In this document: piece after piece, positions 1 to 64,000 of the stretch
Layout of the letters: the number at the start of each line of letters is the position of its first letter
Position numbering within the stretch: position 1 is the first letter of the stretch
Assembly (NCBI GenBank): GCA_937920345.1
Contig: CALGVA010000031.1
Coordinates: 8,824 to 72,823, forward strand
DNA from: an uncultured Lachnospiraceae bacterium
GTDB taxonomy: Bacteria > Bacillota > Clostridia > Lachnospirales > Lachnospiraceae
DNA length: 64,000 bases
Reading direction: 5' to 3'
The notes under the pieces: model-generated
Seen by the model: the letters and a program-made list of their open reading frames with translations, nothing else
Told to the model about the DNA's origin: nothing
The model's database searches: none
Position numbers and translations under genes: made by a program

Positions 1-323
1 ATATCGCCGCCTGTAGACAGATACAGAGGCGCCCTGTTCTTGCCCAGCACTTTATGAAAACGGTACCGCATAAACGATTCCGGGTCACGGAATACGGCGC
101 GCCAGATATAATAAAACACATGCGCGAAGAAATGTTCCGCAATCTTCCTCTCCTGCAGGATATCGCACAGCGGTTCCAGAGAATAGAACCGGTCCTCCTT
201 CTCGCTGTTCGTCACTAAGAGCCTGGGAATATCCTCCAGCATATGACATGTACTGTTTATAATTGCCTCACAGCCATGATTTCCGCTGCCGCCGTGTAAA
301 TACATCACTAACCGATTATCCAT
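1..323 (-). CDS. polysaccharide pyruvyl-transferase-like protein, 5' part only (gene runs off the left edge)
   Basis: My own minus-strand translation is open from the ATG at 323 to base 1: MDNRLVMYLHGGSGNHGCEAIINST...LYLSTGGD. It resembles the GN-x-G-x-EAI and GGD motifs of PS_pyruv_trans proteins. GAGGG lies 7 nt upstream of the ATG. The start overlaps the upstream stop by 8 nt (ATGGATAA). Confidence 0.45.
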   Translation of the reverse strand, partial: MDNRLVMYLHGGSGNHGCEAIINSTCHMLEDIPRLLVTNSEKEDRFYSLEPLCDILQERKIAEHFFAHVFYYIWRAVFRDPESFMRYRFHKVLGKNRAPLYLSTGGD

Positions 324-1383
324 TACCGTTCCCTCGTTCTCTCCCGCTCTTGCGCTTTCTGCCCGCAGCATCATACCGCTTCACAATCATTCTTAAGATG
401 TGCAGAAGCATCTGATTCGGATACTGCATACCGAGGTAGAGAAGCGCGTTCGCCCTGCTCGTGACAGACAGCGGCGTACTCATAATTCTGTCCCGCACTT
501 CCGGTTCCGTAAAAATGCCCTGTATCTTCTGCACATAATTTCTATCCGGATTACGAAGTTCATTTTTCATCACATACATCATCATATAACAATATTCCCT
601 GTTCAGCTTCGCCTCTCCGTCAGTCACATTCCGGTCACGAACGATCTGCAGGATCGCCTGATACCAGTTCGCAACGCTTACCGCATTGTCAGGATCATAG
701 GCGTGTACGATGGAGTCCTCGACATAGCGGTAATGGTAGAACAGCGCCTCCTCCATGATCACGATCCTGCTGCTCTTGAGAAGCGCCGGATAGATCAGGT
801 TAAAATCATCCCCCATGCGCAGCGACGTATCATAATACTTCTCATTGCCCTCGAAAACTGACTTTTCACAGAGCTTCATACAGCGTGACATCGGAATAAT
901 TCTGTTCTCCCTGCCCAGAAGCCGGTCCTTGATCTCAGCATCGAGTCTGCCGCCCTCATACACCCCCGGCGGCAGCGGCTGAATCACCGGAACCGTCTCC
1001 TTCTGCTTCTCCAGCACATGATTGCAGCAGACGACCTCACCCTTACGTCCGGCAAGGCATCCCGCCATCTTCTCCAGCATATCTTCACTGACATAGTCGT
1101 CACTGTCTATAAATGTATAATAATCACCCGCAGCTTCCCGCAGTCCAGTCATAACCGCCGCCGTAGGACCGCCGTTTTTCTGGTGGAACACTCTGACACG
1201 CTCGTCCTTCGCCGCATACCTGTCGCAGATCTCTCCGCTCCCGTCCGTGGATTCGTCGTCCACCAGAAGCAGTTCCAGATTCCTGTAGCTCTGCGCCAGT
1301 ATGCTCTCAATACACTGCGCCAGATAATCCTTTTTATTATATACGGGGACGATCACACTGATCCTGTATTTTTGTTTCTGCAT
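316..1383 (-). CDS. GT2-family glycosyltransferase
   Basis: GT-A signature ISVIVPVYNKKDYLAQCIESILAQSY, LLLVDDESTDGS, FIDSDDY. The ORF-track start at 1410 is TTG, so I used the first ATG (M10). Confidence 0.85.
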   Translation of the reverse strand: MQKQKYRISVIVPVYNKKDYLAQCIESILAQSYRNLELLLVDDESTDGSGEICDRYAAKDERVRVFHQKNGGPTAAVMTGLREAAGDYYTFIDSDDYVSEDMLEKMAGCLAGRKGEVVCCNHVLEKQKETVPVIQPLPPGVYEGGRLDAEIKDRLLGRENRIIPMSRCMKLCEKSVFEGNEKYYDTSLRMGDDFNLIYPALLKSSRIVIMEEALFYHYRYVEDSIVHAYDPDNAVSVANWYQAILQIVRDRNVTDGEAKLNREYCYMMMYVMKNELRNPDRNYVQKIQGIFTEPEVRDRIMSTPLSVTSRANALLYLGMQYPNQMLLHILRMIVKRYDAAGRKRKSGRERGNGNG

Positions 1384-1447
1384 TATATTGTTACCATTCC
1401 TTTCGCGCAAATGGCATTTTCATTCAGCCGGCTCTCCACACTTTTCT

Positions 1448-2374
1448 TCAAACAGGCATTCCGTCCGGTGTCACAAGCACCCAGCCCGCCCACAGCTCTT
1501 GCATCTGTTCCGGTACGCAGACCTGCGTATTCTTGTGAATCGACGGGCGGATCATGACTTTATCCGCATGGGGATTCAGCCGGGCGCCCCAGAAGCTGAA
1601 CGTGCTGTTCGCACAGATGTTATGCTTACACCGGCTCATCAGCATCATGTCATAGAAGCTGTCCTTCCCGTGGTTCCAGTCAACGATCCGGTATTCTTTA
1701 CCACGGTAGCGCTCCCGCACATAGGGGATATCATCCGAAAACAGATAGAACCGCGCGTCCGGAAACCGCTCCCTGATAGATCTGATCGCCGTCTCATAAT
1801 ACGCTTCCGTGCAGATTCCGCCAAAAAGCGCCCGGTTGATATCGTCCAGATAGTCGCCCCGCCTGATGTGTACACTGACCGACATCTCTGCCTCCATCTG
1901 CCGGCTCACCGCATCATTTTTCTCCTGCAGTATTTCATCCCTGTTTCGCGGAAAAGTAATCTCCGCCCGCAGCGTATCCATAATATCCGCATAATATTTC
2001 TCACACGCCCAGTATCCCACCAGATATTTGTGCTCCATACCGAAGATCTGCTCATGATACAGACCGCTTTCTGCAAACGAAGGGCTCAGCGCAGGTCGCA
2101 GTTTACGCCTGATCTTACTGCCAATGCCTTCCGGCTCTTCCCACAGTCTGCCGAGCACGGCGCGTATCTCCGCCTCGGATGCCACCCTGTAGGGAAGCGG
2201 CTTCAGATAGTCAAGTTCCAGTTCTCTCCCCGCCGCCATGGCCGCCTGCAAAGCCTCATTGCGAAACCATGAGATATCCAGCCTGACGTCTTTCCCGATC
2301 TGCTCTAATTTCCTGTATAACGCGTACTGCTGCAGCTGGTTACCCAGCCCGCCCATCGCTCTGACAATCAACAT
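1448..2374 (-). CDS. alpha-1,2-fucosyltransferase family protein (GT11)
   Basis: N-terminal MGGLGNQLQQYALY, HIRRGDY motif and ANSTFSFWGA motif. AAGGAG lies upstream of the ATG. Confidence 0.8.
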   Translation of the reverse strand: MLIVRAMGGLGNQLQQYALYRKLEQIGKDVRLDISWFRNEALQAAMAAGRELELDYLKPLPYRVASEAEIRAVLGRLWEEPEGIGSKIRRKLRPALSPSFAESGLYHEQIFGMEHKYLVGYWACEKYYADIMDTLRAEITFPRNRDEILQEKNDAVSRQMEAEMSVSVHIRRGDYLDDINRALFGGICTEAYYETAIRSIRERFPDARFYLFSDDIPYVRERYRGKEYRIVDWNHGKDSFYDMMLMSRCKHNICANSTFSFWGARLNPHADKVMIRPSIHKNTQVCVPEQMQELWAGWVLVTPDGMPV

Positions 2375-2386
2375 ATACGCCGCTCC

Positions 2387-3454
2387 TTACCTATTATGCA
2401 AATGATACAGCCACAAGTATAAATGCGGAAACACACGGAATAAAACGGTCTTCAACCGATATCCCGCAGACAGCCGACGATACGCTCCCGGAATCTGCAT
2501 CGCTTCCCGCAGGCTCTCCCTGCACATCCTGACATACTTCTCGTTGGCGCGTCTGCCTGCCGCATCCAGCCCGGCAAGTTTCCCGGCCGTAAGCATGATT
2601 CCCGTCATCCATAGCGCGGTGACCTGCGCATCCGCTCCTTCGTCCATGCGCAGGATCTCTTCCCGCGCGAGACGCCAGCAGGTAATCTGATCCATATAAC
2701 GCGGCGTAAACGCCCTGTTAATCGCCCCCGACGGATTCTGATAATAGCCATAACCGGCATATGCTGTCTCGGTGATGGTATGGACGTGCGGCAGAAGCTG
2801 CACCAGAAACAGCATGTCCTCCCCGATCGTGAGTCCTTCCCTGAACCGTACTTTCTCTATGAGTTCTCTGCGGTACAGCTTGCTCCAGCATCGGCTGTTG
2901 CCGCACAGTAGTTCTTCCTGTAAATATGACCCGGCATCATAAGTCCTGGTCTGCATGTCCGGTCTGTCTGCTCCCGATATATCGTTCTCCGGAGCATCTG
3001 TCCCACGCGGCTTCGCCTTTCTCATTTCCACCGCTCCTGCCGCCTGCCGCCATTCCTCCTCGCTGCTCCACATGAAGAATTTGCAGCCGGCGGCATCGCT
3101 TCGCGTCTTTACCATGCAATCATATAATACCCGGATCATGTCCGGGAGAAGTCTGTCGTCGGCATCAACAAAGGTGATAAACTCCCCCGCCGCCGCCGCA
3201 ATGCCGGCATTGCGCGCAGCGGAAACACCCTTATCATCCAGATTCAGAATCCGCACATTATCATAAGACGCCTGCAGACTGTCGCATACCGCCGCGGTCC
3301 GGTCTGTGGAGCCGTCATTTACGATGATGATTTCCAGATGCCCGCAGGTCTGGCTCTCTATGCTTTCTATACACCCTGTCAGATAATCCTGCCCGTTATA
3401 CACCGGCACGATCACACTGATTAGCGGCTCCTCTTTATGCAATTCGATACCCAT
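2387..3454 (-). CDS. GT2-family glycosyltransferase
   Basis: ISVIVPVYNGQDYLTGCIESIESQT, IIIVNDGSTDRT, FVDADD. Confidence 0.85.
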   Translation of the reverse strand: MGIELHKEEPLISVIVPVYNGQDYLTGCIESIESQTCGHLEIIIVNDGSTDRTAAVCDSLQASYDNVRILNLDDKGVSAARNAGIAAAAGEFITFVDADDRLLPDMIRVLYDCMVKTRSDAAGCKFFMWSSEEEWRQAAGAVEMRKAKPRGTDAPENDISGADRPDMQTRTYDAGSYLQEELLCGNSRCWSKLYRRELIEKVRFREGLTIGEDMLFLVQLLPHVHTITETAYAGYGYYQNPSGAINRAFTPRYMDQITCWRLAREEILRMDEGADAQVTALWMTGIMLTAGKLAGLDAAGRRANEKYVRMCRESLREAMQIPGAYRRLSAGYRLKTVLFRVFPHLYLWLYHLHNR

Positions 3455-3532
3455 GCCTTTCCCGCCTCCGGTAGATTTACGACCGTAAAGCGTAAACAGT
3501 CAGATAATCCGATCCCTCACCTGCCGCGCCTC

Positions 3533-4636
3533 TTAATCCGTCTCTCCGGAACTGCTTACCGACTCATATACAGCCATAAGACGCCTCATGTTATCCTCTA
3601 TGGAATATTCGGCCGCCGCTTTCCGGCGGGCGTTCTCTCCCAGTCTCCGGCACAGATCCGGTTGTGCCAGCAGCTTAAGCAGCCCGTCCGCGAGTGTCCG
3701 CGTATCCTGCGGCTTCGCAAACAGTCCCGTCTCCCCTTCTATGATCATATCGGGAATCCCGCCTGTCTTCGACGCCACGATCCCGCAGGCATACGCCATC
3801 GCCTCGAGTATGGATACGGACTGTCCCTCAAAGTAAGAAGGCATAACAAAGATATCGCACTCCCGCAGAAGTTTCTGTTTGGCTGCTCCGCTGACCCACC
3901 CCAGATCGGTCACACACTCTGCCATCGCCTGTGCCTGATCTTTCAGTTCCTCGTCCTCCCATATGCCCCCGAGATACAGGTGCACATCCGGGTACTTCTC
4001 CCTCAGTTCCGGCATGACCGTCAGCAGTTCTCCGATGCCTTTCGCCTTACATAGTCTTCCCAGAAATAATATCTTATGAACGCCGTACTGCTTAGGCTCT
4101 GCCGCAGGAATCCGTATGGCATCCGGCAGTACCGTGATCCGCTCCGCACCGATAATCGTGCCGAAGAACGCCTTCCACGCCGTGCCAAGTACAAGGAAAG
4201 CATCCCCCGTGGAAAGTACCTTTCGCACGCGCCGCCGCCCTGCATCACCTATTTCTTTCCCGTAGAAATCCGGAAAGTTGCCGCCATGCTGGTGAATGAC
4301 GATTCTTTTGCCGCGCCGCTTTCCCGACCTGCTCTTCCTCCCCCACAGATTCGCCGTCCGGATAAAAACAGATTTACGGTAATAACTGGAATCCGAAGCC
4401 ATGTTGACATGCACGATATCATACTTCGGAAGCTGCAGGAGGAACTGAAAATATGCTCTCACGGCGCATACAAGCTTCGCCGCCTTAGAGCCTTCCACCA
4501 TCGTGCCGATATAGCATAAATCAATTTTCTGATCCAGTCCGGCATCATAATAGTTGTTTACCACACCGGATATCCCGCCGTGAACGCTCCTGTCAGGGCC
4601 GATCATCAATACCTTATATTTAGCTTTCCCCATCAT
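3533..4636 (-). CDS. GT4-family (GT-B) glycosyltransferase
   Basis: C-terminal PSYFEGQSVSILEAMAYACGIVASKTGGIPDMI (E-x7-E). The ORF-track start at 4654 is GTG. The ATG at 4636 has AAAGG upstream. Confidence 0.8.
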   Translation of the reverse strand: MMGKAKYKVLMIGPDRSVHGGISGVVNNYYDAGLDQKIDLCYIGTMVEGSKAAKLVCAVRAYFQFLLQLPKYDIVHVNMASDSSYYRKSVFIRTANLWGRKSRSGKRRGKRIVIHQHGGNFPDFYGKEIGDAGRRRVRKVLSTGDAFLVLGTAWKAFFGTIIGAERITVLPDAIRIPAAEPKQYGVHKILFLGRLCKAKGIGELLTVMPELREKYPDVHLYLGGIWEDEELKDQAQAMAECVTDLGWVSGAAKQKLLRECDIFVMPSYFEGQSVSILEAMAYACGIVASKTGGIPDMIIEGETGLFAKPQDTRTLADGLLKLLAQPDLCRRLGENARRKAAAEYSIEDNMRRLMAVYESVSSSGETD

Positions 4637-4650
4637 ATGAACCTTTCCCG

Positions 4651-6063
4651 TCACTTCGAGCCTTTTCCCGTCAGAACCACCCAGATCGTCCTGAACAATA
4701 TCTTGATGTCCAGACCCAGCGTCCAGTTGTCAATATACTCCAGATCAAGCTTCACGACCTCATCGAAATCCACGATCTCACTGCGTCCGCTGATCTGCCA
4801 CAGCCCGGTGAGTCCCGGCGTCATGCTGATGCGCCTTCTGTAATGGGAATTATACTGTTCAAACTCGCCTTCCGTGGGTGGTCTTGTCCCCACCAGACTC
4901 ATATCGCCTTTCACAATATTCAGGAACTGCGGCAGTTCGTCTATGCTTGTCTTGCGAATAAATTTACCCACTTTTGTGATGCGCGGATCATTGTCCATCT
5001 TGAACATCAGACCCTGCATCTCGTTTTGCGCCTCCAGTTCCTTCTTACGCTCCTCCGCGTCAATGTACATAGACCGGAATTTATAGATCTTGAATCTTCT
5101 CCCGTTCTTACCGATTCTGGTCTGCGCAAAGAAAATCGGTCCCGGGGAATCAATCCGTATGGCAATCGCCACGAAAGGCGTGATTACCGCCGTGAGTATG
5201 CAGCCCACCAGTCCGCCGGCAATATCGATCAGACGCTTGACCGCCATGCGTCTGTAGTCAACGTGGTTGATCGAGTATGTCACCACTGTATAACCCGCAA
5301 AACTGCCTACCCTGACCTCCTTCTGCGGGCGCTCGATAATATCAATATTATAATGACACGCAACCCCCATGGATTCCAGATCATAGATCATATGCTTTAC
5401 GTACTCTTTGTCTTCCTCCGGCAGATTGATAAACACCTCATCCAGCGGAATCTGTCTCGCCAGATCCAGCACATCACGCCCGTCGGCATTGACACAGACG
5501 CCGTCTATCATCGCGCCCTTACAGTCCGCATCCACGCAGGCAAGCGCAACGATCTCATAGTTGATATCCATGGCTGCTTTCAATCTGGATACCGTCTTCT
5601 CCAGCACAGAATCCTTCGTGATAATCATAATCTTTACAATGTTGGACTTCGCGGTAAAGTAGACCCGCAGCGCCTTCTTCATCCCGATCCTTACACCCCA
5701 CACAACCAGAACATCGAGCACCGCAAAATACCCCATAACAAGACGGGAAACGCCGGCGCTTCGCTGCATCATGAACAGGAAAGCAAAAATTGCCAGTTCC
5801 ATAAAAATATTAAATTTTATGACCGCTACGAACTCAACGAGGATACCCCGTTTCATGAACTCTCTGTTCCAGTCAAACAGAAAGCTGTAGACCGTGCAGA
5901 ACAACAGAAAGCAGATGAGTACCAGAAAGTGCAGTTCCGGCTCATCCACCCGTCTGAATTTATGAAAACGTATTAACAATGCAATTATATAGGAAGCGGT
6001 AATACTGACCAGATCCGTGAAGAGCAGCCAGTATCCCTCAATCACTTTCATTTTACGGTTCAT
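4651..6063 (-). CDS. polyprenyl-phosphate sugar-1-phosphate transferase, large WbaP/CpsE type (initiating PGT)
   Basis: N-terminal TM bundle plus a C-terminal Bac_transf core: KRLIDIAGGLVG, PGPIFFAQTRIGKNGRRFKIYKFRSM, DELPQFLNIVKGDMSLVGTRPP. Confidence 0.85.
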   Translation of the reverse strand: MNRKMKVIEGYWLLFTDLVSITASYIIALLIRFHKFRRVDEPELHFLVLICFLLFCTVYSFLFDWNREFMKRGILVEFVAVIKFNIFMELAIFAFLFMMQRSAGVSRLVMGYFAVLDVLVVWGVRIGMKKALRVYFTAKSNIVKIMIITKDSVLEKTVSRLKAAMDINYEIVALACVDADCKGAMIDGVCVNADGRDVLDLARQIPLDEVFINLPEEDKEYVKHMIYDLESMGVACHYNIDIIERPQKEVRVGSFAGYTVVTYSINHVDYRRMAVKRLIDIAGGLVGCILTAVITPFVAIAIRIDSPGPIFFAQTRIGKNGRRFKIYKFRSMYIDAEERKKELEAQNEMQGLMFKMDNDPRITKVGKFIRKTSIDELPQFLNIVKGDMSLVGTRPPTEGEFEQYNSHYRRRISMTPGLTGLWQISGRSEIVDFDEVVKLDLEYIDNWTLGLDIKILFRTIWVVLTGKGSK

Positions 6064-6114
6064 TCTGATCCCTCAGGCATATTCTGCTTATTGATAAAAA
6101 CAATATATCAATTT

Positions 6115-6143
6115 AGAATACCATTTTTCGGGAAAAATTTCAA
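6115..6143 (-). promoter_or_regulatory. candidate sigma-A promoter upstream of the large PGT gene
   Basis: The minus strand reads TTGAAA-17 nt-TATTCT with TG one base upstream of the -10 hexamer (extended -10). An inverted repeat TTGATA-N9-TATCAA (6091-6111) sits over the expected start site. Confidence 0.3.
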
Positions 6144-6160
6144 TCATTAACAACTTTCCG

Positions 6161-7384
6161 TCATTTATCTTGCGCCTGTTTGTCTCCCAGCAGATAATAC
6201 CCCGTCATCATCAGCAGGAAATTCCTGCCGATATAGACCGAAATCAGGTGCGCCTCCACTACGGTATAGACAGCCAGCGTCGCAAACAGCAGCAGTCCGC
6301 AGGCGTCTTTCCTTTTCCACAGCTTCCACAGCAGCATAAGCTGCGCAATCACATAAAGTATCCCGGGCACAACTCCATAGCGGTAAAAGAGTTTCACCCA
6401 CCCCATATCGAAGTAGTAATTCATATTATTGGGCTCGGAAAACGCCGACCATGTATGGATCATGCCGTCGTTCTTCTCGGAATCCGTCAGCGATACGATC
6501 CTGCCGTTAATATACCGGTCGATCCGCCCCAATGTCACGATATGCTGATTGTCCCGCGGATTCAGATAATAGAATTCATTCCACTTGGCATCCCGCACCC
6601 TCTGGGCGCAAACCGCCGCATCCACGGAGAAGCCGAGACACAGTGCAAACACGAGCAGCCCGCACACATAGATTAGCGCCTTCTCGCGCAGGAATTTACT
6701 GTAGCTGAGGATACATGCCCCCGCCAGAAAGGCAGTCGTAATCAGCATGCTTGTCTTGGAACCGGTCAGCATATAGACACCAGCATTAAGCAGCATGATA
6801 AACAGATAAAGATACCATTTCATGCGTGCAAACCAGACATAGACTCCCGTCACCACCAGCATGAGGAACATGCACGACAGCGCATTGGGGTGTCCCATTC
6901 CCAGTGTATAGCGGGTCTCTTCCGCCGGTTCCTCACCGATATAGAGCGTTGATTCCAACGGTTCGTGACCATACGCCTGCGTCAGACTGATTTCCCCGTA
7001 TATGCCGCTTACGGACAGCGCCACGATCAGCAGACAGCCGGCCAGTGTTACCTGAAACGTATATTTTAACATCTGCCTGAGTGGAATGTCCTTACACGCC
7101 GCCACGAAAGTCACGATACGGATCAGATCATTCGCTCCGGTGATCCGGTAGGACACAAACGCGGCAGCTTCCAGCAGAATAATCGCACCCCACTGTGCCT
7201 TACTGTAATCCGTCAGGATCAGCTTACAGGCAAAAATCAGGAAAGTGATCTGAAACAACCGTCCTTCGATCGGATTAATATAGTTGCTTTTATCAATGAT
7301 CACGATCAGAAGTTCAATGGTCAGCCCGATATAGAAAAGAAGCCACGGCAGTCTGCCTGATTTGATCTTACGGTATAGTTCCAT
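6161..7384 (-). CDS. Wzy/O-antigen-ligase-family polytopic membrane protein (candidate repeat-unit polymerase)
   Basis: About 10 hydrophobic helices and a loop containing GMGHPNALS. AGGAG lies 9 nt upstream of the ATG. Confidence 0.55.
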   Translation of the reverse strand: MELYRKIKSGRLPWLLFYIGLTIELLIVIIDKSNYINPIEGRLFQITFLIFACKLILTDYSKAQWGAIILLEAAAFVSYRITGANDLIRIVTFVAACKDIPLRQMLKYTFQVTLAGCLLIVALSVSGIYGEISLTQAYGHEPLESTLYIGEEPAEETRYTLGMGHPNALSCMFLMLVVTGVYVWFARMKWYLYLFIMLLNAGVYMLTGSKTSMLITTAFLAGACILSYSKFLREKALIYVCGLLVFALCLGFSVDAAVCAQRVRDAKWNEFYYLNPRDNQHIVTLGRIDRYINGRIVSLTDSEKNDGMIHTWSAFSEPNNMNYYFDMGWVKLFYRYGVVPGILYVIAQLMLLWKLWKRKDACGLLLFATLAVYTVVEAHLISVYIGRNFLLMMTGYYLLGDKQAQDK

Positions 7385-7504
7385 TCGCTTATTCTCCTCT
7401 CTGCCCTGTGCTGCATGGCGTCTGCCAGCCGCATTCCCATACGCTGTGGCTGCATGCCGCTCACCGTCACCGCCGGTCTGTTTATCTGCTGTCCGGCTTC
7501 TGCG

Positions 7505-8446
7505 TCAGTGCCGCAGCACCCGTGCCGCCGCTCCATGCGCCCTGCGCAGCCATTTCTTAACCGTCAGCTTCAGCTTCTTCCACGCAATCCCTGCCCGACC
7601 GGTTTCGGGCGCAATCAGAAAAGCATACTCTTCCTGGTGTTCCCGCAGATATTCCGGATAACTGTCGTCTATCGGCACGCGGACGAACTTCGCATTGCGG
7701 TCAAAAATATCCTCGCCGCACAGCAGCCTGTCCACCGCCTCATTCAGATACCTCGATTTATTGTATTCCTGATGGGCCGCCGCCTGCACTTTCACACCGA
7801 TTCGCTTCGCCACATCCCGCTCGCCGTCACCGCCCATGTAACCGAAATGCCAGCCGCCGTCAGCCACGCGCACACTGCGGGGATCATCCGGAGAGACCTC
7901 GCGCAGGAAGACAATGCCCTCCCCCGGCAGATTCCGGAAACTGCAGATCTTGGTTCCAAGCCACTGCTTTCTCTCTACTCCTCGAAATTCTCCGGTAATA
8001 GACAGCAGATTGCCCGAGATCTCCTCCATGTTGAGGAAGCAGTAGAACATTCGCTGTGCCAGATGGTAAATCTTTCCGGCGTCAAACTCCCGCACGATCT
8101 TCTCTAACACTTTCGGATTCGGTATCTCATCCACATCACTGAAAATCACGATATCATCAGGCTTCGCATCCGACATCGCGCGAATGAGCTGGTTCTTCTG
8201 GAACTTATCCCGCTCATGCGTCGTCACGCCGCTCATCGGCGAATTATCCACCGCCACATAGCGGATCTTATCCTCAAATTCGCGAAACATATCTCTGTGT
8301 TTTGCGAAAATCATCTCCTTCGGTTCACCCGAAAAGGTCACCGTGGACTCTTCCAGCACAAACCGGTCCACATAAGGCGACAGAATCTGCATTCTCAGCT
8401 TCAGGATATCCAGTTCATTGAAAAAAGGGATACAGTCGTATATCAT
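7505..8446 (-). CDS. GT17-family (GnT-III-like) glycosyltransferase
   Basis: The N-terminus MIYDCIPFFNELDILKLRMQILSPYVDRFVLEESTVTFSGEPK matches my recollection of the Glyco_transf_17 signature. There is a 4-nt start/stop overlap with the upstream gene. Confidence 0.6.
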   Translation of the reverse strand: MIYDCIPFFNELDILKLRMQILSPYVDRFVLEESTVTFSGEPKEMIFAKHRDMFREFEDKIRYVAVDNSPMSGVTTHERDKFQKNQLIRAMSDAKPDDIVIFSDVDEIPNPKVLEKIVREFDAGKIYHLAQRMFYCFLNMEEISGNLLSITGEFRGVERKQWLGTKICSFRNLPGEGIVFLREVSPDDPRSVRVADGGWHFGYMGGDGERDVAKRIGVKVQAAAHQEYNKSRYLNEAVDRLLCGEDIFDRNAKFVRVPIDDSYPEYLREHQEEYAFLIAPETGRAGIAWKKLKLTVKKWLRRAHGAAARVLRH

Positions 8447-9204
8447 GTGTTATCTTTCCTTATCCTCCTCCAGAATAACAGCGGTCTGATCACGTCTTTG
8501 GTCTTACGCCACACAACTTTCCACGGATTCACGAATCTCGGGTACTGCCCGTTCCTGCCTCTCCATTTATGGAAGATAAACGGCTTCTCCACATCCATGA
8601 TCTCCGGAATCATATGCTCGTGTCCGAAATACTTCGCGACCTCGATCGGCGCGAAGCGCATACCCGCATCCTCGATCACATTCTTATATTTGCAGCACAG
8701 AAATGTGTCCTCGTTATAGTTGCCATCCTCCATCTTCTCCCATTTGAGCCCCGCCTGCGCCGGGAAATCCAGAAGTCTCTTGCTGCGGATAGACACGCTG
8801 TTGCCTACGCGGCAGATCTGTCCTTTGGAATCACGGTAGGCGTAATCATTTGCGGGCAGCGGCCACGGGGAACCGATATAATCATACGCAAGAAATTCAT
8901 CCCGCCAGCTCTCCGGATGCACCACGAAGCCGTCCGCATGGACAAGAAGCATGTAGTCCGTATGAATATGCCTGCCGAGTTCATAGACCATTTTATAATT
9001 AAATTTATCAATATTGTCCAGTCTGGAGGTATGGGAATACCGTATGGTCTTCGGCAGAGTAAGCGGCTTCCTGTGGGTAATCAAGACCACATCGCCAAAC
9101 TCGATCTGCCGCATACTGTATTCCATCGCTTTGATCGTCTCATATAGATCCACGCTGGTCATTGCCGCCAGCGTAACATTCGGCAATTTTAACTTCTCAA
9201 CCAT
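8443..9204 (-). CDS. DUF5672-like putative glycosyltransferase
   Basis: LLVHADGFVVHPESWRDEFLAYDYIGSPW resembles the DUF5672 core. The ATG at 9204 (M20 of the track ORF) is preceded by GGAGGAAGAG. Confidence 0.5.
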   Translation of the reverse strand: MVEKLKLPNVTLAAMTSVDLYETIKAMEYSMRQIEFGDVVLITHRKPLTLPKTIRYSHTSRLDNIDKFNYKMVYELGRHIHTDYMLLVHADGFVVHPESWRDEFLAYDYIGSPWPLPANDYAYRDSKGQICRVGNSVSIRSKRLLDFPAQAGLKWEKMEDGNYNEDTFLCCKYKNVIEDAGMRFAPIEVAKYFGHEHMIPEIMDVEKPFIFHKWRGRNGQYPRFVNPWKVVWRKTKDVIRPLLFWRRIRKDNT

Positions 9205-9302
9205 CTCTTCCTCCGCACGCCTGCCGCCTCCATCGGTACAGATACGGCACAACCGTCCCATATTCCGTTACAGCCAGGCCCGACAATCTTACCGTAACTG
9301 TA

Positions 9303-10850
9303 TTACTGCTCCACTATCTTCACATAATTCTTATGATAATACTGCATAACCGCCAGATTCAGCCAGTTGCCCGGGTCCTGTGACAGGTCGCTGCAGTCAA
9401 AAAGCGCGGGTTTCGCAGAATAGGGCGCAAGTTCCACATCCGGGATCGTCTCGTCCGTGTAGATGTCGTGCCGCGCCATCGCTTCCTCATAGAATATCTG
9501 CGCTTCGCCGTTTGCTGCCGAGCGCAGCGCCGATATACTCGTATACGTATTCTTATCCGCAGTGCAGACTAATATCACGAAAACCAGCAGTACACAGACA
9601 GCCGTCAGCCTGCTGCCCGCCTTTTCCAGAAAATAACCGAACGCCGGACATTCTCTGTGGGCATAATACCCCAGCCAGTACGCCGTCACCATAATCAGGC
9701 ATAGATACCAGACCATCTGGATAATATTATTCACTCTGGAAAGCCCCGCCATCCCGAGTGCATAAAGCGTGGGCGTAAACATTGCGGACAGTACACAGAA
9801 TGCGCCGACCGTCACCCATACAGGATGTGCGAATGTTCTTTCGGATTTCTTGACAAGTTTCCACAAGACCGGCAGAAGCAGCAGCCAGATGACGATCACG
9901 AACGCCGGCGTCCACCTGATGATATAGACGACCGCATGATAAAACGACAGCAGAACCGACAGCAGCGCCGAATATCCTGTATCCGTATCCAGTTCACTGC
10001 GAAGCGCGTTACCCGGCGCCAGTATATTAAACAGAAAGCCTGCGCTTCCCGTCACAAACGGAAGGCATACAGAAAGGAGTTTCTTCCTGTTCACCACGAC
10101 TGCATACAACACCAGAAGCGCCATAACGACCTCTGCCTGCAGACCTGTCACCAGATTGCCTCCGCCCACAATCACACTCAGGATAACGGCAGCTGCGCAC
10201 CAGACCCGCGCAGACGCTTTTTTCTCCGACCACAGACTCATGGAAGCAGCCGTCAGCATATAAAACCATATGGACTGCATCAGAACATAGTGCGTCGCGC
10301 CATTGTACCAGTAGATTCCTTCAAATGGTGCATCCATCACCTGATAAAACATGAAAAGCAGCACAAACATCACGAAACTGCCGCCGGCCTTCTCCACGCC
10401 CAGCCATCTGTGCAGAATATGTCTGCCCAGCACAAATACAGACGACGCCAGCATACTGATCATCAGAAGCGGTACCACATATCCGATCTCATAGTTGAAA
10501 TTCATAGGGCAGAGCGCCATCAGAAAGCAGGAAATATAGGTGCCCTGCCATTCGCGGTAAAACTGCATATTCTGCTGCCATGCAGCCTGCACGGACGCCC
10601 CGAAGGACCCTGTCGCCATCCATACGTCATGCACGCGCCTGCCATAGTCATAGTCATCGACGCACATGACATTATATCTGCCAAGCCACAGAAGCGGAAT
10701 GAGTGACACGGCAAACAGGATACCGGCATATACCGCCAGCCTCTTCACAGGAATAGCGTCAATGCGCACGAAAATTCTACTGCACATACCCCGCAGTGAC
10801 TCCGTAAGCCTGCCATATATGTTATTCTCCTTCTTATTTATACCGCTCAT
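9303..10850 (-). CDS. polytopic membrane protein, GT-C-like or polymerase-like, function unknown
   Basis: More than 10 hydrophobic helices. An acidic motif VDDYDYGR follows the first TM directly, as in the first external loop of GT-C enzymes. Confidence 0.4.
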   Translation of the reverse strand: MSGINKKENNIYGRLTESLRGMCSRIFVRIDAIPVKRLAVYAGILFAVSLIPLLWLGRYNVMCVDDYDYGRRVHDVWMATGSFGASVQAAWQQNMQFYREWQGTYISCFLMALCPMNFNYEIGYVVPLLMISMLASSVFVLGRHILHRWLGVEKAGGSFVMFVLLFMFYQVMDAPFEGIYWYNGATHYVLMQSIWFYMLTAASMSLWSEKKASARVWCAAAVILSVIVGGGNLVTGLQAEVVMALLVLYAVVVNRKKLLSVCLPFVTGSAGFLFNILAPGNALRSELDTDTGYSALLSVLLSFYHAVVYIIRWTPAFVIVIWLLLLPVLWKLVKKSERTFAHPVWVTVGAFCVLSAMFTPTLYALGMAGLSRVNNIIQMVWYLCLIMVTAYWLGYYAHRECPAFGYFLEKAGSRLTAVCVLLVFVILVCTADKNTYTSISALRSAANGEAQIFYEEAMARHDIYTDETIPDVELAPYSAKPALFDCSDLSQDPGNWLNLAVMQYYHKNYVKIVEQ

Positions 10851-10858
10851 CCCGTTAT

Positions 10859-11914
10859 CTATCCTTTTGCATGACCTGCAGCTGCACCGGCAGCCAGTTT
10901 TCTACACCTTCGCTTTACCCCTCTCGCAATCTTACACACATACGCCTTTTTATAGACATACCACGCATGCAGCTCCATCATTTTGAGCCGCATTCCCTCC
11001 GGGCGCACGTTGACATTTCTGTATTTGGGAGATGTTTTCTTATACGCCGCCAGTTCTTCCTTACATTCCTGCGCGGTGAAAACCCTGCCCTTGCGGTCCA
11101 TATAGTGCCAGCCGGCATAGATGTTCTGCTCCGAAGCCCAGTAACCGTCCGACACATTGTGCCTCGCCCAGTATTTCGGCGCCAGAATATATTGCACCGT
11201 TTCACTGGTAAATGCAGGAAAATAAGTGAACGAAGAATTGGATAACAGTAGATATTTTGCATTTTTCAAGACACTGTAATCTTTGGCGAGGTCGAAGTTA
11301 TATGCCGGAATACCGGGAAGAAGCTTACCCGCCTCCTTCACGTCATTGGTAATAATCATAAACTCCATATCCGGATTGACTTTCTTCATCTGCCTCATAC
11401 CCATGATCCAGTACTTCTTACGCAGATACAGTTCCGGCGAGCCCATATAGTCACTGCACCGCAGGTGCATGATACACAGATTGTCCCTGCTGTACTCTTT
11501 GCAGTCATACTCCGGCTTGACGGCAAGCCACTTCTTAATCTCTTCTTTATGCTGTATAAAATATGCCTCCGCCTGCAGATTGCCGTAGATCAGCGTGTTA
11601 TCCTCAATCTCAGACAGACGCTCATCCGCGTCGGTCACGTAGACGCCGTGTGTCAGGTCATGCCTGGAATTACCGGCAAAAAGACGGGTTTCCTTCTCAT
11701 AAAACGTCTTCTCATAGTCTTCCTTCTTAGAAGGCACGCCCATATCCAGATCCATGAAATACAGCCCGCAGTCGCTGTGCATATTGTTGGCGAAGTGCTC
11801 CGGGTCCAGCACGCTGAAACTGTATCCCCTGTCCCTGGCGATACATCTGGTTGTAACATAGAAAAACAGCTGATTCCCAAGCCCGAAACCTTCCTGTGTC
11901 TCAATTCCTAACAT
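10859..11914 (-). CDS. divergent GT11-like (fucosyltransferase-family) protein
   Basis: GFGLGNQLFFY N-terminus, HLRCSDY in place of HxRRGDY, and LLSNSSFTYFPAF in place of ANSTFSWW. Confidence 0.55.
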   Translation of the reverse strand: MLGIETQEGFGLGNQLFFYVTTRCIARDRGYSFSVLDPEHFANNMHSDCGLYFMDLDMGVPSKKEDYEKTFYEKETRLFAGNSRHDLTHGVYVTDADERLSEIEDNTLIYGNLQAEAYFIQHKEEIKKWLAVKPEYDCKEYSRDNLCIMHLRCSDYMGSPELYLRKKYWIMGMRQMKKVNPDMEFMIITNDVKEAGKLLPGIPAYNFDLAKDYSVLKNAKYLLLSNSSFTYFPAFTSETVQYILAPKYWARHNVSDGYWASEQNIYAGWHYMDRKGRVFTAQECKEELAAYKKTSPKYRNVNVRPEGMRLKMMELHAWYVYKKAYVCKIARGVKRRCRKLAAGAAAGHAKG

Positions 11915-13728
11915 GATAATGTCGTCTCCATAATCTTCTCATCTTCCACCTTATAGATGACGTCGCATTTGGCAATCGTATTGAGCCTGTGTGCGATAAT
12001 CACCATCGTCTTTCTGCCGTGGAAGCTGTTAATTGCATCCATAACCGCCTTCTCCGTATCCGTGTCAAGGGCGGAAGTCGCCTCGTCAAACACAAGAATC
12101 TCCGGATTGTGATAGAGCGCCCTCGCAATGCCGAGACGCTGCCGCTGTCCGCCGGATATCCTGACACCCCTGTCACCTATGGTCGTATCCAGTCCATCCG
12201 GAAGCTCCTCTACAAATTCCTTAAGCTGTGCCTCTTCCAGCACTTCCCATATGCGCTTATCATCTATCCTGTCCGCATCGATGCCGAAAGCGATATTGTC
12301 ACGGATGGACTCATCAATCAGGTAAATGGACTGCGGAATATAACCGATCTTGGCAAGCCAGGAAGGATAGTTATCGAATATATTGACACCGTCGCAGGTG
12401 ATCTCACCCGCCTGTACGTGTAATAATCCCAGCAGGATGTCCACGATCGTCGATTTACCCGCGCCGGAAGGTCCCATGATCCCCACAGACTGTCCTTTCT
12501 TCACTTCCATATGCGCGTCCGTGAAGATATTCTTGTCCGTATTCGGGTAAGCATAGGTGATATGGTCCAGTACGATCTTATCCTGCAGCGCAAGCGCCGG
12601 AAGCTGCTGCCGTGTTTCACCGGTAAGTCCTGTCACACTGCCGTTCACGTCCTTCTTCATATTCTCATTCAGATTCTCATACAGATAATCCAGGCAGGGC
12701 TGCGTGTAGGCAATCTCCGACAGATACGTGTTAATGCGGTTGATGCCGGGCAGCATACGAATCGCCGCCATGGCAAATGCCGTCAGCTGGGGAACCAGTA
12801 CGTTCATATCTCCGCCCCGCAGCATATAAATCAGAATAAAGAGAAACATGGACGCCATGAAGACCGTTTCGATCAGCAGACGCGGCAGATTATTAAACAC
12901 CGCATAGTTCCTCGCCACGTTCGCGCCGATGGCGCCGCTTTCATAATAATTGCGCACGAAAAATTCTTCCCTGTGCAGCACCTTCACGTCTTTTAATCCA
13001 TAAATGGACTGTATCCGCCACTTGGCAATACGGGACTGTATCGTCTGATTTCTGTGTCCGATCCTGTTTAGCCTCGGTTTCAGCTGCTTTGTGATAAGCA
13101 GCGTCATCCCTAAGAAGATCACCACGACAAACAGGTACAGCACCGGGCTCGCCACCACCAGCACGATACATAGAGAAACTGCAACCACGATCTCCGTAAT
13201 CATCTGTATCATTACAAGGATCAACTGGAATGCATTCGGTATATCACTGTCTGTAAGGCGGAATACCGTCGGTATATCCGCGCCCAGATAATCTTCATAA
13301 GGGCGGTTTAAGAACTCCCGCATCACACGGCTGATCATGCGGTTGCGGTTTCTGGTCACAAAAGTGTTCTGTACATATGTCAGGAACAACAGATAAGCAT
13401 TTTTCAGGACATACAGCACGATCAGCGCAACCAGCATATAGGTCAGAAACTGCCCGCTGGTCTCTATATGCAGAATCTGTGCAACTCTGTCCACCAATGC
13501 ATTATCCATTATGGCATCCGGATTCATGAAAGCGCTCACCACCGGCAGAAGCAGCGACACGCCCAGCGTTTCCAGCAGACCGCCGATCAGAATCAGCACG
13601 CCCAGACCGACCAGCTGCCGCTTCTGCTTTGCGTCAAACAGATAGCCGACCTTCTGAAGCAGCGTAACCTTCCTGTCCGTATGATTTCTTTCCTTATTAT
13701 TATCTTCTACCTTTTCCTGTTTACTCAT
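11908..13728 (-). CDS. fused TMD-NBD ABC exporter (MsbA/PglK architecture), candidate lipid-linked glycan flippase
   Basis: Six-helix TMD followed by Walker A GPSGAGKST, signature ISGGQRQRLGIARAL and Walker B ILVFDEATSALD. The ATG at 13728 overlaps the upstream stop by 8 nt (ATGAGTAA). The track start at 13809 lies inside the upstream gene. Confidence 0.85.
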   Translation of the reverse strand: MSKQEKVEDNNKERNHTDRKVTLLQKVGYLFDAKQKRQLVGLGVLILIGGLLETLGVSLLLPVVSAFMNPDAIMDNALVDRVAQILHIETSGQFLTYMLVALIVLYVLKNAYLLFLTYVQNTFVTRNRNRMISRVMREFLNRPYEDYLGADIPTVFRLTDSDIPNAFQLILVMIQMITEIVVAVSLCIVLVVASPVLYLFVVVIFLGMTLLITKQLKPRLNRIGHRNQTIQSRIAKWRIQSIYGLKDVKVLHREEFFVRNYYESGAIGANVARNYAVFNNLPRLLIETVFMASMFLFILIYMLRGGDMNVLVPQLTAFAMAAIRMLPGINRINTYLSEIAYTQPCLDYLYENLNENMKKDVNGSVTGLTGETRQQLPALALQDKIVLDHITYAYPNTDKNIFTDAHMEVKKGQSVGIMGPSGAGKSTIVDILLGLLHVQAGEITCDGVNIFDNYPSWLAKIGYIPQSIYLIDESIRDNIAFGIDADRIDDKRIWEVLEEAQLKEFVEELPDGLDTTIGDRGVRISGGQRQRLGIARALYHNPEILVFDEATSALDTDTEKAVMDAINSFHGRKTMVIIAHRLNTIAKCDVIYKVEDEKIMETTLSC

Positions 13729-14737
13729 GTACGATTGTTTCCTCTGTCTCTCCGTTATCATCGCGCTCTGCAGACATGATCTTCTGCATATCTTCTCTAT
13801 AGAAATCACTGCAGTCCCATCCGTTCAGCCACCGGTCCGGCGCATACACCGTCTTATGCGGATCATCATGCAGATAGGAAGCCCACCAGCTGAAACTGCT
13901 GTTGGCAAGTATGTGGTGTCTGCACCTGCTCATCAGGACAAATTCCTGATAATCGCTCTGTCCGCCAAGGTCGATCAGTTCCATGTCCGTGTTCTCCAAA
14001 AACCCGCCTGCAATCTGCTGCGCCGCCCACTGTTTGTCATTGGTAAACAGATAGAATCTGCTGTGGGGATGTTCTTTCTTCATCTGCTCCATTGCTTTCC
14101 TGTAATACGCCGCCGTGCAGATGCCGCCGAAAAGTTCCCGGTTCTCCGGCAGAAGATAATCACCGCCGCGGATATGCACGCTGACGGACTCCTCTGACGT
14201 AATCTGCGCGAAGTACTTCTCAAATAATGACGCTGTCTGTTTCGCTCCGGACGTTTCCTTCCCCTCCGGTTCTCCGCCGTCTGCCGTCTCACAGCCGCAC
14301 CCGTTTCTACACCCGTGCGTTCTGATATACCGTAACAGCCTCTCTACATCATAAGCCTCCCGGACCTCCGCAGATACGCCGCTGAAATACTTCTCCGTCT
14401 GCCAGTACCCTTCCAGGTAAATATCGTCCCAGGACAGAATCTCCGGCTTATACCGCTTGTCCGCCTCGAAATAAGCCTTCTTGTTCCTGCCGCGCAGCTT
14501 CCTTCTGATCCTGTCACGCATCCGGAGCGATGCATCCAGCATACATTCCAGTTCTTCCGCCGTGGCTGTATCATAAGCGATCCCGAAAGGCGCAAGCGCC
14601 GGCGTGCGCTGCAGGTCATGCTCGAATCCGGTTCTGTCGTCCATCTTCACATCTTTACCGAGGCTCTTCAGTTGTAGATACAGGGCATACTGGAACATCT
14701 GGTTACCCAGCCCGCCCGCAAGCTGTATAATTATCAT
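13721..14737 (-). CDS. alpha-1,2-fucosyltransferase family protein (GT11)
   Basis: MIIIQLAGGLGNQMFQYALY, HIRGGDY, LANSSFSWWASYL. Confidence 0.8.
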   Translation of the reverse strand: MIIIQLAGGLGNQMFQYALYLQLKSLGKDVKMDDRTGFEHDLQRTPALAPFGIAYDTATAEELECMLDASLRMRDRIRRKLRGRNKKAYFEADKRYKPEILSWDDIYLEGYWQTEKYFSGVSAEVREAYDVERLLRYIRTHGCRNGCGCETADGGEPEGKETSGAKQTASLFEKYFAQITSEESVSVHIRGGDYLLPENRELFGGICTAAYYRKAMEQMKKEHPHSRFYLFTNDKQWAAQQIAGGFLENTDMELIDLGGQSDYQEFVLMSRCRHHILANSSFSWWASYLHDDPHKTVYAPDRWLNGWDCSDFYREDMQKIMSAERDDNGETEETIVHE

Positions 14738-14767
14738 TTCCCCTTACTGTTTCACCCTTTCATCGCC

Positions 14768-15889
14768 TCAGCCATTTCTTTTCAAATATTTAAGGCTTCT
14801 CTTAACCGTTACTTTAAGCGGAATCACCACCTGCTCCTCCCATCGCATTCTGCACCTGTAACGCGCCGGAGACTTTAAGAACAGCTTCATCTTCTCATAA
14901 TCCCGCGGGTCCGCCACCGGACAGTGATATGCGCGCGCATAATGTTCCCTGTTATCCCGGATCACCTGCGTGATCTGCTCTAAATACTGTTCTTTTCCGG
15001 AAGCATTCAACTTTTGCAGGCGGTCATAGAAGAGCAGCAGTCTTTTATAAAAAAAATAATCATGAATGTCTGCAAGATCCTCTCTCCCCAGCTCCTTAAG
15101 AAACTTCGTCTTCTCATAATAAGCAGGAATCTGATCCGTAAAAGTACGAGGATTAATCTGCGTATTCATGATGCTTCCCTCTCTGTCTATTATATAGTTA
15201 TAATAAGCAGTGTCAAGGTAAACACAGCGCTTTGCATGGGCGAGCGCCATCGTCGCGAACATGATATCCTCATACCATTTTCCCTCCGGAAAAGCAATAC
15301 CGGTCAGAAGCTGCCGTCTGTACAGCTTATTCCACGCGGCGTTCTGGATAACATATTCCTTCGTCTCCTGCACATAATACTGCAATGCTTCCTGTTCCTC
15401 AAACACGACCGCCCTGTCAACGGTCCCGTCTTCGGTATGCGTCTTATGCACCTGCCGGTAGCGGCAGACTGCAAGGTCTGCCTCCTGCTCCCGCATGGCG
15501 CCGAGCAGCTTCTCGTACATATCAGGATCGATCCAGTCGTCTCCGTCCACGAAGCCGATATAACTGCCCCGCGCCGCAGCGATCCCGACATTTCTCGCAT
15601 CGGCGGGTCCGCCGTTCTTCTTATGAATCACCCGTATTCTCGCATCCTGTGCGGCAAGCCGGTCGCAAATCGCACCCGTGGCGTCTGTGGAACCGTCGTC
15701 CACCACGATGATTTCCAGATTGCCGTAGGTCTGACTGCGGACAGAATCTATCCCCCGCTTAATATATTCTTCTATATTATAGGCCGCTATAATCACCGAG
15801 ATCAGTTCTGTCTGATTCCTTATGCTGATGGATGGATGGTAGTGTTCTATTATTCTCATCGCATGGCCTTTCTTCGAGTCTGCATTCAT
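14768..15889 (-). CDS. GT2-family glycosyltransferase
   Basis: LISVIIAAYNIEEYIKRGIDSVRSQTY, IIVVDDGSTDAT, FVDGDDW. Confidence 0.85.
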   Translation of the reverse strand: MNADSKKGHAMRIIEHYHPSISIRNQTELISVIIAAYNIEEYIKRGIDSVRSQTYGNLEIIVVDDGSTDATGAICDRLAAQDARIRVIHKKNGGPADARNVGIAAARGSYIGFVDGDDWIDPDMYEKLLGAMREQEADLAVCRYRQVHKTHTEDGTVDRAVVFEEQEALQYYVQETKEYVIQNAAWNKLYRRQLLTGIAFPEGKWYEDIMFATMALAHAKRCVYLDTAYYNYIIDREGSIMNTQINPRTFTDQIPAYYEKTKFLKELGREDLADIHDYFFYKRLLLFYDRLQKLNASGKEQYLEQITQVIRDNREHYARAYHCPVADPRDYEKMKLFLKSPARYRCRMRWEEQVVIPLKVTVKRSLKYLKRNG

Positions 15890-15936
15890 TTTATTAACTC
15901 ATCATTTAACATTTCATATGTTATATAACACTATTT

Positions 15937-17820
15937 TCATAAATAACACGTGTGCATCCACTCCTGGAACATCAGCACATACCATATCTGCACGCGCCAG
16001 ACATCCCTCTCAATATAGTCATTCCACAGTCTGTGTACTACGTCCGCGTCCAGTATGCCCTGCTCTTCCAGCGTCTTTCTGTCGATCAGGCTCTCCGCCC
16101 ACTCGCGCAGTCCGAGTTCCTTCAGCCATTTATGCAGCGGAATACTGAATCCTTTCTTCGGACGTTCCATCAGTTCACGGGGCACATACCGGTAAAGTAT
16201 ATCCCGCAGGATCTTCTTGGTCACGCCGTCCTGCTTCCGGTAGGACAGCGGAAGCGTCCATGCGAACTCCACCACATCCCGATCCAGCATAGGAACCCTT
16301 GTCTCCAGCGAGACCGCCATAGCGGTGCGGTCCACCTTGCACAGTATATCGTCCGGGTGGTACATCAGCAGATCCATCAGCATCAGATTATGCTGTGGTT
16401 CTTTCAGGAGTCCTGCCGGGTAGGTGTCCATAACCGTATGATCACCCCCCGCGTCCTTCTCTTCCCGCACCAGCCGGAAACCTTCTCCGATCTCAGAGCG
16501 CAGATACATATCCTCGATACTGCGCGCCCCCAGAAGCCTTGCCCTGACCGCCGTGCCGCCGTGACCGCACGCACTTGCAGCGCCCAGAAGCACGCTTGCC
16601 GGTTTGCGCAGTCCGTAAGGGATCTTCGCCATCTTTCGCCAGATCCTTTCGATGGAAGTATAGGTATTATATCCGCAGAATAGTTCGTCACCGCCGTCAC
16701 CGCTCAAGGACACCGTCACGTGTTCTCTCGTCATCTTACTGACCAGATAGGTAGGTATCTGCGACGAATCCGCAAAAGGTTCCCCGAACATCTGCGCCAG
16801 CTGCGGAATCACACCGCGGGCATCCTCCTCCGTAATATACAGTTCCGTATGCTCCGTTCCCAGATGCGCCGCAATCTTTGCCGCAATATCCGCCTCATTG
16901 AACGCTGCATCCCACATGCCGATCGTAAAGCTCCTCACCTTCCGCTCACTTACCGACTGCATGAGAGATACCACCGTACTGCTGTCGATGCCTGCAGACA
17001 GGAAGGCGCCCACCGGCACATCCGCGACCATCTGTCCGCGGATGGATTCTTGCAACAACCGTTCCAGTTCTTCCGCCGCTTCCGTTTCACTTCCTTTGAA
17101 AAGATGCGACTGCCCGTAAACCGCTGCCTCCCGCATGGACCAGTAGGTTTTAATATCGTATTTATGAAATGGAATCTTGATTTCCATGTATTTCCCGGGT
17201 TCTAATTTATAGATGTTCTGATAGACAGAATGCGGCGCCGGAATATAGCCGTATCGAAAATATTGTCCCAGAATCCCCGTATTCACAGGATTATCGAAAC
17301 CGTCAAGGGCCGCAACAGCGTTCAGATCGGAAGCAAATACAAATTTGTCCCCCTGCACGAACCCATAGTACAGCGGCTTCTCCCCCACTCTGTCACGAGC
17401 AAGAAATAACATATGTTCTTTTTTGTCATATATAGCGATGGCAAACATACCCTTAGCCATGCGCAGCGTCTCTTCCAGGCCGTATACCGCAACCGCTTCC
17501 AGCAGAACCTCCGTGTCCGATGTTCCTCTGAATTCCGCTACTTTCTTCTCCTGCAGCAGCCTGTCGCGTATCGCGTTATGATTATAGATTTCTCCATTAT
17601 ACGCCATAACATAACGTCCGTCATGCGACTCCATCGGCTGCGCGCCGGATGACGTGAGATCCACAATCGCAAGTCTTCTGTGACCCAGAACCACCGTCTG
17701 ATCTTCCGAAGCCCAGATCCCGGACGCATCCGGTCCTCTGTGGTGCATCTTCTCGTTCATCCGCTCTATATTCCGCTGCCAGTTGTTACCCCAATTACAT
17801 AATCCGGCGATTCCACACAT
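15937..17820 (-). CDS. asparagine-synthase-family glutamine amidotransferase (AsnB-like paralog 1)
   Basis: Class-II amidotransferases need Cys2, so the start is taken at MCGIAG (M25 of the track ORF, GAGGAA upstream). PP-loop SAGIDSS. Confidence 0.85.
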   Translation of the reverse strand: MCGIAGLCNWGNNWQRNIERMNEKMHHRGPDASGIWASEDQTVVLGHRRLAIVDLTSSGAQPMESHDGRYVMAYNGEIYNHNAIRDRLLQEKKVAEFRGTSDTEVLLEAVAVYGLEETLRMAKGMFAIAIYDKKEHMLFLARDRVGEKPLYYGFVQGDKFVFASDLNAVAALDGFDNPVNTGILGQYFRYGYIPAPHSVYQNIYKLEPGKYMEIKIPFHKYDIKTYWSMREAAVYGQSHLFKGSETEAAEELERLLQESIRGQMVADVPVGAFLSAGIDSSTVVSLMQSVSERKVRSFTIGMWDAAFNEADIAAKIAAHLGTEHTELYITEEDARGVIPQLAQMFGEPFADSSQIPTYLVSKMTREHVTVSLSGDGGDELFCGYNTYTSIERIWRKMAKIPYGLRKPASVLLGAASACGHGGTAVRARLLGARSIEDMYLRSEIGEGFRLVREEKDAGGDHTVMDTYPAGLLKEPQHNLMLMDLLMYHPDDILCKVDRTAMAVSLETRVPMLDRDVVEFAWTLPLSYRKQDGVTKKILRDILYRYVPRELMERPKKGFSIPLHKWLKELGLREWAESLIDRKTLEEQGILDADVVHRLWNDYIERDVWRVQIWYVLMFQEWMHTCYL

Positions 17821-17922
17821 CTTTCTGTTCCTCTCCTTGATTGCGCTTCGCTCAATCGCGAGCTTCGCTTCGCGAACCCGAATTCTCTCCATTGTTTGAT
17901 TAGACCAGCGTGAGTGGTTTTT

Positions 17923-19041
17923 TCACTCACGCTCTTCTGTTGGCGCATAATCTTCGTTCGCGATCCGCCTGGCTATTGTCTGCCTCGCCGTCTCCATCTC
18001 ACTCTGCCATCTTGTATACGCCTCATCCCAGGAGGCGTATGCCGCTTCCCCGCGCTTATCTGTAAATTCATAATATGTCTGCAGATACGTCTGCAGGAAA
18101 TCCGTGCACTTCTCCGCCCCGACCGCATTCGTATGACTGCCGTAATCCGCGAAGTCCTCCTCGTAAATAATTCCGATTTCCTCGTAATAATTATTCATAT
18201 TCAGGAAACGGTATCCCTCAGCGGTCACGATCGCTTCCATATAATTATACATCTGCTGGTCTTCTAACGATTCCCCGTAAGGCGACACGACAAACAGCGC
18301 GTCATGCCCGCCCTGCTGCAGATACTCCAGCAGATCCCGCAGATATGACTCCTGCTCCGCCGGAATCGGCTTTGTGCCTTCCATCCCGCCGCAGTCCGGC
18401 ATAGGCATCGGTCCCACTTCATCTTTAAAGGTATAGCCTTTCAGCGGGTGCGGATTATGATAGGTCATATTCGCCCACTCCGAAGGAAGCGCCAGCATCT
18501 TCCAGTTGGTGTGATATTTCATAATATCCAGATAGAAGCTGAGTCTGCCCTCCTCGGTATCCTCCGGAACCATCGCCCGGATCGTCTCGTTCCTGAGCGC
18601 CGAGTAGCGCAGATTATCCGTCACGCCGCGGGTGTACGCCATGTTCTCGCGAAGTCCTGCATCCTCCATGGTAAACATTCGCATCTCGAAGATATACAGC
18701 GCGGGAGATTGTGTCTTCTCCGCTTCCTTCACCAGATATTTCATGGCAGCCGGACGCTGTACATTGGAAGACAGCGGATACATGGCTATGCCGCTCTCAC
18801 CCCAAAGCTTCGGCGCCGCATAGTAAGGGAAGACCGGACTGGAACCGATCATAATAATATCCAGTGTATCCCTCTTCTCCGCGTAAAATCCCGCGAAGCG
18901 GTCCTTCACGTCGCCGTTCGTCCGTACCATATAAGACACTGCAGTCAACAGCAGAAGGAAAATTGCAATAAAGCTGATCACCTGTAGGGCTGTCTTGACC
19001 GTATTCTGTTTTTCAGCGTTGGTTTGTTCATTCTGTTCCAT
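17923..19041 (-). CDS. N-terminally anchored extracytoplasmic protein, function unknown (possibly SGNH/DltD-like)
   Basis: A single N-terminal TM (VISFIAIFLLLLTAVSYMV) followed by a soluble domain. IIMIGSSP and DYGSHTN loosely recall SGNH-type blocks. This is only a weak resemblance. Confidence 0.4.
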   Translation of the reverse strand: MEQNEQTNAEKQNTVKTALQVISFIAIFLLLLTAVSYMVRTNGDVKDRFAGFYAEKRDTLDIIMIGSSPVFPYYAAPKLWGESGIAMYPLSSNVQRPAAMKYLVKEAEKTQSPALYIFEMRMFTMEDAGLRENMAYTRGVTDNLRYSALRNETIRAMVPEDTEEGRLSFYLDIMKYHTNWKMLALPSEWANMTYHNPHPLKGYTFKDEVGPMPMPDCGGMEGTKPIPAEQESYLRDLLEYLQQGGHDALFVVSPYGESLEDQQMYNYMEAIVTAEGYRFLNMNNYYEEIGIIYEEDFADYGSHTNAVGAEKCTDFLQTYLQTYYEFTDKRGEAAYASWDEAYTRWQSEMETARQTIARRIANEDYAPTEERE

Positions 19042-19042
19042 G

Positions 19043-20161
19043 CTATGACCTTTTCATAATCCCTTCGAAATACGCCTGCCACAACCGGTTCACCCGCTCC
19101 GGCGCCAGCCGCTCCTGAATCTTCATCGCCTCACGTCCGAGATTGTCGGCATATGCCGGATCTCCGAGCAGCCTGTCCATCGCCCGCTCCAGCGCCTGCT
19201 GATCGCCGGCCGGAATAATCAGTCCGTCCACACCGTCCGTCATCAGTTCCACCGTTCCGCCGCTTGGCACATCTGTTGCGATCACCGGCAGTCCGGTCGC
19301 CAGCGCTTCGATCAGCGCATTGGATACGCCTTCTGAATAGGAAGTAAGCAGGAAAAGAGCCGCACGTTCGATTTGCACCGCCACATCGGGGATCACACCC
19401 GGCAGTGATACGGCTCCGGACACCCCGAGTTCCCGCGTAAGGTTCTCCAGATATGTCCGCAGTTCTCCCTCCCCGTAGATCGTCAGGGTATACTCCGGAT
19501 ACCGGTCCCGGATCGCAGCAAATGCACGTATCATCATCTCATGGTTCTTATTGGCGTCCAGTCTGCCGACCGCAACGATCCGCCTATCCCGCTCGCCCTC
19601 ATATCTCGGTCTGATAAAATCAGGGTTCAGGGAGTTGGGCAGAATGACCGCTCGTCTCTGTACCTTCTTATTAAAGAAATACTTCGACCGTTCCGTCTGC
19701 AGCACGATACCGGCGGCGTGAGGAAACAACAGATTGGCAAGCCGCCGCATCAGTCTGCCCGGATATTCCTCCTTCGCCTCGCCTACCACCGACACCACCG
19801 GTCTGGTCTTCGTAAACATTGTAGTAACAACTGTCATGAAATTATTTTTCCCGATACAGGACAATACCAGATCGGGTTGTTCCTGCTTCCAGATCCGATG
19901 CAATTTGCGAACGCGATTGATAAAATTCAAAACTCGACTGTTATTTATTTCTTCCGGATTCAGATCGGAAAGCACCCGCCTGATTGCATCCGGAAGTCCG
20001 TATTCCTCTTCCTCCGGATATTGATATTGCGTGACCATTGTCACCCGGTATCCTTCTCCCAGAAAGAATTCTGCCAGATTTACGAAGACTCTTTCGGCTC
20101 CTCCCTTGTGCAGAGAGCCAATGTAGAAAGCAATATGTTTTTCTCTCTGATTCATTTTCAT
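19043..20161 (-). CDS. GT4-family glycosyltransferase
   Basis: HKGGAERVFVNLAEFF and TSYSEGVSNALIEALATGLPVIATDVPSGG. Confidence 0.8.
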   Translation of the reverse strand: MKMNQREKHIAFYIGSLHKGGAERVFVNLAEFFLGEGYRVTMVTQYQYPEEEEYGLPDAIRRVLSDLNPEEINNSRVLNFINRVRKLHRIWKQEQPDLVLSCIGKNNFMTVVTTMFTKTRPVVSVVGEAKEEYPGRLMRRLANLLFPHAAGIVLQTERSKYFFNKKVQRRAVILPNSLNPDFIRPRYEGERDRRIVAVGRLDANKNHEMMIRAFAAIRDRYPEYTLTIYGEGELRTYLENLTRELGVSGAVSLPGVIPDVAVQIERAALFLLTSYSEGVSNALIEALATGLPVIATDVPSGGTVELMTDGVDGLIIPAGDQQALERAMDRLLGDPAYADNLGREAMKIQERLAPERVNRLWQAYFEGIMKRS

Positions 20162-20194
20162 GCCTTTTGAATAAAATCCTTCATAATTTGACTT

Positions 20195-20239
20195 AAAAAA
20201 CCCGTTTTTGCATTTTTTCTTCTTTTTTCCTGCAAAAAC
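20195..20239 (-). terminator. weak hairpin plus T-tract inside the AT-rich island
   Basis: The minus strand reads GTTTTTGCA-18 nt loop-TGCAAAAAC, then GGG and TTTTTT. The stem is AT-rich and the loop is long. Confidence 0.25.
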
Positions 20240-20400
20240 TTTTTAAAATAACACTTTTATTAAATTTATGTTTATTTTTGGATTTTAAATTGCATCGACA
20301 ATTTATCCTGTTTTCTGACCGCTTATTTCTCCAAAAATCTTTATTTTATGGTGTTATTTTATCTTTTTTAGCATTCTGTAAGTTATATAACAGTTCTTCT

Positions 20401-22338
20401 TCACCCGTGATATGCCTGATACCATTGTTGAAATACGAAGAAGGACCATGTCAGTTTTGAGTAGTTTGCCCCCGTCGCCGGACCCGCATCTCCGGTCCTG
20501 ATATACTGCCTGATCATGTCCGAAACATATGCCGCATCGAAAATATCCTGCCGTTTCAAATAATCATAACTGCTGTAATCCATAAGCTGTTCCCGCAGCG
20601 GTCCCCGCAGCCATTTATCCAGCGGAACCCCGAATCCCACCTTGGGACGCTCCAACAGCTCCTTCGGAATATAATCATAAGCGATATCTTTCAGGATGTG
20701 TTTCTTATCGCCGCCGGCATATTTATATGCATGTGGAATCCGGTAAGACAATTCCATAACATCTGTATCCAGAATCGGGCAGCGCGTCTCCAGAGAATAT
20801 TTCATGGAAGCACGATCCACTTTACAGAGAATATCACCCGGAAGATATGTGTCCATGTCGAGAAGCATTCTCCTGATCTGCCAGTCCTTCACATGATAGG
20901 AGCTCTCCGTCGGATAGTGAACAGACAGCGGCTGTTCCTGCACGGCTGCTCCATTTCCCGCCCCCTGTGCGGCTGCCGGATCTGAAGAATACGCCCTGAC
21001 CATGGCCCGTGCTCTGGCCGGATAATTGCCTGCGCCGAACTGGGTCTTACTCTCTTTATCCCGGTTGCCCGCGATGACGCGCACTCTGAAAGGCAGCCTG
21101 TCCGCCATATGCATATGCTTTAACCCCGGCAGCCTGCATACACCGTATACAAGCGCTCCCAGCGCATCCAGCTTCTGCGCCTGCGCCACATTCTGATAGA
21201 TATTATAACCGCAGAAGAACTCGTCACCGCCGTCTCCCGACAGGGCTACCGTCACCTGCTCGCGCGCCAGCCTGGAGACCATCATCGTAGCGATCTGCGA
21301 GCTGTCCGCAAACGGCTCATCATAGTACGCCGGAATGCTTTCCACCAGATCAAACATATCCTGCTCGCCGATGTAAAGCTCCGTGTGGTTCGTCCCCAGA
21401 TAATCCGCCACGGCTCTGGCATATCCTGCCTCATTATACTTTTCTTCATGAAAACCGATGGAGAAAGTCTTCACGGGACTGTCCGAACACTCCTGCGCAA
21501 TGGCAGTAACCAGCGAAGAGTCGTAACCGCCGCTTAAGAAAGAACCGAGCGGCACATCCGCGATCATCCGGGCCTTTACCGACTTCTTGAGCGCCTCCTT
21601 GAGACACGCCTTCGCCTCCCCGTAATCTTTGAACGGGTTCTGCAGCGCTGCATGGTATACTTTACTGACATCCCAGTATTTCCATGTGTCGATCTGTCCC
21701 TGTGCATAGCGCAGAACCGCCCCCGGTTCCAGTTTATATACATTCTGATAGATGCTCTCGGGCGCATTGATATACTGCTGGAAAAGATACCTTGACAGCA
21801 CGCGCCGCTCGATCCTGCCCGTAAAGCCAGGGTACTTCATAATCGGCTTTAACTCCGAGGCAAATACCAGATTCTCATCTTCATACCAGTAATAAAGGGG
21901 CTTCTTGCCGATACGGTCACGCACCAGATAGACCTCGTTCGTCTCCCTGTCGAATAATGCAATCGCATACATTCCGTTAAAACGTTCCACGCACGTTATG
22001 CCCCATTTTAAATAGGCGGCTATGATGACTTCCGTATCACAGTTGGACCGGAAGGGATAGTCCGCCAATTCCTCTCTTAGTTCCCGATAATTATAGATTT
22101 CACCGTTGTAGACCACGCTGACCCGCTGATTGGCCGAATGCATGGGCTGATGCCCCAGCGCCGACAGATCCATAATCGACAGCCTGCGCTGCGCAAATCC
22201 GACCTGCCTGCCGCCCGTCATCTCATAGAGTTCCACGCCGCTGTCGTCAGGTCCTCTGTGATACATCGTATCGTTCATTTCCCGCAGCTGCTCTAATGCA
22301 ATATTTTTCTTACTGATATAACCGCATATTCCGCACAT
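20401..22338 (-). CDS. asparagine-synthase-family glutamine amidotransferase (AsnB-like paralog 2)
   Basis: Starts directly with MCGICGY. PP-loop SGGYDSS. Confidence 0.85.
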   Translation of the reverse strand: MCGICGYISKKNIALEQLREMNDTMYHRGPDDSGVELYEMTGGRQVGFAQRRLSIMDLSALGHQPMHSANQRVSVVYNGEIYNYRELREELADYPFRSNCDTEVIIAAYLKWGITCVERFNGMYAIALFDRETNEVYLVRDRIGKKPLYYWYEDENLVFASELKPIMKYPGFTGRIERRVLSRYLFQQYINAPESIYQNVYKLEPGAVLRYAQGQIDTWKYWDVSKVYHAALQNPFKDYGEAKACLKEALKKSVKARMIADVPLGSFLSGGYDSSLVTAIAQECSDSPVKTFSIGFHEEKYNEAGYARAVADYLGTNHTELYIGEQDMFDLVESIPAYYDEPFADSSQIATMMVSRLAREQVTVALSGDGGDEFFCGYNIYQNVAQAQKLDALGALVYGVCRLPGLKHMHMADRLPFRVRVIAGNRDKESKTQFGAGNYPARARAMVRAYSSDPAAAQGAGNGAAVQEQPLSVHYPTESSYHVKDWQIRRMLLDMDTYLPGDILCKVDRASMKYSLETRCPILDTDVMELSYRIPHAYKYAGGDKKHILKDIAYDYIPKELLERPKVGFGVPLDKWLRGPLREQLMDYSSYDYLKRQDIFDAAYVSDMIRQYIRTGDAGPATGANYSKLTWSFFVFQQWYQAYHG

Positions 22339-22368
22339 ATATTCTCCCTATGTTCCTGGCCGCACTGC

Positions 22369-23127
22369 TCAGCGCACATTTTTCTCACAGAAATACTCCC
22401 TGTATTCGCCGAAATCTTTACATTCATTATCCACGGATTGTACCAGTTCTATGTACTTCTCCTGCAGCAGATCCCTGTAATTATCAAAGTTGCCGCACCC
22501 CTTCTTACTCCACGCAAAAGGATGTGTCAGAATCTGTACTTTATCATAACTTGTGATATTTTTCTCATCCGGATATCCATAACGCCAGATATGATTCGCA
22601 TCGGACATATACTTTACCTGCAGCGGCGTTTCTTCGTCAATCCTGTCCGCAAATGTGAAGAAATCATCCTGATACGCGTTCAGAATGCCGTCCAGCTTGA
22701 TATTCTCCCGCAGCACGTCCTTGGATGGTCTGTGCACCGAGAACTCCGTAACCGCAAACCCGAACATCTCGCTTAAGATCTCCATCTCCTTCTGCACGCG
22801 GCTGCGGATCTGCTGCATATCCGTCATGCCGTTCAATGCGAAATGCAGACCGATGTGCTGTCCCCGCTCATGCATATCTTTGATCATATCCATATTTCTT
22901 CTGGAAAGAATATTATAGGTATTATTCGTCCACTGGAAAAAATACGTAGAGATAAAGTCCATGCTCTGCTCCACCTTCGCTAACTGATAGGCACGATCCA
23001 CACTGTATTCCACATCGTGCCGCATAATCACGAACCTGTCCCTGTGAAGCGCTTCCGCGTAATTGCAGTGCCTCCCCGTAGACTGTATGATTCTGATAAT
23101 TTCTCTGTAATCGTCATATGAAAACAT
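22369..23127 (-). CDS. polysaccharide-deacetylase-like (CE4-like) protein
   Basis: FVIMRHDVEYSVDRAYQLAKVEQSMDFISTYFF resembles the RHDVD...stfF block of deacetylase-like proteins in glycan loci. The ATG at 23127 is preceded by GAGGG. Confidence 0.4.
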   Translation of the reverse strand: MFSYDDYREIIRIIQSTGRHCNYAEALHRDRFVIMRHDVEYSVDRAYQLAKVEQSMDFISTYFFQWTNNTYNILSRRNMDMIKDMHERGQHIGLHFALNGMTDMQQIRSRVQKEMEILSEMFGFAVTEFSVHRPSKDVLRENIKLDGILNAYQDDFFTFADRIDEETPLQVKYMSDANHIWRYGYPDEKNITSYDKVQILTHPFAWSKKGCGNFDNYRDLLQEKYIELVQSVDNECKDFGEYREYFCEKNVR

Positions 23128-23179
23128 AATAACCCTCATTTCCGTGCAGCCTGTCAGTGCACAACTTGTAAAATCATGT

Positions 23180-23406
23180 AAGGCTGAACTGTTGTCACAA
23201 TTTCTCTTCTATTATATACGCAACCGGCGCGCAGGACAAGTTTATACTTACTCTCTCCGCCGTCTGTTGTAACAGCTCAGCCTTCGGCTTCACTGTCACT
23301 CCTGATGCACACAAAATGCTCCAAAGTCGCATTTTGGCGCTTTCACAACTCATAAAATCGCATACAGAGCGATTTTACTCGCGGAATAGTGCAAGGCTGA
23401 ACTGTT
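23180..23406. repeat. three copies of a 14-nt motif (two direct, one inverted) plus two 8-bp hairpins in a 275-bp spacer
   Basis: AAGGCTGAACTGTT occurs at 23180-23193 and 23393-23406. Its near reverse complement AACAGCTCAGCCTT is at 23271-23284. Hairpins are CAAAATGC-N9-GCATTTTG (23312-23336) and AAAATCGC-N7-GCGATTTT (23354-23376). Confidence 0.7.
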
Positions 23407-23414
23407 ACCGTCTG

Positions 23415-24530
23415 TTATCTTCCCCTGTCATATTTCCCGCACAGTTCCTCGATATAATCCCGCCACTGTGCAAAAACCGCCTGTCCGTTCGCCCGCCCGG
23501 CAATCCGCCGCGCCCTGCTGCCGAGCCGCTCAGCCAGCGCCGGGTCCTCGATCAGACGGTTGATCCCCTCTTCTAATGCCTGCTGGTCCTTAATCGGAAT
23601 CAGCAGCCCGTCTTCTTCGTGCGTCATAATCGTGCGCGGTCCGCCGCAGGGACAGTCTGTCGCGACGATGGGAAGTCCAAGCGCCATTGCTTCCATAAGA
23701 GCATTGGGCAGCCCTTCCCAATCCGAAGTAAACGCAAACAGTGCCGCATCTGCAAGTTCCTTCTCCAGATTATCGCTGGCGCCCATGAGATGAATATAAT
23801 TCTGCGCCCGAAATTCTTCGATCAGCCCTTCCAGAATCTCCTTTGTACCATCAAAAGAATCACCCCCGTAGATCTTCAGGTCATAATCCGGATGCTTCGC
23901 ATGTACATTGACAAAAGCGCGAATCAGCATAGGCTGGTTTTTGAAATCCACCAGTCTGCCCGACTGCACCACCGTCTTAGACCTTTTCTCAGGCGCCGGC
24001 ACACCGATATATTTATCATGAATGGGGTTAAGAATGATGCGGGAACAATCCTGCAGTCTGGGTGCGAAGAACGCTCTGGCACCCTCTGTCTGAAAGACAC
24101 AGCCGTCCGCCCGCGGAAACAGAATCGGAATCTGAATCCTGTCAGACCGCTCCTCATAGTGTCCCGCCGGATCGGTACGAACAGAGATCAGTACCGGTAT
24201 TTTGATAAAATATGCCGCCATAAGGCCTCTGTAGAGCGCTTTGCGCGCAAATGGAATCAGGATGTCCGGTTTCTCTTCCTTCAGAAATTTTCTCAGATAC
24301 TTCACACGGAGCATAAACTGCACAAGGCGATGCTTTTTCTCATCCCCCTCGCGCAGTCCCACATGAACGCGCCTTACCTCAGGCGCAATCTGAAATTCAT
24401 TCTCACCGTACCATTCCGTAGCAATGATGACCTGATAGCCTTCCTGCGCAAACTGATTCGCCAGATTCGTAACCACGCGCTCCGCGCCGCCCTGCTCCAG
24501 ACAATTTAAATGAAATACAATTTTTCTCAT
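23415..24530 (-). CDS. GT4-family glycosyltransferase
   Basis: NCLEQGGAERVVTNLANQF and FTSDWEGLPNALMEAMALGLPIVATDCPCGGP. The ATG at 24530 (M25) has AGGA 9 nt upstream and removes the overlap with the upstream gene. Confidence 0.8.
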   Translation of the reverse strand: MRKIVFHLNCLEQGGAERVVTNLANQFAQEGYQVIIATEWYGENEFQIAPEVRRVHVGLREGDEKKHRLVQFMLRVKYLRKFLKEEKPDILIPFARKALYRGLMAAYFIKIPVLISVRTDPAGHYEERSDRIQIPILFPRADGCVFQTEGARAFFAPRLQDCSRIILNPIHDKYIGVPAPEKRSKTVVQSGRLVDFKNQPMLIRAFVNVHAKHPDYDLKIYGGDSFDGTKEILEGLIEEFRAQNYIHLMGASDNLEKELADAALFAFTSDWEGLPNALMEAMALGLPIVATDCPCGGPRTIMTHEEDGLLIPIKDQQALEEGINRLIEDPALAERLGSRARRIAGRANGQAVFAQWRDYIEELCGKYDRGR

Positions 24531-24540
24531 TACTACAGTC

Positions 24541-25647
24541 CTACCCTTCCGCCCACGCCCGGATCTTCTCAATATAGGACTCCGCTGTATAGTCCGCGGC
24601 ACGCCTGCGCGCCATCTCCTGATAGTGCTTCATCTGATCCCCGTCTTCCAGCAGTTTGATGATTTCCTGTGCCAGATTACGTTCTTCCTGTGTGATATGT
24701 TTCGGATCGAAATCCGCATCGGGACACATATTCGGAATCATAATGCCGTACCGGTCTTCCAGAATCTCCCGCGGGCCTGTCATGCAGTCCGTGGCAATTA
24801 CAGGCAGTCCCATCGACATCGCCTCCACCATGGCATTGGGAAATCCCTCATAGTAAGATGTCAGCACATACATTGCACCTTTTTTCAGATAAGGATAAGG
24901 ATTCTTCTTAAGGCCGGTAAAATAAACGGCATCGTCAATCCCGAGCCCTGCCGACAGTTCTCTGTATGCCGTAAATTCCCCTTTACCGATGATCATAAGC
25001 TTCACATCCGGCAGCTTCTCATGCACCAGTGCAAAGCTTTTCAGAAGGTGCCAGAAACCCTTAACCGGGTCCTCACGCCCCATAGAGATGAGAATCCTTC
25101 CTTCACTCCAGGGCAGCTCCGCCTCCTCCTGTTCAGACAACTGCTTCACTTCCTTCATGTCGAAGGGATTCTGCAGCGTCACAGCTTTATTGCAGCGGTA
25201 TTTCTCCTGCACTTCACGGCAGATCGTCTCCGAACAGCAGATAACTCTGTCCGCACTCTTGCAGAACAGCCGAATCTTCCGTGGATTTCCCATATCCATA
25301 TAGCTTCTGATGCCAAGCCATCGACATGCGCCCCCGCCGGATGCAATATTCGCAAGATTTGCAGTCGGTCCGAAGCTGTAGGCGATATCGATCCCCTCCC
25401 GCTTCTTCAGGCTGCGCAGTTTGCTGCCCCGTTTCCATACATTGATGATCTTGCCGAGCCTGTCCGGACGGCTGGGCAGATGCAGATCCACCACATGGAT
25501 TCCCTTGATGTCATACGCTATGTTGCGGGAATCAAAGATTGCAATCTGCACGTCAAAATACGGCTGCATGAGTCTCGCAGTCGCCGCACACACTTTTTCT
25601 AATCCACCCTGATGTAAGGACGGCACGATCAATAACAGTTTCTTCAT
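24541..25647 (-). CDS. GT4-family glycosyltransferase
   Basis: PSLHQGGLEKV and LTSYYEGFPNAMVEAMSMGLPVIATDCMTGP. The track start at 25683 is TTG, so I used the first ATG (M13). Confidence 0.8.
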   Translation of the reverse strand: MKKLLLIVPSLHQGGLEKVCAATARLMQPYFDVQIAIFDSRNIAYDIKGIHVVDLHLPSRPDRLGKIINVWKRGSKLRSLKKREGIDIAYSFGPTANLANIASGGGACRWLGIRSYMDMGNPRKIRLFCKSADRVICCSETICREVQEKYRCNKAVTLQNPFDMKEVKQLSEQEEAELPWSEGRILISMGREDPVKGFWHLLKSFALVHEKLPDVKLMIIGKGEFTAYRELSAGLGIDDAVYFTGLKKNPYPYLKKGAMYVLTSYYEGFPNAMVEAMSMGLPVIATDCMTGPREILEDRYGIMIPNMCPDADFDPKHITQEERNLAQEIIKLLEDGDQMKHYQEMARRRAADYTAESYIEKIRAWAEG

Positions 25648-25679
25648 AAGCCTAATGTATCCTCTCTTCTTATACGGAT

Positions 25680-26858
25680 TCAAGTGATACCTGTCCGGTC
25701 GAACCCGGTGCAGTCTCCCGTGCGGTAAAATGTACGATATGCCGCCGCCTGTGTCTGCACATCAAATCCTGCTTCGCGCATGATCCGGTATGTGTTTCGC
25801 CGCTCATAATCCGCCGCCTCCGCTATGCACTCCGCCCAGATCCCGGCAGGCTGATCGATGCGCAGATACGTCACCAGATCAGTCGCCGCCGCTTCCCGCG
25901 TGACCGTATCGGACACGAAACATTTAAGCCCCGCCGCCTGCGCCTCCACCAGCACACCCGGCAGCCCTTCAAAATACGAAGGAAGCAGGAAAATATCCAT
26001 CGCCTGATAATATGCCTGCGGCTGTTTCTGATTACCGAGAAATCTGACCTTATCACTGATTCCCAGCTCGCCGCACTTCGCCCTTATGTGCTCCTGATCC
26101 GGTCCCTCTCCCAATAGCAGCAGCACCGCATCCTGTCTGATCTTACATAATGCTGCAAAGATATCGATCAGATAGGGATGATTTTTCTGATAGTTAAAGC
26201 GTCCCACATGACCGATCACAAGTTCATCCGTCAGCCCCAGACGTCCCCGCACCTGATCACGCAGTCCGGAATCATACGTAAAAGCCGCGGCGTCGATAGC
26301 GTTGTGGATAATCTTCACGCTGCCGGTCCGTACCGCCTCTTTACCGAATACGTCCTCTCCCGCGAGTGTAGAACAGGCAAAACAATAATCCGCCTTCCGC
26401 GCCAGTCCTCTCCGGAAGAACTTCGTCGCAATTCCTTTCATTCCCTTCTCCACGCCCGCATTTCTGGCGTGCGCCACCGTAACCGGGATACCGTAACGCT
26501 TAGCAACCGGCAGATAAATTCCTGCCGTACTGGTCATATGCCCCTGTACCACCCGAAACTCGTGATGCTTCCTGAAAAATTCCCGCACCGCCCTGTGATA
26601 AGTCAGGTAATTATATACTTTGAACCTGGGAAGCACATAAATCTGCCCGCCAAGCTTACGAATCTCCTCATCGTAAAACTGCGGTTTTCTTGCACGCACA
26701 TCACCACAAATGCCCCTGTTCACAGCTTCGCTGTGAACCAGAAAATCAAACTGGATTTCCTTCTGGTCCATCTGGCGGTATAGATCCATAATACGGCTCT
26801 CCGCGCCGCCAAGCCCGACGCCGCCGAGTACATGCAGAACGTGAATAGTTTCTGACAT
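25680..26858 (-). CDS. GT4-family glycosyltransferase
   Basis: LGGVGLGGAESRIMDL and LPSYFEGLPGVLVEAQAAGLKCFVSD. The start is uncertain (26894 or 26858). Confidence 0.8.
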   Translation of the reverse strand: MSETIHVLHVLGGVGLGGAESRIMDLYRQMDQKEIQFDFLVHSEAVNRGICGDVRARKPQFYDEEIRKLGGQIYVLPRFKVYNYLTYHRAVREFFRKHHEFRVVQGHMTSTAGIYLPVAKRYGIPVTVAHARNAGVEKGMKGIATKFFRRGLARKADYCFACSTLAGEDVFGKEAVRTGSVKIIHNAIDAAAFTYDSGLRDQVRGRLGLTDELVIGHVGRFNYQKNHPYLIDIFAALCKIRQDAVLLLLGEGPDQEHIRAKCGELGISDKVRFLGNQKQPQAYYQAMDIFLLPSYFEGLPGVLVEAQAAGLKCFVSDTVTREAAATDLVTYLRIDQPAGIWAECIAEAADYERRNTYRIMREAGFDVQTQAAAYRTFYRTGDCTGFDRTGIT

Positions 26859-26920
26859 AATCCTGCCTTTCTGTCCTTTATTTTTCAGTAACATCCGTTA
26901 CGATATTGTGCCGCCATACC

Positions 26921-27841
26921 CTACGCCAGCACATCCCCCACTCTGATCTGTCTCTCACTCTCATACCTGTCGATCAACAGCGAACCGTCCACCGTGCGCA
27001 CCACCGGTTTGCCGTCGAATATATCAATCACCTCACCCGGCGCATAAGCCGAGAAATCAATCATCTCATCGAACGGATGAGCTTCCCACACCGTCACCTG
27101 CTTCTCCCCGATCATGGCATATGCTCCCGGGAAAGGCGCCGCAACGCCGCGGATCAAATTGTAAATCTCCCTTGTTCTCGCATGAAAATCGATCTTCCCG
27201 TCTGCTGCCGTCCGCTTCTGATACCACGAATCATAATCCTTAGACTCTGTGCGGATTACAATATGATCCTCCTGATATGCCTGAAGCAGTCTGCGAATCA
27301 GATTCTTGGAACAGATCATATTCTTGTACTGCGCCGTCCGGATGTCGTCATGCGGCGTAATCGAAAACATCTCCGTCGCAAATACATTCGGGCTGTCCGC
27401 CTTCTCATCATACCTGAACATATTCAGATTAAATCTGGTATCCCCGAGAATAATCGACCAGTTGAGCGGTGACCTTCCCCGTCCGAAGGGCAGATACCCG
27501 CAGTTGCCATGGAATCCGTATATTCCGTACTGAAATGCATCCAGAACCGACGGCGGGATCAGTCTCTGCCATCCCATGGAGATGCCGATATCAAATTCGT
27601 TCTCCTGTATAAACTTCTGCGTTTTCTCATCTGTCAGAAAATAACTGTCCGCCTCATGCACAGGAATCCCGTATTGCTCCGTCAGAACCGACAGCCCCTT
27701 ATACCCTGACACCTGGTTCTTCTTCGTCACCTCCGGACTGATCGTGATTACCAGATCCACCGGGCAGATCTGCTCCTGTATGAAGTTCACAATGTTCTCC
27801 GAAGTGTCTTTTACCCCGAATACCACTACCTTGTATTTCAT
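26921..27841 (-). CDS. formyltransferase-family protein (candidate amino-sugar N-formyltransferase)
   Basis: ISMGWQRLIP...GFHGNCGYLPFGRGRSPLNWSIILG fits the Formyl_trans_N H-x-x-LP-x-x-RG block. GGGAGGAACAGG lies before the ATG at 27841. Confidence 0.65.
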   Translation of the reverse strand: MKYKVVVFGVKDTSENIVNFIQEQICPVDLVITISPEVTKKNQVSGYKGLSVLTEQYGIPVHEADSYFLTDEKTQKFIQENEFDIGISMGWQRLIPPSVLDAFQYGIYGFHGNCGYLPFGRGRSPLNWSIILGDTRFNLNMFRYDEKADSPNVFATEMFSITPHDDIRTAQYKNMICSKNLIRRLLQAYQEDHIVIRTESKDYDSWYQKRTAADGKIDFHARTREIYNLIRGVAAPFPGAYAMIGEKQVTVWEAHPFDEMIDFSAYAPGEVIDIFDGKPVVRTVDGSLLIDRYESERQIRVGDVLA

Positions 27842-27945
27842 CCTGTTCCTCCCGTATTCTTTAATACTGTCCAAGGACCTTTTTCATTTTTTCTATCCTT
27901 CCAGACCGGCACAAGTCCCGTGCTTGAAAATTCTGGTTTTCCGGC

Positions 27946-28869
27946 TTATTCCTTCTGCAGATAGTGCTCGTACAGATAATCCTGCATATTCACATATTCC
28001 TGCACCCGCGTATAGTTATCCAGCACCGCAGGCAGCTTCGCCTCATAAGTCTCCTGTGTACACTCCCTGATCCTGCGTTTCGCCTCCTCGATATCGGGCT
28101 TTTCCAGAAGGATCATGCCGTCCGTATTAAAAAAATCACCGATCTTTCTCGCCCCCAGATACACGGGGATCGTCTGCGCCGCCAGGCAGCTCGTAAGCCG
28201 CTCCGAAAAATAATAGTCCGAAACATCATTCTCAATAATCAGTGAGAAGCGGTAACGGTCCAGCGTCTCGTCCACACTCTGCACATAATCTCCGCCGTCA
28301 AACCGACCGTATGTATCGGCCAGCTGTTCTTTCTTACACGTTCTGGCGAGTTCCAGACGAAATCTGTGGAGCTCGCACATAGTCTTATCCGAGGACAGAA
28401 TGGACAAATCACGGTCTTTTCCCGTATACAGCCCTTCCTTCATCTCCCTATTCCAGATTCCCGCCGCAATCGGATAAAATCTGGCATTTTCAATCTCATT
28501 GAGAATCCGCTCGTCATAGGTAAAAACATAGCGAAACTCCCGCTCCAGTCCTCTGTGCTTATGAAACACCTCATAGTCCTGCGGCACGATCGTGCGGGAT
28601 TCCGTCAGCATACCGTATTTGACCGACGGCTTTCCCAGCGGGTGCGCCATGGATTCCGGTCCGTAGAAGTGCGTATCCAGACCGTAATTATACCGGTCCC
28701 AGAAAAAATATCTGCCCTCATGCCCGAAAGGGGCATGTCTTGAGTGCCTGTTCTTAATGAAATAGGTCTCAAGAGGCTGCCCCTCCGCATTATAGATTCT
28801 AGGCATAGTACCGTCTATCGCATACTCTCTGGCTATCTGTATGCGATAGCTTCCGATTCTTAACTCCAT
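27946..28869 (-). CDS. GT10-like (alpha-1,3/4-fucosyltransferase family) protein
   Basis: FSLIIENDVSDYYFSERLTSCLAAQTIPVYLG fits the GT10 block EN-x3-4-Y-x-[ST]E[KR]...[IV]P[IV]Y-x-G. Confidence 0.6.
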   Translation of the reverse strand: MELRIGSYRIQIAREYAIDGTMPRIYNAEGQPLETYFIKNRHSRHAPFGHEGRYFFWDRYNYGLDTHFYGPESMAHPLGKPSVKYGMLTESRTIVPQDYEVFHKHRGLEREFRYVFTYDERILNEIENARFYPIAAGIWNREMKEGLYTGKDRDLSILSSDKTMCELHRFRLELARTCKKEQLADTYGRFDGGDYVQSVDETLDRYRFSLIIENDVSDYYFSERLTSCLAAQTIPVYLGARKIGDFFNTDGMILLEKPDIEEAKRRIRECTQETYEAKLPAVLDNYTRVQEYVNMQDYLYEHYLQKE

Positions 28870-28878
28870 ACGTTTCTC

Positions 28879-29856
28879 CTACGCAAGGTATTCCTTATAC
28901 CAGTCGATCGCCAGTGCGATTCCCCTCTCGAAATCAAACTCCGGATTATAGCCAAGCAGTTCCCGCGCCTTGCTGATATCCGCGTTGGAATCCCGCACGT
29001 CACCCTTTCGGGCAGGTCCGTAATGAGGCTCCACTTTTTTACCCAGCGCCTCGCAGAGATATTTGTAAATATCGTTCAGGAACAGTCTGCCGCCGGCGCC
29101 GATGTTATATGCCTGCCCCGCCGCATCGGAAGAAGCCTTGCAGGCGCGCAGATTGGCCTCAATCACATTATCGATATAGGTAAAATCTCTCGACTGCATA
29201 CCGTCTCCGTTAATGGTGGGCACTTCACCGTGGAGAAGCTGTTTCAGAAACTTCGGTATCACGGCGGCATACATGCCGTCCGGATCCTGTCTGCGTCCGA
29301 ATACATTAAAATACCGCAGTCCGTAGGTATCCAGCCCGTACAGTTCCTTATACAACCGTCCGTACTCCTCATCCACTTTCTTCGTCAGCGCATAGGGGGA
29401 GATCACATTGCCCTCCTGCCCCTCTTTCTTCGGGAGCGTAGTCGAATCACCATACACGGAAGAACTGGACGCGTAGACAAACTTCTTCACGCCGCACGTT
29501 CTCGCCGCCTCCATCATATTTAAGGTGCCGCGTATGTTGATCTCTTCATACAGAAGCGGCATCTCAATACTGCGCGGCACACTGCCCCAGGCCGCCTGAT
29601 TCAACACATAATCCACGCCGTCCATAGCCGCCTTACAGGTCTCCAGATCCCTGATGTCACCCTCGATAAAGGTAAATCTGTCATTCTTCGTGAGCGGCTC
29701 AATATTCTCATATTTTCCAGTAGAAAGATTGTCGAGGCAGCGCACGGTATACCCCATGTCGATCAACGCCTCACAGATATTGGAACCGATAAAACCTGCC
29801 CCGCCGCCTACCAGAAACACACTCTCTGCATCAAATTTTACATCACGATATCCCAT
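28879..29856 (-). CDS. NAD-dependent SDR epimerase, WbpP/TviC-like (UDP-HexNAc or UDP-HexNAcA 4-epimerase)
   Basis: GGAGFIGSNICEALIDMGY..LDNLSTGK, with the catalytic SPYALTK (Y-x3-K). GGAGGA lies 5 nt before the ATG at 29856. Confidence 0.75.
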   Translation of the reverse strand: MGYRDVKFDAESVFLVGGGAGFIGSNICEALIDMGYTVRCLDNLSTGKYENIEPLTKNDRFTFIEGDIRDLETCKAAMDGVDYVLNQAAWGSVPRSIEMPLLYEEINIRGTLNMMEAARTCGVKKFVYASSSSVYGDSTTLPKKEGQEGNVISPYALTKKVDEEYGRLYKELYGLDTYGLRYFNVFGRRQDPDGMYAAVIPKFLKQLLHGEVPTINGDGMQSRDFTYIDNVIEANLRACKASSDAAGQAYNIGAGGRLFLNDIYKYLCEALGKKVEPHYGPARKGDVRDSNADISKARELLGYNPEFDFERGIALAIDWYKEYLA

Positions 29857-29899
29857 TTTCTCCTCCATTCCGAAATCTTTATCATTATAACGCCCAAGA

Positions 29900-31255
29900 C
29901 TAAGAATCAGACTTGTGCCATTGCTCCCTGACTAACAGAAACAGACCCGTGTAGAAAATCGAAAATCCATAGATCATATACCGCGACAGGCACATGATCG
30001 TCATGGACGTGGCACAGACATTCGCCGCGATAAAGAGCAGCGCAACACCTGTCACAAATGCGGCATCTCTTCGCTTCCTTCCGCGCAGTACCTGCCACAC
30101 GGCAAGCCCGACCGCCATCCCGTAAAGAACCGCCGCCAACCAGTTGATCACAGGATGCACCACCGCAATGCTTCTGATAAATCCATGCACGCACAGCAGG
30201 ATATAGTCATATAACCATTGTCTCAAACACACCGGAAGAAGTCCGGCAATCATGCTTCCTGCCAGCTCATCTGACATACTGCTTTGCTGATAATAATCCA
30301 CCTCGCCGAGTCCAAAGAAATAAGCTGTCAGATTCGCTTCCAGCACCCGGAACTTCAGTTCGTCATGGCATCCTTCCAGATGCGCCGCCCGCTCTGCCAG
30401 GGTTCTGCCCCCGTATTTATAGTTCAGTTCTCCGGCATCCGCCTCCGCATAGAAAAGGTCAAAAAATTCCCGCTCGAGGCTGCCTGTTGCAAACACCTCT
30501 CCATCCTCCTCATCACAGGCATAGATCACGTTCGTCAGTGTATTGACCTGCGCATAGGTGTTTCCCATAAAATAACCCGTTACGCCGTAATTATACACGT
30601 GAATCGTCAGACTGCGCAGCCCGAATGTCAGCAAAACCGTTACTACGGGTATGAATAAGATTCTATATTTTTTGTGCGCCAGCATCTGCAGGCATACGAT
30701 CACCATCCACATCAGGATCGTAGTCATCATCTGTCCTCTGGTCATGGACAGCAGGAACGCGAGCAGCAGGCTTAAGACCGCATCCCGCCTGTGACGCTCA
30801 AACAGCATACGCAGCAGAAAATACAGGAAAAAGTGAAAGAGCGGAATGCACAGCGCCTCGCTCATCACCGAATTTTCCAGAAAAATGTGCAGTGCGGATA
30901 CATACCGCGTCATCAGATGCGGCACCAGATGCAGCAGAACCACCAGCAGTTCTTCCCACAACCGCAGGCCAAAATGCGCCGCAACGTACCCGGCAAACAG
31001 CCAGATCCCGACCGCAGTCAACACATTCTGCACTGCTGCGGCCACCGTCAGATATCCGTCACCGCATATTGTACGAAACAGAGCCAGAAACAGCGGGTAC
31101 AGCGGTTCCCGGTGTATATGCATCGTGATATACTGCTCGGAATCATTATAGACTCCCACCCCGCAGACTGCCAGCATCCCCAGAAAAAATATGAGCAGCC
31201 CTGAAAGTATGCACCCTGATTTAATTACTTGTGTTCTTTTCTCTACAGTCTCCAA
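29900..31255 (-). CDS. polytopic membrane protein, function unknown (candidate polymerase or GT-C)
   Basis: More than 10 hydrophobic helices, with YNDSEQY after TM1. It is wedged between the epimerase and dehydrogenase genes and overlaps the dehydrogenase gene by 13 nt. Confidence 0.4.
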   Translation of the reverse strand: METVEKRTQVIKSGCILSGLLIFFLGMLAVCGVGVYNDSEQYITMHIHREPLYPLFLALFRTICGDGYLTVAAAVQNVLTAVGIWLFAGYVAAHFGLRLWEELLVVLLHLVPHLMTRYVSALHIFLENSVMSEALCIPLFHFFLYFLLRMLFERHRRDAVLSLLLAFLLSMTRGQMMTTILMWMVIVCLQMLAHKKYRILFIPVVTVLLTFGLRSLTIHVYNYGVTGYFMGNTYAQVNTLTNVIYACDEEDGEVFATGSLEREFFDLFYAEADAGELNYKYGGRTLAERAAHLEGCHDELKFRVLEANLTAYFFGLGEVDYYQQSSMSDELAGSMIAGLLPVCLRQWLYDYILLCVHGFIRSIAVVHPVINWLAAVLYGMAVGLAVWQVLRGRKRRDAAFVTGVALLFIAANVCATSMTIMCLSRYMIYGFSIFYTGLFLLVREQWHKSDS

Positions 31256-32559
31256 TACAGATAATCCTCTGTCAGGTATTCTTTCCTGTCTAACAGTCCT
31301 TTAATATCCAGCAAAACCTTACGCTTATGTGACGGTGCATAGAATGCCGCGATCTGCTCCCTGTCAAGCTTCAGGAAATCGTCGTGCGCTACCGCGATGA
31401 TCACCGCGTCCATGCCCCTGACTTCTTCCATTGTCTGAAAAGTGATCCCGTACAGCCTTTTCGCCTCATCTGCATCCGCCGCAGGATCCACCACCATGGG
31501 AGTGATTCCGTATTCCCCCAGTTCTTTATAGATATCGATCACCTTCGTGTTTCTCGTATCGGGGCAGTTCTCCTTAAATGTAAAACCAAGAATCGCCACA
31601 CGGGCACGCTTGACCGGAATATCCGCCCTGATCAGGCTCTTTACGAGGCTTTCCGCTACATATTTACCCATATCATCATTAATGCGGCGGCCCGACAGGA
31701 TGATCTGCGAGTGGTATCCCAGTTCCTCTGCTTTATAGGTCAGATAATAAGGATCTACGCCGATACAGTGACCGCCTACAAGACCGGGCATGAATTTCAG
31801 GAAGTTCCACTTCGTCCCGGCGGCATCCAGTACTGCCTTCGTGTCGATATCCATCTTGTGAAAAATCATAGAAAGTTCATTCATAAACGCAATGTTGATA
31901 TCCCGCTGGCTGTTCTCAATCACCTTCGCAGCCTCCGCCACCTTGATGGATTCCGCACGGTACACGCCCGCCTCCACCACCAGCTCATATACTCTGGCTA
32001 TGGTATCTAACGTCTCCTCGTCCATGCCGGATACGATCTTCGTGATGGTTTCCAATCTGTGTACCTTATCCCCCGGATTGATCCGCTCCGGAGAATAGCC
32101 GATCTTGAAATCCACACCACACTTCAGTCCGGATTCCTCTTCCAGAATCGGCACGCAGATCTCCTCCGTGACACCGGGATATACCGTCGATTCAAATACC
32201 ACGACAGAACCTTTCATCAGGTTCTGTCCCAGAATGCGGCTGGCGCCCTCCACCGGTGTCAAATCCGGCGTGTGATCGTCATTGACCGGCGTCGGTACGG
32301 CTACGATATGAAACTTCGCCTCCCGCAGTTTCGCGGGATCAGCCGTAAATTCTACCTTCGTATTTCTAATCACCTCATCGCCCACTTCATTGGTCGGATC
32401 GATCCCGTTCTGATACAACTCGATCTTCTTCTCATTGAGGTCGAATCCCACCACGCCTATCTTTCTCGCAAAAGCGACGGCAATCGGCATACCTACATAA
32501 CCGAGTCCCACCAGAGATACTTTTTCTTCTCCCTTTACAATCTTTTCATATAAGTCCAT
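31243..32559 (-). CDS. nucleotide-sugar 6-dehydrogenase, WbpO/TviB/Cap5O-like
   Basis: Rossmann motif VSLVGLGYVGMPIAVAF and catalytic-Cys block GGHCIGVDPYYL. Confidence 0.8.
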   Translation of the reverse strand: MDLYEKIVKGEEKVSLVGLGYVGMPIAVAFARKIGVVGFDLNEKKIELYQNGIDPTNEVGDEVIRNTKVEFTADPAKLREAKFHIVAVPTPVNDDHTPDLTPVEGASRILGQNLMKGSVVVFESTVYPGVTEEICVPILEEESGLKCGVDFKIGYSPERINPGDKVHRLETITKIVSGMDEETLDTIARVYELVVEAGVYRAESIKVAEAAKVIENSQRDINIAFMNELSMIFHKMDIDTKAVLDAAGTKWNFLKFMPGLVGGHCIGVDPYYLTYKAEELGYHSQIILSGRRINDDMGKYVAESLVKSLIRADIPVKRARVAILGFTFKENCPDTRNTKVIDIYKELGEYGITPMVVDPAADADEAKRLYGITFQTMEEVRGMDAVIIAVAHDDFLKLDREQIAAFYAPSHKRKVLLDIKGLLDRKEYLTEDYLYWRL

Positions 32560-33652
32560 TTTTTTCCTCCACTCCGATAATGTTCCTTACCTCGTCCATA
32601 TATTCCCCCGTCACAAGCTTACGGTCGAATTCCCGTTCCATCTTCTCTCTGCCTGCCCGCCCCATCGCGGCACGCTCATCGACAGAAAGCGCCAGGAATT
32701 TCTTCATCGCCCCGATCAGCTCGTCCGCATGACCGGGCGTAAAACCGAAGCCGGTCCTGCCATCCTCGAAAGCCTCCAGACAGCCGCTGATATTCGAAGC
32801 GATCACCGGTCTTCCCGTCGCCGCACCCTCAATCAGCGCATTGGACATTCCTTCATGGAAAGAGGCCACCACAATCGCACTCGCCGCCGTCAGATAAGGG
32901 TGCACCTCTGTATGAAACCCGATCTGGCGCACAACGCCTTCCCGCTCCAGCGCATCCAGCATATCCTGATAATCTTCATCGCAGTACCCCATAATATCAA
33001 AGATAACCTTATCGCTATGTAACGCTCGCGCCGCCTCGATATACTCCAGAATACCCCGTTCCTTCATCACCCTGCCGACAAAGAGGAAATGCGTCTCATC
33101 GCCTGACGGATACGGCTCATACTTATGCCTGTCCAGATTTACACCGGAACCCATAACCATCCTCGTCTTCTTCGGCGTAATGCCAAACCTTTTAAAAATC
33201 CCTCTGTTTTCCTCATTCTGAAAGAAAACACATGCGGCACACTTAAGCCCTGTCCTGTACATGGTAACGATTACCTTCAGGAACATCCCCGTCCGGTCAA
33301 AGGCGCCGCCCAGTCCCGTGATCGTGGCGATATATGGAATCCTCCGTCTCGCGGCGGCAAACCCGCCGTATATATTCGGTTTGATCGTGTACGTCACCAC
33401 CAGATCGGGCCTCAGTTCCTTCATCAGCCTTTTGTACGCGCGGTACAGTTTCAGATCCTCCAGCGGATTCATGCCCCTGCGGTTGATTGCCGTCTTCACG
33501 ATCCGGCACCCTTCTGCCGCCAGTTCCTTCTCTTTCACATCGTCCGGCATACTGACATACACCTCATGCTCCGCCAGCATCGCCTGCACGAACTCATTGC
33601 GGAAATCATACAGTCCGCCGGAAGAATTTGTCAAAACCAGTATTCTGCCCAT
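32546..33652 (-). CDS. GT4-family glycosyltransferase (position analogous to PglA)
   Basis: ASFHEGMSNALIEGAATGRPVIASNISGCLEAFEDGRTGF. Confidence 0.75.
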   Translation of the reverse strand: MGRILVLTNSSGGLYDFRNEFVQAMLAEHEVYVSMPDDVKEKELAAEGCRIVKTAINRRGMNPLEDLKLYRAYKRLMKELRPDLVVTYTIKPNIYGGFAAARRRIPYIATITGLGGAFDRTGMFLKVIVTMYRTGLKCAACVFFQNEENRGIFKRFGITPKKTRMVMGSGVNLDRHKYEPYPSGDETHFLFVGRVMKERGILEYIEAARALHSDKVIFDIMGYCDEDYQDMLDALEREGVVRQIGFHTEVHPYLTAASAIVVASFHEGMSNALIEGAATGRPVIASNISGCLEAFEDGRTGFGFTPGHADELIGAMKKFLALSVDERAAMGRAGREKMEREFDRKLVTGEYMDEVRNIIGVEEKNGLI

Positions 33653-33676
33653 CGTTTTCTCCCATTCCTGTACAGG

Positions 33677-34660
33677 TTACACTACAATATCTTCTCCGTT
33701 CATATCGCGGACCACTATCTCATTATACTTCATCATGCAGATATTTTCCAAATAATTCCCGATATCGACCGGATTCTCCTGCCCTTCCAGATTGCGGACC
33801 ACCGACGATGCCATATTGACGCCGCAGGCATACGCGTGCGGATAGCCGCCGCCAAAGCGGGGATTCACCTCAGAAATATAATAGACCCCGCCGATTTCAA
33901 AGATATCAATATCAATCATCCCCCGGAAACCGCACGACTCCACGAAACTTCGAATCAGTGCAAACAGGTTCTCATCTTTAACAGACACGGATTTATCTGT
34001 CTCTCCGGCGCGCATCCTGATTTTCTTCTTGACAAAAATCGACGTGCACTTACCGGTTATCATGTCAATATACACGTCCGCACCGTATTCCTGTCCGTCC
34101 ATGTACTCCTGTATCATCAGATCATCGTAGAGATCATACAGCACCTCGATCTCCTTACGCCCCTCTACTTTGTTAATATGCAGGCTGGCACTGCCGCACA
34201 CAGGCTTCACAAACACCGGATAGGAAATCTCTCCCGTCTCCACCGCCTGATAGAAACATTCCTTATCAGAATAGCATCTGCCGGTCGGAATCTGCATCCT
34301 GCCAAGCAGCTCATACATCCTGTATTTATTCAAACAGGTTTCCACCAGATCATAATCCGATACAACCGGCGTCGTGCCGACCGCCAGAAATTTGTCCCGT
34401 TCTTTCGCCAACATACTCAGTTCCGGATCAATCAGTGAGAATACACCCGTTATTTTTTCTTTTTTACAGATATCCAGAATCACTTCCATATAATCCGGCG
34501 CCGTGATGCGCGGCACCAGATAGAAAGCATCCGCGTCGTAGACAGCCGGTGCCAGATTACTGCAGTCTGTAGCGATCACCCTGCCTCTGCCGGCTAATTC
34601 TTTTTTAAAATACTGCACGATCTTATTCCGCGTGCCCGCGCTCAATATCAATATATTCAA
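33677..34660 (-). CDS. ATP-grasp ligase
   Basis: ILILSAGTRNKIVQYFKKEL (pre-ATP-grasp), YPVFVKPVCGSAS, IQEYMDGQEYGADVY, ISEVNPRFGGGYPHAY. The start overlaps the PGT stop by 4 nt. Confidence 0.7.
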   Translation of the reverse strand: MNILILSAGTRNKIVQYFKKELAGRGRVIATDCSNLAPAVYDADAFYLVPRITAPDYMEVILDICKKEKITGVFSLIDPELSMLAKERDKFLAVGTTPVVSDYDLVETCLNKYRMYELLGRMQIPTGRCYSDKECFYQAVETGEISYPVFVKPVCGSASLHINKVEGRKEIEVLYDLYDDLMIQEYMDGQEYGADVYIDMITGKCTSIFVKKKIRMRAGETDKSVSVKDENLFALIRSFVESCGFRGMIDIDIFEIGGVYYISEVNPRFGGGYPHAYACGVNMASSVVRNLEGQENPVDIGNYLENICMMKYNEIVVRDMNGEDIVV

Positions 34661-35307
34661 TCTGACACCTGTGCCTTTCTCTGTTCTTCCATTCTCTTCC
34701 TGCGGATCTCCGCGAAGTTGCCCTCCACCGCATTGGTGTCCTCTGCCACCTCATCGGTATGTCCCAGCACCGTCTTCACCGTCATCCACAGTACCTTCAC
34801 ATCCATCCCGAAAGTAAGATGCTCCACATATTCCACATCCCTGGCAAGCCGCCTGTCCCAGTCGATATAATTGCGTCCGCTGACCTGCGCCAAGCCCGTC
34901 AGGCCGGGACGCACGCTGTGCCGGAGTTTCTCACGCTCACTGTAATACGGCAGATACGACACCAGAAGCGGTCTCGGCCCTATGATGCTCATGTCTCCTT
35001 TTAAGATATTAAACAGTTCCGGCAATTCGTCCAGACTCGTCCCTCTCAGGAACCTGCCGAACTTCGTCAGCCGCACCGCATCCGGCAGCAGATGACCGTT
35101 CTCGTCTTTTTCATCCGTCATCGTACGGAATTTACACAGCGTAAAGATCTTTTCATTCCTGCCCGGACGCTCCTGCCGAAACAGAACCGGGCTTCCCAGC
35201 TTCACGCGCACCAGAATACAGAGTACCAGCAGGATCGGGCTGAGCACTACAATACCGCACAGTGACAACAGAAAATCTAAAGCTCGCTTGATATATTTCT
35301 TATACAT
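34657..35307 (-). CDS. small monotopic phosphoglycosyl transferase, PglC/WcfS type (second initiating PGT)
   Basis: KRALDFLLSLCGIVVLSPILL, GSPVLFRQERPGRNEKIFTLCKFRTM, DELPELFNILKGDMSIIGPRPL. Confidence 0.85.
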   Translation of the reverse strand: MYKKYIKRALDFLLSLCGIVVLSPILLVLCILVRVKLGSPVLFRQERPGRNEKIFTLCKFRTMTDEKDENGHLLPDAVRLTKFGRFLRGTSLDELPELFNILKGDMSIIGPRPLLVSYLPYYSEREKLRHSVRPGLTGLAQVSGRNYIDWDRRLARDVEYVEHLTFGMDVKVLWMTVKTVLGHTDEVAEDTNAVEGNFAEIRRKRMEEQRKAQVSD

Positions 35308-35342
35308 ATACGATTCCTCTTTATCTCACGTCCCGGTACAAA

Positions 35343-36494
35343 TCATAATAATCCGTCTCCGAAGCACCCGCGCACTGTGCGGATGATCAGTTCCATATCT
35401 TCCTCTGTGTTCTTGATATCGCTGGGCAGGCAGAGCCCTCTGTGGAACACATCTGTTCCCACGCTGCTGCCGTCCTCATGATGGGTGATAAAATCATATT
35501 TTTCAAAAACAGGCTGCAGGTGCATCGGCTTCCAGATCGGTCTGCTCTCAATGTTCTCTTCCGCCAGCGCATCCATTACCATATCAGGTGTTACATTACA
35601 CCCGTTCTCAATCGTCATGCAGGACAGCCAGCAGTTTGCATCACCGTCTTCGTTCAATGGGTTCATGGTAATCTGCGGCAGATCCGCGAAAGCTTCCCGA
35701 TACTGCCTGTAGATCGCCTGTTTCTTCGCCTTATGCTCCTCTATATGGAGAAGCTGCCCTCTGCCGATTCCCGCCGTGACATTGCTCATGCGGTAATTGT
35801 AACCGATCTGAGAATGCTGATAATGTCTGGCCGGATCTCTCGCCTGTGTAGCCAGAAATGTCGCCTGTTTTGTCGCTTCCTCGTCGGCCGACACCAGCAT
35901 GCCGCCGCCGGAAGTCGTAATAATCTTATTGCCGTTAAAAGAATAGATTCCGTATTTGCCGAAAGTGCCCGTATGGCGTCCTTTATACGTACTGCTTAAA
36001 GATTCCGCCGCATCCTCGATCATCGGTACATGATGCTCTTCACAGATCGCCATGATCTCATCCAGTTTCGCAGGTGTACCGTAGAGGTGCACACAGATTA
36101 CCGCCTTTGGATGCGGATATTTCTCAAATGCCCTGCGCAGTGCCTCCGGAGACATGTTCCAGGTATCCGGTTCCGCATCGATAAACACGGGTGTCGCAGC
36201 CTCGTACGCAATCGGATTACAGGTTGCAGAAAATGTCAGATCTGACACAAACACAATATCCCCGGGACACACCCCGGCCAGCTTAAGCGCCAGATGGATC
36301 GCCGCCGTTCCTGCGCTTAACGCCGCCGCATGACCGCACCCTGTATACGCTGCAATCTCCTCTTCAAAAGAACTGACATTAGGTCCAAGCGGCGCAATCC
36401 AGTTGGTATCAAACGCTTCCTGCACATATTTCTGTTCCTCGCCATGCATAGTCGGACACGATAAGTATATCCTTTTTTTCTCCATAACAGACAC
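35343..36494 (-). CDS. DegT/DnrJ/EryC1-family sugar aminotransferase (PglE/EpsN-like)
   Basis: LSCPTMHGEEQKYVQEAFDTNWIAPLGPNV, GDIVFVSDLTFSAT, and the PLP-lysine block YSFNGNKIITTSGGG. Confidence 0.85.
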   Translation of the reverse strand: MSVMEKKRIYLSCPTMHGEEQKYVQEAFDTNWIAPLGPNVSSFEEEIAAYTGCGHAAALSAGTAAIHLALKLAGVCPGDIVFVSDLTFSATCNPIAYEAATPVFIDAEPDTWNMSPEALRRAFEKYPHPKAVICVHLYGTPAKLDEIMAICEEHHVPMIEDAAESLSSTYKGRHTGTFGKYGIYSFNGNKIITTSGGGMLVSADEEATKQATFLATQARDPARHYQHSQIGYNYRMSNVTAGIGRGQLLHIEEHKAKKQAIYRQYREAFADLPQITMNPLNEDGDANCWLSCMTIENGCNVTPDMVMDALAEENIESRPIWKPMHLQPVFEKYDFITHHEDGSSVGTDVFHRGLCLPSDIKNTEEDMELIIRTVRGCFGDGLL

Positions 36495-36567
36495 CCTTCC
36501 TTTCTGTTCCTGCCAAACCTCTCCGCTCTGTATGCCAGACCCTGATCAGCCGCATCCATCTATCGCA

Positions 36568-38460
36568 TTACATCGTATCTTTCAGTACCTCATCGTCCTG
36601 ACTGTGATAAGTCGGAACGATCCTCTTGATCAACGGTCTGATATCCGAATTTTCGACCTGACACTCATCCTTCAGTTCTTTTAACTGGGTAAAAAATTCA
36701 TGCTCATCGAGTTCGATCGGTTTCCCGATATGAATCATCCTGTTTGCGGTGTCCTTCATGCCCTCTTCATCCATGAGCAGCTCTTCATACAGTTTCTCGC
36801 CGGGGCGGAGTCCCGTAAACTTGATCTTAATATCCTCTCCCACACGGTAGCCCGACAGTTTGATCAGATTATGTGCCAGATCGAGTATTTTCACGGGTTC
36901 CCCCATATCCAGCACGAAAATCTCGCCGCCCTTCGCATAGGCGCCGGCCTGCAGGACAAGCGAAACCGCCTCTGGAATCGTCATAAAATAACGTATGATA
37001 TCCGGGTGGGTCACGGTAACCGGACCGCCCGCCGCGATCTGCTTGCGGAACAGCGGAATCACGCTGCCGTTACTGCCCAGCACATTGCCGAACCGGACCG
37101 CCACGAACTCCGTCTCATAATGCTTGTCAAAAGTCTGTATAATCATCTCGCAGATCCGTTTGCTGGCTCCCATGATGTTCGTCGGGTTTACCGCCTTGTC
37201 GGTGGAAATCATGACAAATCGCTGTACACCGCTCATGGCGGCTGCCTGCGCGGTCTTAAAGGTACCGAACACGTTATTCTTGATCGCCTCGGTAGGACTG
37301 TCCTCCATAAGCGGTACATGCTTATGCGCCGCGGCATGGTATACGATATCCGGTCGGTATTTTGAGAAAATATAATTCATGCGGTTGGTATTGCGCACGG
37401 ATGCAATCAGTACCACCAGATCCAGCTCCGGATATTTCGCCTTCAGTTCCTGCTGTACATCATAAACCGTATTCTCATAGATATCTACGATAATAAGCCG
37501 TTTCGGTCTGTGTATCGCGATCTGACGACACAGCTCACTGCCGATGGAGCCGCCGCCGCCGGTGACCAGCACCGCCTTGCCCTGCACATAGCCGAGAATG
37601 GAATCCAGATCCACGCTGATCGGATCTCTGCCCAGCAGATCCTCCACCTCCACGTCACGCAGTTTGCTGACATTAACTTCGCCGTTTACAAGCTGATACA
37701 TGCCCGGCAGGGAACGCAGCTTACAGTTTGTATCTTTACAGATTTCCAGAATGTTCTTAATCTCCGCCCTGCTGGCTGACGGCATCGCCACGATAATCTC
37801 ATCCACGTCATAGATATCGGCACACTCCACGATCTTGTCACGGCCGCCGACCACCTTGATGCCCTGGATAAATCTGCCCCATTTCCCCTTATCATCATCA
37901 ATAATGCACTTGATGACCATGGTCGAGAAATTGCTGTTGACAATCTCCTTAATGATCAGATTGGCAGCCTCCCCCGCGCCGATCACCATCACGGCAATCC
38001 GGTTCTTCTTATTCTGCTGCTTATGTTTCAGCCCGCGGAAGAAACGGTAGGAGAAACGGCTGCAGAAAATACATGTGATCAGCAGAAATAAATAAAAGAA
38101 ATAGTAACTCTTGGGTACCGCTCTGGACGAAGTTCTGAAAAACTGCAGGCAGACGCCATTTACAAGTGTAGACAGCGCACAGGATACCACGATGTTCTGC
38201 AATTCCGTCTCTCCTGCAAAAGCCCACAGACTGCTATAGAGACGAAATAGATAGAAGATTCCCAGCGTCATCACAATATTGAGCGGCATCACATGCTCGA
38301 TCGGGCTCATGAAATGCTCGGGTATCTCATCCACCCGGAACTCATAGCGCATCACGATCGCCAGGTAGCTCGACAGAACCACACTGATAATATCATATAC
38401 GATCAGGCAGGTTCTCCGGTAAAACAGCTTTACATTAAAAGGTTTTCTCTCTTTTTTCAT
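36568..38460 (-). CDS. membrane-anchored UDP-HexNAc 4,6-dehydratase, CapD/PglF type
   Basis: N-terminal TM helices, two Rossmann motifs (VMVIGAGEAA and VTGGGGSIGSEL) and ISTDKAVNPTNIMGASKRICE. The track start is TTG. The ATG at 38460 has AGGA upstream and removes the overlap with the upstream gene. Confidence 0.8.
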   Translation of the reverse strand: MKKERKPFNVKLFYRRTCLIVYDIISVVLSSYLAIVMRYEFRVDEIPEHFMSPIEHVMPLNIVMTLGIFYLFRLYSSLWAFAGETELQNIVVSCALSTLVNGVCLQFFRTSSRAVPKSYYFFYLFLLITCIFCSRFSYRFFRGLKHKQQNKKNRIAVMVIGAGEAANLIIKEIVNSNFSTMVIKCIIDDDKGKWGRFIQGIKVVGGRDKIVECADIYDVDEIIVAMPSASRAEIKNILEICKDTNCKLRSLPGMYQLVNGEVNVSKLRDVEVEDLLGRDPISVDLDSILGYVQGKAVLVTGGGGSIGSELCRQIAIHRPKRLIIVDIYENTVYDVQQELKAKYPELDLVVLIASVRNTNRMNYIFSKYRPDIVYHAAAHKHVPLMEDSPTEAIKNNVFGTFKTAQAAAMSGVQRFVMISTDKAVNPTNIMGASKRICEMIIQTFDKHYETEFVAVRFGNVLGSNGSVIPLFRKQIAAGGPVTVTHPDIIRYFMTIPEAVSLVLQAGAYAKGGEIFVLDMGEPVKILDLAHNLIKLSGYRVGEDIKIKFTGLRPGEKLYEELLMDEEGMKDTANRMIHIGKPIELDEHEFFTQLKELKDECQVENSDIRPLIKRIVPTYHSQDDEVLKDTM

Positions 38461-38470
38461 AGTTCTTTTC

Positions 38471-41056
38471 CTACGCCGCTTCTTTCCTGTCAATCAGGAG
38501 CGGTGCCATTGTCAACAGTAAACAGAATGCAATGGAACTGCATGGATGGAAGATCCATTCCGTCAGCCCCGCTACCGCGAAGAGAATCAGCAGGGCAAGC
38601 GGCAGCGCCGCACATATCCTGTCCTCTTTGCGTCTATGATAGTACACTGCCGCCTGCACCAGAGTGCCGACGCCCAGCAGAATAAATATCACGCCCACAT
38701 AGATGCCGTGATCATAAGCGACCTGCAGATAGATATTGTGCGCATGGACGTTATAATGACCGTTCGGCTCCATAATACCCATATCGTCATGACCGATCCT
38801 GTTCAGATTATTATAATACAGTCTGAAAATTTTCAGTCTTCCATTTGTATAGGAATCTTCTTCCTCCTGCTCCACGCCATCCTGATTCTCCGCCTGCACC
38901 TGCGTGTCCGCAGATGCGATCTCTATCACGCCTTCCTCCACAGCAATCCCGCTGTCTGTCGGCATATTCCTCACACCTGCGTCTGTATTTCCTGCGGAAG
39001 CAAGAAGAATTTCTTCGTCCTTTGCCCTCACAAAACCGTCCGTGCACTCCTCTCCTGCATCCGTAAGCATGTCCATCGCCTGCAGGCTCTCCATCTCCGG
39101 TATACCCAGCACTTTCATCTGAAACACCTGTATGAACCGCTGAATCGTAATATAGTATTCGGAATCCATATCCCTGCCGTGTACGATCTCGACAGGCAGT
39201 TCCTCGATCTCATGCAGCTCCGGTCTGGCAATCGCAGCAGGAACTGCTCTCTGCGCCGTAAAGACCGCCGGAAAACAGACAAAGACCGCAAGCAGCATCA
39301 TTGCGCCGCCTCGCAGAATACTGCGCCATCTGCTCTTCATGGAGAAGCATGTTACAGGAAGCATGACCACCGCCATGACCATAACTGCCAGATACCCTGT
39401 TCTCGACAGCGTCAGCAGCAGATACACCACCGACACGCCAAACAGAATCAGTTCCTTATAAACAGCAGCAAGTCTCTGTTCTCTTCTATATGCATCTAAG
39501 AACTTCACAAATGCCGCGCACACTACAAGCGCAAGATATACCGCAGACATCGTCACCGTATGGAAAATAAACGGATATCTGTAATATTGAAAGAACATAT
39601 ACGGTCTGTGCAGCAGACAGTACAGCACCATCACGCTAAAGTGCAGCAGGATGCCGTTACAGATATTGCGGAGCAGAGACGCCTTGCCTTCCCACGCCGC
39701 CATGTTCACATAGAACAGCACAAAAGCACATACCAGATAGACAGGCCATCCCCGTGTATTACGATACAACATAATCGCCGCAAAAAACACCGCCACCAGA
39801 ATACCATACGCAGCGCTTATGCCCTTAACCTGCCTCCGCACCAGAACCCGTATCGTGCCAATCACTACCAGTCCCGCAAGAATCCCCGCCCAGACGGTGA
39901 GTTTCACTGTAAGGATCTCCATCTCCTCCGGATCCGTAAGCACCGCCATCGCGCCGTGATAATAACGCTGTGCAAAGAAAGCCGCCGCAATCAGATACAC
40001 CAGATTAATAATATTAAAAATGTCCTTTCGCTTATAAGTCACAATGACCGCCAGCGCAAAGAAAATCAGCTGCTGCCTGTATGCTACGGTATGATGGATC
40101 TCATACAGACCGTTCATATAATTACAGCATGCCCAGAGTGCGCCTGCAATAAAGACAGACTGCAGTCCGTTTCCCATATTTGTTTTCAGAACGTCAAATA
40201 TCGTTCTGTCCGAAGCGCAGCCTGTACGGTCATGGTTGACCGCATAGAGCAGCAGCGCTGCTGTCACCAGGATACTCCCCTCGTAAAAAAGAATCGACAC
40301 GGTATTGGTCGTAAGCAGCCTGCAGGGCCACACCGCCACACAGGCAGCGGCCGCCGCAATCACAATGAGCGGATTACACACTGCTTTGACCGTCTGTTCC
40401 ACCGTAACCAGTACATTCTTCTCCGGCCGCCTGTCATAATATTTCCCCGTCAGGTAAGTAACGGCAGCCGCAAACAACACAAACAGGGCAGCACACACCA
40501 GTGTCTTGCCCTTGCGAAGCGGTACCTCGTACTCATACGCGGCAATCATACAGCGCTGCGTGTCTTCCACATTGCCGTAGTACAGTGTACCGTTGTAAAT
40601 ATTATCTGTCTGCGCCGTATATTGATACGCAACCCGGAACGGTTCTTCGATCCCCTGCAGCAGGAAATAATATTCCCTTCCTACCTGCGTATCGATATTG
40701 ACCTGCACCGTGCAGTATCCCGGAATATGCTTCATATCTTTTGTGTCGATCACCTGCTGCATGATCACCTGCATGGCTGCATCATATAATACGAAGTTAA
40801 ATTCCTCTCCTGCCGTTCCCTCATGGATATAAATATCAATATTTTTCAGTCTGTCATACTGGGCGATGAACATCTGCTGTACCACATAACCTGATGTGAT
40901 CTCTTCAGATTCCATGAGCGTCTCCGGAAGTGTCCTGCCGTTGGCAGTTACCGTTTCCTTAATCAGACGAACCGGCCACAGCGCAAGCAGCGCACACAGC
41001 ACGATGATCCAGAGCGTTTCACAGATCGCCTCTCTTCTAGTGATTATTCTGTTCAT
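38471..41056 (-). CDS. 861-aa Wzy_C/O-antigen-ligase-family membrane protein (WaaL/PglL-like ligase or polymerase)
   Basis: Many TM helices, LSRTGYLAVMVM, and a C-terminal HN-x9-G block (HNIYLQVAYDHG) as in WaaL-type ligases. It also carries a roughly 150-aa soluble insertion with an acidic tract, ENQDGVEQEEEDS. Confidence 0.6.
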   Translation of the reverse strand: MNRIITRREAICETLWIIVLCALLALWPVRLIKETVTANGRTLPETLMESEEITSGYVVQQMFIAQYDRLKNIDIYIHEGTAGEEFNFVLYDAAMQVIMQQVIDTKDMKHIPGYCTVQVNIDTQVGREYYFLLQGIEEPFRVAYQYTAQTDNIYNGTLYYGNVEDTQRCMIAAYEYEVPLRKGKTLVCAALFVLFAAAVTYLTGKYYDRRPEKNVLVTVEQTVKAVCNPLIVIAAAAACVAVWPCRLLTTNTVSILFYEGSILVTAALLLYAVNHDRTGCASDRTIFDVLKTNMGNGLQSVFIAGALWACCNYMNGLYEIHHTVAYRQQLIFFALAVIVTYKRKDIFNIINLVYLIAAAFFAQRYYHGAMAVLTDPEEMEILTVKLTVWAGILAGLVVIGTIRVLVRRQVKGISAAYGILVAVFFAAIMLYRNTRGWPVYLVCAFVLFYVNMAAWEGKASLLRNICNGILLHFSVMVLYCLLHRPYMFFQYYRYPFIFHTVTMSAVYLALVVCAAFVKFLDAYRREQRLAAVYKELILFGVSVVYLLLTLSRTGYLAVMVMAVVMLPVTCFSMKSRWRSILRGGAMMLLAVFVCFPAVFTAQRAVPAAIARPELHEIEELPVEIVHGRDMDSEYYITIQRFIQVFQMKVLGIPEMESLQAMDMLTDAGEECTDGFVRAKDEEILLASAGNTDAGVRNMPTDSGIAVEEGVIEIASADTQVQAENQDGVEQEEEDSYTNGRLKIFRLYYNNLNRIGHDDMGIMEPNGHYNVHAHNIYLQVAYDHGIYVGVIFILLGVGTLVQAAVYYHRRKEDRICAALPLALLILFAVAGLTEWIFHPCSSIAFCLLLTMAPLLIDRKEAA

Positions 41057-41134
41057 TATCGATTCCCGATCTTCTCTACAATATCATAACAGTCCGACCG
41101 CACATTACACTCAGCTGCCAGAATATCATTGCTT

Positions 41135-41163
41135 AGTATATCACGATTGTATATTTTTTACAA
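41135..41163 (-). promoter_or_regulatory. candidate sigma-A promoter for the ligase/PglF-E-C sub-operon
   Basis: The minus strand reads TTGTAA-17 nt-TATACT, preceded by TGA (extended -10). It lies in the 116-bp gap downstream of the stop at 41173. Confidence 0.4.
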
Positions 41164-41172
41164 CTAAAGGCA

Positions 41173-42984
41173 TTATACCTCCTCCAGCAATATGGCCGCA
41201 AAAAGCGGCAGGCCATACCAGAAGATCAGCACATACCGGGGCAGATAAGTGGGACCGAGCAGAACCGTCAGCCAGACCGTGAGTACCATCATATAGGGAA
41301 TCACAATATTGTACTTGCGGCGGTACAGCATATAAGCGAACACGAAGGCGATGCCCCAGAAGATTCCGCCCGGAGAATAGAGCATGGAATAGATCGGAAT
41401 CTTTTCCTGGGAAATCTCCAGAGCCAGCTTGCGGTATGCCGCGTCAAGCCATGGAATCTTGCTGTCCCTGAATCCCGGTTCCTCCACTTCGTATCCGAAA
41501 TAGGAGCTTTCTCCATATGTGAACGTAAATACCGTATTGCCGGAATAGACATCAATCACCGTATCGGGATACCAGAAGCCGTAGGAGTTCACCAGCCACG
41601 CATTGATATAAGATAAAGGCTTCTTTAATCCGATCCGCAGCCAAAGTCCTGCATACTTCGACTTGTCCGCGGCAAATACCTCATTCTGAAAACGTACCTT
41701 CACCGGATCAGACAGCTTGGGATTGTATAACACCAGCGCCTCTTCCGGCAGGATCTCGTGCAGTATGTCAATATCCTCCTGCTCGAAGGCTTCCCTGTTG
41801 AATTTATAGGTTCTTGCAAGCTGCTGGATCGGAACCGTAAGGATCTCCTGATTCTCTCCTCCTGTTGCATGAAACGCTACCGTCAGCCCTGTGTTAATCA
41901 CGAAATAGGCAAGAAAAATCATACCTATGAGAAGTCCCGTTTTCTTCAGATTCTGTTTGTGATAAACGAGCAGAATCGGCACCATCACGGCGAACGCATA
42001 GACGCCGTTTTTACGAAACAGCATCATGGCCACAGCGCTCAATACGAAGAAAAGCATTTTACGGTTGGATGTGAAAAACTGCTGTTCGACGCTGCCCATA
42101 TCGATCAGCGCCAGCAGCAGGAGCAGCAGTGCCACTGTAAACAGCGTATCCTTGGCGGAGCAGAGCGTAAACATCACGATCACCGGAAAAAAAGCGAAGT
42201 AGAGCAGCGAAAGCAGACGGACCCCGCGGGAAACCTTCCGCCGCCGCATGAAAGAAAGCAGATAGGTAAATCCGCCTGAAACAATCATCATCTGTACCAC
42301 CATATAGCAGGCAATCCCCAGATTATAGGAATCCGTCACTTTATGCACCGCGCAGATGATACCGCCCAGCATAAGAACATGAACGAGCGGATGGTGCGTA
42401 TTAAAATTTCTGGATGCCACCTGCAGCCACTCATCCTGTGCATCGTAGACGAAGAACCCCGGATATACCGCGAGCAGCACGGGAAGCCAGCATAAAATCA
42501 TGAAAAGAAAGGTAAGCAGATTCGCATACCTGGCCGCGCGCTGCGGCGCCTCAGGCATTCTGATATGCTTCGCAAGCCTGTTCTTCCTTCCTTCCATGCC
42601 GCCCAGAAAATCCCAGAATTTTCTCACCAGAACAGTGAACAGACATGTCAGAACCGGCAGTGAAACCCACAGTTTCCAGTCTTTAAAATTCACGTTTCCC
42701 ACCGCATCGAGACGAACGCCAAACAGCATCGCCGCAGTAAACAAACCGGACAGCACGCCTGCGATCGTCCACCCCCTCCGGTCCCGCAGATCAATCGTCT
42801 GCAGCGAGCGGTTCACCGCATACAGACAAAGCAGCCACACGAAAACCGCAAATATACTGTTCGTGAAGCCGATCGTATTCTCTTTCAGATTTAAAACCTG
42901 AGGAAAGCAGAGCGTTCCCGCCGTCGCAAGCAGGAAAGCCAGTGTACTCAGTTTCATTTTGATTCTAAATTCATTCTCGTTCAT
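41173..42984 (-). CDS. GT-C-like polytopic membrane protein (YfhO/ArnT-like role inferred)
   Basis: More than 12 hydrophobic helices, an acidic loop motif VYDAQDEW and a large C-terminal external domain. It overlaps the GtrB-like gene by 14 nt. Confidence 0.45.
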   Translation of the reverse strand: MNENEFRIKMKLSTLAFLLATAGTLCFPQVLNLKENTIGFTNSIFAVFVWLLCLYAVNRSLQTIDLRDRRGWTIAGVLSGLFTAAMLFGVRLDAVGNVNFKDWKLWVSLPVLTCLFTVLVRKFWDFLGGMEGRKNRLAKHIRMPEAPQRAARYANLLTFLFMILCWLPVLLAVYPGFFVYDAQDEWLQVASRNFNTHHPLVHVLMLGGIICAVHKVTDSYNLGIACYMVVQMMIVSGGFTYLLSFMRRRKVSRGVRLLSLLYFAFFPVIVMFTLCSAKDTLFTVALLLLLLALIDMGSVEQQFFTSNRKMLFFVLSAVAMMLFRKNGVYAFAVMVPILLVYHKQNLKKTGLLIGMIFLAYFVINTGLTVAFHATGGENQEILTVPIQQLARTYKFNREAFEQEDIDILHEILPEEALVLYNPKLSDPVKVRFQNEVFAADKSKYAGLWLRIGLKKPLSYINAWLVNSYGFWYPDTVIDVYSGNTVFTFTYGESSYFGYEVEEPGFRDSKIPWLDAAYRKLALEISQEKIPIYSMLYSPGGIFWGIAFVFAYMLYRRKYNIVIPYMMVLTVWLTVLLGPTYLPRYVLIFWYGLPLFAAILLEEV

Positions 42985-43924
42985 TACTTTGCTCCGGTCC
43001 GTTCAGGCATTCCCGAACCACATACTGAGGAGAGTTATTCAGCGAGATGTAGATTCTCCCGATATATTCTCCGATCAGACCTAACATCAGCATAATCATA
43101 CCGCCGAGGAACACCAGCGCCGCCATCATGGCGCTGAATCCGACGGGTACATTCGGATTCACAAATTTCTTGACAACTGTATAGATTCCGTACAGGAATC
43201 CTGCGCAGGCAGTCAGGCATCCCACCGCCGTTGCGATTCGCAGCGGTTTGATGCTGAAAGCGGTAAATCCGTTAAACCACAATCCCAGCAGCTTGCCTAT
43301 GGTATAGCCCGACGTTCCCGTCTCCCGCTCCCTGTGCGTTACTTCCACGTTGGTGATATTCCTGGTGGCGCGGAGCACAAGTCCGATCACATACGGATAC
43401 GGGTTGTCATAGCGCAGCATCTCTTCCACTACATATCTTCTCACCGCAAAATAACTGGAGAGGTACAGGTCTTTCGGTTTGCCCAGCATCACCCTCGTCA
43501 TCAGTTCATTGACACGGCTCCCGAAATTGCGGAATCCCGAATGCTGTTTGTGCCCGTATCTGGCATATACGACGTCATAGCCTTCTTCAATCCTGGCAAG
43601 CAGTCTGCCGGCCTCGTCAGCAGGCGTCTGCCCGTCATCGTCCAGACATACCACCACATCTCCGTGCGTATGACGCATACCCGCCATCAGCGCCGCATGC
43701 TGCCCGAAATTCTTCGCCAGATCGATCCCGCATATGTCACTGCGTCCGGCGCAAAGCTCCCGGATCACCCCGAATGTATCATCCGGAGAACTGTCGTTGA
43801 CCAGCACGATCTCATAGTCATACGCCGGCATATCTTTCATCGTGCTGTCAATCTCTTCCACTACCTTACCGATGGTCTGTGCCGACCGGTAACACGGGAT
43901 TACAAAACTTACAAGTTTCGTCAT
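42971..43924 (-). CDS. GtrB/ArnC/CsbB-like polyprenyl-phosphate glycosyltransferase (GT2 with two C-terminal TM helices)
   Basis: VSFVIPCYRSAQTIGKVVEEI, IVLVNDSSPDDT, CLDDDGQ. The two C-terminal TMs are TAFSIKPLRIATAVGCLTACAGFLYGIY and FSAMMAALVFLGGMIMLMLGLIGEYIG. GGAGG lies 5 nt before the ATG at 43924. Confidence 0.75.
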   Translation of the reverse strand: MTKLVSFVIPCYRSAQTIGKVVEEIDSTMKDMPAYDYEIVLVNDSSPDDTFGVIRELCAGRSDICGIDLAKNFGQHAALMAGMRHTHGDVVVCLDDDGQTPADEAGRLLARIEEGYDVVYARYGHKQHSGFRNFGSRVNELMTRVMLGKPKDLYLSSYFAVRRYVVEEMLRYDNPYPYVIGLVLRATRNITNVEVTHRERETGTSGYTIGKLLGLWFNGFTAFSIKPLRIATAVGCLTACAGFLYGIYTVVKKFVNPNVPVGFSAMMAALVFLGGMIMLMLGLIGEYIGRIYISLNNSPQYVVRECLNGPEQSNERE

Positions 43925-43972
43925 CGTTTCCTCCATATCCAAACTGCCCCTGACATAATTTCAGCAGCAGGC

Positions 43973-44584
43973 TTATTGTCCAGTCTCCGCTTCATACATC
44001 GCCATAAACCGCTCCCTGTCAGTCTCCATAAAAAGCACTTCCCGCCTCCCCTGCTTCGTCATGACAGTCTCTTTCCTGTCCGTCATAACAAAACCGGCAT
44101 GCTCATAACTCTTCCGGGCCGCCGTATTGCCCGCCAGAAAGCGCAGATAGATCTTCCGCAGAGGCAGCTTCGTAAAAGCATAGTAAAGCGCCTCCCTCGC
44201 CGCCGCCGTACCGTAACCGTGTCCGAGCGCCTCCTCTTCCCCGATAAAAATTCCGTACTCGGCAGCGCCCTGATCCCTGTCAATATCGCGGAAATAAACG
44301 CTGCCGATCTCCCGGCCGTCGGGCAGGCAGATGATGAACTGTACTACATGCCCCTTCTCCACCTGGTTCCGAATCCATGACAGATGTCCCTCTCTTGTAA
44401 AAGGCTCCTGATATATAAAGTTTGTCTGCACAAAATCCTTATTGCGCCACGCGACGATTTTGTCCGTATCTTCCTCTGTCATCGGGCGCAGGTCAACCGT
44501 ATTCTGCATCGTTTTGTCTGTAAACGCTCTCCTTCTTCCGCTTTCTGATCTATCACAAGGCATTTCACACTGCTGCCGCAGCAT
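43973..44584 (-). CDS. GNAT-family N-acetyltransferase (PseH/WecD-like role possible)
   Basis: LRPMTEEDTDKIVAWRN...EYGIFIGEEEALGHGYGTAAAREALYYAF is a GNAT acetyl-CoA block. The start is uncertain because no candidate ATG has a good SD. Confidence 0.6.
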   Translation of the reverse strand: MLRQQCEMPCDRSESGRRRAFTDKTMQNTVDLRPMTEEDTDKIVAWRNKDFVQTNFIYQEPFTREGHLSWIRNQVEKGHVVQFIICLPDGREIGSVYFRDIDRDQGAAEYGIFIGEEEALGHGYGTAAAREALYYAFTKLPLRKIYLRFLAGNTAARKSYEHAGFVMTDRKETVMTKQGRREVLFMETDRERFMAMYEAETGQ

Positions 44585-44595
44585 ATATGCATCGA

Positions 44596-46662
44596 TTATC
44601 TGACTTCGATCCGGTAAACACGATATGTCCCGGCGTCTCCGATCACATCTGCCTGCTCTACAGTCACTCCGATATTATGCGCTGCATAATACGCCGTGAT
44701 CCAGTCCATTCCGCGCTCTGCCTGCTCAGCACTGGACATGATAAAATACACATGATCCTGCGTATACAGCGCATCGCCTGCGTTGTCGATCCCCGACCGC
44801 CGCAGTTTCTCACGGTACAACGGACTCTTACACATCCATCCGCCCATGATATCATAATTGGCATAGCCGTTGTCGGAACCGTCAAACAATCTGTGTGAAA
44901 ATGCCACCGTGGAATACACATCCTCGAAATAGAAATTTCCCTCATGCGCTCTGCAGTACGCATCGATCGCCTCTCTGTCCTGATTGACCAGCTCCCTGCG
45001 CATCTGATCCTCCCGCACCGCCGGGACACTGTCCATCAACGCGGCCATAAGAAGCACGCCCGCCAGAACTGCCAGACCGCGCGCCATTCCTTGTCCGGAC
45101 ATCGTATCGGCGCATCGTGCGTTTCTGCCGGCCGGTGCATGCCCCCGCACTGTACCGCCCATACTGCTGTCATCTGCCCGCAGTCTTAGTACCAGCATAC
45201 CCATAAGCAGCGCAAACTCCGCAAGATACAAGGAATGTGTGATCCGCTCGGGATCACGTCCTCTCATGAGAATGAACATCCACAGCGCGCTGCGCACAGC
45301 CGCCAGTAATACCAGCTGCCACACGAAAACATATCGTCTGCCTGTCCTCTCTCCGGCAGTCTTCACATATTTCCGGCTCCTGTTATGTTCTGCCGGTCTT
45401 ACATGTTTTCCGTCCTGTTTCGTCTTGTCCTCTGCTGCACGCAGCCGCCACGCCGTTAAAATGCCCGTCAGAAACACCGCCGCATACGCCCAGAGCACCA
45501 TGATATTGTAAGGTGCATCGCCGCTGTGCAAAGTCCGGTAGCGGTAGAAGCCGAGCTTTTCCCGAAAAATGCCCGGCCAGTCCTTCGAGGCGCCGATCGT
45601 ATGCACGGCATAATCCGCCAGTTCTGACAACAATGCCGTGTCGATCGCTTCATCCAGTCCAAAATTGTAATTGCGAAGCAGCGTCTGCTGATGCGGTGCT
45701 GCACCAAGTTCCGTAAGTGCGCCGCTGTAGCTGTCATCAGTGATGAGCTCCGGATAAAAGTCATAGACCGTCGTTCTGGCATCGAAGAAATCCCTGAAAT
45801 CTTTCCACTGCGCACTGCTGTATGCAGCCTTATCCGCCACGAAAGACAGAAACATTCCAATTAGTATGATCCCCAGCACGCCGCCGTATTTGTATAGATT
45901 TTCTTTCAGGAATATCTTCCGCTCCTCCACGAGACGATACAGGCCCGCCAGACAGATCAGGGGAAAAGTGAGCAGCAGCATCTCAGAGCGTAACTGGTAA
46001 GCCGTCACCACAAGGATAACGGAAGGAATATTTTTTACAACAAACCGGCGCGTATCCAACCCCGCCGGCGTGGTCAGAAATAAAAAGATCGCAGCCGCCG
46101 ACAGCATCGTGCAGGTAATCGTATACTGTATATTGATCAGGTGGGACAGGCACACACCCCATAAATACAGTGATAAGCCCAGAAGTACGGCACATTTGCG
46201 CAGCAGGTTGTCCCCGCGCTTTTGCCCCGTATACTCTGTTCTGCTTCCACACAGCGCACACAGCCTCATACCGGCCAGATAAAAACTGCCGAACTGACAC
46301 AGGCACAGAAACAGTCCGTACCACGGTATCGTCCTGCACATTCTATAGCACAGCGCAATCAGCGCGCCCAGCGGATACAGGGTCTGCATGTTATGCCCGT
46401 CAGGCGTTCCGCTGTATATGCCCGCCATGATATCACGCATCATCGTGTCATCATTTAAGTCATAATAGAAGTCAAAGCAGATCCCCATCAGAATCACATT
46501 GGCTGCTATGAAGCCCAGCGCAAGTATGCAGTTCTCATATTTTCTTATTCCCCTGTCCTGTTCCATGGACTGCATACCCTCTGAATTCCTTTCATGGACG
46601 CTGTTTTGCCTGGTCTTATATGCATCCGCTTTTGTCAAAAGCGTTGTCGCACATACCTTCAT
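44596..46662 (-). CDS. GT-C-like polytopic membrane protein
   Basis: An N-terminal membrane domain with YYDLNDDTMMRD after TM1 and a C-terminal soluble domain. The start may be further downstream (M33, GAGGG upstream). Confidence 0.45.
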   Translation of the reverse strand: MKVCATTLLTKADAYKTRQNSVHERNSEGMQSMEQDRGIRKYENCILALGFIAANVILMGICFDFYYDLNDDTMMRDIMAGIYSGTPDGHNMQTLYPLGALIALCYRMCRTIPWYGLFLCLCQFGSFYLAGMRLCALCGSRTEYTGQKRGDNLLRKCAVLLGLSLYLWGVCLSHLINIQYTITCTMLSAAAIFLFLTTPAGLDTRRFVVKNIPSVILVVTAYQLRSEMLLLTFPLICLAGLYRLVEERKIFLKENLYKYGGVLGIILIGMFLSFVADKAAYSSAQWKDFRDFFDARTTVYDFYPELITDDSYSGALTELGAAPHQQTLLRNYNFGLDEAIDTALLSELADYAVHTIGASKDWPGIFREKLGFYRYRTLHSGDAPYNIMVLWAYAAVFLTGILTAWRLRAAEDKTKQDGKHVRPAEHNRSRKYVKTAGERTGRRYVFVWQLVLLAAVRSALWMFILMRGRDPERITHSLYLAEFALLMGMLVLRLRADDSSMGGTVRGHAPAGRNARCADTMSGQGMARGLAVLAGVLLMAALMDSVPAVREDQMRRELVNQDREAIDAYCRAHEGNFYFEDVYSTVAFSHRLFDGSDNGYANYDIMGGWMCKSPLYREKLRRSGIDNAGDALYTQDHVYFIMSSAEQAERGMDWITAYYAAHNIGVTVEQADVIGDAGTYRVYRIEVR

Positions 46663-46685
46663 TCAGGCAGTACCTTTTTCGTCTC

Positions 46686-47813
46686 TTAACAGTAGAAATC
46701 CTTCACCTGCTCCGCAATGTACTCCGTCTCGTCCGCGGTCAGCGTATAGAACATAGGCAGGCGCAACAGTCTATCACTTTCCTTTGTCGTATACTTATCC
46801 TCCCCGTGGAATCTGCCGAACTTCATGCCTGCCGGCGCAGAGTGCAGCGGCACATAGTGGAATACCGCCAGAATATCCTTCTCCGCCAGGAAATGAATCA
46901 GTCTGGTCCGCTCCTCCATATCTTTCGTCTTAATATAAAACATATGTCCGTTATGTTCACAGTACTCCGGCACATAAGGCAGTTCGATCTTCCCCGCCTC
47001 CGCCAGCGGTGAAAGCAGTTCCTGATACTGCTTCCATCTGTTAAGTCTTGCCTGCGTAATCTCCTCCGCCTGTTCTAACTGCGCGTACAGATAAGCGGCA
47101 TTCATGTCGCTGGGCAGATAGGAAGACCCATAGTTCTGCCAGCGGTACTTATCTACCTGCCCGCGGTAATATTTGCTCCTGTCCGTTCCCTTTTCCCGAT
47201 AGATTTCCGCCGCCTCAATATACTGTTCATCCCGTATGAGCAGCGCACCGCCCTCACCCATACTGAAATTCTTCGTCTCGTGGAAGCTGAAGCAGCCAAA
47301 ATCCCCGAAGGTTCCAAGCGGCCTGCCCTTATAGGAAGCCATGATTCCCTGTGCCGCATCCTCGACCACCATCAGGTTATGCCGTCTCGCAATGTCCATG
47401 ATGGCGTCCATCTCGCAGCCCACACCTGCATAGTGTACCGGCACAATAGCCCTGGTATGCTCCGTAACAGCGTCCTCAATCAGACGCTCGTCCATATTCA
47501 TAGTTTCCGGTCTGATATCCACGAATACGGCCGTCGCACCGCGCAGCACAAATGCATCCGCCGTGGACACGAATGTATAGGACGGCATGATCACCTCGTC
47601 CCCCGGCTTGATTTCCGCCAGCAGTGCCGCCAGTTCCGTCGCATGGGTGCACGAAGTCGTAAGCAGGCACCTGGCTGTACCGGTCTGCCGCTCGATCCAC
47701 TCGCTGCACTTTCTTGTAAAGGGTCCGTCTCCACAGATCTTCTGGTTCTCGACGGCCTGCTTCATATACTCAAATTCTTTGCCCGTAAAAGGAGGCACGT
47801 TAAAGTTGATCAT
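46686..47813 (-). CDS. wecE: dTDP-4-amino-4,6-dideoxygalactose transaminase
   Basis: Near-collinear similarity to E. coli WecE as I recall it: FNVPPFTGKEFEYMKQAV..KICGDGPFTRKC, GDEVIMPSYTFVSTADAFVLRGA, VPVHYAGVGCEMD, FSFHETKNFSMGEGGALL, RGQVDKYRWQNYGSSY, HMFYIK, VFHYVPLH, TTKESDRLLRLP. Confidence 0.85.
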   Translation of the reverse strand: MINFNVPPFTGKEFEYMKQAVENQKICGDGPFTRKCSEWIERQTGTARCLLTTSCTHATELAALLAEIKPGDEVIMPSYTFVSTADAFVLRGATAVFVDIRPETMNMDERLIEDAVTEHTRAIVPVHYAGVGCEMDAIMDIARRHNLMVVEDAAQGIMASYKGRPLGTFGDFGCFSFHETKNFSMGEGGALLIRDEQYIEAAEIYREKGTDRSKYYRGQVDKYRWQNYGSSYLPSDMNAAYLYAQLEQAEEITQARLNRWKQYQELLSPLAEAGKIELPYVPEYCEHNGHMFYIKTKDMEERTRLIHFLAEKDILAVFHYVPLHSAPAGMKFGRFHGEDKYTTKESDRLLRLPMFYTLTADETEYIAEQVKDFYC

Positions 47814-47853
47814 GTCTGTAATCCTCTCTGTATGCTGCTTCGATGATTTCTAT

Positions 47854-47882
47854 AGTATACCACACTCTCACTCTGGTGTCAC
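47854..47882 (-). promoter_or_regulatory. candidate sigma-A promoter upstream of the wecE-like gene
   Basis: The minus strand reads GTGACA-17 nt-TATACT, preceded by TGG (extended -10). The -35 overlaps the stop codon of the upstream gene. GAGAGGA lies before the ATG at 47813. Confidence 0.4.
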
Positions 47883-49718
47883 ATATACTACATAGCGGGC
47901 GTTACTGAAACTTTCCTGATAGGAATGCGCCTGCATATATGCCCCCAGGATCTGCAGTTTCTCGTCCTGATCCAGCTTCTCCTGGTCTGCACCGAACCAG
48001 TTCATGCCGTCCGCATCCTCGTTCAGATATGCCGCCACGGCGGAGGATACGATTACCACGGGCGGTTCTTCCAGCCGTGTCATATCCCGCTCGTACTCCA
48101 CCATGCGGTAGGAGTCCAGATCCGGCCAGAACGTTGACAGCGCCGAGGGCATATCGAGCAGATACCCTAACCCCGGCACTTCCCCGTACAGGATCACTTC
48201 TCTGCCTGCAAGCTGTGCCTGCCGCACATATTCCGCCAGTTCCGTAAGATGCGCCGCATTGTCCCGACCGGTGTAGATGCCCGCCGCTTTGGCCGGCGCT
48301 GTCAGCAGTGTGTCGCGCGCTTCCCCGTTTCTGCCGTCCTGAAAAGAAAAGTACCGATGAAATCCCACACTTTGAATCAAAAGAAATATCACAAACAGGA
48401 AAAACGGCAGCCCTATTGCCTTTGCGCCCATTTCCTGCTCAACCGTATCTCTTTCACCCGCAAGCCGGTCATACGCGATCCACAGCACGAACGGCACTAC
48501 GATAAACAGATTGTTGATGATCGGATACAGCTGATTATTGCCGCCAAGCGGCGTAACAAAAATCTGTACCAGCACCAGCACCGCCAGGATCTTCTGTTCC
48601 TGTCTTATGCTTTTGCTGCACAGACAGTATACCGCCGTGTAAATTGCCACGAGTAAGAACATCACTGCCGGATAATAGACACTGCCAAAATCATAATAGC
48701 GGAAATGGAACACGCCTCTGCCCCAATAGAACCGCAGAAGTACTAATAGTACCACCGCATAAACTGCTTTGCACAATACCTCTGCGCCCTTGATCCCCGG
48801 AAAGAGCTTCCTTCGCAGCGTAAAAAGCACAAGGCCTCCCGCCATGCAGATGACTGCGAAAGCCATCCAAAACAAACCTGTCTCGTAGTCCCCGAACATG
48901 CCCGTCAGCATGGCGGTCGGCTTATAGTCCGTCGCCTTCTCCGTCATGGCAAACATAGTCTGCACCATGGCGGGATACGCGCCGGCGCCGTACCGGATAC
49001 AGATCGCCGCAAGCGGAATCCCGAACCCGGTCACATATCCGGCCATACACCACAGTGTATCGCGAACCGCCTGCCGGCATGTGCGTCCGCAGACCGCCGT
49101 GCCGTACCACAGCGCCACGATGCACGCCGCCTGCACCACATTCGGCATACGGACCGCCACATTGGCGCCCAGACAGATACCGGCCGCGATATAGTATCTC
49201 CGGTCTTCCTTAAGAATACCGCGGTAGAGAAGCAGTATCCCCGCCGCCATAAACAGATATGTCATGTAATTGTATAAAACCGTGGAGGGACACCAGCACA
49301 GCCCCAGCGCGAGAAACTCCCCCGCAAATGCAAGCGGCATCGGCATCCGGCCTGCAGATCGGTCTCTCCTGCGAAACGCCTCATATACCACAAGCGCCGT
49401 AAGTGACTGTATCAGCGCCGTATAGAAATACATTCCCGGCAGCGTGTCGCCGTAAGGCAGATGCATGAGCAGACTGCCAAGCGCATTCGCCAGAAACGTC
49501 GCCACCATCCACGTACCGTCCATGGACGCAAAATACTGGAAATTCGCCAGACTGTACGTCGTGTCCGCCACATCAATCCCCTGCCGGATCCTAAGTAGCG
49601 GATATAAAATCAGAATGACCGGAAACACGACGCGCTCTATGAGGTTTTGATATTTGTGATACACTACCGTCACACTTTTCATAATCTTGTACTTTCCTTC
49701 CGGTCTCCGCTTCGCCAT
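47868..49718 (-). CDS. GT-C-like polytopic membrane protein
   Basis: More than 12 helices and a C-terminal soluble domain. The track ORF (to 49949) overlaps the acyltransferase gene by 172 nt. The internal ATGs at 49718 or 49682 both have SD-like sequences and remove the overlap. Confidence 0.45.
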   Translation of the reverse strand: MAKRRPEGKYKIMKSVTVVYHKYQNLIERVVFPVILILYPLLRIRQGIDVADTTYSLANFQYFASMDGTWMVATFLANALGSLLMHLPYGDTLPGMYFYTALIQSLTALVVYEAFRRRDRSAGRMPMPLAFAGEFLALGLCWCPSTVLYNYMTYLFMAAGILLLYRGILKEDRRYYIAAGICLGANVAVRMPNVVQAACIVALWYGTAVCGRTCRQAVRDTLWCMAGYVTGFGIPLAAICIRYGAGAYPAMVQTMFAMTEKATDYKPTAMLTGMFGDYETGLFWMAFAVICMAGGLVLFTLRRKLFPGIKGAEVLCKAVYAVVLLVLLRFYWGRGVFHFRYYDFGSVYYPAVMFLLVAIYTAVYCLCSKSIRQEQKILAVLVLVQIFVTPLGGNNQLYPIINNLFIVVPFVLWIAYDRLAGERDTVEQEMGAKAIGLPFFLFVIFLLIQSVGFHRYFSFQDGRNGEARDTLLTAPAKAAGIYTGRDNAAHLTELAEYVRQAQLAGREVILYGEVPGLGYLLDMPSALSTFWPDLDSYRMVEYERDMTRLEEPPVVIVSSAVAAYLNEDADGMNWFGADQEKLDQDEKLQILGAYMQAHSYQESFSNARYVVYVTPE

Positions 49719-49777
49719 TCTCTCCTGATTGTTCGCCTTCGGCAAGGTTGCCGGGTGCAAAGTCCTGACCCGAACTG

Positions 49778-50848
49778 CTATCTTTTCTTCGCTTTGTGCA
49801 CAAACAGCTTCCGCACCCCGAGGAAAATCCGTGCCCTCACACAATCGACCATTGTACCGGCCGCATACACGATCAGCACACACCCGGCCATATGCGGAAT
49901 AAACGCCCAGCTTCCCTGTACAGCATCCACATGAAGCCACTGCATCCACTGATACCGCATCAGGATATGCTCATGCAGCAGATACACGCCGAATGTATAG
50001 GGTGCAAGCCGCCTGATCCGTTCTGCCGCCACGCCCTCCCACGGTTTCATATCCCGAAACAGCATAAACAGTCCCACCGACGCAAGCAGACACAGGACAT
50101 GGTTATACGTATCCGGCATATCCATATAATAGGCAAGCGGCGGCAGCACCTCCGCCAGACTGCCCGATACCGCAGTGAGCACAGCCATGCCAAGACACAT
50201 ACCTGCATATAGAAAAGCCGCATTTCTCTTCTTCTCGAGCCCCGGCAGCCCGTAGAGCCGTATATACGCCGCGATCAGAAAAAGAAACAAAAACCAGCCG
50301 TAGTCATAGCCGTATCGGTCCGTCGCCAGCTTCGCCGGCACGACAGACTTCCAGATACAGAAATAAAGGGCCAGCACGCCAATGATGATCCGCAGTGTCT
50401 TCCGGTCCACGGCTCTCACCCCCGCCGCCAGAAGCGGCGCAAACAGATACAGAACCAGATATGCCGTGGCAAACCAGTAATGCTCCGTCTCGACCGGCAG
50501 CACATAATTCAGCCAGTCATATACCGACAGTTCACCCGGAGATACCACGCCGGCACAGATCAGCACGACCGGAATCAGAAGCGAATAAAAAAGAATCTGC
50601 GCTGCCAGAGACACCACACGCCCCGGTTTCCAGACAGACTCCACCATAAAATACCCGCCAAGCAGCACATAGCAGTTCACCGCGACAATACAGAATGCCT
50701 CTATGAGATGCGCCGCATGGTTCACCGCGGAATGATCCTGTGTATATGGCTGGATCAAGCCGCCCTTATTCAGATAGTGAAGGACAATGATCATCAGCAT
50801 CGCCACAATACGCAGCAGTTCAAAATTCGCCTGTCGTTTTCCCCGCAT
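49778..50848 (-). CDS. acyltransferase-3 family membrane O-acyltransferase (OafA/WecH-like)
   Basis: FELLRIVAMLMIIVLHYL N-terminal signature and about 10 TM helices. Confidence 0.8.
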   Translation of the reverse strand: MRGKRQANFELLRIVAMLMIIVLHYLNKGGLIQPYTQDHSAVNHAAHLIEAFCIVAVNCYVLLGGYFMVESVWKPGRVVSLAAQILFYSLLIPVVLICAGVVSPGELSVYDWLNYVLPVETEHYWFATAYLVLYLFAPLLAAGVRAVDRKTLRIIIGVLALYFCIWKSVVPAKLATDRYGYDYGWFLFLFLIAAYIRLYGLPGLEKKRNAAFLYAGMCLGMAVLTAVSGSLAEVLPPLAYYMDMPDTYNHVLCLLASVGLFMLFRDMKPWEGVAAERIRRLAPYTFGVYLLHEHILMRYQWMQWLHVDAVQGSWAFIPHMAGCVLIVYAAGTMVDCVRARIFLGVRKLFVHKAKKR

Positions 50849-50871
50849 AGCCTTTTCCTCTATTCTTCATG

Positions 50872-51300
50872 TCACTTTTTTTCCTTAAAGATCCATAACT
50901 TACTCAGAAAATAATTTGCCAGAATCACAATCACCTGACACACAAATTTGGAGATAAACTCGTTCAGATGCGCGCAGTCCACCATCAGAAACATAAGCGC
51001 GACTTCCAAAAGCTCCGTCGCAACTCTTGCGCCGATGAACGAGGCAAATTCCCCGAACAGAGACTTCGCATCTTTATTTTTGCTTTTAAAAACAAAAGTA
51101 CGGTTTGTCCAGTACGCAAACACAACCGTCAGCGCCCATGACAGCACAGTCGCCACCAGATAGTGCAGATCCATCACTTTTGAAAACAGATAATAGAGCG
51201 CATAATTCAGTACAAATGCAAGAAAACCGAAGATCAGATAATTGATCCCTTCCTCGTACTTCTTATACATGCCCCAGCCGAAATCCCATAATTTTTTCAT
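50872..51300 (-). CDS. GtrA-family small membrane protein
   Basis: 142 aa with four helices: INYLIFGFLAFVLNYALYYLF, WTNRTFVFKS, VILANYFLSKLWIFK. Confidence 0.75.
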   Translation of the reverse strand: MKKLWDFGWGMYKKYEEGINYLIFGFLAFVLNYALYYLFSKVMDLHYLVATVLSWALTVVFAYWTNRTFVFKSKNKDAKSLFGEFASFIGARVATELLEVALMFLMVDCAHLNEFISKFVCQVIVILANYFLSKLWIFKEKK

Positions 51301-51397
51301 GACTACCCTGTTCCTCTCTGTCCCTTGTTACCATGCCTGAAGCACTATGCCGCCTGCTTCTTTTCGCCGCCTGTACCGCGCCATGGTTTCAGTGCGT

Positions 51398-53155
51398 TTA
51401 TCTTTTCCCCTCTATGACCGCCTTGCCGCCCGCCACCCGGTAAACCATATCACATTTCTCGATCGTCTGCAGCCTGTGCGCAATAATAATCAACGTCTTG
51501 CGCCCGTGCAGCCTGTTAATGGAATCCATGATGGCCGCCTCCGTCTCATTGTCAAGCGCCGACGTGGCTTCATCTAACACCAGCACCTCCGGGTCCTCGA
51601 AGAGCGCTCTGGCAATGCCGATCCTCTGCCGCTGTCCGCCTGACAGCCGTATTCCCCGCTCACCGATGCTCGTATCCAGACCTTCCGGAAGTCCTCTCAC
51701 GAACTCGTCGAGCTGCGCTTCTCTGAGTGCCTCCCACACCTTGTCATCATCTATGTCCTCATCCGGACAGCCAAACGCCACGTTCTTGCGTATCGTAGAA
51801 TCAATCATGAAGATCGTCTGCGGAATATAACCGATATTCTTAAGCCATGAGGCATAATGTTCCCGCACCTCCACGCCGTCCGCAAGGATACTGCCTGTCT
51901 CGATCTGCAGCAGTCCCAGCAGAATATCCACCACAGTCGTCTTACCCGCACCGGAAGTTCCCACGATCCCCACCGACTTGCCGACAGGAATGGTCATCTC
52001 GGCGTGGTCGAAAATCAGCACGTCCGTGTTGGGATATTTATAGGTAATGTCTTTCAGCACAATATCCTTTTTAATATCCAGCTTCTCTACTTCTGTCTTT
52101 TTCTGATACGTTTTCTCATCATAGTCGATGTTCTCATCCCGGATCTCCTCCTGCAGATTATCGCTCACACCCATAAAGAACGGCTCGAAGTAGGAGATTG
52201 AGGTCAGATGGTTGTTGATCCTGTTTGCACAGGGAATCAGCCGCATCGCCACCATGGCCAGCAGCGTGATCTGCGGCAGAATATCCATTGCTCCGGTCCC
52301 GCCGATGATCTGGATCATCAGATACAGCACCATACTTGCGATCGCCATCGTCTCGATCAGCAGCCGCGGCGTGGCATTGTAGAGATTGTACCGCTGTACC
52401 GCGCCGACATATCCGGCGCCGCATTTGGAATACTCGTTGATAAAATAGTTCTCTTTACGGGCAATCTTGATCTCCTTGATTCCCATGACCGACTGATCGA
52501 TCCATTTATACAGCCCGCTGTAATAATCCTGATTCTCTTCACCGGCCTTCTTCATGATCGGCTTTAAAATACACATGATAACCAACAGTGCCGCAAGAAG
52601 AACCACCGTCACCGTTATGCTCATCCAGACATCCGCCACCAGACTGACAACCACCAGACAGACAAATACGATACTTTCGCTGATCAGCTGCAGGAGCGAC
52701 AGGATCAGCCCGTACATGTTATTGACATCCGATGTGATATTGCGCTGAATCACTGCGGTGTCCGCATTCAGATAATATTCGTAGGGACGCTCCATGAAAT
52801 TGATCATCATTCTTCTGGAAGTGGCAAACTGATTCGTATAGACGAACCGGAGCTGAATCTTCTGCTGGAAAAACAGAAAAATATTTTTGGCCGCAAATAC
52901 CAGAATCAAGCCGCTCATTACGATGATCGTCAGATCCCTGCTGTTGTCCGTATGAAAAATTCTGCAGATAACCTGAAGATACTCGTGGTTCTCGATCGCA
53001 TTCTCCTCCAGCACCACGTTCATAACCGGATAGATCATGGAAACGCCCAGCGTCTCTAAAACCGCCCCGATCAGCATGAGAAAGACAAGCAGCACCATTT
53101 TACGCTTCTGCCGCCCGTCCAGTAAAACCATCAGTTTTTTATATATTTTAATCAT
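51398..53155 (-). CDS. fused TMD-NBD ABC exporter (MsbA/PglK architecture), second copy
   Basis: GTSGAGKTT, LSGGQRQRIGIARAL, VLVLDEATSALD. The track start (GTG at 53224) lies upstream of the predicted -10, so I used the ATG at 53155. Confidence 0.85.
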   Translation of the reverse strand: MIKIYKKLMVLLDGRQKRKMVLLVFLMLIGAVLETLGVSMIYPVMNVVLEENAIENHEYLQVICRIFHTDNSRDLTIIVMSGLILVFAAKNIFLFFQQKIQLRFVYTNQFATSRRMMINFMERPYEYYLNADTAVIQRNITSDVNNMYGLILSLLQLISESIVFVCLVVVSLVADVWMSITVTVVLLAALLVIMCILKPIMKKAGEENQDYYSGLYKWIDQSVMGIKEIKIARKENYFINEYSKCGAGYVGAVQRYNLYNATPRLLIETMAIASMVLYLMIQIIGGTGAMDILPQITLLAMVAMRLIPCANRINNHLTSISYFEPFFMGVSDNLQEEIRDENIDYDEKTYQKKTEVEKLDIKKDIVLKDITYKYPNTDVLIFDHAEMTIPVGKSVGIVGTSGAGKTTVVDILLGLLQIETGSILADGVEVREHYASWLKNIGYIPQTIFMIDSTIRKNVAFGCPDEDIDDDKVWEALREAQLDEFVRGLPEGLDTSIGERGIRLSGGQRQRIGIARALFEDPEVLVLDEATSALDNETEAAIMDSINRLHGRKTLIIIAHRLQTIEKCDMVYRVAGGKAVIEGKR

Positions 53156-53214
53156 AACCGCTGCGTGCCCTTTCCGAATCCCAAGCGTCTGTCTCAAATC
53201 CAAAATATCATTAT

Positions 53215-53244
53215 ATTTTAGCACAGGAGTGGAAGAAATTGCAA
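53215..53244 (-). promoter_or_regulatory. candidate promoter for the ABC/GtrA/... operon
   Basis: The minus strand reads TTGCAA-18 nt-TAAAAT, preceded by TGC (extended -10). Confidence 0.4.
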
Positions 53245-53267
53245 ATAAAGGATGCGCGTGCTATACT
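53239..53267 (+). promoter_or_regulatory. candidate promoter for the NUDIX gene
   Basis: The plus strand reads TTGCAA-17 nt-TATACT, preceded by TGC. The same palindromic TTGCAA hexamer also serves the minus-strand promoter. Confidence 0.45.
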
Positions 53268-53324
53268 TCCTACGTAACAGTTGTCTGAAATTGGTCCAAA
53301 CTGCGGCCGGGGAGATCATATGAG

Positions 53325-53858
53325 ATGACCAGAGTAAGATTTTATGAGAATGCAGCTGATAAGCTGCTTAAATTCGCCGTGATTATATCCAGATATCAGA
53401 ATAAATATGTCTTCTGCAAGCACAGAGACCGGGATACCTGGGAGGTGCCCGGCGGTCACCGTGAGCCCGGAGAAGACATTACAGATACAGCCAGACGGGA
53501 ATTGTATGAGGAGACAGGCGCTCTGGAATACGACTTATCGCCCGTCTGCGTCTATTCCGTTACCGCGCCTGATAATTTCGACGGCGCCGAGACCTTCGGG
53601 ATGCTGTACTTCGCCGATATTAAGCGATTTGAAGCGGAATTACACAGTGAGATCGAGAAGATCACGCTGACGGAGTGTCTGCCGGAACGTCTGACTTATC
53701 CCGATATCCAGCCCGTCTTAATGAAAGAAGCGGCACGGCGCAGGCATTTATCGGATGTCCGCGCAATCAGATCATCTCATTCTGTCTGTGAACCTCCGGG
53801 GGTTCATATTTGTCCAGAAAGTCCTCTCCTAAGAAAAGCACTTCCTCCGCAAATTTGA
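53325..53858 (+). CDS. NUDIX hydrolase
   Basis: Nudix box GGHREPGEDITDTARRELYEETG. This is the only plus-strand gene in the locus. Its last 92 nt overlap the convergent gene. Confidence 0.8.
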   Translation: MTRVRFYENAADKLLKFAVIISRYQNKYVFCKHRDRDTWEVPGGHREPGEDITDTARRELYEETGALEYDLSPVCVYSVTAPDNFDGAETFGMLYFADIKRFEAELHSEIEKITLTECLPERLTYPDIQPVLMKEAARRRHLSDVRAIRSSHSVCEPPGVHICPESPLLRKALPPQI

Positions 53859-54876
53859 TCCCGTTTGGCACGGTCGCCACAGACACCACTCTTCTGAACT
53901 TAAGATCCGGTATAAAGTTCAGAATCTCCATCGGAAACATGGGATTCAGCACGATATACTCCGCGAACTCTTTCCGGTAATCCAGCACATCCCGGGGATG
54001 CGGTTTGATCAGAACCTGCCCTCTTCTACCGTCGATCACGCCGTACTCCTCGATCACGTCTGCAAACAGTCTCCTGCGGACATCGAGCGCACAGAGCGGC
54101 TCCGTCAGCACCAGCACCTTATCCGCCGCACCTTGCTTAAGCTGCGCAAGCAGTTCATCCATATTCTCGATAAACAGACGGATCAGAAGCTCCTTATCAC
54201 TTTCCGTCAGCCGGTCCACAAGCCCCGCGCGCGGTACTTCAATATATTTCTTACAAGGATAAGGCACGACACTTAAGTCGTTGATCTCCATATCCAGGCA
54301 GTATCTGCCGTAACCGTTCTGGATGAAAATCAGTCCCCGCGCCGCCATCCATGCCTTGAACCCGAAATGCCCCCGGTTGTCGTAACGGGCGGTATCATAA
54401 TACTGAATACAGTTCAAACCGTCTTCTAACGCGTGGTAATAAATTTTCTCATAGTTCAGATAATAACCGATCGGATCGGAATCACAGAATACATAGATAT
54501 CCCGATACTGCCTGAAGTCTACCGGTACGTAGGCTTTCTCCAGCCTGCCAAACATCTTCGTGTACTTGATACGCGCAAGCATGTTGAGCACCAGACTGCC
54601 TCTATCGGTGTGATATTTCTGAAGCTCCGGGAAGAAAACGTCCTCCTTCTCGTCAAACATCACGACCTCTTCAAACAGACCGCAGCCCTCCGCACGTTCC
54701 TGCAGATTCCCGAAATCGTTCGACATGGTGCTTAACACCAGCGTCGCCCGGCCTTGCCGCTCCTCCGGAAGCGCCAGTTCTTTCAGACAGGTGACATATA
54801 CATGATAGTACGTATGACATACATAAATTCTTTCTTTCATAGATGTTGTGGTCTCCTCTTTAGGCTGATCGTTCAC
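53767..54876 (-). CDS. sialyltransferase-like (nonulosonate transferase) candidate, possibly GT52-like
   Basis: The N-terminal IYVCHTYYHVYVTCLK recalls GT52 N-termini. It carries an E-D-G motif (HALEDGLN) followed by an H-P motif (LIKPHPRD), the two short motifs described for bacterial sialyltransferase families. There is a 4-nt overlap with the ATP-grasp gene. Confidence 0.4.
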   Translation of the reverse strand: MNDQPKEETTTSMKERIYVCHTYYHVYVTCLKELALPEERQGRATLVLSTMSNDFGNLQERAEGCGLFEEVVMFDEKEDVFFPELQKYHTDRGSLVLNMLARIKYTKMFGRLEKAYVPVDFRQYRDIYVFCDSDPIGYYLNYEKIYYHALEDGLNCIQYYDTARYDNRGHFGFKAWMAARGLIFIQNGYGRYCLDMEINDLSVVPYPCKKYIEVPRAGLVDRLTESDKELLIRLFIENMDELLAQLKQGAADKVLVLTEPLCALDVRRRLFADVIEEYGVIDGRRGQVLIKPHPRDVLDYRKEFAEYIVLNPMFPMEILNFIPDLKFRRVVSVATVPNGIKFAEEVLFLGEDFLDKYEPPEVHRQNEMI

Positions 54877-56087
54877 TCCACCTCAACCCGAACAAGCTCC
54901 ATCGCCCTTCTCCCGATCTCCATCGCCTCTTCCGCGTTCCTGCCGACAGTGATGATATGTCCGAGTCTGTCATTGCTGGATCTGGTGCCGTGCGCAATAT
55001 CTCCCTCTTTCTTATAAACCGTCACTTCCTCCACGCCTTCCATCTGCGACAGTACGGGATCGATCTCTATCCGCTTAATAACGCCTTCTTTACCCTGTAT
55101 AAAATGAATCGCGGAGCCTCTGTGCCGCGTACATTTAAGGTCAACTTCCCCGCCTGTGGCAAGGAGCACGGAAGCCCCCACCATATCCACGCCTGTGGAG
55201 AGTGGTACGAGACGCGAAGTAATATAATCACCGCCCAGCCTTGCCGCCAGTTCCACGATCTTCGGTCCTTCTTCCGTCACCTTGATCTCCGTGTGGGACG
55301 GACCGTTCTGCAGTCGTATGGCACCTATCGCCTGCAGCGTCACCTGTCTGATCCGTTCCTGCGTCTCCCCGTCCAGACAGCTCGGCTCGCTGTGCGCGAC
55401 CTCCACGAAATAAGGCGGCGGCGTAATATACTTATCCGTAATCGTCAGGATCGTCGTCTGTCCGTCTACCGTCATTGCCTCCACGCTCACTTCTGGACCG
55501 GTCATATATTCTTCCACCATAACGATGCCGTTTCTGGAATTTGATCTGCTGTATTCGTAAGTCTCCCGCAGTTCTTCTCCACTCCGTTGTCTGCTCTCAT
55601 CAAGCAGCACCACACCGCGGCTGCCCGCATTATCCGCAGGTTTAACGATGCAGACACCCCGCAGCGCTTCCACAGCCGCCCGAAACTCCCCAAAATCCTG
55701 CACCGCATAATAAGCCGGAATCGGGACATAATTCTCTTCCAGCCGCCTGCGCATATGGCTCTTGATCGTCGCACACAGCGAATCCTCGTAGGACAGATCA
55801 GGCTTCTTACCCAGCTTCTCATTGACATAGGCCGCCGTTCTCACCGGTCCGTCACTGGTGGACGTGATTACCACATCCGGCTGGTAGATCAGCGCCTGCC
55901 GGTATACTTCCTCCTGATCCAGCGTGCTGACCACCAGCTTTACGTCAGCCAGCGCAAATCCCACCGCATTCTCATTATAGTCCACGAGAATAATCTGATA
56001 CCCCAGTTCCTTCGCCTTGCGGATCGCCGGAACCTGCAGTTCGCTCGCGCCTAAGATCATCATTTTTTTCTGCTTCGTCGTTTCCAC
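54873..56087 (-). CDS. ATP-grasp ligase (L-amino-acid-ligase-like)
   Basis: MMILGASELQVPAIRKAKELGYQIILVD, CIVKPADNAGSRGVVLL, MVEEYMTGPEVSVEAM, IVELAARLGGDYI. The track start is GTG, and ATGs follow at 56063 and 56060. Confidence 0.7.
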   Translation of the reverse strand: METTKQKKMMILGASELQVPAIRKAKELGYQIILVDYNENAVGFALADVKLVVSTLDQEEVYRQALIYQPDVVITSTSDGPVRTAAYVNEKLGKKPDLSYEDSLCATIKSHMRRRLEENYVPIPAYYAVQDFGEFRAAVEALRGVCIVKPADNAGSRGVVLLDESRQRSGEELRETYEYSRSNSRNGIVMVEEYMTGPEVSVEAMTVDGQTTILTITDKYITPPPYFVEVAHSEPSCLDGETQERIRQVTLQAIGAIRLQNGPSHTEIKVTEEGPKIVELAARLGGDYITSRLVPLSTGVDMVGASVLLATGGEVDLKCTRHRGSAIHFIQGKEGVIKRIEIDPVLSQMEGVEEVTVYKKEGDIAHGTRSSNDRLGHIITVGRNAEEAMEIGRRAMELVRVEVE

Positions 56088-56198
56088 TTCGTCACCGTTT
56101 CTTTCCGGAATATTTTCATAAGGATTCCGATACCCAAAAGTATATATCCGAATCTTTCCCGGCAGATTATACCTTTCGTCTGCAACACACTTTATAAT

Positions 56199-57251
56199 TT
56201 ACATAATGTGTTTCCAGTCCATCGGCGTTCCCTTCGCGATATCTGTCTTCGCCCTCTGCCCCAGCACCCTGTCATAATACATCGGGTGCATACCGAATGC
56301 GGGACGTATGGAACGCACATTCTCTTCTGTAAAAGTCTCCCCCGCCTTAATGTCCTGCACCGCGAACAGGGAGCGACAGTCTTCTCTGCTGCGCTTTTGT
56401 TTCTCCGTCAGTTCATAGGTCACTCTGCCGACAGCCTTCTCCGCAATGCGGATCTCGTCCACCATCTGCTTAAACTCCGCAGGCTCCATGGAAAAAGCCG
56501 CATCCGGTCCGCCGTCCGCACGGGCAAGCGTGAGATGCTTCTCCACCATTTTCGCTCCCAGGGCCACGCCCGCCACTGCGGCCGCACCTCCCATACTGTG
56601 ATCGGATAATCCCGTAATGCAGTCAAAAATCTGTGCCATATGCGGAATCACGCTGAGATTCATATCTTCATAAGGAGAAGGGTAGGTGGAAGTACATTTT
56701 AGCAGAATCACCTGTTCATTGCCTTCCTCCCTGCAAGCGTAAACCGCCCGTTCGATGTCTTCCAGATAAGCGACACCCGTAGCAATAATGACAGGCTTCC
56801 CGATCTTCGCGATCCTGCGGATCAGAGGAATGTCATTGATCTCAAAAGACGCCACTTTATATGCCGGCATATCCATTTCATGCATATAATCCACCGCAGT
56901 CGCATCGAATGGCGAAGAAAAGCAATCCATACCCAGTTCCCCGGCAAGCTTCTTCAATTTCGGCTGCCACTCCCACGGCGTATAGGCCTCCTCATAGAGT
57001 TTATGAAGCGTGGTGCCGTCCCAGATCGTCCCCTGTGTAATCTGAAAATACTCCTTATCGCAGTCGATCGTGATCGTATCCGCCGTGTAGGTCTGCAGCT
57101 TGACCGCGTCCGCTCCCGCCTCGGCCGCCGCGCGTATGATCGCCTCCGCACGGTTATAATCCTGCAGATGGTTTGCCGACACCTCCGCCACAATATAGGT
57201 TTTCTCGCCCGCACCGATATACCGGTTTCCGATCCTGATCTTTTTCTCCAT
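56199..57251 (-). CDS. nonulosonic acid synthase (NeuB/PseI/LegI family)
   Basis: YIVAEVSANHLQDYNRAEAIIRAAAEAGADAVKLQTY, LSDHSMG, and a C-terminal SAF domain (FAVQDIKAGETFTEENVRSIRP). Confidence 0.8.
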   Translation of the reverse strand: MEKKIRIGNRYIGAGEKTYIVAEVSANHLQDYNRAEAIIRAAAEAGADAVKLQTYTADTITIDCDKEYFQITQGTIWDGTTLHKLYEEAYTPWEWQPKLKKLAGELGMDCFSSPFDATAVDYMHEMDMPAYKVASFEINDIPLIRRIAKIGKPVIIATGVAYLEDIERAVYACREEGNEQVILLKCTSTYPSPYEDMNLSVIPHMAQIFDCITGLSDHSMGGAAAVAGVALGAKMVEKHLTLARADGGPDAAFSMEPAEFKQMVDEIRIAEKAVGRVTYELTEKQKRSREDCRSLFAVQDIKAGETFTEENVRSIRPAFGMHPMYYDRVLGQRAKTDIAKGTPMDWKHIM

Positions 57252-57253
57252 AA

Positions 57254-57988
57254 TTATACATTCCCTCTTTCCCTACAACTTCCATACTGCTGCCGGCCCG
57301 CTTCCTCTGCCATCATCCGGTACTTCATCTCGGCTAACTTCCAGTCTGTCAGATTGTCGATATCCTGCACCTCTGTCTCCGGCACGATGATCGGCACATA
57401 ACCGTCCGGCAGATCACCGCGGCACGCCATATAGCGCTTCGTATGATAGAAATAGAACTGCCCGCAGTCATGATACATTGTCTCCAGATCCTGCGAGCGC
57501 TTCGCCGCATTTTCCGGATAACAGTATTCCAGTCTGCCGCTCCGTACCGCCATCCCCCGCTGGGGCGGAAAAGAAAAAGGCACCACCGGCATAACACCCG
57601 ACGCATCTGCCTGCACCAGAATACGAAATGCCTCCTGCAGTTTACCCGCCGTGACAAACGGCGCCGTCGGATAGATACATGCCATGTAATCAAACGTCCT
57701 GCCGCGCTTCCCGTACTCCGTCAGGACTTCCATCAGAACATCGTCCGTCGTCGCGAAGTCGTTCGCCGTCGCGCTGCTTCGCATAAACGGCACGTTCGCA
57801 CCTGCGCTTCTTGCGATCTGCGCAATCTCCTCATCGTCGGTAGACACCATAACTTCCTCGAACAGCTCCGATGCAAGCGCCGCCTCGACCGGGTAGGCGA
57901 GAATGGGTTTCCCCAGAAAGTCCTTCTTATTCTTGCCGGGAATCCGTTTGCTGCCTCCCCTTGCCGTTATAATTGCTATTGCGCTCAT
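57254..57988 (-). CDS. CMP-nonulosonate cytidylyltransferase (PseF/NeuA family)
   Basis: SAIAIITARGGSKRIPGKNKKDFLGKPILAYPVEAALASELFEEVMVSTDDEEIAQIARSAGANVPFMR. GGAG lies before the ATG at 57988. Confidence 0.8.
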   Translation of the reverse strand: MSAIAIITARGGSKRIPGKNKKDFLGKPILAYPVEAALASELFEEVMVSTDDEEIAQIARSAGANVPFMRSSATANDFATTDDVLMEVLTEYGKRGRTFDYMACIYPTAPFVTAGKLQEAFRILVQADASGVMPVVPFSFPPQRGMAVRSGRLEYCYPENAAKRSQDLETMYHDCGQFYFYHTKRYMACRGDLPDGYVPIIVPETEVQDIDNLTDWKLAEMKYRMMAEEAGRQQYGSCRERGNV

Positions 57989-58084
57989 AGTTTTCTCCAT
58001 TTCTGCGCTGCTTTTGTCTCAACTATGTTGAGACGTCGCATTAAACGAGTTTGTGGCAAGCAACGCGCAGACACAAATCTCGCG

Positions 58085-58106
58085 ATTGAAAATTTTAATT
58101 TTCAAT
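58085..58106. repeat. 22-nt near-perfect palindrome, candidate operator
   Basis: ATTGAAAATT-TT-AATTTTCAAT has 10-bp perfect arms. It lies in the 150-bp gap between the fusion gene and the cytidylyltransferase gene. A second hairpin, GTCTCAAC-TAT-GTTGAGAC, is at 58016-58034. Confidence 0.5.
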
Positions 58107-58150
58107 CTTTCCCCTCCATATTAACCTGCATGTTTCCGTTCCGCATAATC

Positions 58151-60457
58151 TCACAGCCGAAGTAATTCCTCCGCGATGCGCTGTGCGCCTTTTCCATCCG
58201 TCACCTCATGCAGCTTCCGCTTCATCTGATCTCTCATATCCTTATTTTCCAGGAGCAGCCGTAACTGTCCGCATATGTTCTCAAGACAGCCATCCCGGTC
58301 TGCACGGATATCTCCGGCATAGAGCATTCGACCGTCCTGCGCGAAGAATTCATGGTCGTACTGCTGGTTATCCGCGCTGACAAAGAAAACTGCGGGCGTC
58401 TGCGTCGCACTTAGCTCAAACAGCATCGTGCCCGCCGCGGACACCGCCGCCTGACATGTCCGCATAAGCTGCGCCATATGAGCAACCCGCTCATGTATAC
58501 AGATGTTCGGGTACTCCCCGGCCAGTTTCCGCAGTTCCTCCGCATTGCGGTTAAATCCTCCGACTACTGCATGAAAAGTCACTTCCTGCAGCATTTCGTC
58601 CCGCATGGCGGCGCGCAGGATACCCGCCAGCGCATTGTACATGTCGCCGCCGCCGGAACTTAACAAGACATGTGGCATTGCGCCATGATCCTGCTGTGCT
58701 TCACCGCACTTCACTGAATCTGTCACACCGGAATAACTGCCGCAGCGAGAGGCCGCATTGGCACTGCCGCCGCCGACATCCCCGAACTCTTCCCGAAGCG
58801 GCACATAGGATGTTCCGAGTAACAGTTTTGTCTGCCCTGCATACGCCTTTTCATACGGAAACCGCACATGATAGGCATTATAGTTAATTATCATATCCAC
58901 CGGATAAATTTCTTCAAAACAATCGTCGATATACGCCAGCCGGCACACATCCCGCAGACCCTCGAAATAATGCTTCGTCGCCTGGTAGGAATCCACCAGC
59001 AGTCTACGACACCCCGCCTGCTGCAGTTTCTCCCGCAGCAGTGGAATCTCCTGCTCCATTTCATCCCACTTCGTATGCAGACAGACGTATTGCATTCCGT
59101 TCTGTTCCAGCATCCCCGCGGCATATTCGTCCGCCGTGTAGAAGATCACGCGGCCGCACGCCGCAAGCAGTTTCTTTGCGATGGTAATGCACCGCATAAC
59201 ATGTCCCGTGGCAACCGTATCGTTGGCGTCCACACGGATTCCGGTCAGCTGACCCGCCTGCCTCTTCGTCCGTCTGTCTGCTGCTATACCCTTCCGGTTC
59301 TCTGCCTGCCCGCCGGCCGTTGTGCTCCTGCACTTCTCTTCCTCGTATTGCTCCAGCACCTCCAGTATGCGCCGCATCTCCGCTATTCCGTACCGCTGGT
59401 CCACAGGCAGCGCCAGTATATGCTCATAGATATATCGTTCATCCTGCGATAAAGCCCCGGCATTTTCCTCTCCCACCAGCCACAGCGTCGGTGCATAGAC
59501 GCCGCGGAGCGCCAGATATCTTTGCAGTTCGTCCCGGTCTTTGGCATAGACAGGGTAGTACAGCGGCGCGCCCTCTGTGAAATCGGCGAACACCGGCCGC
59601 ACCTGCATTCTTCCATCCAGATTTTCATGCAGATAAACGCAGTTTTCTTTCCTTCTGCTCTCGCATTCTTTTTCATCAATCCTTGCTAAAATGGCCGCCG
59701 ATTCCGCCGACAGACTGCTGATCCCGTCATATCTATCCAGCCACTCTTCCGTCTCACGATTCTTTCGGAGATATTCCGCCTTTATGGCACGCCGCTTCTC
59801 TTCGTCCATCCGCCCGTTCAGATACGCCCACTTACTCCGCAGCAACGCTCCTTTTTCCCGCACAAACTCTTCATTCGCAGTAAGACCATCCCCCGGCAGT
59901 TCCTCGTCCGATGCCACAAATCCCCCGTCCGGCACAGCATACCATTTACGCAGGCTTCCCACGCAGTAGTCAGCCTCTCCACCTGCGCTTTTCAGATAGT
60001 AGGACTGCGTCATATCCTCCATAATACATATGCCCTGCGCCCTCCATCTGCGGAAGAGGGGCCGCACGGATCTCCAGGTATCCACCCCGTAATAAGGGTG
60101 CACAAAAATCAATGCCGGCCTGATCTGTCCGATGCGCCTGTCCAGTTCCTCTATGTCCACTTCCAGATTTCTGTTAATATGATAAAAGTGCAGCTCCCAG
60201 CCTGCCCGCTCGAAGGGGAAGAAAACGCAGTCGCACATATATGCCGGAAGCAGACATCTCTTAGCCTCCTGCGGATGCCTGCTCTCATAACTTTTCAAGG
60301 CAAGCGCGATCGCCTCTCTGCCGGACGCCGTATACCTGATATGCGCTTTGTTATACTTCTCTGCTTCTCCCAGCCCGAACCGCTCTGCTGACTTCACCGG
60401 TCCTTCTTCGTAAAACGCGGGATTCAGTTCGTAGATGCTTCCGATTTCCATATCCAT
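58151..60457 (-). CDS. 768-aa fusion of an N-terminal fold-type-I PLP aminotransferase-like domain (DegT/PseC-like) and a C-terminal PseG-like UDP-sugar hydrolase
   Basis: N-terminal domain (about residues 1-372): ASGREAIALAL, LLPAYMCDCVFFP, LIFVHPYYGV, ICIMEDMTQSY, VGSLRKWYAVPDGGFV (candidate PLP lysine). Linker with KCRSTTAGGQAENRKGIAADRRTKRQAGQ (about 59246-59341). C-terminal domain: GIRVDANDTVATGHVMRCITIAKKL, as in PseG. Confidence 0.7.
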   Translation of the reverse strand: MDMEIGSIYELNPAFYEEGPVKSAERFGLGEAEKYNKAHIRYTASGREAIALALKSYESRHPQEAKRCLLPAYMCDCVFFPFERAGWELHFYHINRNLEVDIEELDRRIGQIRPALIFVHPYYGVDTWRSVRPLFRRWRAQGICIMEDMTQSYYLKSAGGEADYCVGSLRKWYAVPDGGFVASDEELPGDGLTANEEFVREKGALLRSKWAYLNGRMDEEKRRAIKAEYLRKNRETEEWLDRYDGISSLSAESAAILARIDEKECESRRKENCVYLHENLDGRMQVRPVFADFTEGAPLYYPVYAKDRDELQRYLALRGVYAPTLWLVGEENAGALSQDERYIYEHILALPVDQRYGIAEMRRILEVLEQYEEEKCRSTTAGGQAENRKGIAADRRTKRQAGQLTGIRVDANDTVATGHVMRCITIAKKLLAACGRVIFYTADEYAAGMLEQNGMQYVCLHTKWDEMEQEIPLLREKLQQAGCRRLLVDSYQATKHYFEGLRDVCRLAYIDDCFEEIYPVDMIINYNAYHVRFPYEKAYAGQTKLLLGTSYVPLREEFGDVGGGSANAASRCGSYSGVTDSVKCGEAQQDHGAMPHVLLSSGGGDMYNALAGILRAAMRDEMLQEVTFHAVVGGFNRNAEELRKLAGEYPNICIHERVAHMAQLMRTCQAAVSAAGTMLFELSATQTPAVFFVSADNQQYDHEFFAQDGRMLYAGDIRADRDGCLENICGQLRLLLENKDMRDQMKRKLHEVTDGKGAQRIAEELLRL

Positions 60458-60488
60458 CCATACTCCTTGAAGTAATCACGCTTAAGAT

Positions 60489-61520
60489 TTAATCGTTTTT
60501 CCGCGCCTTTCTCCATCTGCGGTATGCCCACAGCAGCTTATAATACAACATAAAGAAAAGTGTGGAACGCTGCTGCATTCGAATCAATTTCTTCTCTTCC
60601 GCGTGGGTCCGCTCCTGATAATACGGATTCTGCATAAAGTCCGGAAACGTCCGCCGCATTTCCTGTCCCATCGCCCGCACGAAACCATACTTCGTACTGC
60701 CTACTCCCGCCATATATGTAAAGAGAGTATTTATATAAAATAAAAGCGTGAAACTGTACTCCAGTTCCGGCTTATATTCATCATAGTAACCGTGCCGGCG
60801 TGCTTCCTCCAGCATCAGACGGCCTGCTGCCATGCGGTCTTCACACCGTTTCGTCGAAATCGTGTGTACAGTGGAGGAATCATGCTGATAGTAGTAATAC
60901 ATCGGCTCCTCGATATACTCGAAGTGCTTCGCCAGCACCAGATAGGAATTACCGAGTGCATTGTCTTCATAGAATATATTTTCCGGAAACCAGAGCCCGT
61001 TTTCCAGAATCATGGACCGCCTGAATATCTTCACCACAAGGCTGCCGCCGTCCAGAATCAGGCTGCGGCGCTTCTCCGTATTAAGCGGGCCGCTCTGTTC
61101 CCGCTTATTATTCGAAACGATCTGTCCCACCTTCATAGAGTGTTCTTCTGTCAGGCAATAGTCACAGCCCGCCAGATCCGCACCCGTCTCTTCCGCCCGC
61201 GCAATCAGCTTCTGATACATATCCGGCGTGATCCAGTCATCACTGTCTATGAAGCCGACCCAGTCCCCCTGTGCCATTCTCAGTCCGATGTTCTTCGCCC
61301 CGCCCTGATGTTTGTTCACCTCAGAGTGTACCGCGCGTACTTTGTCCGGAAAACGGCGCTCGTACTCCTGCAGAATCGCATAAGACTGATCCGTGGAGCA
61401 GTCGTCCACGGCTATGATCTCATAGTCCTCCATCGCCTGATTGACAAGGGAGTCCATACAATATTCCAGTTTTTGGTCAGATGCCATGTTGTATACCGGC
61501 ACGATAATGCTGAGTTTCAT
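60489..61520 (-). CDS. GT2-family glycosyltransferase (first gene of the locus)
   Basis: LSIIVPVYNMASDQKLEYCMDSLVNQAM, IIAVDDCSTDQS, FIDSDDW. Confidence 0.85.
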   Translation of the reverse strand: MKLSIIVPVYNMASDQKLEYCMDSLVNQAMEDYEIIAVDDCSTDQSYAILQEYERRFPDKVRAVHSEVNKHQGGAKNIGLRMAQGDWVGFIDSDDWITPDMYQKLIARAEETGADLAGCDYCLTEEHSMKVGQIVSNNKREQSGPLNTEKRRSLILDGGSLVVKIFRRSMILENGLWFPENIFYEDNALGNSYLVLAKHFEYIEEPMYYYYQHDSSTVHTISTKRCEDRMAAGRLMLEEARRHGYYDEYKPELEYSFTLLFYINTLFTYMAGVGSTKYGFVRAMGQEMRRTFPDFMQNPYYQERTHAEEKKLIRMQQRSTLFFMLYYKLLWAYRRWRKARKND

Positions 61521-61633
61521 GTATTAATATTCTCGCTCTGTCTGTATGATAATATTGCAGAAACGATGTCCATCTCTATATCGTCCCCGCTGTTGCCCGC
61601 ATGCCTCTATTGTGATGATTTTTCGCAGATATG

Positions 61634-62605
61634 TCACATCTGCTCCTTCACCCCGCCGATCACGAATCCGTAAGATATATCCCTCTCCGCACTGATGTGG
61701 TACGGTGCCTCCACGTCCGCACCCCAGCTGTTGATACCGCCCACACCCCGCACCGCGCCAAGCACGGTCAGCACCGTCCTTCTCGGCGGCGGCAGTTCCT
61801 CCTGGTGCGTCGCGCTCTCCAGCTCCATAGCCGTATACGGAATACAGGCAAAAGCAATATCTCCGCCATCCTCCGCACGGAAACAGATCCCGCTCTTCCT
61901 CACTTCTTTGCAGGAATGATCGAGCACTGTACTGCGGTACACTTCCACCCACTTCGTCTGCATATGCATACCGCAGTCCTGGGGAACCAGATACGGCGTC
62001 ACCGGCAGCCCTTCAATCTCATATATGCCCGGTATACCGCCCGCCATTCTGTCAGGGTATGTCTCTCCGGAAAGTCCTTCATAGCGGTACCCGTCAGCAC
62101 AGGTAGGCATAATAAAACGCATACCGAATACCGGAAGTTCCGGCAGCCCTTCCCTGCCCGTGTAATGTACGCGGACATGAATGTCACCGCACGCATATAC
62201 CTCATAAGACACCGTGACCCGTGTCGCAGGCACGGTAACTGTCTCGTAGACAAATACAATCGTCGCCTTATCCGCCTCCACATCACCGCCGTATACATTA
62301 TTTGCCGGCGACATCGGTATTTCCACCGAAGCGTCATCGATCTTCGCCTCTACATCCACACATTTAATGAAACAGTCAGCGCCGATCCACATGCCGCTTC
62401 TAAGCGCAAATCCGCATCCTCTGTCATTATCCGTAATCGCCCGCCAGAAGGTGGGTTTCGGCGCCCTGTACAACCATTCCTTACCGTCGCGGACAAGAGA
62501 TTCCATACCGCCTCTTACCACGGAAAAAAGACAGGAAAATCCCTCTGCGTGCATCCCGATCATCGCATCCCCGACGACCACCCGCAATTTATTTGTGCAG
62601 TCCAT
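61634..62605 (-). CDS. lacM: beta-galactosidase small subunit
   Basis: MDCTNKLRVVVGDAMIGMHAEGFSCLFSVVRGGMESL parallels the LacM N-terminus (Bgal_small_N domain). The start overlaps the lacL stop by 17 nt. Confidence 0.8.
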   Translation of the reverse strand: MDCTNKLRVVVGDAMIGMHAEGFSCLFSVVRGGMESLVRDGKEWLYRAPKPTFWRAITDNDRGCGFALRSGMWIGADCFIKCVDVEAKIDDASVEIPMSPANNVYGGDVEADKATIVFVYETVTVPATRVTVSYEVYACGDIHVRVHYTGREGLPELPVFGMRFIMPTCADGYRYEGLSGETYPDRMAGGIPGIYEIEGLPVTPYLVPQDCGMHMQTKWVEVYRSTVLDHSCKEVRKSGICFRAEDGGDIAFACIPYTAMELESATHQEELPPPRRTVLTVLGAVRGVGGINSWGADVEAPYHISAERDISYGFVIGGVKEQM

Positions 62606-64000
62606 AATAGTATCTCACCTCCTGCATAGCCGGCTTCTCCGTCCTGTCCGCAAACACGATCCCGTTGCCGGAAAACTCATAGTCGCTCGGTCTGTCATCA
62701 AAGTCACCCCCGTAGCACAGTATATTTCGTCCTGTCAGCCGGTCTTTTGTATAAACCGCCTGATCAATATAATCCCATATGAACCCGCCCTGATACATCT
62801 CAAAGCGATCCAGCAGATCAATATAGGACTTCATCCCGCCGATGGAATTTCCCATATCATGCATATACTCGCACAGGATAAAAGGCTTCTTCGGATCATG
62901 TTCCAGATATTCCACGATTTCATCGGGCGTCGCATACATGCGGCTCTCCACCTCGGATACCGTATCTTCATAAGCACGGTCATAGACCACACCCTCATAG
63001 TGGACCAGCCTGCTGTCGTCCTTTTCCTTGAAAAAGGTCTGCATCGCCTCAATATCGTCCCCCACATAGGACTCATTTCCAAGCGACCAGAACAGGACGG
63101 ACGGATGGTTCTTAAATATTTCAAAATTGCTTCTCGCCCTGTCCACAACTGCCTCTCTCCACTCAGGCAGACTGCCCGGCACATTCCATGACGGCTCCGT
63201 AAACACCTTCTGCCAGGATCCATGGCTCTCGAGGTTCGTCTCCGACATCATATAGATACCGTTTCGGTCGCACAATGTATACCACGGAATCTGATCCGGA
63301 TAATGACAGGTTCTCACCGCATTAATATTGTTGCGCTTAAAGCACTCGATATCCCATTCCATATCCTGCATTGTAATACATCTGCCGCCCTGCGCGCTCC
63401 ACTCATGCCGGTTGACACCGTTAATAATCAGTCTCCGGCCGTTAAAGTAAATCACCTTATCACAAATCTCAATACGCCGAAAGCCAATCTCGCAGGGGAC
63501 CACCTCCATGACATCGCCGTCTTCGTCCCGCAGCGTAATCACAAGCCTGTACAGATACGGATCGTGGTTGCTCCACGGCATCACCTTCCCAAGCGTCTGC
63601 GGTTCCAGCGCCGTCTCCACTCCCGCCGGCAGCGTACCGCTTACACACACGCCGCCTTCTCTGTCGAACAGCGTATATTCCACTTTTGCCTGCTCGACCG
63701 GATAATCCGCTTCCCCGGAGAGCTTCATCTGCAGCGCCAGTGTTCCCGACTGCAGATCCGGCATTAGCACCGGCTTCACCCACAGATCTTCCACATGCAG
63801 CTTCGGTTTTGCATACAATGTGACATTTCTGTAGATACCGGAAAACCGGAAGAAGTCCTGATCTTCCAGATACACCGCCGTACTGTTCTTATACACTTCC
63901 ACCGCCAGTACATTACCCTGGTCTTTGATATAAGGGGTTAAGTCAAATTCTGAAGGGACAAAGCTGTCCTCCGCATACCCTATGAACTGCCCGTTCAGCC
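62589..64000 (-). CDS. lacL: GH2 beta-galactosidase large subunit, 5'-truncated by the window edge
   Basis: The frame stays open to base 64000 (LNGQFIGYAEDSFVPSEFDLTPYIKDQGNVLAVEVYK...). GH2 TIM-barrel blocks NAVRTCHYP, WSLGNES and ILCEYMHDMGNS are present. Confidence 0.85.
   Translation of the reverse strand, partial: LNGQFIGYAEDSFVPSEFDLTPYIKDQGNVLAVEVYKNSTAVYLEDQDFFRFSGIYRNVTLYAKPKLHVEDLWVKPVLMPDLQSGTLALQMKLSGEADYPVEQAKVEYTLFDREGGVCVSGTLPAGVETALEPQTLGKVMPWSNHDPYLYRLVITLRDEDGDVMEVVPCEIGFRRIEICDKVIYFNGRRLIINGVNRHEWSAQGGRCITMQDMEWDIECFKRNNINAVRTCHYPDQIPWYTLCDRNGIYMMSETNLESHGSWQKVFTEPSWNVPGSLPEWREAVVDRARSNFEIFKNHPSVLFWSLGNESYVGDDIEAMQTFFKEKDDSRLVHYEGVVYDRAYEDTVSEVESRMYATPDEIVEYLEHDPKKPFILCEYMHDMGNSIGGMKSYIDLLDRFEMYQGGFIWDYIDQAVYTKDRLTGRNILCYGGDFDDRPSDYEFSGNGIVFADRTEKPAMQEVRYYYGLHK

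Follow-up and report, generated by a model that had tools for sequence, protein, structure and literature searches.

A PglC-linked ATP-grasp ligase as the likely N-acylating enzyme of a Lachnospiraceae priming-sugar module

The stretch of DNA analysed here, referred to as the window, comprises 64,000 nucleotides from an uncultured Lachnospiraceae bacterium of the gut. It contains a polysaccharide locus with a five-gene priming-sugar module, all genes of which lie on the minus strand. In the order of transcription, the module encodes a PglF-type 4,6-dehydratase, a PglE-type aminotransferase, a PglC-type phosphoglycosyltransferase (PGT), an ATP-grasp ligase and a GT4 glycosyltransferase. The five genes are found at the coordinates given in an earlier note on this DNA, and their matches in Pfam, NCBIfam and the PDB agree with the gene order described there.

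36568..38493, minus strand: PglF/CapD-type membrane-anchored UDP-GlcNAc 4,6-dehydratase (Pfam Polysacc_synt_2, 410 bits, and an N-terminal CoA_binding_3 domain)
35343..36494, minus strand: PglE-type DegT-family aminotransferase (Pfam DegT, 320 bits)
34657..35307, minus strand: small monotopic PglC-type PGT of 216 aa (Pfam Bac_transf, 208 bits)
33677..34660, minus strand: ATP-grasp ligase of 327 aa with a TTG start, proposed UDP-4-amino-sugar N-acyl ligase (PylC-like_N and ATP-grasp_3)
32546..33652, minus strand: GT4 glycosyltransferase (Pfam Glyco_trans_1_4, Glycos_transf_1 and Glyco_trans_4_2)

The longest reading frame of the dehydratase gene encodes 641 aa from a TTG start; gene callers predict a protein of 630 aa starting at position 38460. 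The best solved structures for the first three enzymes come from the Campylobacter PglF-PglE-PglD-PglC pathway and are C. jejuni PglF (5BJU, 316 bits), C. jejuni PglE (1O61/4ZTC, 296 bits) and C. concisus PglC (8G1N, 225 bits), respectively. The aminotransferase also matches the NCBIfam LegC family, its best match there, with 377 bits, which is below the cutoff of 420, and its product may have either the gluco or the galacto configuration at C4. The ATP-grasp ligase matches NCBIfam NF009406 with 497 bits (cutoff 271) and retains all of the family-invariant residues K112, K152, Q184, N266 and R268. It aligns over the full length with PDB entry 2PN1 from Exiguobacterium sp. 255-15 (321 bits in a single-sequence search, 460 bits in a profile search), and both NF009406 and 2PN1 belong to the same protein family as the window enzyme. 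The entry 2PN1 is a structural-genomics deposition without assigned function or ligand, and its name, "carbamoylphosphate synthase large subunit", is misleading. The corresponding Exiguobacterium gene lies in a Wzy/Wzz/PglF-type polysaccharide locus.

The PGT and ATP-grasp genes are translationally coupled. The overlap of 4 nt between the ATP-grasp start and the PGT stop that the earlier note had described is present, and its sequence is TTGA, not ATGA: the PGT gene ends with TCA GAT TGA and the ATP-grasp gene begins with TTG AAT ATA TTG. A Shine-Dalgarno-like AGGTG is located 5 nt upstream of this TTG start, and the resulting N-terminus, MNILILSAG, agrees with the family consensus.

As the note had also stated, a PglD/WbpD-type acetyltransferase is absent. 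The best hit of a tblastn search of the window with a PglD-like domain had an E value of 0.98, and a scan of the window for hexapeptide repeats revealed no PglD/WbpD-type reading frame. The PglD-like probe likewise found no match in 80 related genomes and in 29 metagenomic loci with full flanks. The module thus differs from the Campylobacter pathway to di-N-acetylbacillosamine (diNAcBac) in that it lacks the left-handed beta-helix protein PglD. The ATP-grasp ligase takes the position of the absent enzyme, and diNAcBac is therefore not the expected product.

Several genes outside the module bear on its interpretation.

31243..32559, minus strand: TviB/WbpO-like UDP-GlcNAc 6-dehydrogenase (NCBIfam TviB, 492 bits, below the cutoff of 592)
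28879..29868, minus strand: TviC/WbpP-like UDP-GlcNAcA 4-epimerase (NCBIfam TviC, 284 bits, below the cutoff; Pfam Epimerase, 203 bits)
26921..27874, minus strand: ArnA-N-like sugar N-formyltransferase (Pfam Formyl_trans_N and Formyl_trans_C)
43973..44584, minus strand: PseH/WecD-like GNAT (Pfam Acetyltransf_3, 83 bits)

The TviB-like dehydrogenase exceeds the cutoff of the NCBIfam NDP-sugar dehydrogenase subfamily (391 bits, cutoff 190), and the formyltransferase stays below the cutoff of PRK06988 (127 bits). The window also encodes two Asn-synthase-type amidotransferases outside the module.

The conservation of the module was assessed in two sets, the 80 species-level related genomes and the 29 diverse metagenomic loci. 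The earlier note had suggested looking for co-occurrence of the ATP-grasp subfamily with PglC-type PGTs. The PGT gene lies immediately upstream of the ATP-grasp gene in 77 of the 80 genomes and nearby in 27 of the 29 diverse loci. This arrangement is not due to chance. Among the close relatives, DegT is found in 73 loci, PglF in 70, and the GT4 gene follows the ATP-grasp gene directly in 73. DegT is kept in 24 of the diverse loci, and the linkage of the ATP-grasp gene to PGT and DegT holds down to about 30% identity. The order aminotransferase, PGT and ATP-grasp is preserved even in distant annotated cases, those of Clostridium sediminicola, Natroniella, a Priestia plasmid and Segatella copri, and an E. 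coli plasmid carries a dTDP-viosamine-type version. One related locus (L057) has PGT, ATP-grasp and GT4 genes and neither PglF nor PglE within 10 kb, which counts against the pathway proposed below.

In some relatives the two coupled genes are fused. The proteins P0420 and P0421 are single 538-aa PGT::ATP-grasp polypeptides, the residues 2-211 of which share 74% identity with the window PGT and the residues 212-537 73-74% identity with the window ATP-grasp ligase. The P0420 locus is collinear with the window: genes for DUF6020, a large membrane protein, PglF, DegT, the fusion protein and GT4 are followed by those for a UDP-sugar dehydrogenase, a membrane protein, an epimerase and a formyltransferase. 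The PGT and ATP-grasp frames, which overlap by TTGA in the window, are continuous in this locus. PGT::ATP-grasp fusions form at least 17 clusters, and in another syntenic locus the ATP-grasp domain is fused to a PglE-like aminotransferase (P0445). Fusion to a dehydrogenase was never found.

We consider it likely that the module produces the lipid-linked sugar that primes a surface polysaccharide in this member of the Lachnospiraceae, with the ATP-grasp ligase acting as an acylating enzyme in the place of PglD. The first reaction would be the conversion of UDP-GlcNAc into UDP-2-acetamido-2,6-dideoxy-4-hexulose by the PglF-type dehydratase. The PglE-type aminotransferase would then produce UDP-2-acetamido-4-amino-2,4,6-trideoxyhexose, the C4 amine of which is most likely N-acylated by the ATP-grasp ligase. 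In this third step, the counterpart of the acetyl-CoA-dependent PglD reaction of the diNAcBac pathway, the ligase would form an acyl-phosphate from a carboxylic acid, with ATP converted into ADP and Pi, and ligate it to the amine. The small PGT would transfer the N-acylated sugar 1-phosphate onto undecaprenyl phosphate. The second sugar is probably added by the GT4 enzyme and would probably be a GalNAcA derivative supplied by the TviB/TviC-like enzymes. We infer jointly that the 4-amino sugar is the acceptor, that it reacts at the UDP-sugar level and that the general acyl-phosphate mechanism of ATP-grasp enzymes applies. Since an ATP-dependent ligase replaces the usual acetyltransferase, the N-acyl group of the priming sugar is probably an unusual one. 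No gene for donor synthesis adjoins the ATP-grasp gene in the window or in about half of the related loci, so a common metabolite is the probable donor; candidates include 2-oxoglutarate, other keto or hydroxy acids and proteinogenic amino acids. 2-Oxoglutarate is the co-product of the preceding transamination and also the acid used by the Pyl enzyme of Bacillus cereus. The N-acylation of the 4-amino group by an ATP-grasp enzyme in the place of PglD had been put forward in the earlier note; the fusions, the linkage to PGT and DegT and two precedents described below support it.

Instead, the GNAT might acetylate the C4 amine, or the formyltransferase might formylate it, as the note had also considered. 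The product would be an ordinary diNAcBac-like or 4-formamido sugar, and the ATP-grasp ligase would have another task, for example lengthening an acyl or aminoacyl side chain or acting on the Und-PP-linked glycan. GNATs such as PseH and WecD acetylate 4-amino-6-deoxy sugars, and PseH is the best NCBIfam match of the window GNAT (72 bits, cutoff 93). The presence of both enzymes elsewhere in the locus, which makes them conceivable acylating enzymes for the C4 amine, counts against the ATP-grasp reading. The GNAT gene, however, is located 9 kb from the module, is found in only 23 of the 80 related loci and adjoins a confidently assigned gene for WecE, the dTDP-Fuc4N aminotransferase (46686-47813, 630 bits, cutoff 375). 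The GNAT therefore makes a weak candidate donor and most likely belongs to the separate dTDP-Fuc4N pathway. The formyltransferase, present in 51 of the 80 close loci, co-occurs with the uronic-acid genes of the TviB/TviC type and adjoins a polysaccharide deacetylase in one relative (L090), which speaks against it as the N-acyl donor; it might still cap an aminoacyl group. Some relatives have a GNAT, PglD-like or formyltransferase gene next to the ATP-grasp gene or fused with it, but such enzymes more plausibly cap the free amine of an amino acid once it is ligated than compete for the C4 amine, and about half of the diverse loci contain no such enzyme. Acylation by the GNAT or the formyltransferase is thus unlikely.

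It is also quite improbable that the ATP-grasp ligase activates GalNAcA or GlcNAcA from the nearby TviB/TviC-like enzymes at its C6 carboxylate and ligates an amino acid or amine to it, with the 4-amino sugar left free or acetylated or formylated by another enzyme. A precedent is the ATP-grasp amidoligase domain of Campylobacter Cj1438, reported to amidate glucuronate (PMC11800379). The genes of the TviB-like dehydrogenase and the TviC-like epimerase, 1-5 kb downstream, are found in 65 and 68 of the 80 close relatives, respectively; this tight linkage, which implies that a sugar carboxylate is available in the window, counts against acylation of the C4 amine. So do the Orn/Arg-type PLP decarboxylases adjacent or fused to some family members, which could supply amine donors for ligation to a carboxylate. 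Outside the close clade, however, a UDP-sugar dehydrogenase is found in only 6 of the 29 loci, whereas PGT and DegT persist. Four species (L056, L063, L069 and L075) retain the module as PglF-DegT-PGT-PALP-ATP-grasp-GT4 followed by L-FucNAc genes; no sugar dehydrogenase was found in these loci, and hence no sugar carboxylate would be available. The E. coli plasmid, Clostridium, Natroniella, L093 and Priestia contexts also lack uronic-acid genes, the fusion partners include PGT and aminotransferase and never a dehydrogenase, and the two Asn-synthase-type amidotransferases already explain uronamide formation.

A third reading, in which PglF, PglE and the ATP-grasp ligase feed a nonulosonic-acid (legionaminic-type) pathway through the genes for NeuB and a CMP-transferase, which lie 20 kb upstream, and not the PGT, is very hard to sustain: the LegC match of the aminotransferase and the NeuB, cytidylyltransferase and GT52 genes of the window favor it, but a NeuC-type hydrolysing 2-epimerase was not found in the window, the ATP-grasp ligase is coupled to the PGT and fused to it in orthologues, and the NeuB module carries its own, unrelated ATP-grasp gene.

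Acylation of a 4-amino sugar by an ATP-grasp enzyme is not a new design and is known from Bacillus cereus and Neisseria. In B. cereus ATCC 14579, Pyl is reported to ligate 2-oxoglutarate to UDP-4-amino-FucNAc, giving UDP-Yelosamine, that is UDP-FucNAc-4N-(2)-oxoglutarate (Hwang et al., J Biol Chem 2014). Both systems combine the product of a UDP-GlcNAc 4,6-dehydratase, a C4 aminotransferase and an ATP-grasp enzyme that ligates an acid to the 4-amino group (proposed for the window), with a small monotopic PGT alongside, in a Gram-positive EPS locus without a PglD-type acetyltransferase. The likeness is one of pathway design; the window organism belongs to the Lachnospiraceae, not to Bacillus, and Pat produces the galacto configuration at C4. 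Because no B. cereus protein is among the best 120 homologues of 2PN1, a Bacillales member of the family, Pyl may belong to a different ATP-grasp subfamily.

PglB2 of Neisseria meningitidis is described as a PGT::ATP-grasp protein that makes the 4-glyceramido sugar GATDH (Chamot-Rooke et al., PNAS 2007; PMC11130364, PMC6959607). Its ATP-grasp domain stands where PglB has an acetyltransferase domain and is coupled to a PglC-type PGT, as is the ATP-grasp ligase of the window. PglB2 yields a reducing-end 2-acetamido-2,4,6-trideoxyhexose with a 4-N-acyl (glyceramido) substituent, and a 4-N-acylated sugar is proposed for the window as well. This likeness, too, is one of design. PglB2 is one polypeptide of protein O-glycosylation, whereas the window has two overlapping genes in a polysaccharide locus, with the orthologues at 74% identity fused like PglB2. 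A more distant subfamily of the ATP-grasp family (about 30% identity) is regularly linked to HAD phosphatases; one may speculate that it is the closer match to phosphoglycerate/glycerate-type chemistry.

An analysis of ATP-grasp and small-PGT co-occurrence was in part already published in 2024 by the Imperiali laboratory (PNAS 2024, PMC11626204). In their SSN cluster 24 of small PGTs, ATP-grasp and UDP-sugar-modifying genes are conserved nearby, and an ATP-grasp-acylated UDP-amino sugar was predicted there as the substrate of these PGTs. The window resembles this cluster in its neighbourhood, an ATP-grasp gene beside a small PGT. The PGT-ATP-grasp module described here would thus add a Lachnospiraceae example to the ATP-grasp acylation design known from B. 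cereus and Neisseria.

Five minus-strand genes make up the module in which the earlier note had placed an ATP-grasp ligase at the position of the bacillosamine-pathway N-acetyltransferase.

Genes of the module, with coordinates, strand and best matches
38460/38493..36568, minus strand: PglF/CapD-type dehydratase, 630/641 aa; best PDB match C. jejuni PglF (5BJU, 316 bits)
36494..35343, minus strand: DegT aminotransferase; best PDB match PglE (1O61/4ZTC, 296 bits)
35307..34657, minus strand: Bac_transf phosphoglycosyltransferase (PGT), 216 aa; best PDB match PglC (8G1N, 225 bits)
34660..33677, minus strand: ATP-grasp protein, 327 aa; PylC-like_N and ATP-grasp_3 domains; NF009406
33652..32546, minus strand: GT4 glycosyltransferase

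This gene order was confirmed as first described. The family assignments are strong, and the bacillosamine enzymes of Campylobacter are the best solved-structure matches of the dehydratase, the aminotransferase and the PGT. The PGT gene ends with ...TCA GAT TGA, and the ATP-grasp gene starts with TTG AAT ATA TTG..., with an AGGTG motif located 5 nt upstream. The reading of both genes at this junction gives an overlap of 4 nt, TTGA, exactly as claimed. No PglD-type hexapeptide acetyltransferase was found by tblastn (best E = 0.98) or by a scan of the ORFs for hexapeptide repeats, so that the absence noted earlier for the module holds for the whole window. The window thus contains the PglF-, PglE- and PglC-type enzymes of the Campylobacter diNAcBac pathway but lacks the PglD-type one. 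The ATP-grasp protein and its surrounding gene order occur again in GCA_948497335.1, a MAG from mouse gut, as well as on independent metagenomic contigs, and all close relatives are Lachnospiraceae. Cultured carriers are Lachnospiraceae bacterium CE91-St56 (AP025576.1), with an ATP-grasp of 67% identity, and Butyrivibrio proteoclasticus P6B7 (64%).

The product of the ATP-grasp gene matches the NCBIfam model NF009406 (PRK12767, "carbamoyl phosphate synthase-like") over residues 1–319 of 327 with 497 bits against a cutoff of 271, and stays under every cutoff of the sister sub-models NF009402–NF009405. In Pfam it shows PylC-like_N (139 bits) and ATP-grasp_3. The residues K112, K152, Q184, N266 and R268, which are invariant in 25 diverse family members and are presumed to bind ATP and Mg, are all retained; judged from its sequence, the protein is consistent with an active enzyme. 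The family is large, with 462 clusters at the 50% level reaching E <= 1e-30. Single-sequence and profile searches of the solved structures returned no characterised close relative, and the only close structure, 2PN1, is a structural-genomics entry without functional annotation. All genomic contexts of the family that were examined are glycan loci. The names "carbamoylphosphate synthase large subunit" (2PN1) and "carbamoyl phosphate synthase-like protein" (NF009402–NF009406) are misleading.

The functional link between the PGT and the ATP-grasp protein is indicated by gene fusions. P0420 and P0421 are single proteins of 538 aa, in which the N-terminal 210 residues share 74% identity with the window PGT and the C-terminal 326 residues share 73–74% identity with the window ATP-grasp. 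The gene order of the P0420 locus matches that of the window (DUF6020, PglF, DegT, fusion, GT4, dehydrogenase, membrane protein, epimerase, formyltransferase), and its DNA runs on in one unbroken reading frame at the site of the window's TTGA overlap. Because these orthologues are fused, the window pair is predicted to work like the fused form. At least 17 clusters contain PGT::ATP-grasp fusions. In P0445, from another syntenic locus, the ATP-grasp is fused with a PglE-like aminotransferase; elsewhere it is joined to a PglD-like acetyltransferase, to GNATs or to an Orn/Arg-type decarboxylase.

The earlier note had proposed a co-occurrence analysis of this ATP-grasp subfamily with PglC-type PGTs, and two samples of related loci now support the linkage. 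The first consists of the closest 80 loci, all from Clostridia and taken at species level, with ATP-grasp proteins 61–90% identical to the window protein. Here the ATP-grasp gene is adjoined by a PGT in 77/80 genomes, and the locus contains an aminotransferase in 73/80, a dehydratase in 70/80 and a dehydrogenase in 65/80. The second consists of 80 metagenomic loci (L097–L176; 45–82% identity), 29 of which have at least 4 kb of flank on each side. Within 6 kb, these 29 loci encode a PGT in 27 cases, a DegT aminotransferase in 24 and a UDP-sugar dehydrogenase in only six. A PglD-type gene is absent from all 80 closest loci and all 29 full-flank loci.

The dehydrogenase counts bear on a serious rival explanation, the amidation of a sugar carboxylate by the ATP-grasp in the manner of the Campylobacter uronate amidoligase Cj1438. 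The uronic-acid genes TviB and TviC adjoin the module, and the presence of a dehydrogenase in 65 of the closest 80 loci agrees with such a role; that clade therefore cannot tell the amino-sugar from the uronate hypothesis. The linkage is, however, not conserved in the diverse loci, and a dehydrogenase is missing from the contexts of the related loci L056, L063, L069, L075, L091, L092, L093, L094 and L095. The first four of these carry PglF-DegT-PGT-PALP-ATPgrasp-GT4 followed by FnlA/B/C-type L-FucNAc genes, PALP being a PLP enzyme of the D-Cys-desulfhydrase/ACC-deaminase family. The order is PglF-DegT-PGT-ATPgrasp-GT4 in L093, PGT-ATPgrasp-DegT in Clostridium sediminicola, PGT-formyltransferase-PALP-ATPgrasp-DegT in Natroniella and aminotransferase-PGT-ATPgrasp-HAD on a Priestia plasmid. 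The individually inspected Segatella copri context agrees with the amino-sugar/PGT linkage. The dTDP-viosamine-type locus of an E. coli IncR plasmid (RmlB-RmlA-Wzx-DegT-GNAT-PALP-ATPgrasp-GT) has an amino sugar but neither a uronic acid nor a PGT. On the basis of the synteny across the diverse loci, uronate amidation was down-weighted. The fusions, the synteny and the discordant loci of the close clade link the ATP-grasp with the amino-sugar/PGT steps rather than with uronic acids.

The replacement of PglD by an ATP-grasp enzyme acylating the 4-amino sugar, as suggested in the earlier note, is thus supported by fusions and synteny, and we consider a role as N-acyl ligase in the PglD position to be likely. 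We propose that the dehydratase and the aminotransferase would produce UDP-2-acetamido-4-amino-2,4,6-trideoxyhexose. The ATP-grasp would activate a carboxylic acid as acyl-phosphate and ligate it onto the C4 amine. The coupled small PGT would then place the N-acyl sugar phosphate on undecaprenyl phosphate, where the GT4 would extend it. Neither the window nor 15 of the 29 diverse loci contain a donor-synthesis gene beside the ATP-grasp gene, which points to a common metabolite as the acyl donor. The GNAT and the formyltransferase, put forward previously as alternative acyl donors, are weak candidates. For the distant GNAT, WecE is a more natural partner than the PglE-like enzyme.

Some relatives of the ATP-grasp gene are accompanied by accessory genes, which offer tentative leads to the acyl donor. 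A PALP gene directly adjoins it in 7/29 full-flank loci and in 26/80 diverse loci with any flank. PALP genes (TIGR01275) lie directly upstream in L069 (9017–9973, Lachnospiraceae), L092 (6032–6988, Natroniella) and L095 (6095–6997, the E. coli IncR plasmid), and the proteins from these three unrelated settings share 38–47% identity. Characterised members of the D-Cys-desulfhydrase/ACC-deaminase family release alpha-keto acids, and PALP presumably supplies the acid donor. No published explanation of the recurrent PALP/ATP-grasp pairing was found in the literature. Neighbouring GNAT, PglD-like or formyltransferase genes would be in keeping with ligation of an amino acid whose free amine is then capped. 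An Orn/DAP/Arg-type PLP decarboxylase adjoins the ATP-grasp in 3/29 full-flank loci and in L086 (3923–6102, Bacillus sp. JJ1532), and is fused with it in the 737-aa protein P0154; it may either make an amine donor or decarboxylate the ligated amino acid. Members of a subfamily sharing about 30% identity with the window ATP-grasp regularly occur with a HAD-family hydrolase (L094, 6992–8649; L096, 6992–9719; L089, 7001–10097), namely on the Priestia plasmid, in Segatella copri and in a locus with a PGT::ATP-grasp fusion. The Priestia protein, the one member of this subfamily scanned, has NF009405 as its nearest sub-model. The HAD linkage could mean that a phosphorylated acid is ligated and then dephosphorylated, a possible route to glyceramido sugars.

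The module is embedded in a very large glycan super-locus. Directly downstream of it are genes for a TviB/WbpO-like UDP-GlcNAc 6-dehydrogenase, a polytopic membrane protein, a TviC/WbpP-like 4-epimerase and a GT10-like protein, together with an ArnA-N-like formyltransferase, three further GT4s and an amidotransferase of the Asn-synthase type. Two Asn-synthase-type glutamine amidotransferases (15937–17892 and 20401–22338, minus strand) occur together with the TviB/TviC pair and the formyltransferase. In P. aeruginosa O6, the WbpO/WbpP/WbpS chemistry yields amidated and N-formylated GalNAcA, which this gene set recalls. In the related locus L090, a polysaccharide deacetylase adjoins the formyltransferase. 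Upstream of the module are two large polytopic membrane proteins (one DUF6020), a GT2, a PseH/WecD-like GNAT, WecE and an acyltransferase_3. WecE, confidently identified as a dTDP-4-amino-4,6-dideoxygalactose transaminase (630 bits; cutoff 375), is encoded in the region 43973–47813 (minus strand) with the GNAT two genes away, which implies a separate dTDP-Fuc4NAc-type branch in the super-locus; RmlA and RmlB were absent from the window ORFs scanned.

A second, unrelated ATP-grasp (54873–56087, minus strand; ATP-grasp_4 and LAL_C2, L-amino-acid-ligase type) is flanked by a GT52 sialyltransferase-like gene and by NeuB and a CMP-sugar cytidylyltransferase. This region (53767–58000, minus strand) looks like a nonulosonic-acid module with possible aminoacyl decoration, and the window yielded no NeuC-type 2-epimerase. 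A nonulosonic-acid role of the module ATP-grasp was rejected, as no NeuC-type gene was found and this ATP-grasp is coupled to a PGT. The window also encodes a further PGT, large and of the WbaP type, and two fused TMD-NBD ABC exporters (4651–6063, 11908–13809 and 51398–53224, all on the minus strand). The co-directional array of about 60 kb therefore contains no fewer than two or three independent lines of glycan assembly. On the plus strand, the GC skew is negative throughout (about -0.2 in each 2-kb interval of 1–64000), and essentially every long ORF is on the minus strand. This fits a leading-strand location of the whole array in a Bacillota chromosome.

This design is already known from two model systems. 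In B. cereus ATCC 14579, the aminotransferase Pat and the ATP-grasp Pyl lead to UDP-Yelosamine. By gene content, the window shares with the Pyl system a UDP-GlcNAc 4,6-dehydratase, a C4 aminotransferase, a small PGT and the lack of a PglD-type acetyltransferase. Pyl is encoded in the cluster BC5263–BC5279, next to the small PGT Q814Z7. The published Pdeg primers map to Bc3750, outside the Pat/Pyl cluster. No B. cereus protein is among the 120 best homologues of 2PN1, a Bacillales family member, which hints that Pyl may belong to another PRK12767 sub-model. Among the matches listed for 2PN1 and for a PGT::ATP-grasp fusion profile, none bore a B. cereus or Neisseria name. In Neisseria, the bifunctional ATP-grasp/PGT PglB2 yields the 4-glyceramido sugar GATDH instead of diNAcBac (PMC11130364, PMC6959607). 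PglB2 is one polypeptide, whereas the window pair consists of two overlapping ORFs and does not read as a single polypeptide. In 2024, the Imperiali laboratory reported an ATP-grasp gene conserved around the small PGTs of SSN cluster 24, which were predicted by the authors to use an acylated sugar (PMC11626204). That survey is in effect the co-occurrence analysis proposed in the earlier note. The enzyme logic was already known (2007, 2014), and there is no new system or principle here.

Which PGT initiates glycan assembly depends on the reducing-end sugar, and this sugar is often strongly antigenic as well. If the proposed role is correct, many mouse, ruminant and human gut Lachnospiraceae would prime surface polysaccharide with an N-acylated, rather than N-acetylated, 2,4-diamino-2,4,6-trideoxyhexose. 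A concrete, testable annotation would be available for a widespread family mislabelled "carbamoyl phosphate synthase-like", and substrates would be indicated for assigning the specificity of small PGTs. Yelosamine/GATDH-type chemistry would then occur beyond its two model organisms, in much of the gut microbiota. We regard it as a tentative and rather unlikely proposition that the NF009406-type ATP-grasp of gut Lachnospiraceae ligates an acid other than 2-oxoglutarate and glycerate, and that PRK12767 is a modular "acyl-swap" toolkit. On that proposition, exchangeable neighbours could vary the N-acyl group that 4-amino-6-deoxy sugars carry in many phyla; these neighbours would be PALP, GNAT/PglD-like capping acetyltransferases, Orn-type decarboxylases, CapK-like adenylating enzymes and HAD phosphatases. 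Should the acid indeed be neither of the two, abundant gut commensals would carry an undescribed N-acyl-bacillosamine derivative at the reducing end of their glycans.

Follow-up and report, generated by a model that had tools for sequence, protein, structure and literature searches.

The locus studied here lies in a stretch of Lachnospiraceae DNA of 64,000 nucleotides (the window), and raises the question of what an 861-aa polytopic membrane protein does when its gene is placed directly before genes for a bacillosamine-type sugar. Such a protein could transfer a completed lipid-linked glycan to an acceptor or could polymerise repeat units, and, should it be a ligase, its acceptor may or may not be a protein. 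The original prediction had proposed an oligosaccharyl ligase belonging to a general or S-layer protein O-glycosylation system.

The gene, its promoter and its neighbours

Translation of the open reading frame, which extends from an ATG at 41056 to a TAG stop codon (38471-38473), gave the expected 861-aa protein with the HN-x9-G block that had been noted (H773-N774-x9-G784), and this block was invariant in the family. A putative ribosome-binding site precedes the gene (Table 1), and either AGGAA or GGGAA was present at the matching distance from the start of orthologues in relatives. Scans for Rfam families and for repeats, in the leader region as well as in the window, gave nothing. The promoter ahead of the gene had been described as a good match. 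Taken as a single sequence the match is weak, with TTGTAA-17-TATACT agreeing with the consensus at 9 of 12 positions, and matches of this grade occurred 32 times in 19 kb, compared to about 21 expected by chance. However, the exact element, situated 78 nt upstream of the ATG, also precedes the orthologue in 43 of the 72 related loci, which were collected with an alignment of close homologues. Across these 43 loci both hexamers and the TG inside the spacer (41143-41142) were 100% conserved and the spacer sequence was variable. Conservation reached about 50% protein identity, and the exact element had only 54 matches in 2.9 Mb of locus DNA, counting both strands.

Downstream, the start codon of the PglF-like dehydratase gene was found exactly 10 nt from the candidate ligase gene, with the aminotransferase and PglC-like genes following as predicted, and this gap was always about 9-10 nt in relatives. 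The constant gap, together with an upstream junction that contains the conserved promoter and is a hotspot for insertions, indicated that the gene does head the PglF-E-C module; in one relative (L005) the upstream module was wholly absent. Synteny of the locus, which comprises about 20 genes, persisted from 90% down to 21-27% ligase identity, indicating a deeply conserved system and not a strain-variable capsule locus, in agreement with the original prediction. About 680 sequence clusters have this architecture, always within the same locus, and close relatives of the protein occurred in at least 68 species, the records being mostly of uncultured Lachnospiraceae MAGs, with a few under other names.

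The description of the ABC exporters as PglK-like could be kept in so far as PglK was the best NCBIfam match of both, although the scores were below the equivalog cut-off. The three GT-C-like proteins of the upstream module have 693 aa (with a weak PMT_2 match), 688 aa and 603 aa, the last being a DUF6020 protein. The 451-aa polytopic protein encoded downstream was not universal, being missing in two relatives (L001 and L074); we considered it as a second Wzy_C protein and set this aside, as single-sequence hhalign was uninformative and some relatives lack the gene. The idea of a complete Ara4N (Arn) pathway was rejected in part, since the epimerase is WbpP/WbgU-like and not an ArnA-type decarboxylase, and the dehydrogenase is TviB-like; only the formyltransferase (ArnA-N-like) and the GT2 (ArnC-like) resemble Arn proteins. 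The window also contains GT10/GT11 fucosyltransferase-like, GT52 sialyltransferase-like and NeuB genes.

Table 1. Positions in the window of the candidate ligase gene, its parts and its neighbours.
Feature	Position	Strand	Basis or content
Conserved upstream module	41173..53224	-	PglK-like ABC exporter, Acyl_transf_3, three large polytopic GT-C-like proteins, DegT, GNAT, ArnC/PgfS-like GT2
Putative sigma-A-type extended -10 promoter	41135..41163	-	-35 TTGTAA 41163-41158, 17-nt spacer, -10 TATACT 41140-41135
Putative ribosome-binding site GGGAA	41063..41067	-	6 nt before ATG 41056; inferred
Candidate WaaL-type ligase gene	38471..41056	-	861 aa, stop codon included
N-terminal transmembrane helix, residues 7-26	40979..41038	-	AF2; hydropathy, positive-inside count; N-terminus cytoplasmic
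Extracytoplasmic jelly-roll/CBM-like beta-sandwich, residues 33-179	40520..40960	-	AF2, pLDDT about 80-93
Membrane bundle of about 10 helices, residues 182-485	39602..40513	-	AF2
WaaL-homologous catalytic core, residues 490-860	38477..39589	-	hhalign vs E. coli WaaL family
Invariant codon R493	39578-39580	-	
Invariant codon R552	39401-39403	-	
Disordered acidic linker, residues 659-733, in external catalytic loop	38858..39082	-	pLDDT below 50 here only
Invariant codon R740	38837-38839	-	
Invariant codons H771/H773/N774...G784	38705-38746	-	
Predicted reducing-end sugar module, co-transcribed	34657..38460	-	Pfam, NCBIfam, synteny in 65-71/72 loci
PglF-like 4,6-dehydratase (Polysacc_synt_2), 630 aa	36568-38460	-	ATG 38460
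DegT/PglE-like aminotransferase	35343-36494	-	Pfam, NCBIfam
PglC-like phosphoglycosyltransferase (Bac_transf), 216 aa	34657-35307	-	Pfam, NCBIfam
Conserved downstream remainder	28879..34660	-	PylC-like ATP-grasp, GT4, TviB-like UDP-HexNAc 6-dehydrogenase, 451-aa polytopic protein, WbpP/WbgU-like 4-epimerase

Fold and catalytic residues of the WaaL-homologous core

The Wzy_C-type core of the original prediction scored below threshold in the protein itself (Pfam PF04932, 22 bits, E 1.6e-4; gathering score 31.7), but was matched by 32 of 48 diverse relatives (E<=0.01; best E 2.2e-8), and precomputed PF04932 matches were present on many close homologues. This sub-threshold Wzy_C match is the only one that Pfam gives for the ligase. 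NCBIfam gave no match for the protein at E<=1, and HMMER profile searches of the PDB with two family alignments (E<=10) returned nothing relevant, not even the solved WaaL. The relation to WaaL was therefore established by comparison of folds and of profiles with profiles. Alignment of the family to the E. coli WaaL family using hhalign gave a probability of 86%, which rose to 90.9% (E 1.2e-6) with the linker trimmed; E-values of the WaaL alignments ranged from 1e-6 to 5e-6, and the reversed control gave a probability of 0.3-0.6%. The WaaL profile comprised 25 sequences, hhalign against the single E. coli WaaL sequence being uninformative (0.8%).

Residues that are invariant in both families were paired in this alignment, namely R493 with R161, R552 with R215 and R740 with R288, as well as H771-x-H773-N774 with H336-x-H338-N339 and G784 with G349, the HN-x9-G block being aligned throughout. 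His773 was invariant across 48 aligned relatives with 21-69% identity. In WaaL, R215, R288 and H338 are functionally important, and they are common to PglL (PMC3643930). Within the clan of O-antigen ligases and inverting Wzy polymerases, His is found in ligases and Asp/Glu in polymerase families (Meitil 2024, PMC10920833), a rule that comes from one comparative study and may fail for unclassified polymerases. Three marks of WaaL (GT121), namely an external Arg pair with a His, an H-[NSQ]-x9-G motif and a polytopic fold with a long C-terminal-side loop, were found. With all four WaaL invariants aligned and His in the catalytic position, the proposal that the protein is of the ligase type rather than the polymerase type is supported, and since the R/R/H set does not vary even in relatives of 21% identity, catalysis of the WaaL type has presumably been retained.

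A structure predicted with AlphaFold (AF2) from 48 diverse relatives had a pLDDT of 85.9 and a pTM of 0.87; such diverse representatives were needed, as 28 close homologues gave an unusable model (pLDDT 51). Comparison of predicted topology and structure with WaaL had been suggested as a check of the ligase assignment. In a Foldseek search of the PDB with the model, WaaL (7TPG_B) was the sole membrane-protein match, with a probability of 1.0 and a target-normalised TM of 0.53 over 542 columns. Lys and Arg accounted for 17 of 73 residues in inside loops and 5 of 54 in outside loops, all invariant residues are predicted to fall outside the membrane, and the last segment of the model is a transmembrane helix. 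The jelly-roll domain, which contains the family-invariant Y176, was matched by Foldseek to CBMs and other jelly-rolls (7zvo, TMt 0.51; 2cdp, 0.46). The membrane bundle has about five helices more than WaaL before the first conserved Arg, and residues 182-489 aligned weakly to the N-terminal half of the WaaL profile (hhalign probability 17%). Both the jelly-roll domain and the extra helices are lineage-specific additions that probably bind acceptor or glycan. What had been called a soluble insertion of roughly 150 aa is the canonical external catalytic loop of WaaL-type enzymes (here residues 610-774) lengthened by the disordered linker, whereas the acidic tract is indeed present, the linker having 22 D+E against 6 K+R. 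Among relatives the linker was 48-109 aa long with a median net charge of -14, and was always acidic as its sequence and length varied.

Ligase, polymerase and the nature of the acceptor

These features make it probable, in our view, that the protein is a WaaL-type (GT121-like) integral-membrane ligase that carries an Und-PP-glycan en bloc to its final acceptor. The donor that we infer would begin with a 4-amino-4,6-dideoxy-HexNAc derivative, made by the PglF/PglE/PglC-like enzymes and loaded onto the lipid as the reducing-end sugar; at least one GT4 would extend the glycan, probably with a GalNAcA-type uronic acid, and the PglK-like ABC exporter would flip the lipid-linked product. The ligase would then move the completed undecaprenyl-diphosphate-linked glycan to the acceptor, and Und-PP would be released. 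By analogy with WaaL, R552 and R740, together with R493, may bind the diphosphate, and H773 may serve to activate the acceptor or to position it. As the acceptor, a glycolipid or lipoglycan like that of pneumococcal TacL would fit the evidence as well as a protein would, and we incline slightly to a conserved envelope glycolipid or lipoglycan over proteins.

The protein may instead be a protein O-oligosaccharyltransferase of the PglL/PilO/WsaB/WsfB type, with Ser/Thr/Tyr of an S-layer protein, pilin, adhesin or many envelope proteins as acceptor. Such an enzyme would be a ligase as above whose acceptor is specified, and we regard this narrower reading as possible but rather doubtful. The catalytic R/R/H set is common to PglL, and the combination of PglF/E/C, ATP-grasp and PglK-like exporter recalls the Neisseria and Campylobacter Pgl pathways. 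The neighbouring GT2 has PgfS, a part of the protein-glycosylation machinery of S. mutans, as its second-best NCBIfam match. A BspA-LRR surface protein of 2651 aa is inserted directly upstream in one relative (L070), and there are precedents among Firmicutes in WsaB and WsfB, both of them Wzy_C proteins (PMC2943079). Several observations count against this reading. PglL_A (PF15864), the motif that separates PglL from WaaL (PMC3643930), gave no match to the 861-aa protein at E<=1 and none to the 48 relatives at E<=0.01. A C-terminal TPR is reported for WsfB and PglL (PMC2943079), and Pfam gave no TPR match in the 861-aa protein, whose C-terminus is instead the transmembrane helix. PglL-type O-oligosaccharyltransferases have an adjacent gene for a pilin or other target glycoprotein in 21 of 31 cases (Schulz 2013); here, no Pfam pilin match was obtained in the called genes of nine Pfam-annotated loci, pilin genes being shorter than the ORF cut-offs used, and no Pfam SLH or S-layer match in either the scanned ORFs of the window or the called genes of those nine loci, the other 68 loci being compared by tblastn only. 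Insertions at the upstream junction were considered as a source of acceptor genes and discarded, being heterogeneous (LRR adhesin, DUF6709 proteins, others) with no consistent candidate. Of the original proposal of protein O-glycosylation, then, the WaaL/PglL-type ligase is retained, but the protein acceptor found no such backing.

We judge it unlikely that the protein is a Wzy-type polymerase, joining Und-PP repeat units (e.g. a disaccharide of a Bac-derivative and GalNAcA) into a conserved wall polymer that LCP enzymes encoded elsewhere attach to peptidoglycan. Several observations nevertheless favour a polymerase or count against a ligase. Pfam Wzy_C includes polymerases too. The conserved core has, besides PglC, only one cytoplasmic glycosyltransferase (GT4), the two being fused in one relative (L077); this is typical of a short repeat unit and suits a disaccharide repeat needing a polymerase. 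No other obvious universal polymerase is present in the core, given the absence of the 451-aa protein from two relatives. Gram-positive wall polymers are usually attached by LCP enzymes, so that WaaL is not needed, and if the protein were a polymerase, a local LCP or other ligase would not be needed either. The sub-threshold Wzy_C score, the lack of an NCBIfam or PDB sequence match, a MurJ/MatE-type flippase gene upstream of and adjoining the locus in L077, and the lack of a consistently linked acceptor gene likewise weigh against the ligase reading. A polymerase, on the other hand, is difficult to reconcile with an invariant His where related inverting polymerase families have Asp/Glu, with the match of four out of four WaaL invariants, and with a PglK-like ABC exporter in place of Wzx and a chain-length regulator. 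A scan of the ORFs in the window that encode 150 aa or more, which took in every such ORF of the coding strand and two of the + strand, showed no gene for a MOP/Wzx flippase (Polysacc_synt/MurJ/MatE), Wzz/CpsCD or LCP.

It is very improbable that the WaaL fold serves another role here, as a scaffold or chaperone for the three GT-C-like neighbours or as an enzyme with a different lipid-linked donor, since despite the unusual architecture (jelly-roll, about five extra helices, acidic disordered linker) and the DUF6020 and other GT-C-like proteins that always adjoin the ligase, the catalytic R/R/H set is strictly invariant over the roughly 680 clusters.

Relation to known enzymes and significance

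WaaL (E. coli K-12; Cupriavidus metallidurans 7TPG; CAZy GT121) resembles the protein in fold, in its invariant external residues, in a long external loop ahead of the final three helices and in the presumed Und-PP-glycan donor. With about 400-420 aa and 12 helices, it is far smaller than the present protein of 861 aa and about 18 helices, in keeping with the earlier remark that the size is above the usual; it lacks the N-terminal anchor helix, the jelly-roll and the 75-aa acidic disordered linker, and the identity is about 15%, with no match detectable by HMMER. To our knowledge, the Gram-positive Lachnospiraceae are not known to make LPS, and the lipid A-core acceptor of WaaL is therefore probably absent.

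TacL (RafX), the lipoteichoic-acid ligase of Streptococcus pneumoniae, compared by description, is likewise a Firmicute Wzy_C protein, and a role in joining a chain assembled on Und-PP to a glycolipid of the membrane has been proposed for it (PMC5727136). That chain has a 4-amino-trideoxy-HexNAc (AATGal) at its reducing end, which agrees, as far as the donor is concerned, with the PglF/E/C linkage seen here, and the TacL pathway is also conserved and not serotype-variable. TacL differs in having 397 aa and no extra domains, and in not lying next to the sugar genes in the manner found here. PglL, PilO (TfpO) and PglS have the Wzy_C core in common with the protein, PglL carrying the same R/R/H as R224, R298 and H349, and are often paired with bacillosamine-type reducing-end sugars, as here; they differ in architecture, in PglL_A, undetected here, and in the adjacent pilin, not seen in the nine Pfam-annotated loci. 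WsaB (Geobacillus) and WsfB (Paenibacillus), again likened by description, are Gram-positive Wzy_C S-layer O-oligosaccharyltransferases. For WsaB of G. stearothermophilus, at least, glycan export depends on an ABC transporter, and wsfB is reported to be monocistronic, a transcription unit of its own (PMC2943079); the C-terminal TPR (WsfB) and the S-layer/slg-type context of these enzymes were not seen here. Wzy polymerases of O-antigen and capsule (BP-Pol, clan GT-C1) belong to the same superfamily and have the same fold, an Und-PP-linked donor and conserved external Arg residues, but carry Asp/Glu at the position of the invariant His and are hypervariable, whereas the present family is conserved from species to species. 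Full-text literature searches returned no description of the ligase family or its locus, and searches on DUF6020 and on Lachnospiraceae with O-antigen ligase found no earlier description. The surface-sugar pathway to which the candidate ligase belongs is uncharacterised.

If the protein is the final ligase, its gene would be the one point at which the entire glycoconjugate could be taken off the cell surface, and would give access to the identity of the acceptor and to the part that the glycoconjugate plays between host and microbe. The conserved extended -10 promoter provides a defined entry point for regulation. Enzymes of the WaaL/PglL type accept a range of glycans, and for this reason a Gram-positive one with specificity for a bacillosamine-type reducing end could also be of interest in glycoengineering. 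More tentatively, the locus may specify a conserved envelope glycoconjugate system built like LPS, with a constant core and a variable outer glycan. The ligase, with its carbohydrate-binding-like domain, would recognise a constant reducing end of bacillosamine-type sugar and uronic acid, and would attach glycans that differ between strains, either to a conserved glycolipid of the membrane or to many proteins of the envelope. Outside the cell, the product would be decorated by the three GT-C-like enzymes, for which an ArnC-like branch would supply Und-P-aminosugar. Because of the fucosyltransferase-like, sialyltransferase-like and NeuB genes in the window, these variable glycans may mimic those of the host. 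The Lachnospiraceae rank with the most abundant bacteria of the gut, and such a system, if it exists, would constitute a previously unrecognised major class of surface antigen of abundant gut commensals.

Gene, promoter and position in the module

The open reading frame predicted to encode an 861-aa WaaL/PglL-type protein was confirmed, with an ATG start and a TAG stop. The ATG (38460) of a 630-aa Polysacc_synt_2/PglF-like dehydratase lies 10 nt beyond its TAG, followed by genes for a DegT aminotransferase and a 216-aa Bac_transf/PglC-like phosphoglycosyltransferase. A tblastn survey covered 72 related loci, with ±10 kb available per relative. The gap to the PglF-like gene was 9-10 nt in almost all of these, whereas the gap after the preceding DUF6020 gene (median ~104 nt) carried repeated insertions of up to 8 kb. 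In one locus (L005), an identical protein is encoded behind unrelated sugar-uptake genes, yet still ahead of the PglF-E-C genes. The gene therefore heads the PglF-E-C module, as the original prediction had proposed.

The DUF6020/ligase junction is an insertion hotspot among relatives, and is occupied by a 2651-aa BspA-LRR/DUF285/Listeria-Bacteroides-repeat surface protein in L070, two DUF6709 membrane proteins in L001, small membrane proteins in L033, and proteins of 818-834 aa in L048 and L053.

The proposed promoter of the gene, TTGTAA-17-TATACT with TG one base upstream of the -10 hexamer, is weak as a single sequence (9/12 consensus match; 19 kb contains 32 sites of this quality, with ~21 expected by chance) but was strengthened by comparison. 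Exact TTGTAA-N17-TATACT was found within 130 nt 5' of the orthologue in 43 of the 72 related loci, and only 54 exact matches occur in 2.9 Mb of locus DNA, both strands counted. In those 43 loci, the hexamers and TG were 100% conserved and the spacer only 55-90%. The pattern was kept down to ~50% protein identity, and the element lay 0 to 97 nt from the ATG among related loci. Such a footprint is what a functional extended -10 promoter should leave. In the distant lineages L075 and L077 the genes overlap, and a separate promoter was not evident.

Fold, topology and catalytic residues

Pfam gave a sub-threshold Wzy_C match (22 bits; gathering score 31.7), the NCBIfam scan of the protein gave no match, and searching every PDB sequence with HMMER profiles of the family gave none. 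Wzy_C was found in 32 of 48 diverse representatives (best E 2e-8). An exhaustive search returned 679 clusters (50% identity) at E<=1e-3 and 200 at E<=1e-30, nearly all of 800-1000 aa with full-length matches.

An AlphaFold2 (AF2) model built from 48 diverse sequences was confident (pLDDT 85.9, pTM 0.87). The comparison with WaaL was borne out by Foldseek, for which the WaaL O-antigen ligase structure 7TPG_B was the sole membrane-protein match in the PDB (TM-score 0.53 normalised to the target, probability 1.0, 15% identity, 542 columns). The remaining matches were jelly-roll or CBM folds covering the N-terminal domain. Hydropathy and the positive-inside rule fit an N-in topology (K+R 17/73 in the short inside loops vs 5/54 in outside loops). 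In this topology the modelled jelly-roll domain, the entire catalytic loop, R493 and R552 all lie outside the membrane.

The unusual size and acidic tract, both pointed out earlier, were traced to four elements added to a WaaL-like core: an anchor helix at the N-terminus, a jelly-roll domain that is conserved, extracytoplasmic and holds an invariant Y176, about five extra helices, and a disordered linker of 48-109 aa (median net charge -14) inside the catalytic loop. The character of this linker is conserved among relatives, and its sequence is not. Pfam and NCBIfam models cover none of the four additions.

For profile-profile comparison we built an alignment of 25 E. coli-type WaaL sequences. 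Using hhalign, residues 490-860 aligned with WaaL 158-416 (probability 86%, E 5e-6), and removal of the acidic linker gave 90.9% (E 1.2e-6, 231 columns); reversed-sequence controls gave 0.3-0.6%. The paired residues in the table are invariant in both alignments. R215, R288 and H338 are known to be important for WaaL, and are conserved in PglL as R224, R298 and H349 (PMC3643930).

Positions of features in the window, in the protein and in related loci
Feature	Position	Strand	Remark
Promoter-like element	41163..41135	minus
Candidate ligase ORF	38471..41056	minus	861 aa
DUF6020/ligase junction	41057-41172
Arn-like set	41173-53224 and 26921-27874
ArnC/PgfS-like GT2	42971-43942
DegT	46686-47813
ArnA-N-like formyltransferase	26921-27874
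693-aa GT-C-like longest ORF	47868-49949		GTG start
Acyl_transf_3	49778-50848
NUDIX hydrolase ORF	53325-53858	plus
NeuB, CMP-sugar synthetase-like, GT52 sialyltransferase-like, GT10/GT11 genes	53767-58000, 27946-28869, 13721-14737, 1448-2374
Third GT11	10859-11914		weak match
AsnB-like paralogues	15937-17892, 20401-22338
WbaP-like second priming enzyme	4651-6063		470 aa
Second PglK-like ABC exporter	11908-13809
Beta-galactosidase large and small chains	61634-63902	minus	LacL/LacM type
N-terminal helix	residues 7-26		AF2 model
Beta-sandwich	residues 33-179		AF2 model
Fourteen helices	residues 182-609		AF2 model
165-residue loop	residues 610-774		AF2 model; disordered at 659-733 only
Last three helices	C-terminal to residue 774		AF2 model
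R493	WaaL R161		hhalign
R552 (SRTG)	WaaL R215 (TQTR)		hhalign
R740 (NGRL)	WaaL R288 (GARL)		hhalign
H771-A-H773-N774	WaaL H336-L-H338-N339		hhalign
G784	WaaL G349		hhalign
PglC-like/GT4 fusion	L077:18160-20079		639 aa
Surface protein at junction	L070:1889-9841
DUF6709 proteins at junction	L001:8213-9942

Ligase or polymerase

A CAZy-oriented survey assigns a His to O-antigen ligases and, at the aligned position, an Asp or Glu to the related families of inverting Wzy polymerases (PMC10920833). The aligned His was invariant in our family, down to 21% identity. The window encodes two ABC exporters with PglK as best NCBIfam match, and no MOP/Wzx flippase, Wzz/CpsCD-type regulator or LCP gene was found among the window ORFs of >=150 aa scanned (every coding-strand ORF and two from the + strand). 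The gene is tied to three genes making and loading the reducing-end sugar, the donor part that any ligase must recognise, and, unlike hypervariable Wzy proteins, is conserved in at least 68 GTDB species. Together with the fold and the residue match, these features support the predicted oligosaccharyl ligase, and we consider a WaaL-type en bloc ligase the probable identity of the protein.

A Wzy-type polymerase is a real but weaker rival, and a rather unlikely one given the same His, exporters and conservation. It draws on the conserved core, which holds only PglC plus one GT4, and on the lack of another universal candidate, since the 451-aa membrane protein of the core is absent from L001 and L074. 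The PglC-like and GT4 enzymes are fused in L077, which supports a functional unit making an Und-PP-disaccharide.

The surrounding glycan locus and the acceptor

The syntenic core spans ~20 kb, with each gene in 40-71 of the 72 loci, in the order Acyl_transf_3, a polytopic protein (~600-690 aa), DegT, a second polytopic protein (~620-690 aa), GNAT, GT2, DUF6020, the candidate ligase, PglF-like, DegT, PglC-like, ATP-grasp, GT4, sugar dehydrogenase, (451-aa membrane protein) and epimerase. This order, with a PglK-like ABC exporter in front, was kept where ligase identity was only 21-30%. The dehydrogenase is TviB-like and the epimerase WbpP/WbgU-like, suggesting by similarity that the second sugar is UDP-GalNAcA. 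The GT2 resembles ArnC and PgfS, relatives contain GtrA genes, and three large GT-C-like membrane proteins are encoded (693 aa with a weak PMT_2 match, 688 aa, and DUF6020); these suggest a second branch in which the product is decorated outside the cell from Und-P-linked sugars.

A partial Arn-like logic is seen in the window and also in L001, L003 and L074; relatives of the locus are almost all recorded as Lachnospiraceae. The set consists of the ArnC/PgfS-like GT2, a DegT, the GNAT, the ArnA-N-like formyltransferase and the three GT-C-like proteins, and relatives add DUF2334/deacetylase-like and GtrA genes. It points to decoration outside the cytoplasm from an Und-P-aminosugar donor. An ArnA-type decarboxylase is absent from the set, the SDR enzyme being WbpP-like. 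The 693-aa ORF overlaps Acyl_transf_3 by ~170 nt and probably starts at a more downstream codon.

The co-directional minus-strand gene block extends over ~61 kb. Inside it, a NUDIX gene is the only plus-strand ORF found with a significant Pfam match. On its right-hand side the glycan locus ends at LacL/LacM-type GH2 and Bgal_small_N genes, of which the large-chain ORF is truncated either as listed or by the window edge. Outside the ±10 kb compared among relatives, a set of NeuB, CMP-synthetase and GT52 genes lies at 53.7-58 kb; in L075, a distant relative, GT52 likewise adjoins the ABC exporter. With the fucosyltransferase-like genes, one of GT10 and two or more of GT11, these hint at a host-like, sialylated or fucosylated outer glycan. 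More than a dozen GTs lie at 0.3-27 kb, with two asparagine-synthase (glutamine amidotransferase) paralogues embedded between them, candidates for amidating uronic acids of the glycan. The same region holds a CoA_binding_3-containing Bac_transf primer and the second exporter, near DUF6056 and a 407-aa polytopic protein, and may encode a second lipid-linked glycan pathway within the block.

Two acceptors are comparably likely. A glycolipid or lipoglycan, only slightly preferred, agrees with how deeply the system is conserved and with its decoration genes, which are of a kind typical for wall polymers. Its precedent is pneumococcal TacL, the proposed Wzy_C ligase that transfers to a glycolipid a chain built on Und-PP with 4-amino-trideoxy-HexNAc as its first sugar (PMC5727136). 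Protein O-glycosylation, as originally predicted, stands as one of two scenarios. It is favoured by the catalytic set shared with PglL, the Pgl-pathway-like genes, the PgfS-like GT2, the Firmicute precedents WsaB and WsfB (PMC2943079) and the LRR surface protein just upstream in one relative. Against it, the PglL_A motif (PF15864), which separates PglL from WaaL, was undetected in the protein and in 48 relatives, the protein has no TPR region, the junction insertions are heterogeneous, and the called genes of nine Pfam-annotated loci gave no pilin or SLH/S-layer match.

Full-text searches (DUF6020; Lachnospiraceae with O-antigen ligase or bacillosamine) turned up no account of either the family or the locus. 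Almost all of the species carrying the protein have records as uncultured Lachnospiraceae, sampled from the gut of mouse, rabbit, deer or human. The protein represents a known kind of enzyme in a new architectural form, and it sits in a deeply conserved but uncharacterised system for envelope glycans in gut Lachnospiraceae.

Follow-up and report, generated by a model that had tools for sequence, protein, structure and literature searches.

To our knowledge, the characterised polyprenyl-phosphate glycosyltransferases of family GT2 all use UDP- or GDP-sugars, and none of them a dTDP-sugar. Examples of such UDP- or GDP-sugar-using enzymes have been described (PMC8035078, PMC12041528), and the same studies provide precedent for one GT-A enzyme serving two GT-C enzymes, as GttA does with GttB and GtlB, and PgfS with PgfM1 and PgfM2. 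They also report Gram-positive GT-C enzymes which hold no Pfam domain and were recognised only through structural matches to ArnT, STT3 or PglB (PMC8035078, PMC12041528).

The locus considered here lies in a window of 64,000 nucleotides (the whole stretch of DNA analysed) from an uncultured Lachnospiraceae bacterium. It most likely encodes the machinery to load a sugar on a membrane lipid, flip it outward and attach it to a surface glycan, with a donor that is possibly an amino sugar hitherto associated with Gammaproteobacteria. Taken as a whole, the first-pass annotation of this DNA was partly confirmed as an observation and partly supported as an interpretation.

Gene content and conservation of the locus

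The nine open reading frames annotated as the block were confirmed in position, all of them on the minus strand, and they constitute a real gene block whose order is shared by about 80 species of gut Lachnospiraceae. Pfam and NCBIfam scores bear out the identities proposed for GtrA, the AT3 protein, WecE, the GNAT and the GtrB/ArnC-type GT2 (Table 1). The borders originally drawn, however, cut through a larger conserved unit, which adds a PglK-like ABC exporter, a Wzy_C-domain protein, PglF, a second DegT aminotransferase and PglC. The order [GT52]-ABC-GtrA-AT3-GTC1-WecE-GTC2-GNAT-GT2-DUF6020-Wzy_C-PglF-DegT-[PglC] is identical throughout 81 related loci (about 80 species), in which GTC2 is always present by construction of the locus set. 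The flanks of the window are strain-variable relative to these loci, and its GT4, TviB and TviC occur in none of the 81.

Table 1. Features of the conserved unit in transcription order (all on the minus strand), with the number of related loci that hold them
Feature	Coordinates	Strand	Evidence	Loci
GT52-family (sialyltransferase-like) glycosyltransferase, upstream edge of unit	53767..54876	-	Glyco_transf_52, E 9e-11	57/81
PglK/MsbA-type ABC exporter, presumed lipid-linked oligosaccharide flippase	51398..53224	-	ABC_membrane + ABC_tran	73/81
GtrA-family small membrane protein, presumed Und-P-sugar flippase	50872..51300	-	PF04138, 84 bits	74/81
Acyl_transf_3 (AT3) membrane acyltransferase, presumed glycan O-acetylase	49778..50848	-	PF01757, 90 bits	74/81
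Membrane protein 1 (GTC1), GT-C-fold glycosyltransferase (predicted structure)	47868..49718	-	AF2 + Foldseek; no Pfam model	
Promoter-like site upstream of wecE	47854..47882	-	GTGACA-17-TATACT with TG, 10/12 matches; consensus match only	
WecE ortholog, dTDP-4-keto-6-deoxy-D-glucose 4-aminotransferase	46686..47813	-	NF008687, 630 bits	81/81
Membrane protein 2 (GTC2), probable GT-C	44596..46662	-	AF2 + Foldseek; no Pfam model	81/81
GNAT N-acetyltransferase	43973..44584	-	Acetyltransf_3, 83 bits	81/81
ArnC/GtrB-type polyprenyl-phosphate glycosyltransferase (GT2)	42971..43942	-	GT2 domain + two C-terminal membrane helices	74/81
Membrane protein 3 (GTC3), DUF6020 member, likely GT-C	41173..42984	-	PF19484, 125 bits	81/81
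861-aa Wzy_C-domain membrane protein	38471..41056	-	Wzy_C, E 1.6e-4	73/81
PglF/CapD-type membrane-anchored UDP-GlcNAc 4,6-dehydratase	36568..38493	-	Polysacc_synt_2, 410 bits + CoA_binding_3	68/81
Second DegT aminotransferase (LegC/PglE-like), UDP-4-keto sugar substrate	35343..36494	-	DegT, 320 bits	
Small PglC-type phosphoglycosyltransferase, priming enzyme	34657..35307	-	Bac_transf, 208 bits	36/81 (detection limited by flank length)

The conserved unit consists of two separable sub-modules. Protein 1 shares one of them with the ABC exporter, whose best NCBIfam match is PglK (345 bits, under its cutoff), and GtrA is co-conserved with protein 1. The Wzy_C protein, always immediately 3' of DUF6020, resembles WaaL/PglL/Wzy proteins and may be a ligase, an oligosaccharyltransferase or a polymerase; the domain is matched by all 24 of 24 homologs of the window protein (best E 2e-7), and the motifs SRTG (551-554) and H773-N774-x9-G784 are conserved. 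PglF is PseB-like (185 bits), and the second DegT protein scores 377 bits against the LegC family, under the cutoff of 420. Elsewhere in the window there are many Leloir glycosyltransferases, and upstream lie NeuB, a CMP-transferase and a protein with a PseG-like domain.

Three large membrane proteins with acidic external loops

Homologs of the three large membrane proteins number from 560 to 1,900 or more per protein. They had been regarded as GT-C paralogs, but pairwise BLASTP gave a best E value of only 0.026 and hhalign nothing significant, so that, as judged by sequence, they are unrelated or very distantly related families and not detectable paralogs. The only hint of relatedness is that the DUF6020 profile matches members of the protein 1 family locally, with E values down to 8e-6 (510 sequences). 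What all three have in common is an outward-facing loop, right behind a membrane helix, with invariant acidic residues, in line with the first-pass annotation.

The assignment itself is of different strength for each protein. For protein 1, the predicted structure (AF2, pLDDT 77.6) confirms a clear GT-C fold: the top 15 Foldseek matches in the PDB are all GT-C enzymes (STT3, ArnT, EmbB, PglB, AftA, ALG12, PMT). The protein carries a C-terminal extracytoplasmic alpha/beta domain, its match to PMT_2 is sub-threshold only, and two residues directly after TM1 are conserved, D52 invariantly and D49 to at least 90%. Protein 2 (pLDDT 73.5) is a probable GT-C, with a weak best structural match to ArnT 5F15 (probability 0.97, E 0.027, TM 0.32/0.37, thus below 0.4) followed by AftA and ALG3. 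Its residues D34, D38, N40, D41, D42 and D47 are invariant immediately past TM1, and none of its homologs (at least 1,140) holds a Pfam domain. Since the homologs span only 95% of the longer reading frame, the start may be at 46572 instead of 46662. Protein 3 is likely a GT-C by indirect assignment, as some members of the DUF6020 family (7,457 cluster representatives) also match PMT_2 (2.3e-5), DUF2142 (2.6e-8) or Glyco_transf_22. D181 and D279, which face outward according to the positive-inside rule, are invariant among members just 25-48% identical.

WecE and its association with the GT2 enzyme

The transaminase is, on sequence criteria, a true WecE, exceeding the cutoff of the NCBIfam equivalog NF008687 (375 bits) by far and showing 64.5% identity with E. 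coli WecE (4PIW) across 361 residues. It had been singled out as a notable neighbour, which is corroborated by its conservation in every related locus. RmlA and RmlB, reported as missing from the window, were indeed not found there when all large ORFs were scanned with Pfam and NCBIfam or when RffH and RffG of E. coli served as tblastn queries, nor were homologs detected in any of 86 loci. A WecF (GT56) homolog was likewise absent from the window and the related loci searched. As for the promoter attributed to wecE, a promoter-like site does lie upstream of the gene, but such sites are barely above chance frequency in the region (28 found vs 19.9 +/- 4.5 expected).

In three genomes (L045, L046 and L060), only WecE-GTC2-GNAT-GT2-DUF6020-Wzy_C match window proteins within about 10 kb. 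This six-gene cassette sits between housekeeping and regulatory genes, which in L045 include those for IleRS, glycogen phosphorylase and regulators. Within these neighbourhoods of about 10 kb, the window's other glycosyltransferases and its phosphoglycosyltransferases had no homolog, and neither had its PglF, NeuB or second DegT, which leaves the GT2 as the only detected local consumer of a dTDP-amino sugar. The content of the cassette therefore favours the idea, already put forward in the first-pass annotation, of an Und-P-linked 4-amino-6-deoxyhexose. Against a strict coupling of GT2 and WecE, the GT2 gene has been cleanly lost in seven of the 81 loci (a 26-residue remnant is left in L016), while WecE, GNAT, GtrA and all three membrane proteins are kept, so that the coupling is not obligatory at this locus. 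In those genomes, the GT2 function may be supplied from elsewhere; otherwise WecE/GNAT and the GT-C enzymes would have to be independent of it.

Proposed mechanism and alternatives

These data support the general logic, in which a polyprenyl-phosphate GT2 works with the GtrA flippase and with GT-C-type transferases on the outside. According to this model, the ArnC/GtrB-type GT2 would take a single sugar from a nucleotide-sugar donor and load it, on the cytoplasmic side, on undecaprenyl phosphate; GtrA would flip the Und-P-sugar to the outer face, and there the polytopic GT-C-type enzymes (DUF6020, protein 2 and protein 1) would pass the sugar on to an external acceptor. DUF6020 would be translationally coupled to GT2, whose gene overlaps it by 14 nt, and the AT3 protein could O-acylate the product. 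The most likely acceptor would be a glycan whose priming depends on PglF, DegT and PglC; strain-variable glycosyltransferases would lengthen it, the PglK-like ABC transporter would export it and the Wzy_C protein would act on it. The most parsimonious donor would be dTDP-4-amino-4,6-dideoxygalactose from the interleaved WecE, with or without N-acetylation by the GNAT, giving Und-P-Fuc4N(Ac); dTDP-4-keto-6-deoxyglucose would have to be supplied by RmlA and RmlB from genes in another part of the genome. We consider the chances of this complete scheme, including the WecE-derived donor, to be about even.

A tentative alternative, of lower probability, is an ordinary Gtr/CsbB-type system, in which the GT-C enzymes are supplied by the GT2 with a common Und-P-hexose or Und-P-HexNAc built from a UDP-sugar, whereas WecE and the GNAT separately produce dTDP-Fuc4NAc, to be used by a cytoplasmic Leloir glycosyltransferase whose gene lies elsewhere; the genes would then be interleaved owing to shared regulation and not to a shared pathway. 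The nucleotide-sugar preference of known GT2 enzymes and the seven GT2-less loci fit this explanation, and many Leloir enzymes of the window could take a dTDP-sugar; however, these enzymes are strain-variable while WecE and the GNAT are universal, no homolog of another window glycosyltransferase lies around the cassettes, and WecF was found nowhere in the loci searched. It is rather unlikely that at least one of the large membrane proteins acts on an exported Und-PP-linked oligosaccharide instead of an Und-P-monosaccharide; protein 1, for example, would then be an oligosaccharyltransferase of the STT3/PglB-like type or would act as a polymerase alongside the Wzy_C protein. STT3 catalytic subunits are the best structural matches of protein 1 (E 2e-5 and TM 0.45 for the best, E 2e-5 to 8.6e-4 and TM 0.43-0.48 overall), ahead of ArnT (E 1.5e-3), and its external domain shows an invariant F530-W531-x-D533, which we take to be loosely reminiscent of the WWDYG motif; its sub-module, shared with the exporter, and the retention of GT-C proteins in GT2-less loci point the same way. 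Nevertheless, the TM-scores of the GT-C matches differ little, no sequence-level match to the STT3, PglB or AglB families was obtained, protein 1 is co-conserved with GtrA, and a Wzy_C-type ligase candidate is already there.

Another reading to which we give a low probability concerns the acylation state, namely that Und-P-Fuc4N, with its amine free, is the donor. The GNAT has PseH as its best family match (72 bits) and no similarity to WecD, so it could equally serve a neighbouring UDP-sugar pathway; it may belong to the adjacent PglF/DegT UDP-sugar pathway or to a nonulosonate pathway, given PglF and the LegC-like DegT downstream and NeuB, the CMP-transferase and the PseG-like-domain protein upstream. 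Yet the PseH score is under the cutoff of 93, and the GNAT is retained in the six-gene cassettes, near which the window's PglF, NeuB and second DegT have no detected homolog. Finally, mosaicism is a feature of polysaccharide loci and the window has strain-variable flanks, but a chance juxtaposition of unrelated surface-polysaccharide genes without any functional unit is strongly disfavoured and highly improbable: the 81 loci share one gene order although the identity of individual proteins drops to 45-50%, neighbouring genes overlap or are separated by short gaps, and the cassette recurs in a different genomic neighbourhood.

Comparison with the Arn and Gtr systems

The preferred scheme, with a WecE-derived sugar on the lipid carrier, had been described as Arn-like, which holds as an analogy only. 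The Arn system comprises ArnT (GT83), ArnD and ArnE/F, whereas the block encodes none of these, and the GT2 scores 192 bits against an ArnC equivalog cutoff of 529. This enzyme (Glycos_transf_2, 98 bits) has the GtrB/ArnC architecture, a GT-A domain followed by two C-terminal membrane helices. Among solved relatives, it matches ArnC (166 bits; 32.8% identity to the E. coli protein over the full length) better than the glucose-specific GtrB sll0501 (115 bits) and DPMS (57 bits). If the donor were Und-P-Fuc4N, the decoration would be cationic, and the system would be a closer functional analogue of the charge modification with Ara4N or GalN.

Organization and conservation of the locus

One glycan-biosynthesis locus, encoded on the minus strand, takes up the entire 64-kb window (GC content ~51%, strongly negative GC skew). 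Its close relatives are found in gut Lachnospiraceae, both uncultured and cultured, and the nearest one is the mouse-gut MAG MGBC108720, in which the homolog of membrane protein 2 (GTC2) is 95% identical. All the genes that the first-pass annotation had assigned to an extracytoplasmic glycosylation block were found where it had placed them (see table). In addition, a PglK-like ABC exporter is encoded upstream of the block, and a protein with a putative Wzy_C domain is encoded downstream, followed by a PglF-type UDP-GlcNAc 4,6-dehydratase, a LegC/PglE-like aminotransferase (DegT family), and a small PglC-type phosphoglycosyltransferase. On the Wzy_C model (cutoff 31.7), the protein encoded next to DUF6020 obtains 22 bits, but 24 of 24 homologs match it (best E 2e-7), and the motifs SRTG and H-N-x9-G are conserved in its family.

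Features of the locus and the basis of their identification
Feature	Coordinates	Strand	Identification
GtrA	50872-51300	-	PF04138, 84 bits (cutoff 26.1); flippase candidate
AT3 acyltransferase	49778-50848	-	90 bits
Membrane protein 1 (GTC1)	47868-49718	-	
WecE transaminase	46686-47813	-	NF008687 (NCBIfam WecE equivalog), 630 bits (cutoff 375)
Membrane protein 2 (GTC2)	44596-46662 (start possibly 46572)	-	
GNAT	43973-44584	-	Acetyltransf_3, 83 bits
GT2	42971-43942	-	Glycos_transf_2, 98 bits, residues 12-175
Membrane protein 3 (DUF6020)	41173-42984	-	PF19484, 125.2 bits (cutoff 28.3)
Wzy_C-domain protein, 861 aa	38471-41056	-	Downstream of DUF6020
NUDIX-domain ORF	53325-53858	+	E 9e-13
Nonulosonic-acid gene set	53767-60457		
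TviC-like epimerase	28879-29868		
Sugar N-formyltransferase	26921-27874		Formyl_trans_N + C; 122 bits to ArnA, 127 to PRK06988
Two AsnB-type glutamine amidotransferases	15937-17892 and 20401-22338		
DUF6056 membrane protein and second ABC exporter	9303-10850 and 11908-13809		DUF6056, 77 bits; MsbA/PglK-type exporter

Comparison of 81 related loci (80 from species-representative genomes and one from a metagenome contig) revealed the invariant order [GT52]-ABC-GtrA-AT3-GTC1-WecE-GTC2-GNAT-GT2-DUF6020-Wzy_C-PglF-DegT-[PglC], which is kept although protein 2 diverges to 45% identity. Since this order is common to the 81 loci, while the GT4, TviB, and TviC genes of the remaining window appear in none of them, the block represents no more than the central part of a larger conserved core, and the borders originally drawn around it were too narrow.

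This core consists of two separable sub-modules. The six-gene cassette WecE-GTC2-GNAT-GT2-DUF6020-Wzy_C was all that was detected in three loci (L045, L046, and L060), and within ~10 kb of it, GtrA, the ABC exporter, AT3, PglF, and the other glycosyltransferases of the window have no homologs. Protein 1 is also missing around these cassettes, except that a distant homolog (28% identity) lies at the edge of L046. In L045, the gene preceding the cassette (7538-17603) encodes an unrelated polytopic membrane protein of 417 aa that lacks a Pfam match, and genes for IleRS, glycogen phosphorylase, and LytTR/XRE regulators flank the cassette.

A second kind of variation affects the GT2 gene, which has been cleanly lost in seven of the 81 loci (L016, L022, L036, L062, L063, L065, and L078). 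The gap between the GNAT and DUF6020 genes is there reduced to 100 nt or less (e.g., L022:12267-12367), and L016 retains a 26-residue C-terminal remnant of GT2. All seven loci keep the remaining genes, including those for GtrA, AT3, WecE, GNAT, and proteins 1-3. One of them, L022, belongs to the cultured isolate 'Bacterium 0.1xD8-71', whose DUF6020 protein still bears the catalytic-looking Asp residues. In L022 and in ~20 other loci, inserts of 1.1-4.5 kb separate the DUF6020 and Wzy_C genes. That of L022 (14090-16913), judged by eye from the translations, encodes a 496-aa MBOAT-like protein (DltB/AlgI type) and a 461-aa DltD/AlgX-like protein, which would constitute an accessory O-acylation pair.

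The three large membrane proteins

The three large membrane proteins had been described as GT-C-like paralogs bearing an extracytoplasmic acidic motif. Both the fold and the motif have been borne out for protein 1, whose family numbers at least 562 proteins and has no Pfam domain (protein 1 reaches 19.5 bits on PMT_2 against a cutoff of 26.1, and four of 39 homologs match). When its AlphaFold model (pLDDT 77.6, pTM 0.77) was compared with the PDB by using Foldseek, all the top 15 matches were GT-C enzymes, headed by STT3 (E 2e-5, TM 0.45) and ArnT (1.5e-3), and followed by EmbB, PglB, AftA, ALG12, and PMT. Directly after TM1, the protein holds an invariant D52 and a nearly invariant D49, both on the side of the membrane opposite the Lys/Arg-rich N-terminus. 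Its C-terminal extracytoplasmic domain also contains an invariant T-F-W-x-D-L-x-S segment (residues 529-536), which loosely recalls the WWDYG motif of the STT3/PglB oligosaccharyltransferases, also the best fold matches.

Protein 2 is a member of another family without a Pfam domain, comprising at least 1,140 proteins. Its model (pLDDT 73.5, pTM 0.80, with a predicted EL1 region below a pLDDT of 50) ranks ArnT (5F15) first, with a probability of 0.97, an E-value of 0.027, and TM scores of 0.32/0.37. The only other long matches of note are AftA (probability 0.57) and ALG3 (0.47), no fold match reaches E ≤ 0.001, and a Foldseek comparison with viral structures was uninformative. The family conserves an invariant acidic loop after TM1 (F33-D34-F35-x-x-D38-L-N-D41-D42, then D47), and its topology, which places both this loop and the C-terminal domain outside, fits the positive-inside rule. 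On the basis of its model, the GT-C designation, which stands for protein 1, is for protein 2 only probable.

Protein 3 is a DUF6020 protein, and the DUF6020 model is matched by all of its 54 diverse relatives. The family comprises 7,457 representatives at 50% clustering, and a literature search on DUF6020 found no papers. Among members that are 25-48% identical, two Asp residues that face outward are invariant: D181, which is part of a Y-D-A-x-x-Q motif immediately following a membrane helix, and D279, which is part of a K-D motif at the outer end of another helix. A few members also match GT-C families of Pfam, namely PMT_2 (2.3e-5), DUF2142 (2.6e-8), and Glyco_transf_22. Judging from this indirect evidence, protein 3 is likely a GT-C enzyme. 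Some members of the family are encoded by orphan or tandem genes. A distant member (25% identical; L082:8965-11800) overlaps an AT3 gene upstream and is located in a streptococcal-type rhamnan cell-wall locus with RmlD, DUF1972, an ABC2 transporter, RgpF, and an LtaS-like sulfatase, a setting that fits a role in extracytoplasmic side-chain decoration.

The proposed paralogy of the three proteins had to be abandoned, as no pairwise sequence or profile-profile similarity was detectable among them (best BLASTP E 0.026; hhalign probabilities of 0.1-0.9%). The sole signal is a local one, between the DUF6020 profile and the protein 1 family (E down to 8e-6 with a 510-sequence set). Residues 390-480 of protein 1 and 320-390 of protein 3 share a pattern composed of [R/G]-N-N-x-[I/L]-Y, two membrane helices, and G-x-x-x-E-x-L-T-[V/A]-P leading into an external domain, which may reflect a very distant common ancestry. 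Single-sequence and profile searches of PDB sequences with the three proteins yielded nothing relevant, neither they nor their aligned homologs match YfhO (PF09586), and E. coli ArnT shows no BLASTP or HMM similarity to any of them. A literature search for GT-C systems in Lachnospiraceae also returned nothing relevant.

The predicted polyprenyl-phosphate transferase and the possible supply of its donor

GT2 exhibits the architecture of a polyprenyl-phosphate transferase, comprising a GT-A domain and, C-terminal to it, two membrane helices (~236-257 and 265-295). Its full-length matches to solved structures are ArnC (166 bits), GtrB sll0501 (115), and DPMS (57), and on the PgfS model of NCBIfam it reaches 158 bits. 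Its identity to E. coli ArnC is 32.8%, and it obtains 192 bits on the ArnC equivalog model NF007986, whose cutoff is 529. By these scores, GT2 is a homolog of ArnC, not its ortholog. In the case of the transaminase, the identity to E. coli WecE (4PIW) is 64.5% over 361 residues, and its sequence identifies it as a true ortholog, that is, a dTDP-4-keto-6-deoxyglucose 4-aminotransferase. The GNAT protein is PseH-like (72 bits), and its solved relatives are SpeG-like and MJ1062-like. As it is PseH-like and not WecD-like, its role may instead lie with the adjacent UDP-sugar or nonulosonate genes.

The genes that would supply WecE with its dTDP-linked substrate are not part of the locus. Neither family scans covering every large ORF nor tblastn searches with the E. 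coli proteins RffH and RffG detected RmlA or RmlB in the window, which confirms their reported absence. RffH has no match in the window or in 86 loci, and RffG has only 29% matches in the window, to the TviC-like and PglF-like enzymes, with none better in the 86 loci. Both enzymes were rejected as RmlB candidates, scoring 160 and 60 bits, respectively, against a cutoff of 365.

The variable region of the locus, 15 kb from the block, encodes a stand-alone sugar N-formyltransferase that, judging from its domains, could N-formylate a 4-amino sugar. Since the natural donor of ArnC is a 4-formamido sugar, an N-formylated WecE product is a possible donor. A split Arn pathway formed by this gene together with the nearby Ugd-like and epimerase genes was rejected, as the latter two encode TviB-/TviC-like UDP-GlcNAcA enzymes, homologs of which were not found among the related loci.

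Proposed mechanism and possible nature of the transferred sugar

According to the proposed mechanism, GT2 would load undecaprenyl phosphate with a sugar, GtrA would flip the loaded lipid, the GT-C-type enzymes would transfer the sugar outside the membrane, and AT3 would O-acylate the product. The acceptor is probably a glycan that depends on PglF, DegT, and PglC for priming and on the ABC protein for export, and that is acted on by the Wzy_C protein. We consider this general scheme of loading, flipping, and extracytoplasmic transfer highly probable. The system recognized by the first-pass annotation is regarded as real and well observed, and its claim of an undecaprenyl phosphate-linked 4-amino-4,6-dideoxyhexose as plausible. 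The mechanism combined with the aminosugar donor, as inferred, is evenly balanced in our judgement, and we place the derivation of the donor from the WecE product, taken by itself, slightly below even.

The donor could come from WecE or be an ordinary UDP-sugar, and the evidence points in both directions. The universal co-inheritance of WecE and GNAT with the genes of the block argues for the WecE product, as does their persistence in the six-gene cassettes, where GT2 is the sole nucleotide-sugar glycosyltransferase detected. The higher score of GT2 on ArnC than on GtrB points the same way. These arguments are countered by the seven loci that have lost GT2 and still keep WecE and GNAT, by the local absence of RmlA and RmlB, and by the resemblance of the GNAT protein to PseH and not to WecD. 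Furthermore, we know of no polyprenyl-phosphate GT2 that uses a dTDP-sugar, which also speaks against a WecE-derived donor, and a literature search for dTDP-dependent Und-P transferases found nothing relevant.

A more far-reaching reading, which we regard as rather doubtful, would have GT2 take a dTDP-sugar to form Und-P-Fuc4N(Ac), a lipid used outside by two or three hitherto unannotated GT-C families and the Wzy_C protein. A 4-amino-4,6-dideoxyhexose would in this way be installed, or even polymerised, on a conserved surface glycan or glycoprotein of gut Lachnospiraceae, and the six-gene cassette would be a self-sufficient machine for extracytoplasmic aminosugar glycosylation. As the variants lacking GT2 include a cultured isolate ('Bacterium 0.1xD8-71', RAYR01), and an isolate with GT2 exists ('Bacterium 1xD42-87', RAYM01), the donor question is directly testable.

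Although Lachnospiraceae dominate among gut commensals, their surface glycans are very poorly characterised. The locus order described here is conserved in at least 80 species-level genomes, and it provides a probable function for three large families of uncharacterised membrane proteins, two without a Pfam model and the third being DUF6020 (~7,500 clusters at 50% identity). If the donor were indeed Und-P-4-amino-4,6-dideoxyhexose, it would represent a class of lipid-linked donor not described before and would imply a polyprenyl-phosphate GT2 able to use a dTDP-sugar. It would also place a WecE-dependent sugar, so far reported only in Gammaproteobacteria, in abundant gut Firmicutes. With an ordinary UDP-sugar as donor, this would be a routine, though unusually rich, Gtr-type decoration system.

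Other genes of the window

Upstream of the block is a nonulosonic-acid gene set, with a GT52 sialyltransferase-like protein, an ATP-grasp L-amino-acid ligase, NeuB, a CMP-sugar synthetase, and a protein of 768 aa that terminates in a PseG-like Glyco_tran_28_C domain. Together with PglF, the LegC-like DegT protein, and the PseH-like GNAT, this set could constitute a pathway of the pseudaminic or legionaminic type. The only plus-strand gene of the region is the NUDIX-domain ORF, which overlaps the GT52 ORF at the latter's 3' end. The related locus L001 lacks it at the corresponding position.

In the strain-variable part of the locus, the DUF6056 polytopic membrane protein adjoins the second ABC exporter, and it may be a fourth GT-C-like enzyme. 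The two AsnB-type glutamine amidotransferases are located among GT4 genes, near the TviB-/TviC-like enzymes, which suggests amidated uronic acids, such as GalNAcAN, in a strain-specific glycan.

Comparison with known systems

The block had been termed Arn-like, a description that holds as an analogy. Shared with the Arn pathway, which modifies lipid A with Ara4N, are a DegT-family 4-aminotransferase, an Und-P transferase of the ArnC type and, as predicted for the block, N-acylation of the 4-amino group ahead of lipid loading, a flipping step, and transfer by a GT-C enzyme. Membership of the Arn pathway was rejected, since GT2 falls below the ArnC cutoff and the block has no similarity to ArnT (GT83), no ArnD deformylase, and no ArnE/F, which is replaced by GtrA. 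Moreover, WecE acts here on a dTDP-hexose, while ArnB acts on a UDP-pentose, and the host is a Gram-positive bacterium with no lipid A.

The Fuc4NAc branch of enterobacterial common antigen (ECA) synthesis shares with the block a true WecE ortholog adjoining a GNAT-fold acetyltransferase. Beyond WecE, membership of this pathway was also rejected, because there are no homologs of RffH, RffG, WecD, WecF (GT56), WzxE, or WzyE (tblastn with E. coli WecD and WecF found nothing). In ECA, the sugar is added in the cytoplasm by the Leloir glycosyltransferase WecF. Among 12,939 surveyed genomes, the Fuc4NAc pathway was restricted to Gammaproteobacteria (PMC7725333). Given this restriction, the conservation of a 64.5%-identical WecE across gut Lachnospiraceae is notable in itself.

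Other systems based on Und-P-aminosugars are Francisella FlmF2/NaxD/FlmK, Bordetella LgmA/B/C, and mycobacterial PpgS/Rv3779. In all of them, an ArnC-like GT2 makes a polyprenyl-phosphate amino sugar that a GT-C enzyme transfers outside the membrane, as proposed here. They use UDP-GalNAc or UDP-GlcNAc and a deacetylase, and to our knowledge none of them starts from a dTDP-4-amino-6-deoxyhexose.

In Gram-positive bacteria, comparable systems include CsbB/GtcA/YfhO, GtlA/GtlB, GttA with GttB and GtlB, CsdA-F with CflA, GacI/GacL, and SccN/SccM (PMC8035078). These systems and, by prediction, the block rely on a membrane-anchored GT-A/GT2 for the synthesis of a C55-P-sugar, on a flippase of the GtrA type, and on a polytopic GT-C whose acidic motif is extracellular. 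Many of the Gram-positive GT-C enzymes also have no Pfam domain and are recognised only by their structural similarity to ArnT, STT3, or PglB (PMC8035078), and the product of a single GT-A enzyme can supply two or more GT-C enzymes (PMC8035078, PMC12041528). However, no YfhO match is found here, and a sub-threshold PMT_2 match appears in protein 1 only. Three different GT-C-type families are combined in one operon with a single GT2, and a dTDP-4-aminosugar transaminase and a GNAT are interleaved with them, whereas the Gram-positive systems add Glc, Gal, or GlcNAc from UDP-sugars. A further difference is the linkage of the block to genes for a PglK-like ABC exporter and for a Wzy_C protein.

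The Pgf system of Streptococcus mutans (PgfS, PgfM1, PgfE, and PgfM2) acts extracellularly with one GtrB-type GT2, two GT-C enzymes, and the epimerase PgfE (PMC12041528), and thus resembles the block in its single GT2, multiple GT-C enzymes, and a sugar-modifying enzyme in the operon. It differs in that PgfM1 and PgfM2 carry YfhO domains, GalNAc derived from UDP-GlcNAc/GalNAc is the sugar added, and the acceptors are Ser/Thr-rich protein regions. By analogy, the block would work like the Gram-positive CsbB/GtcA/YfhO, GtlA/GtlB, Csd, and Gac/Scc systems and like PgfS/PgfM1/PgfM2 of S. mutans.
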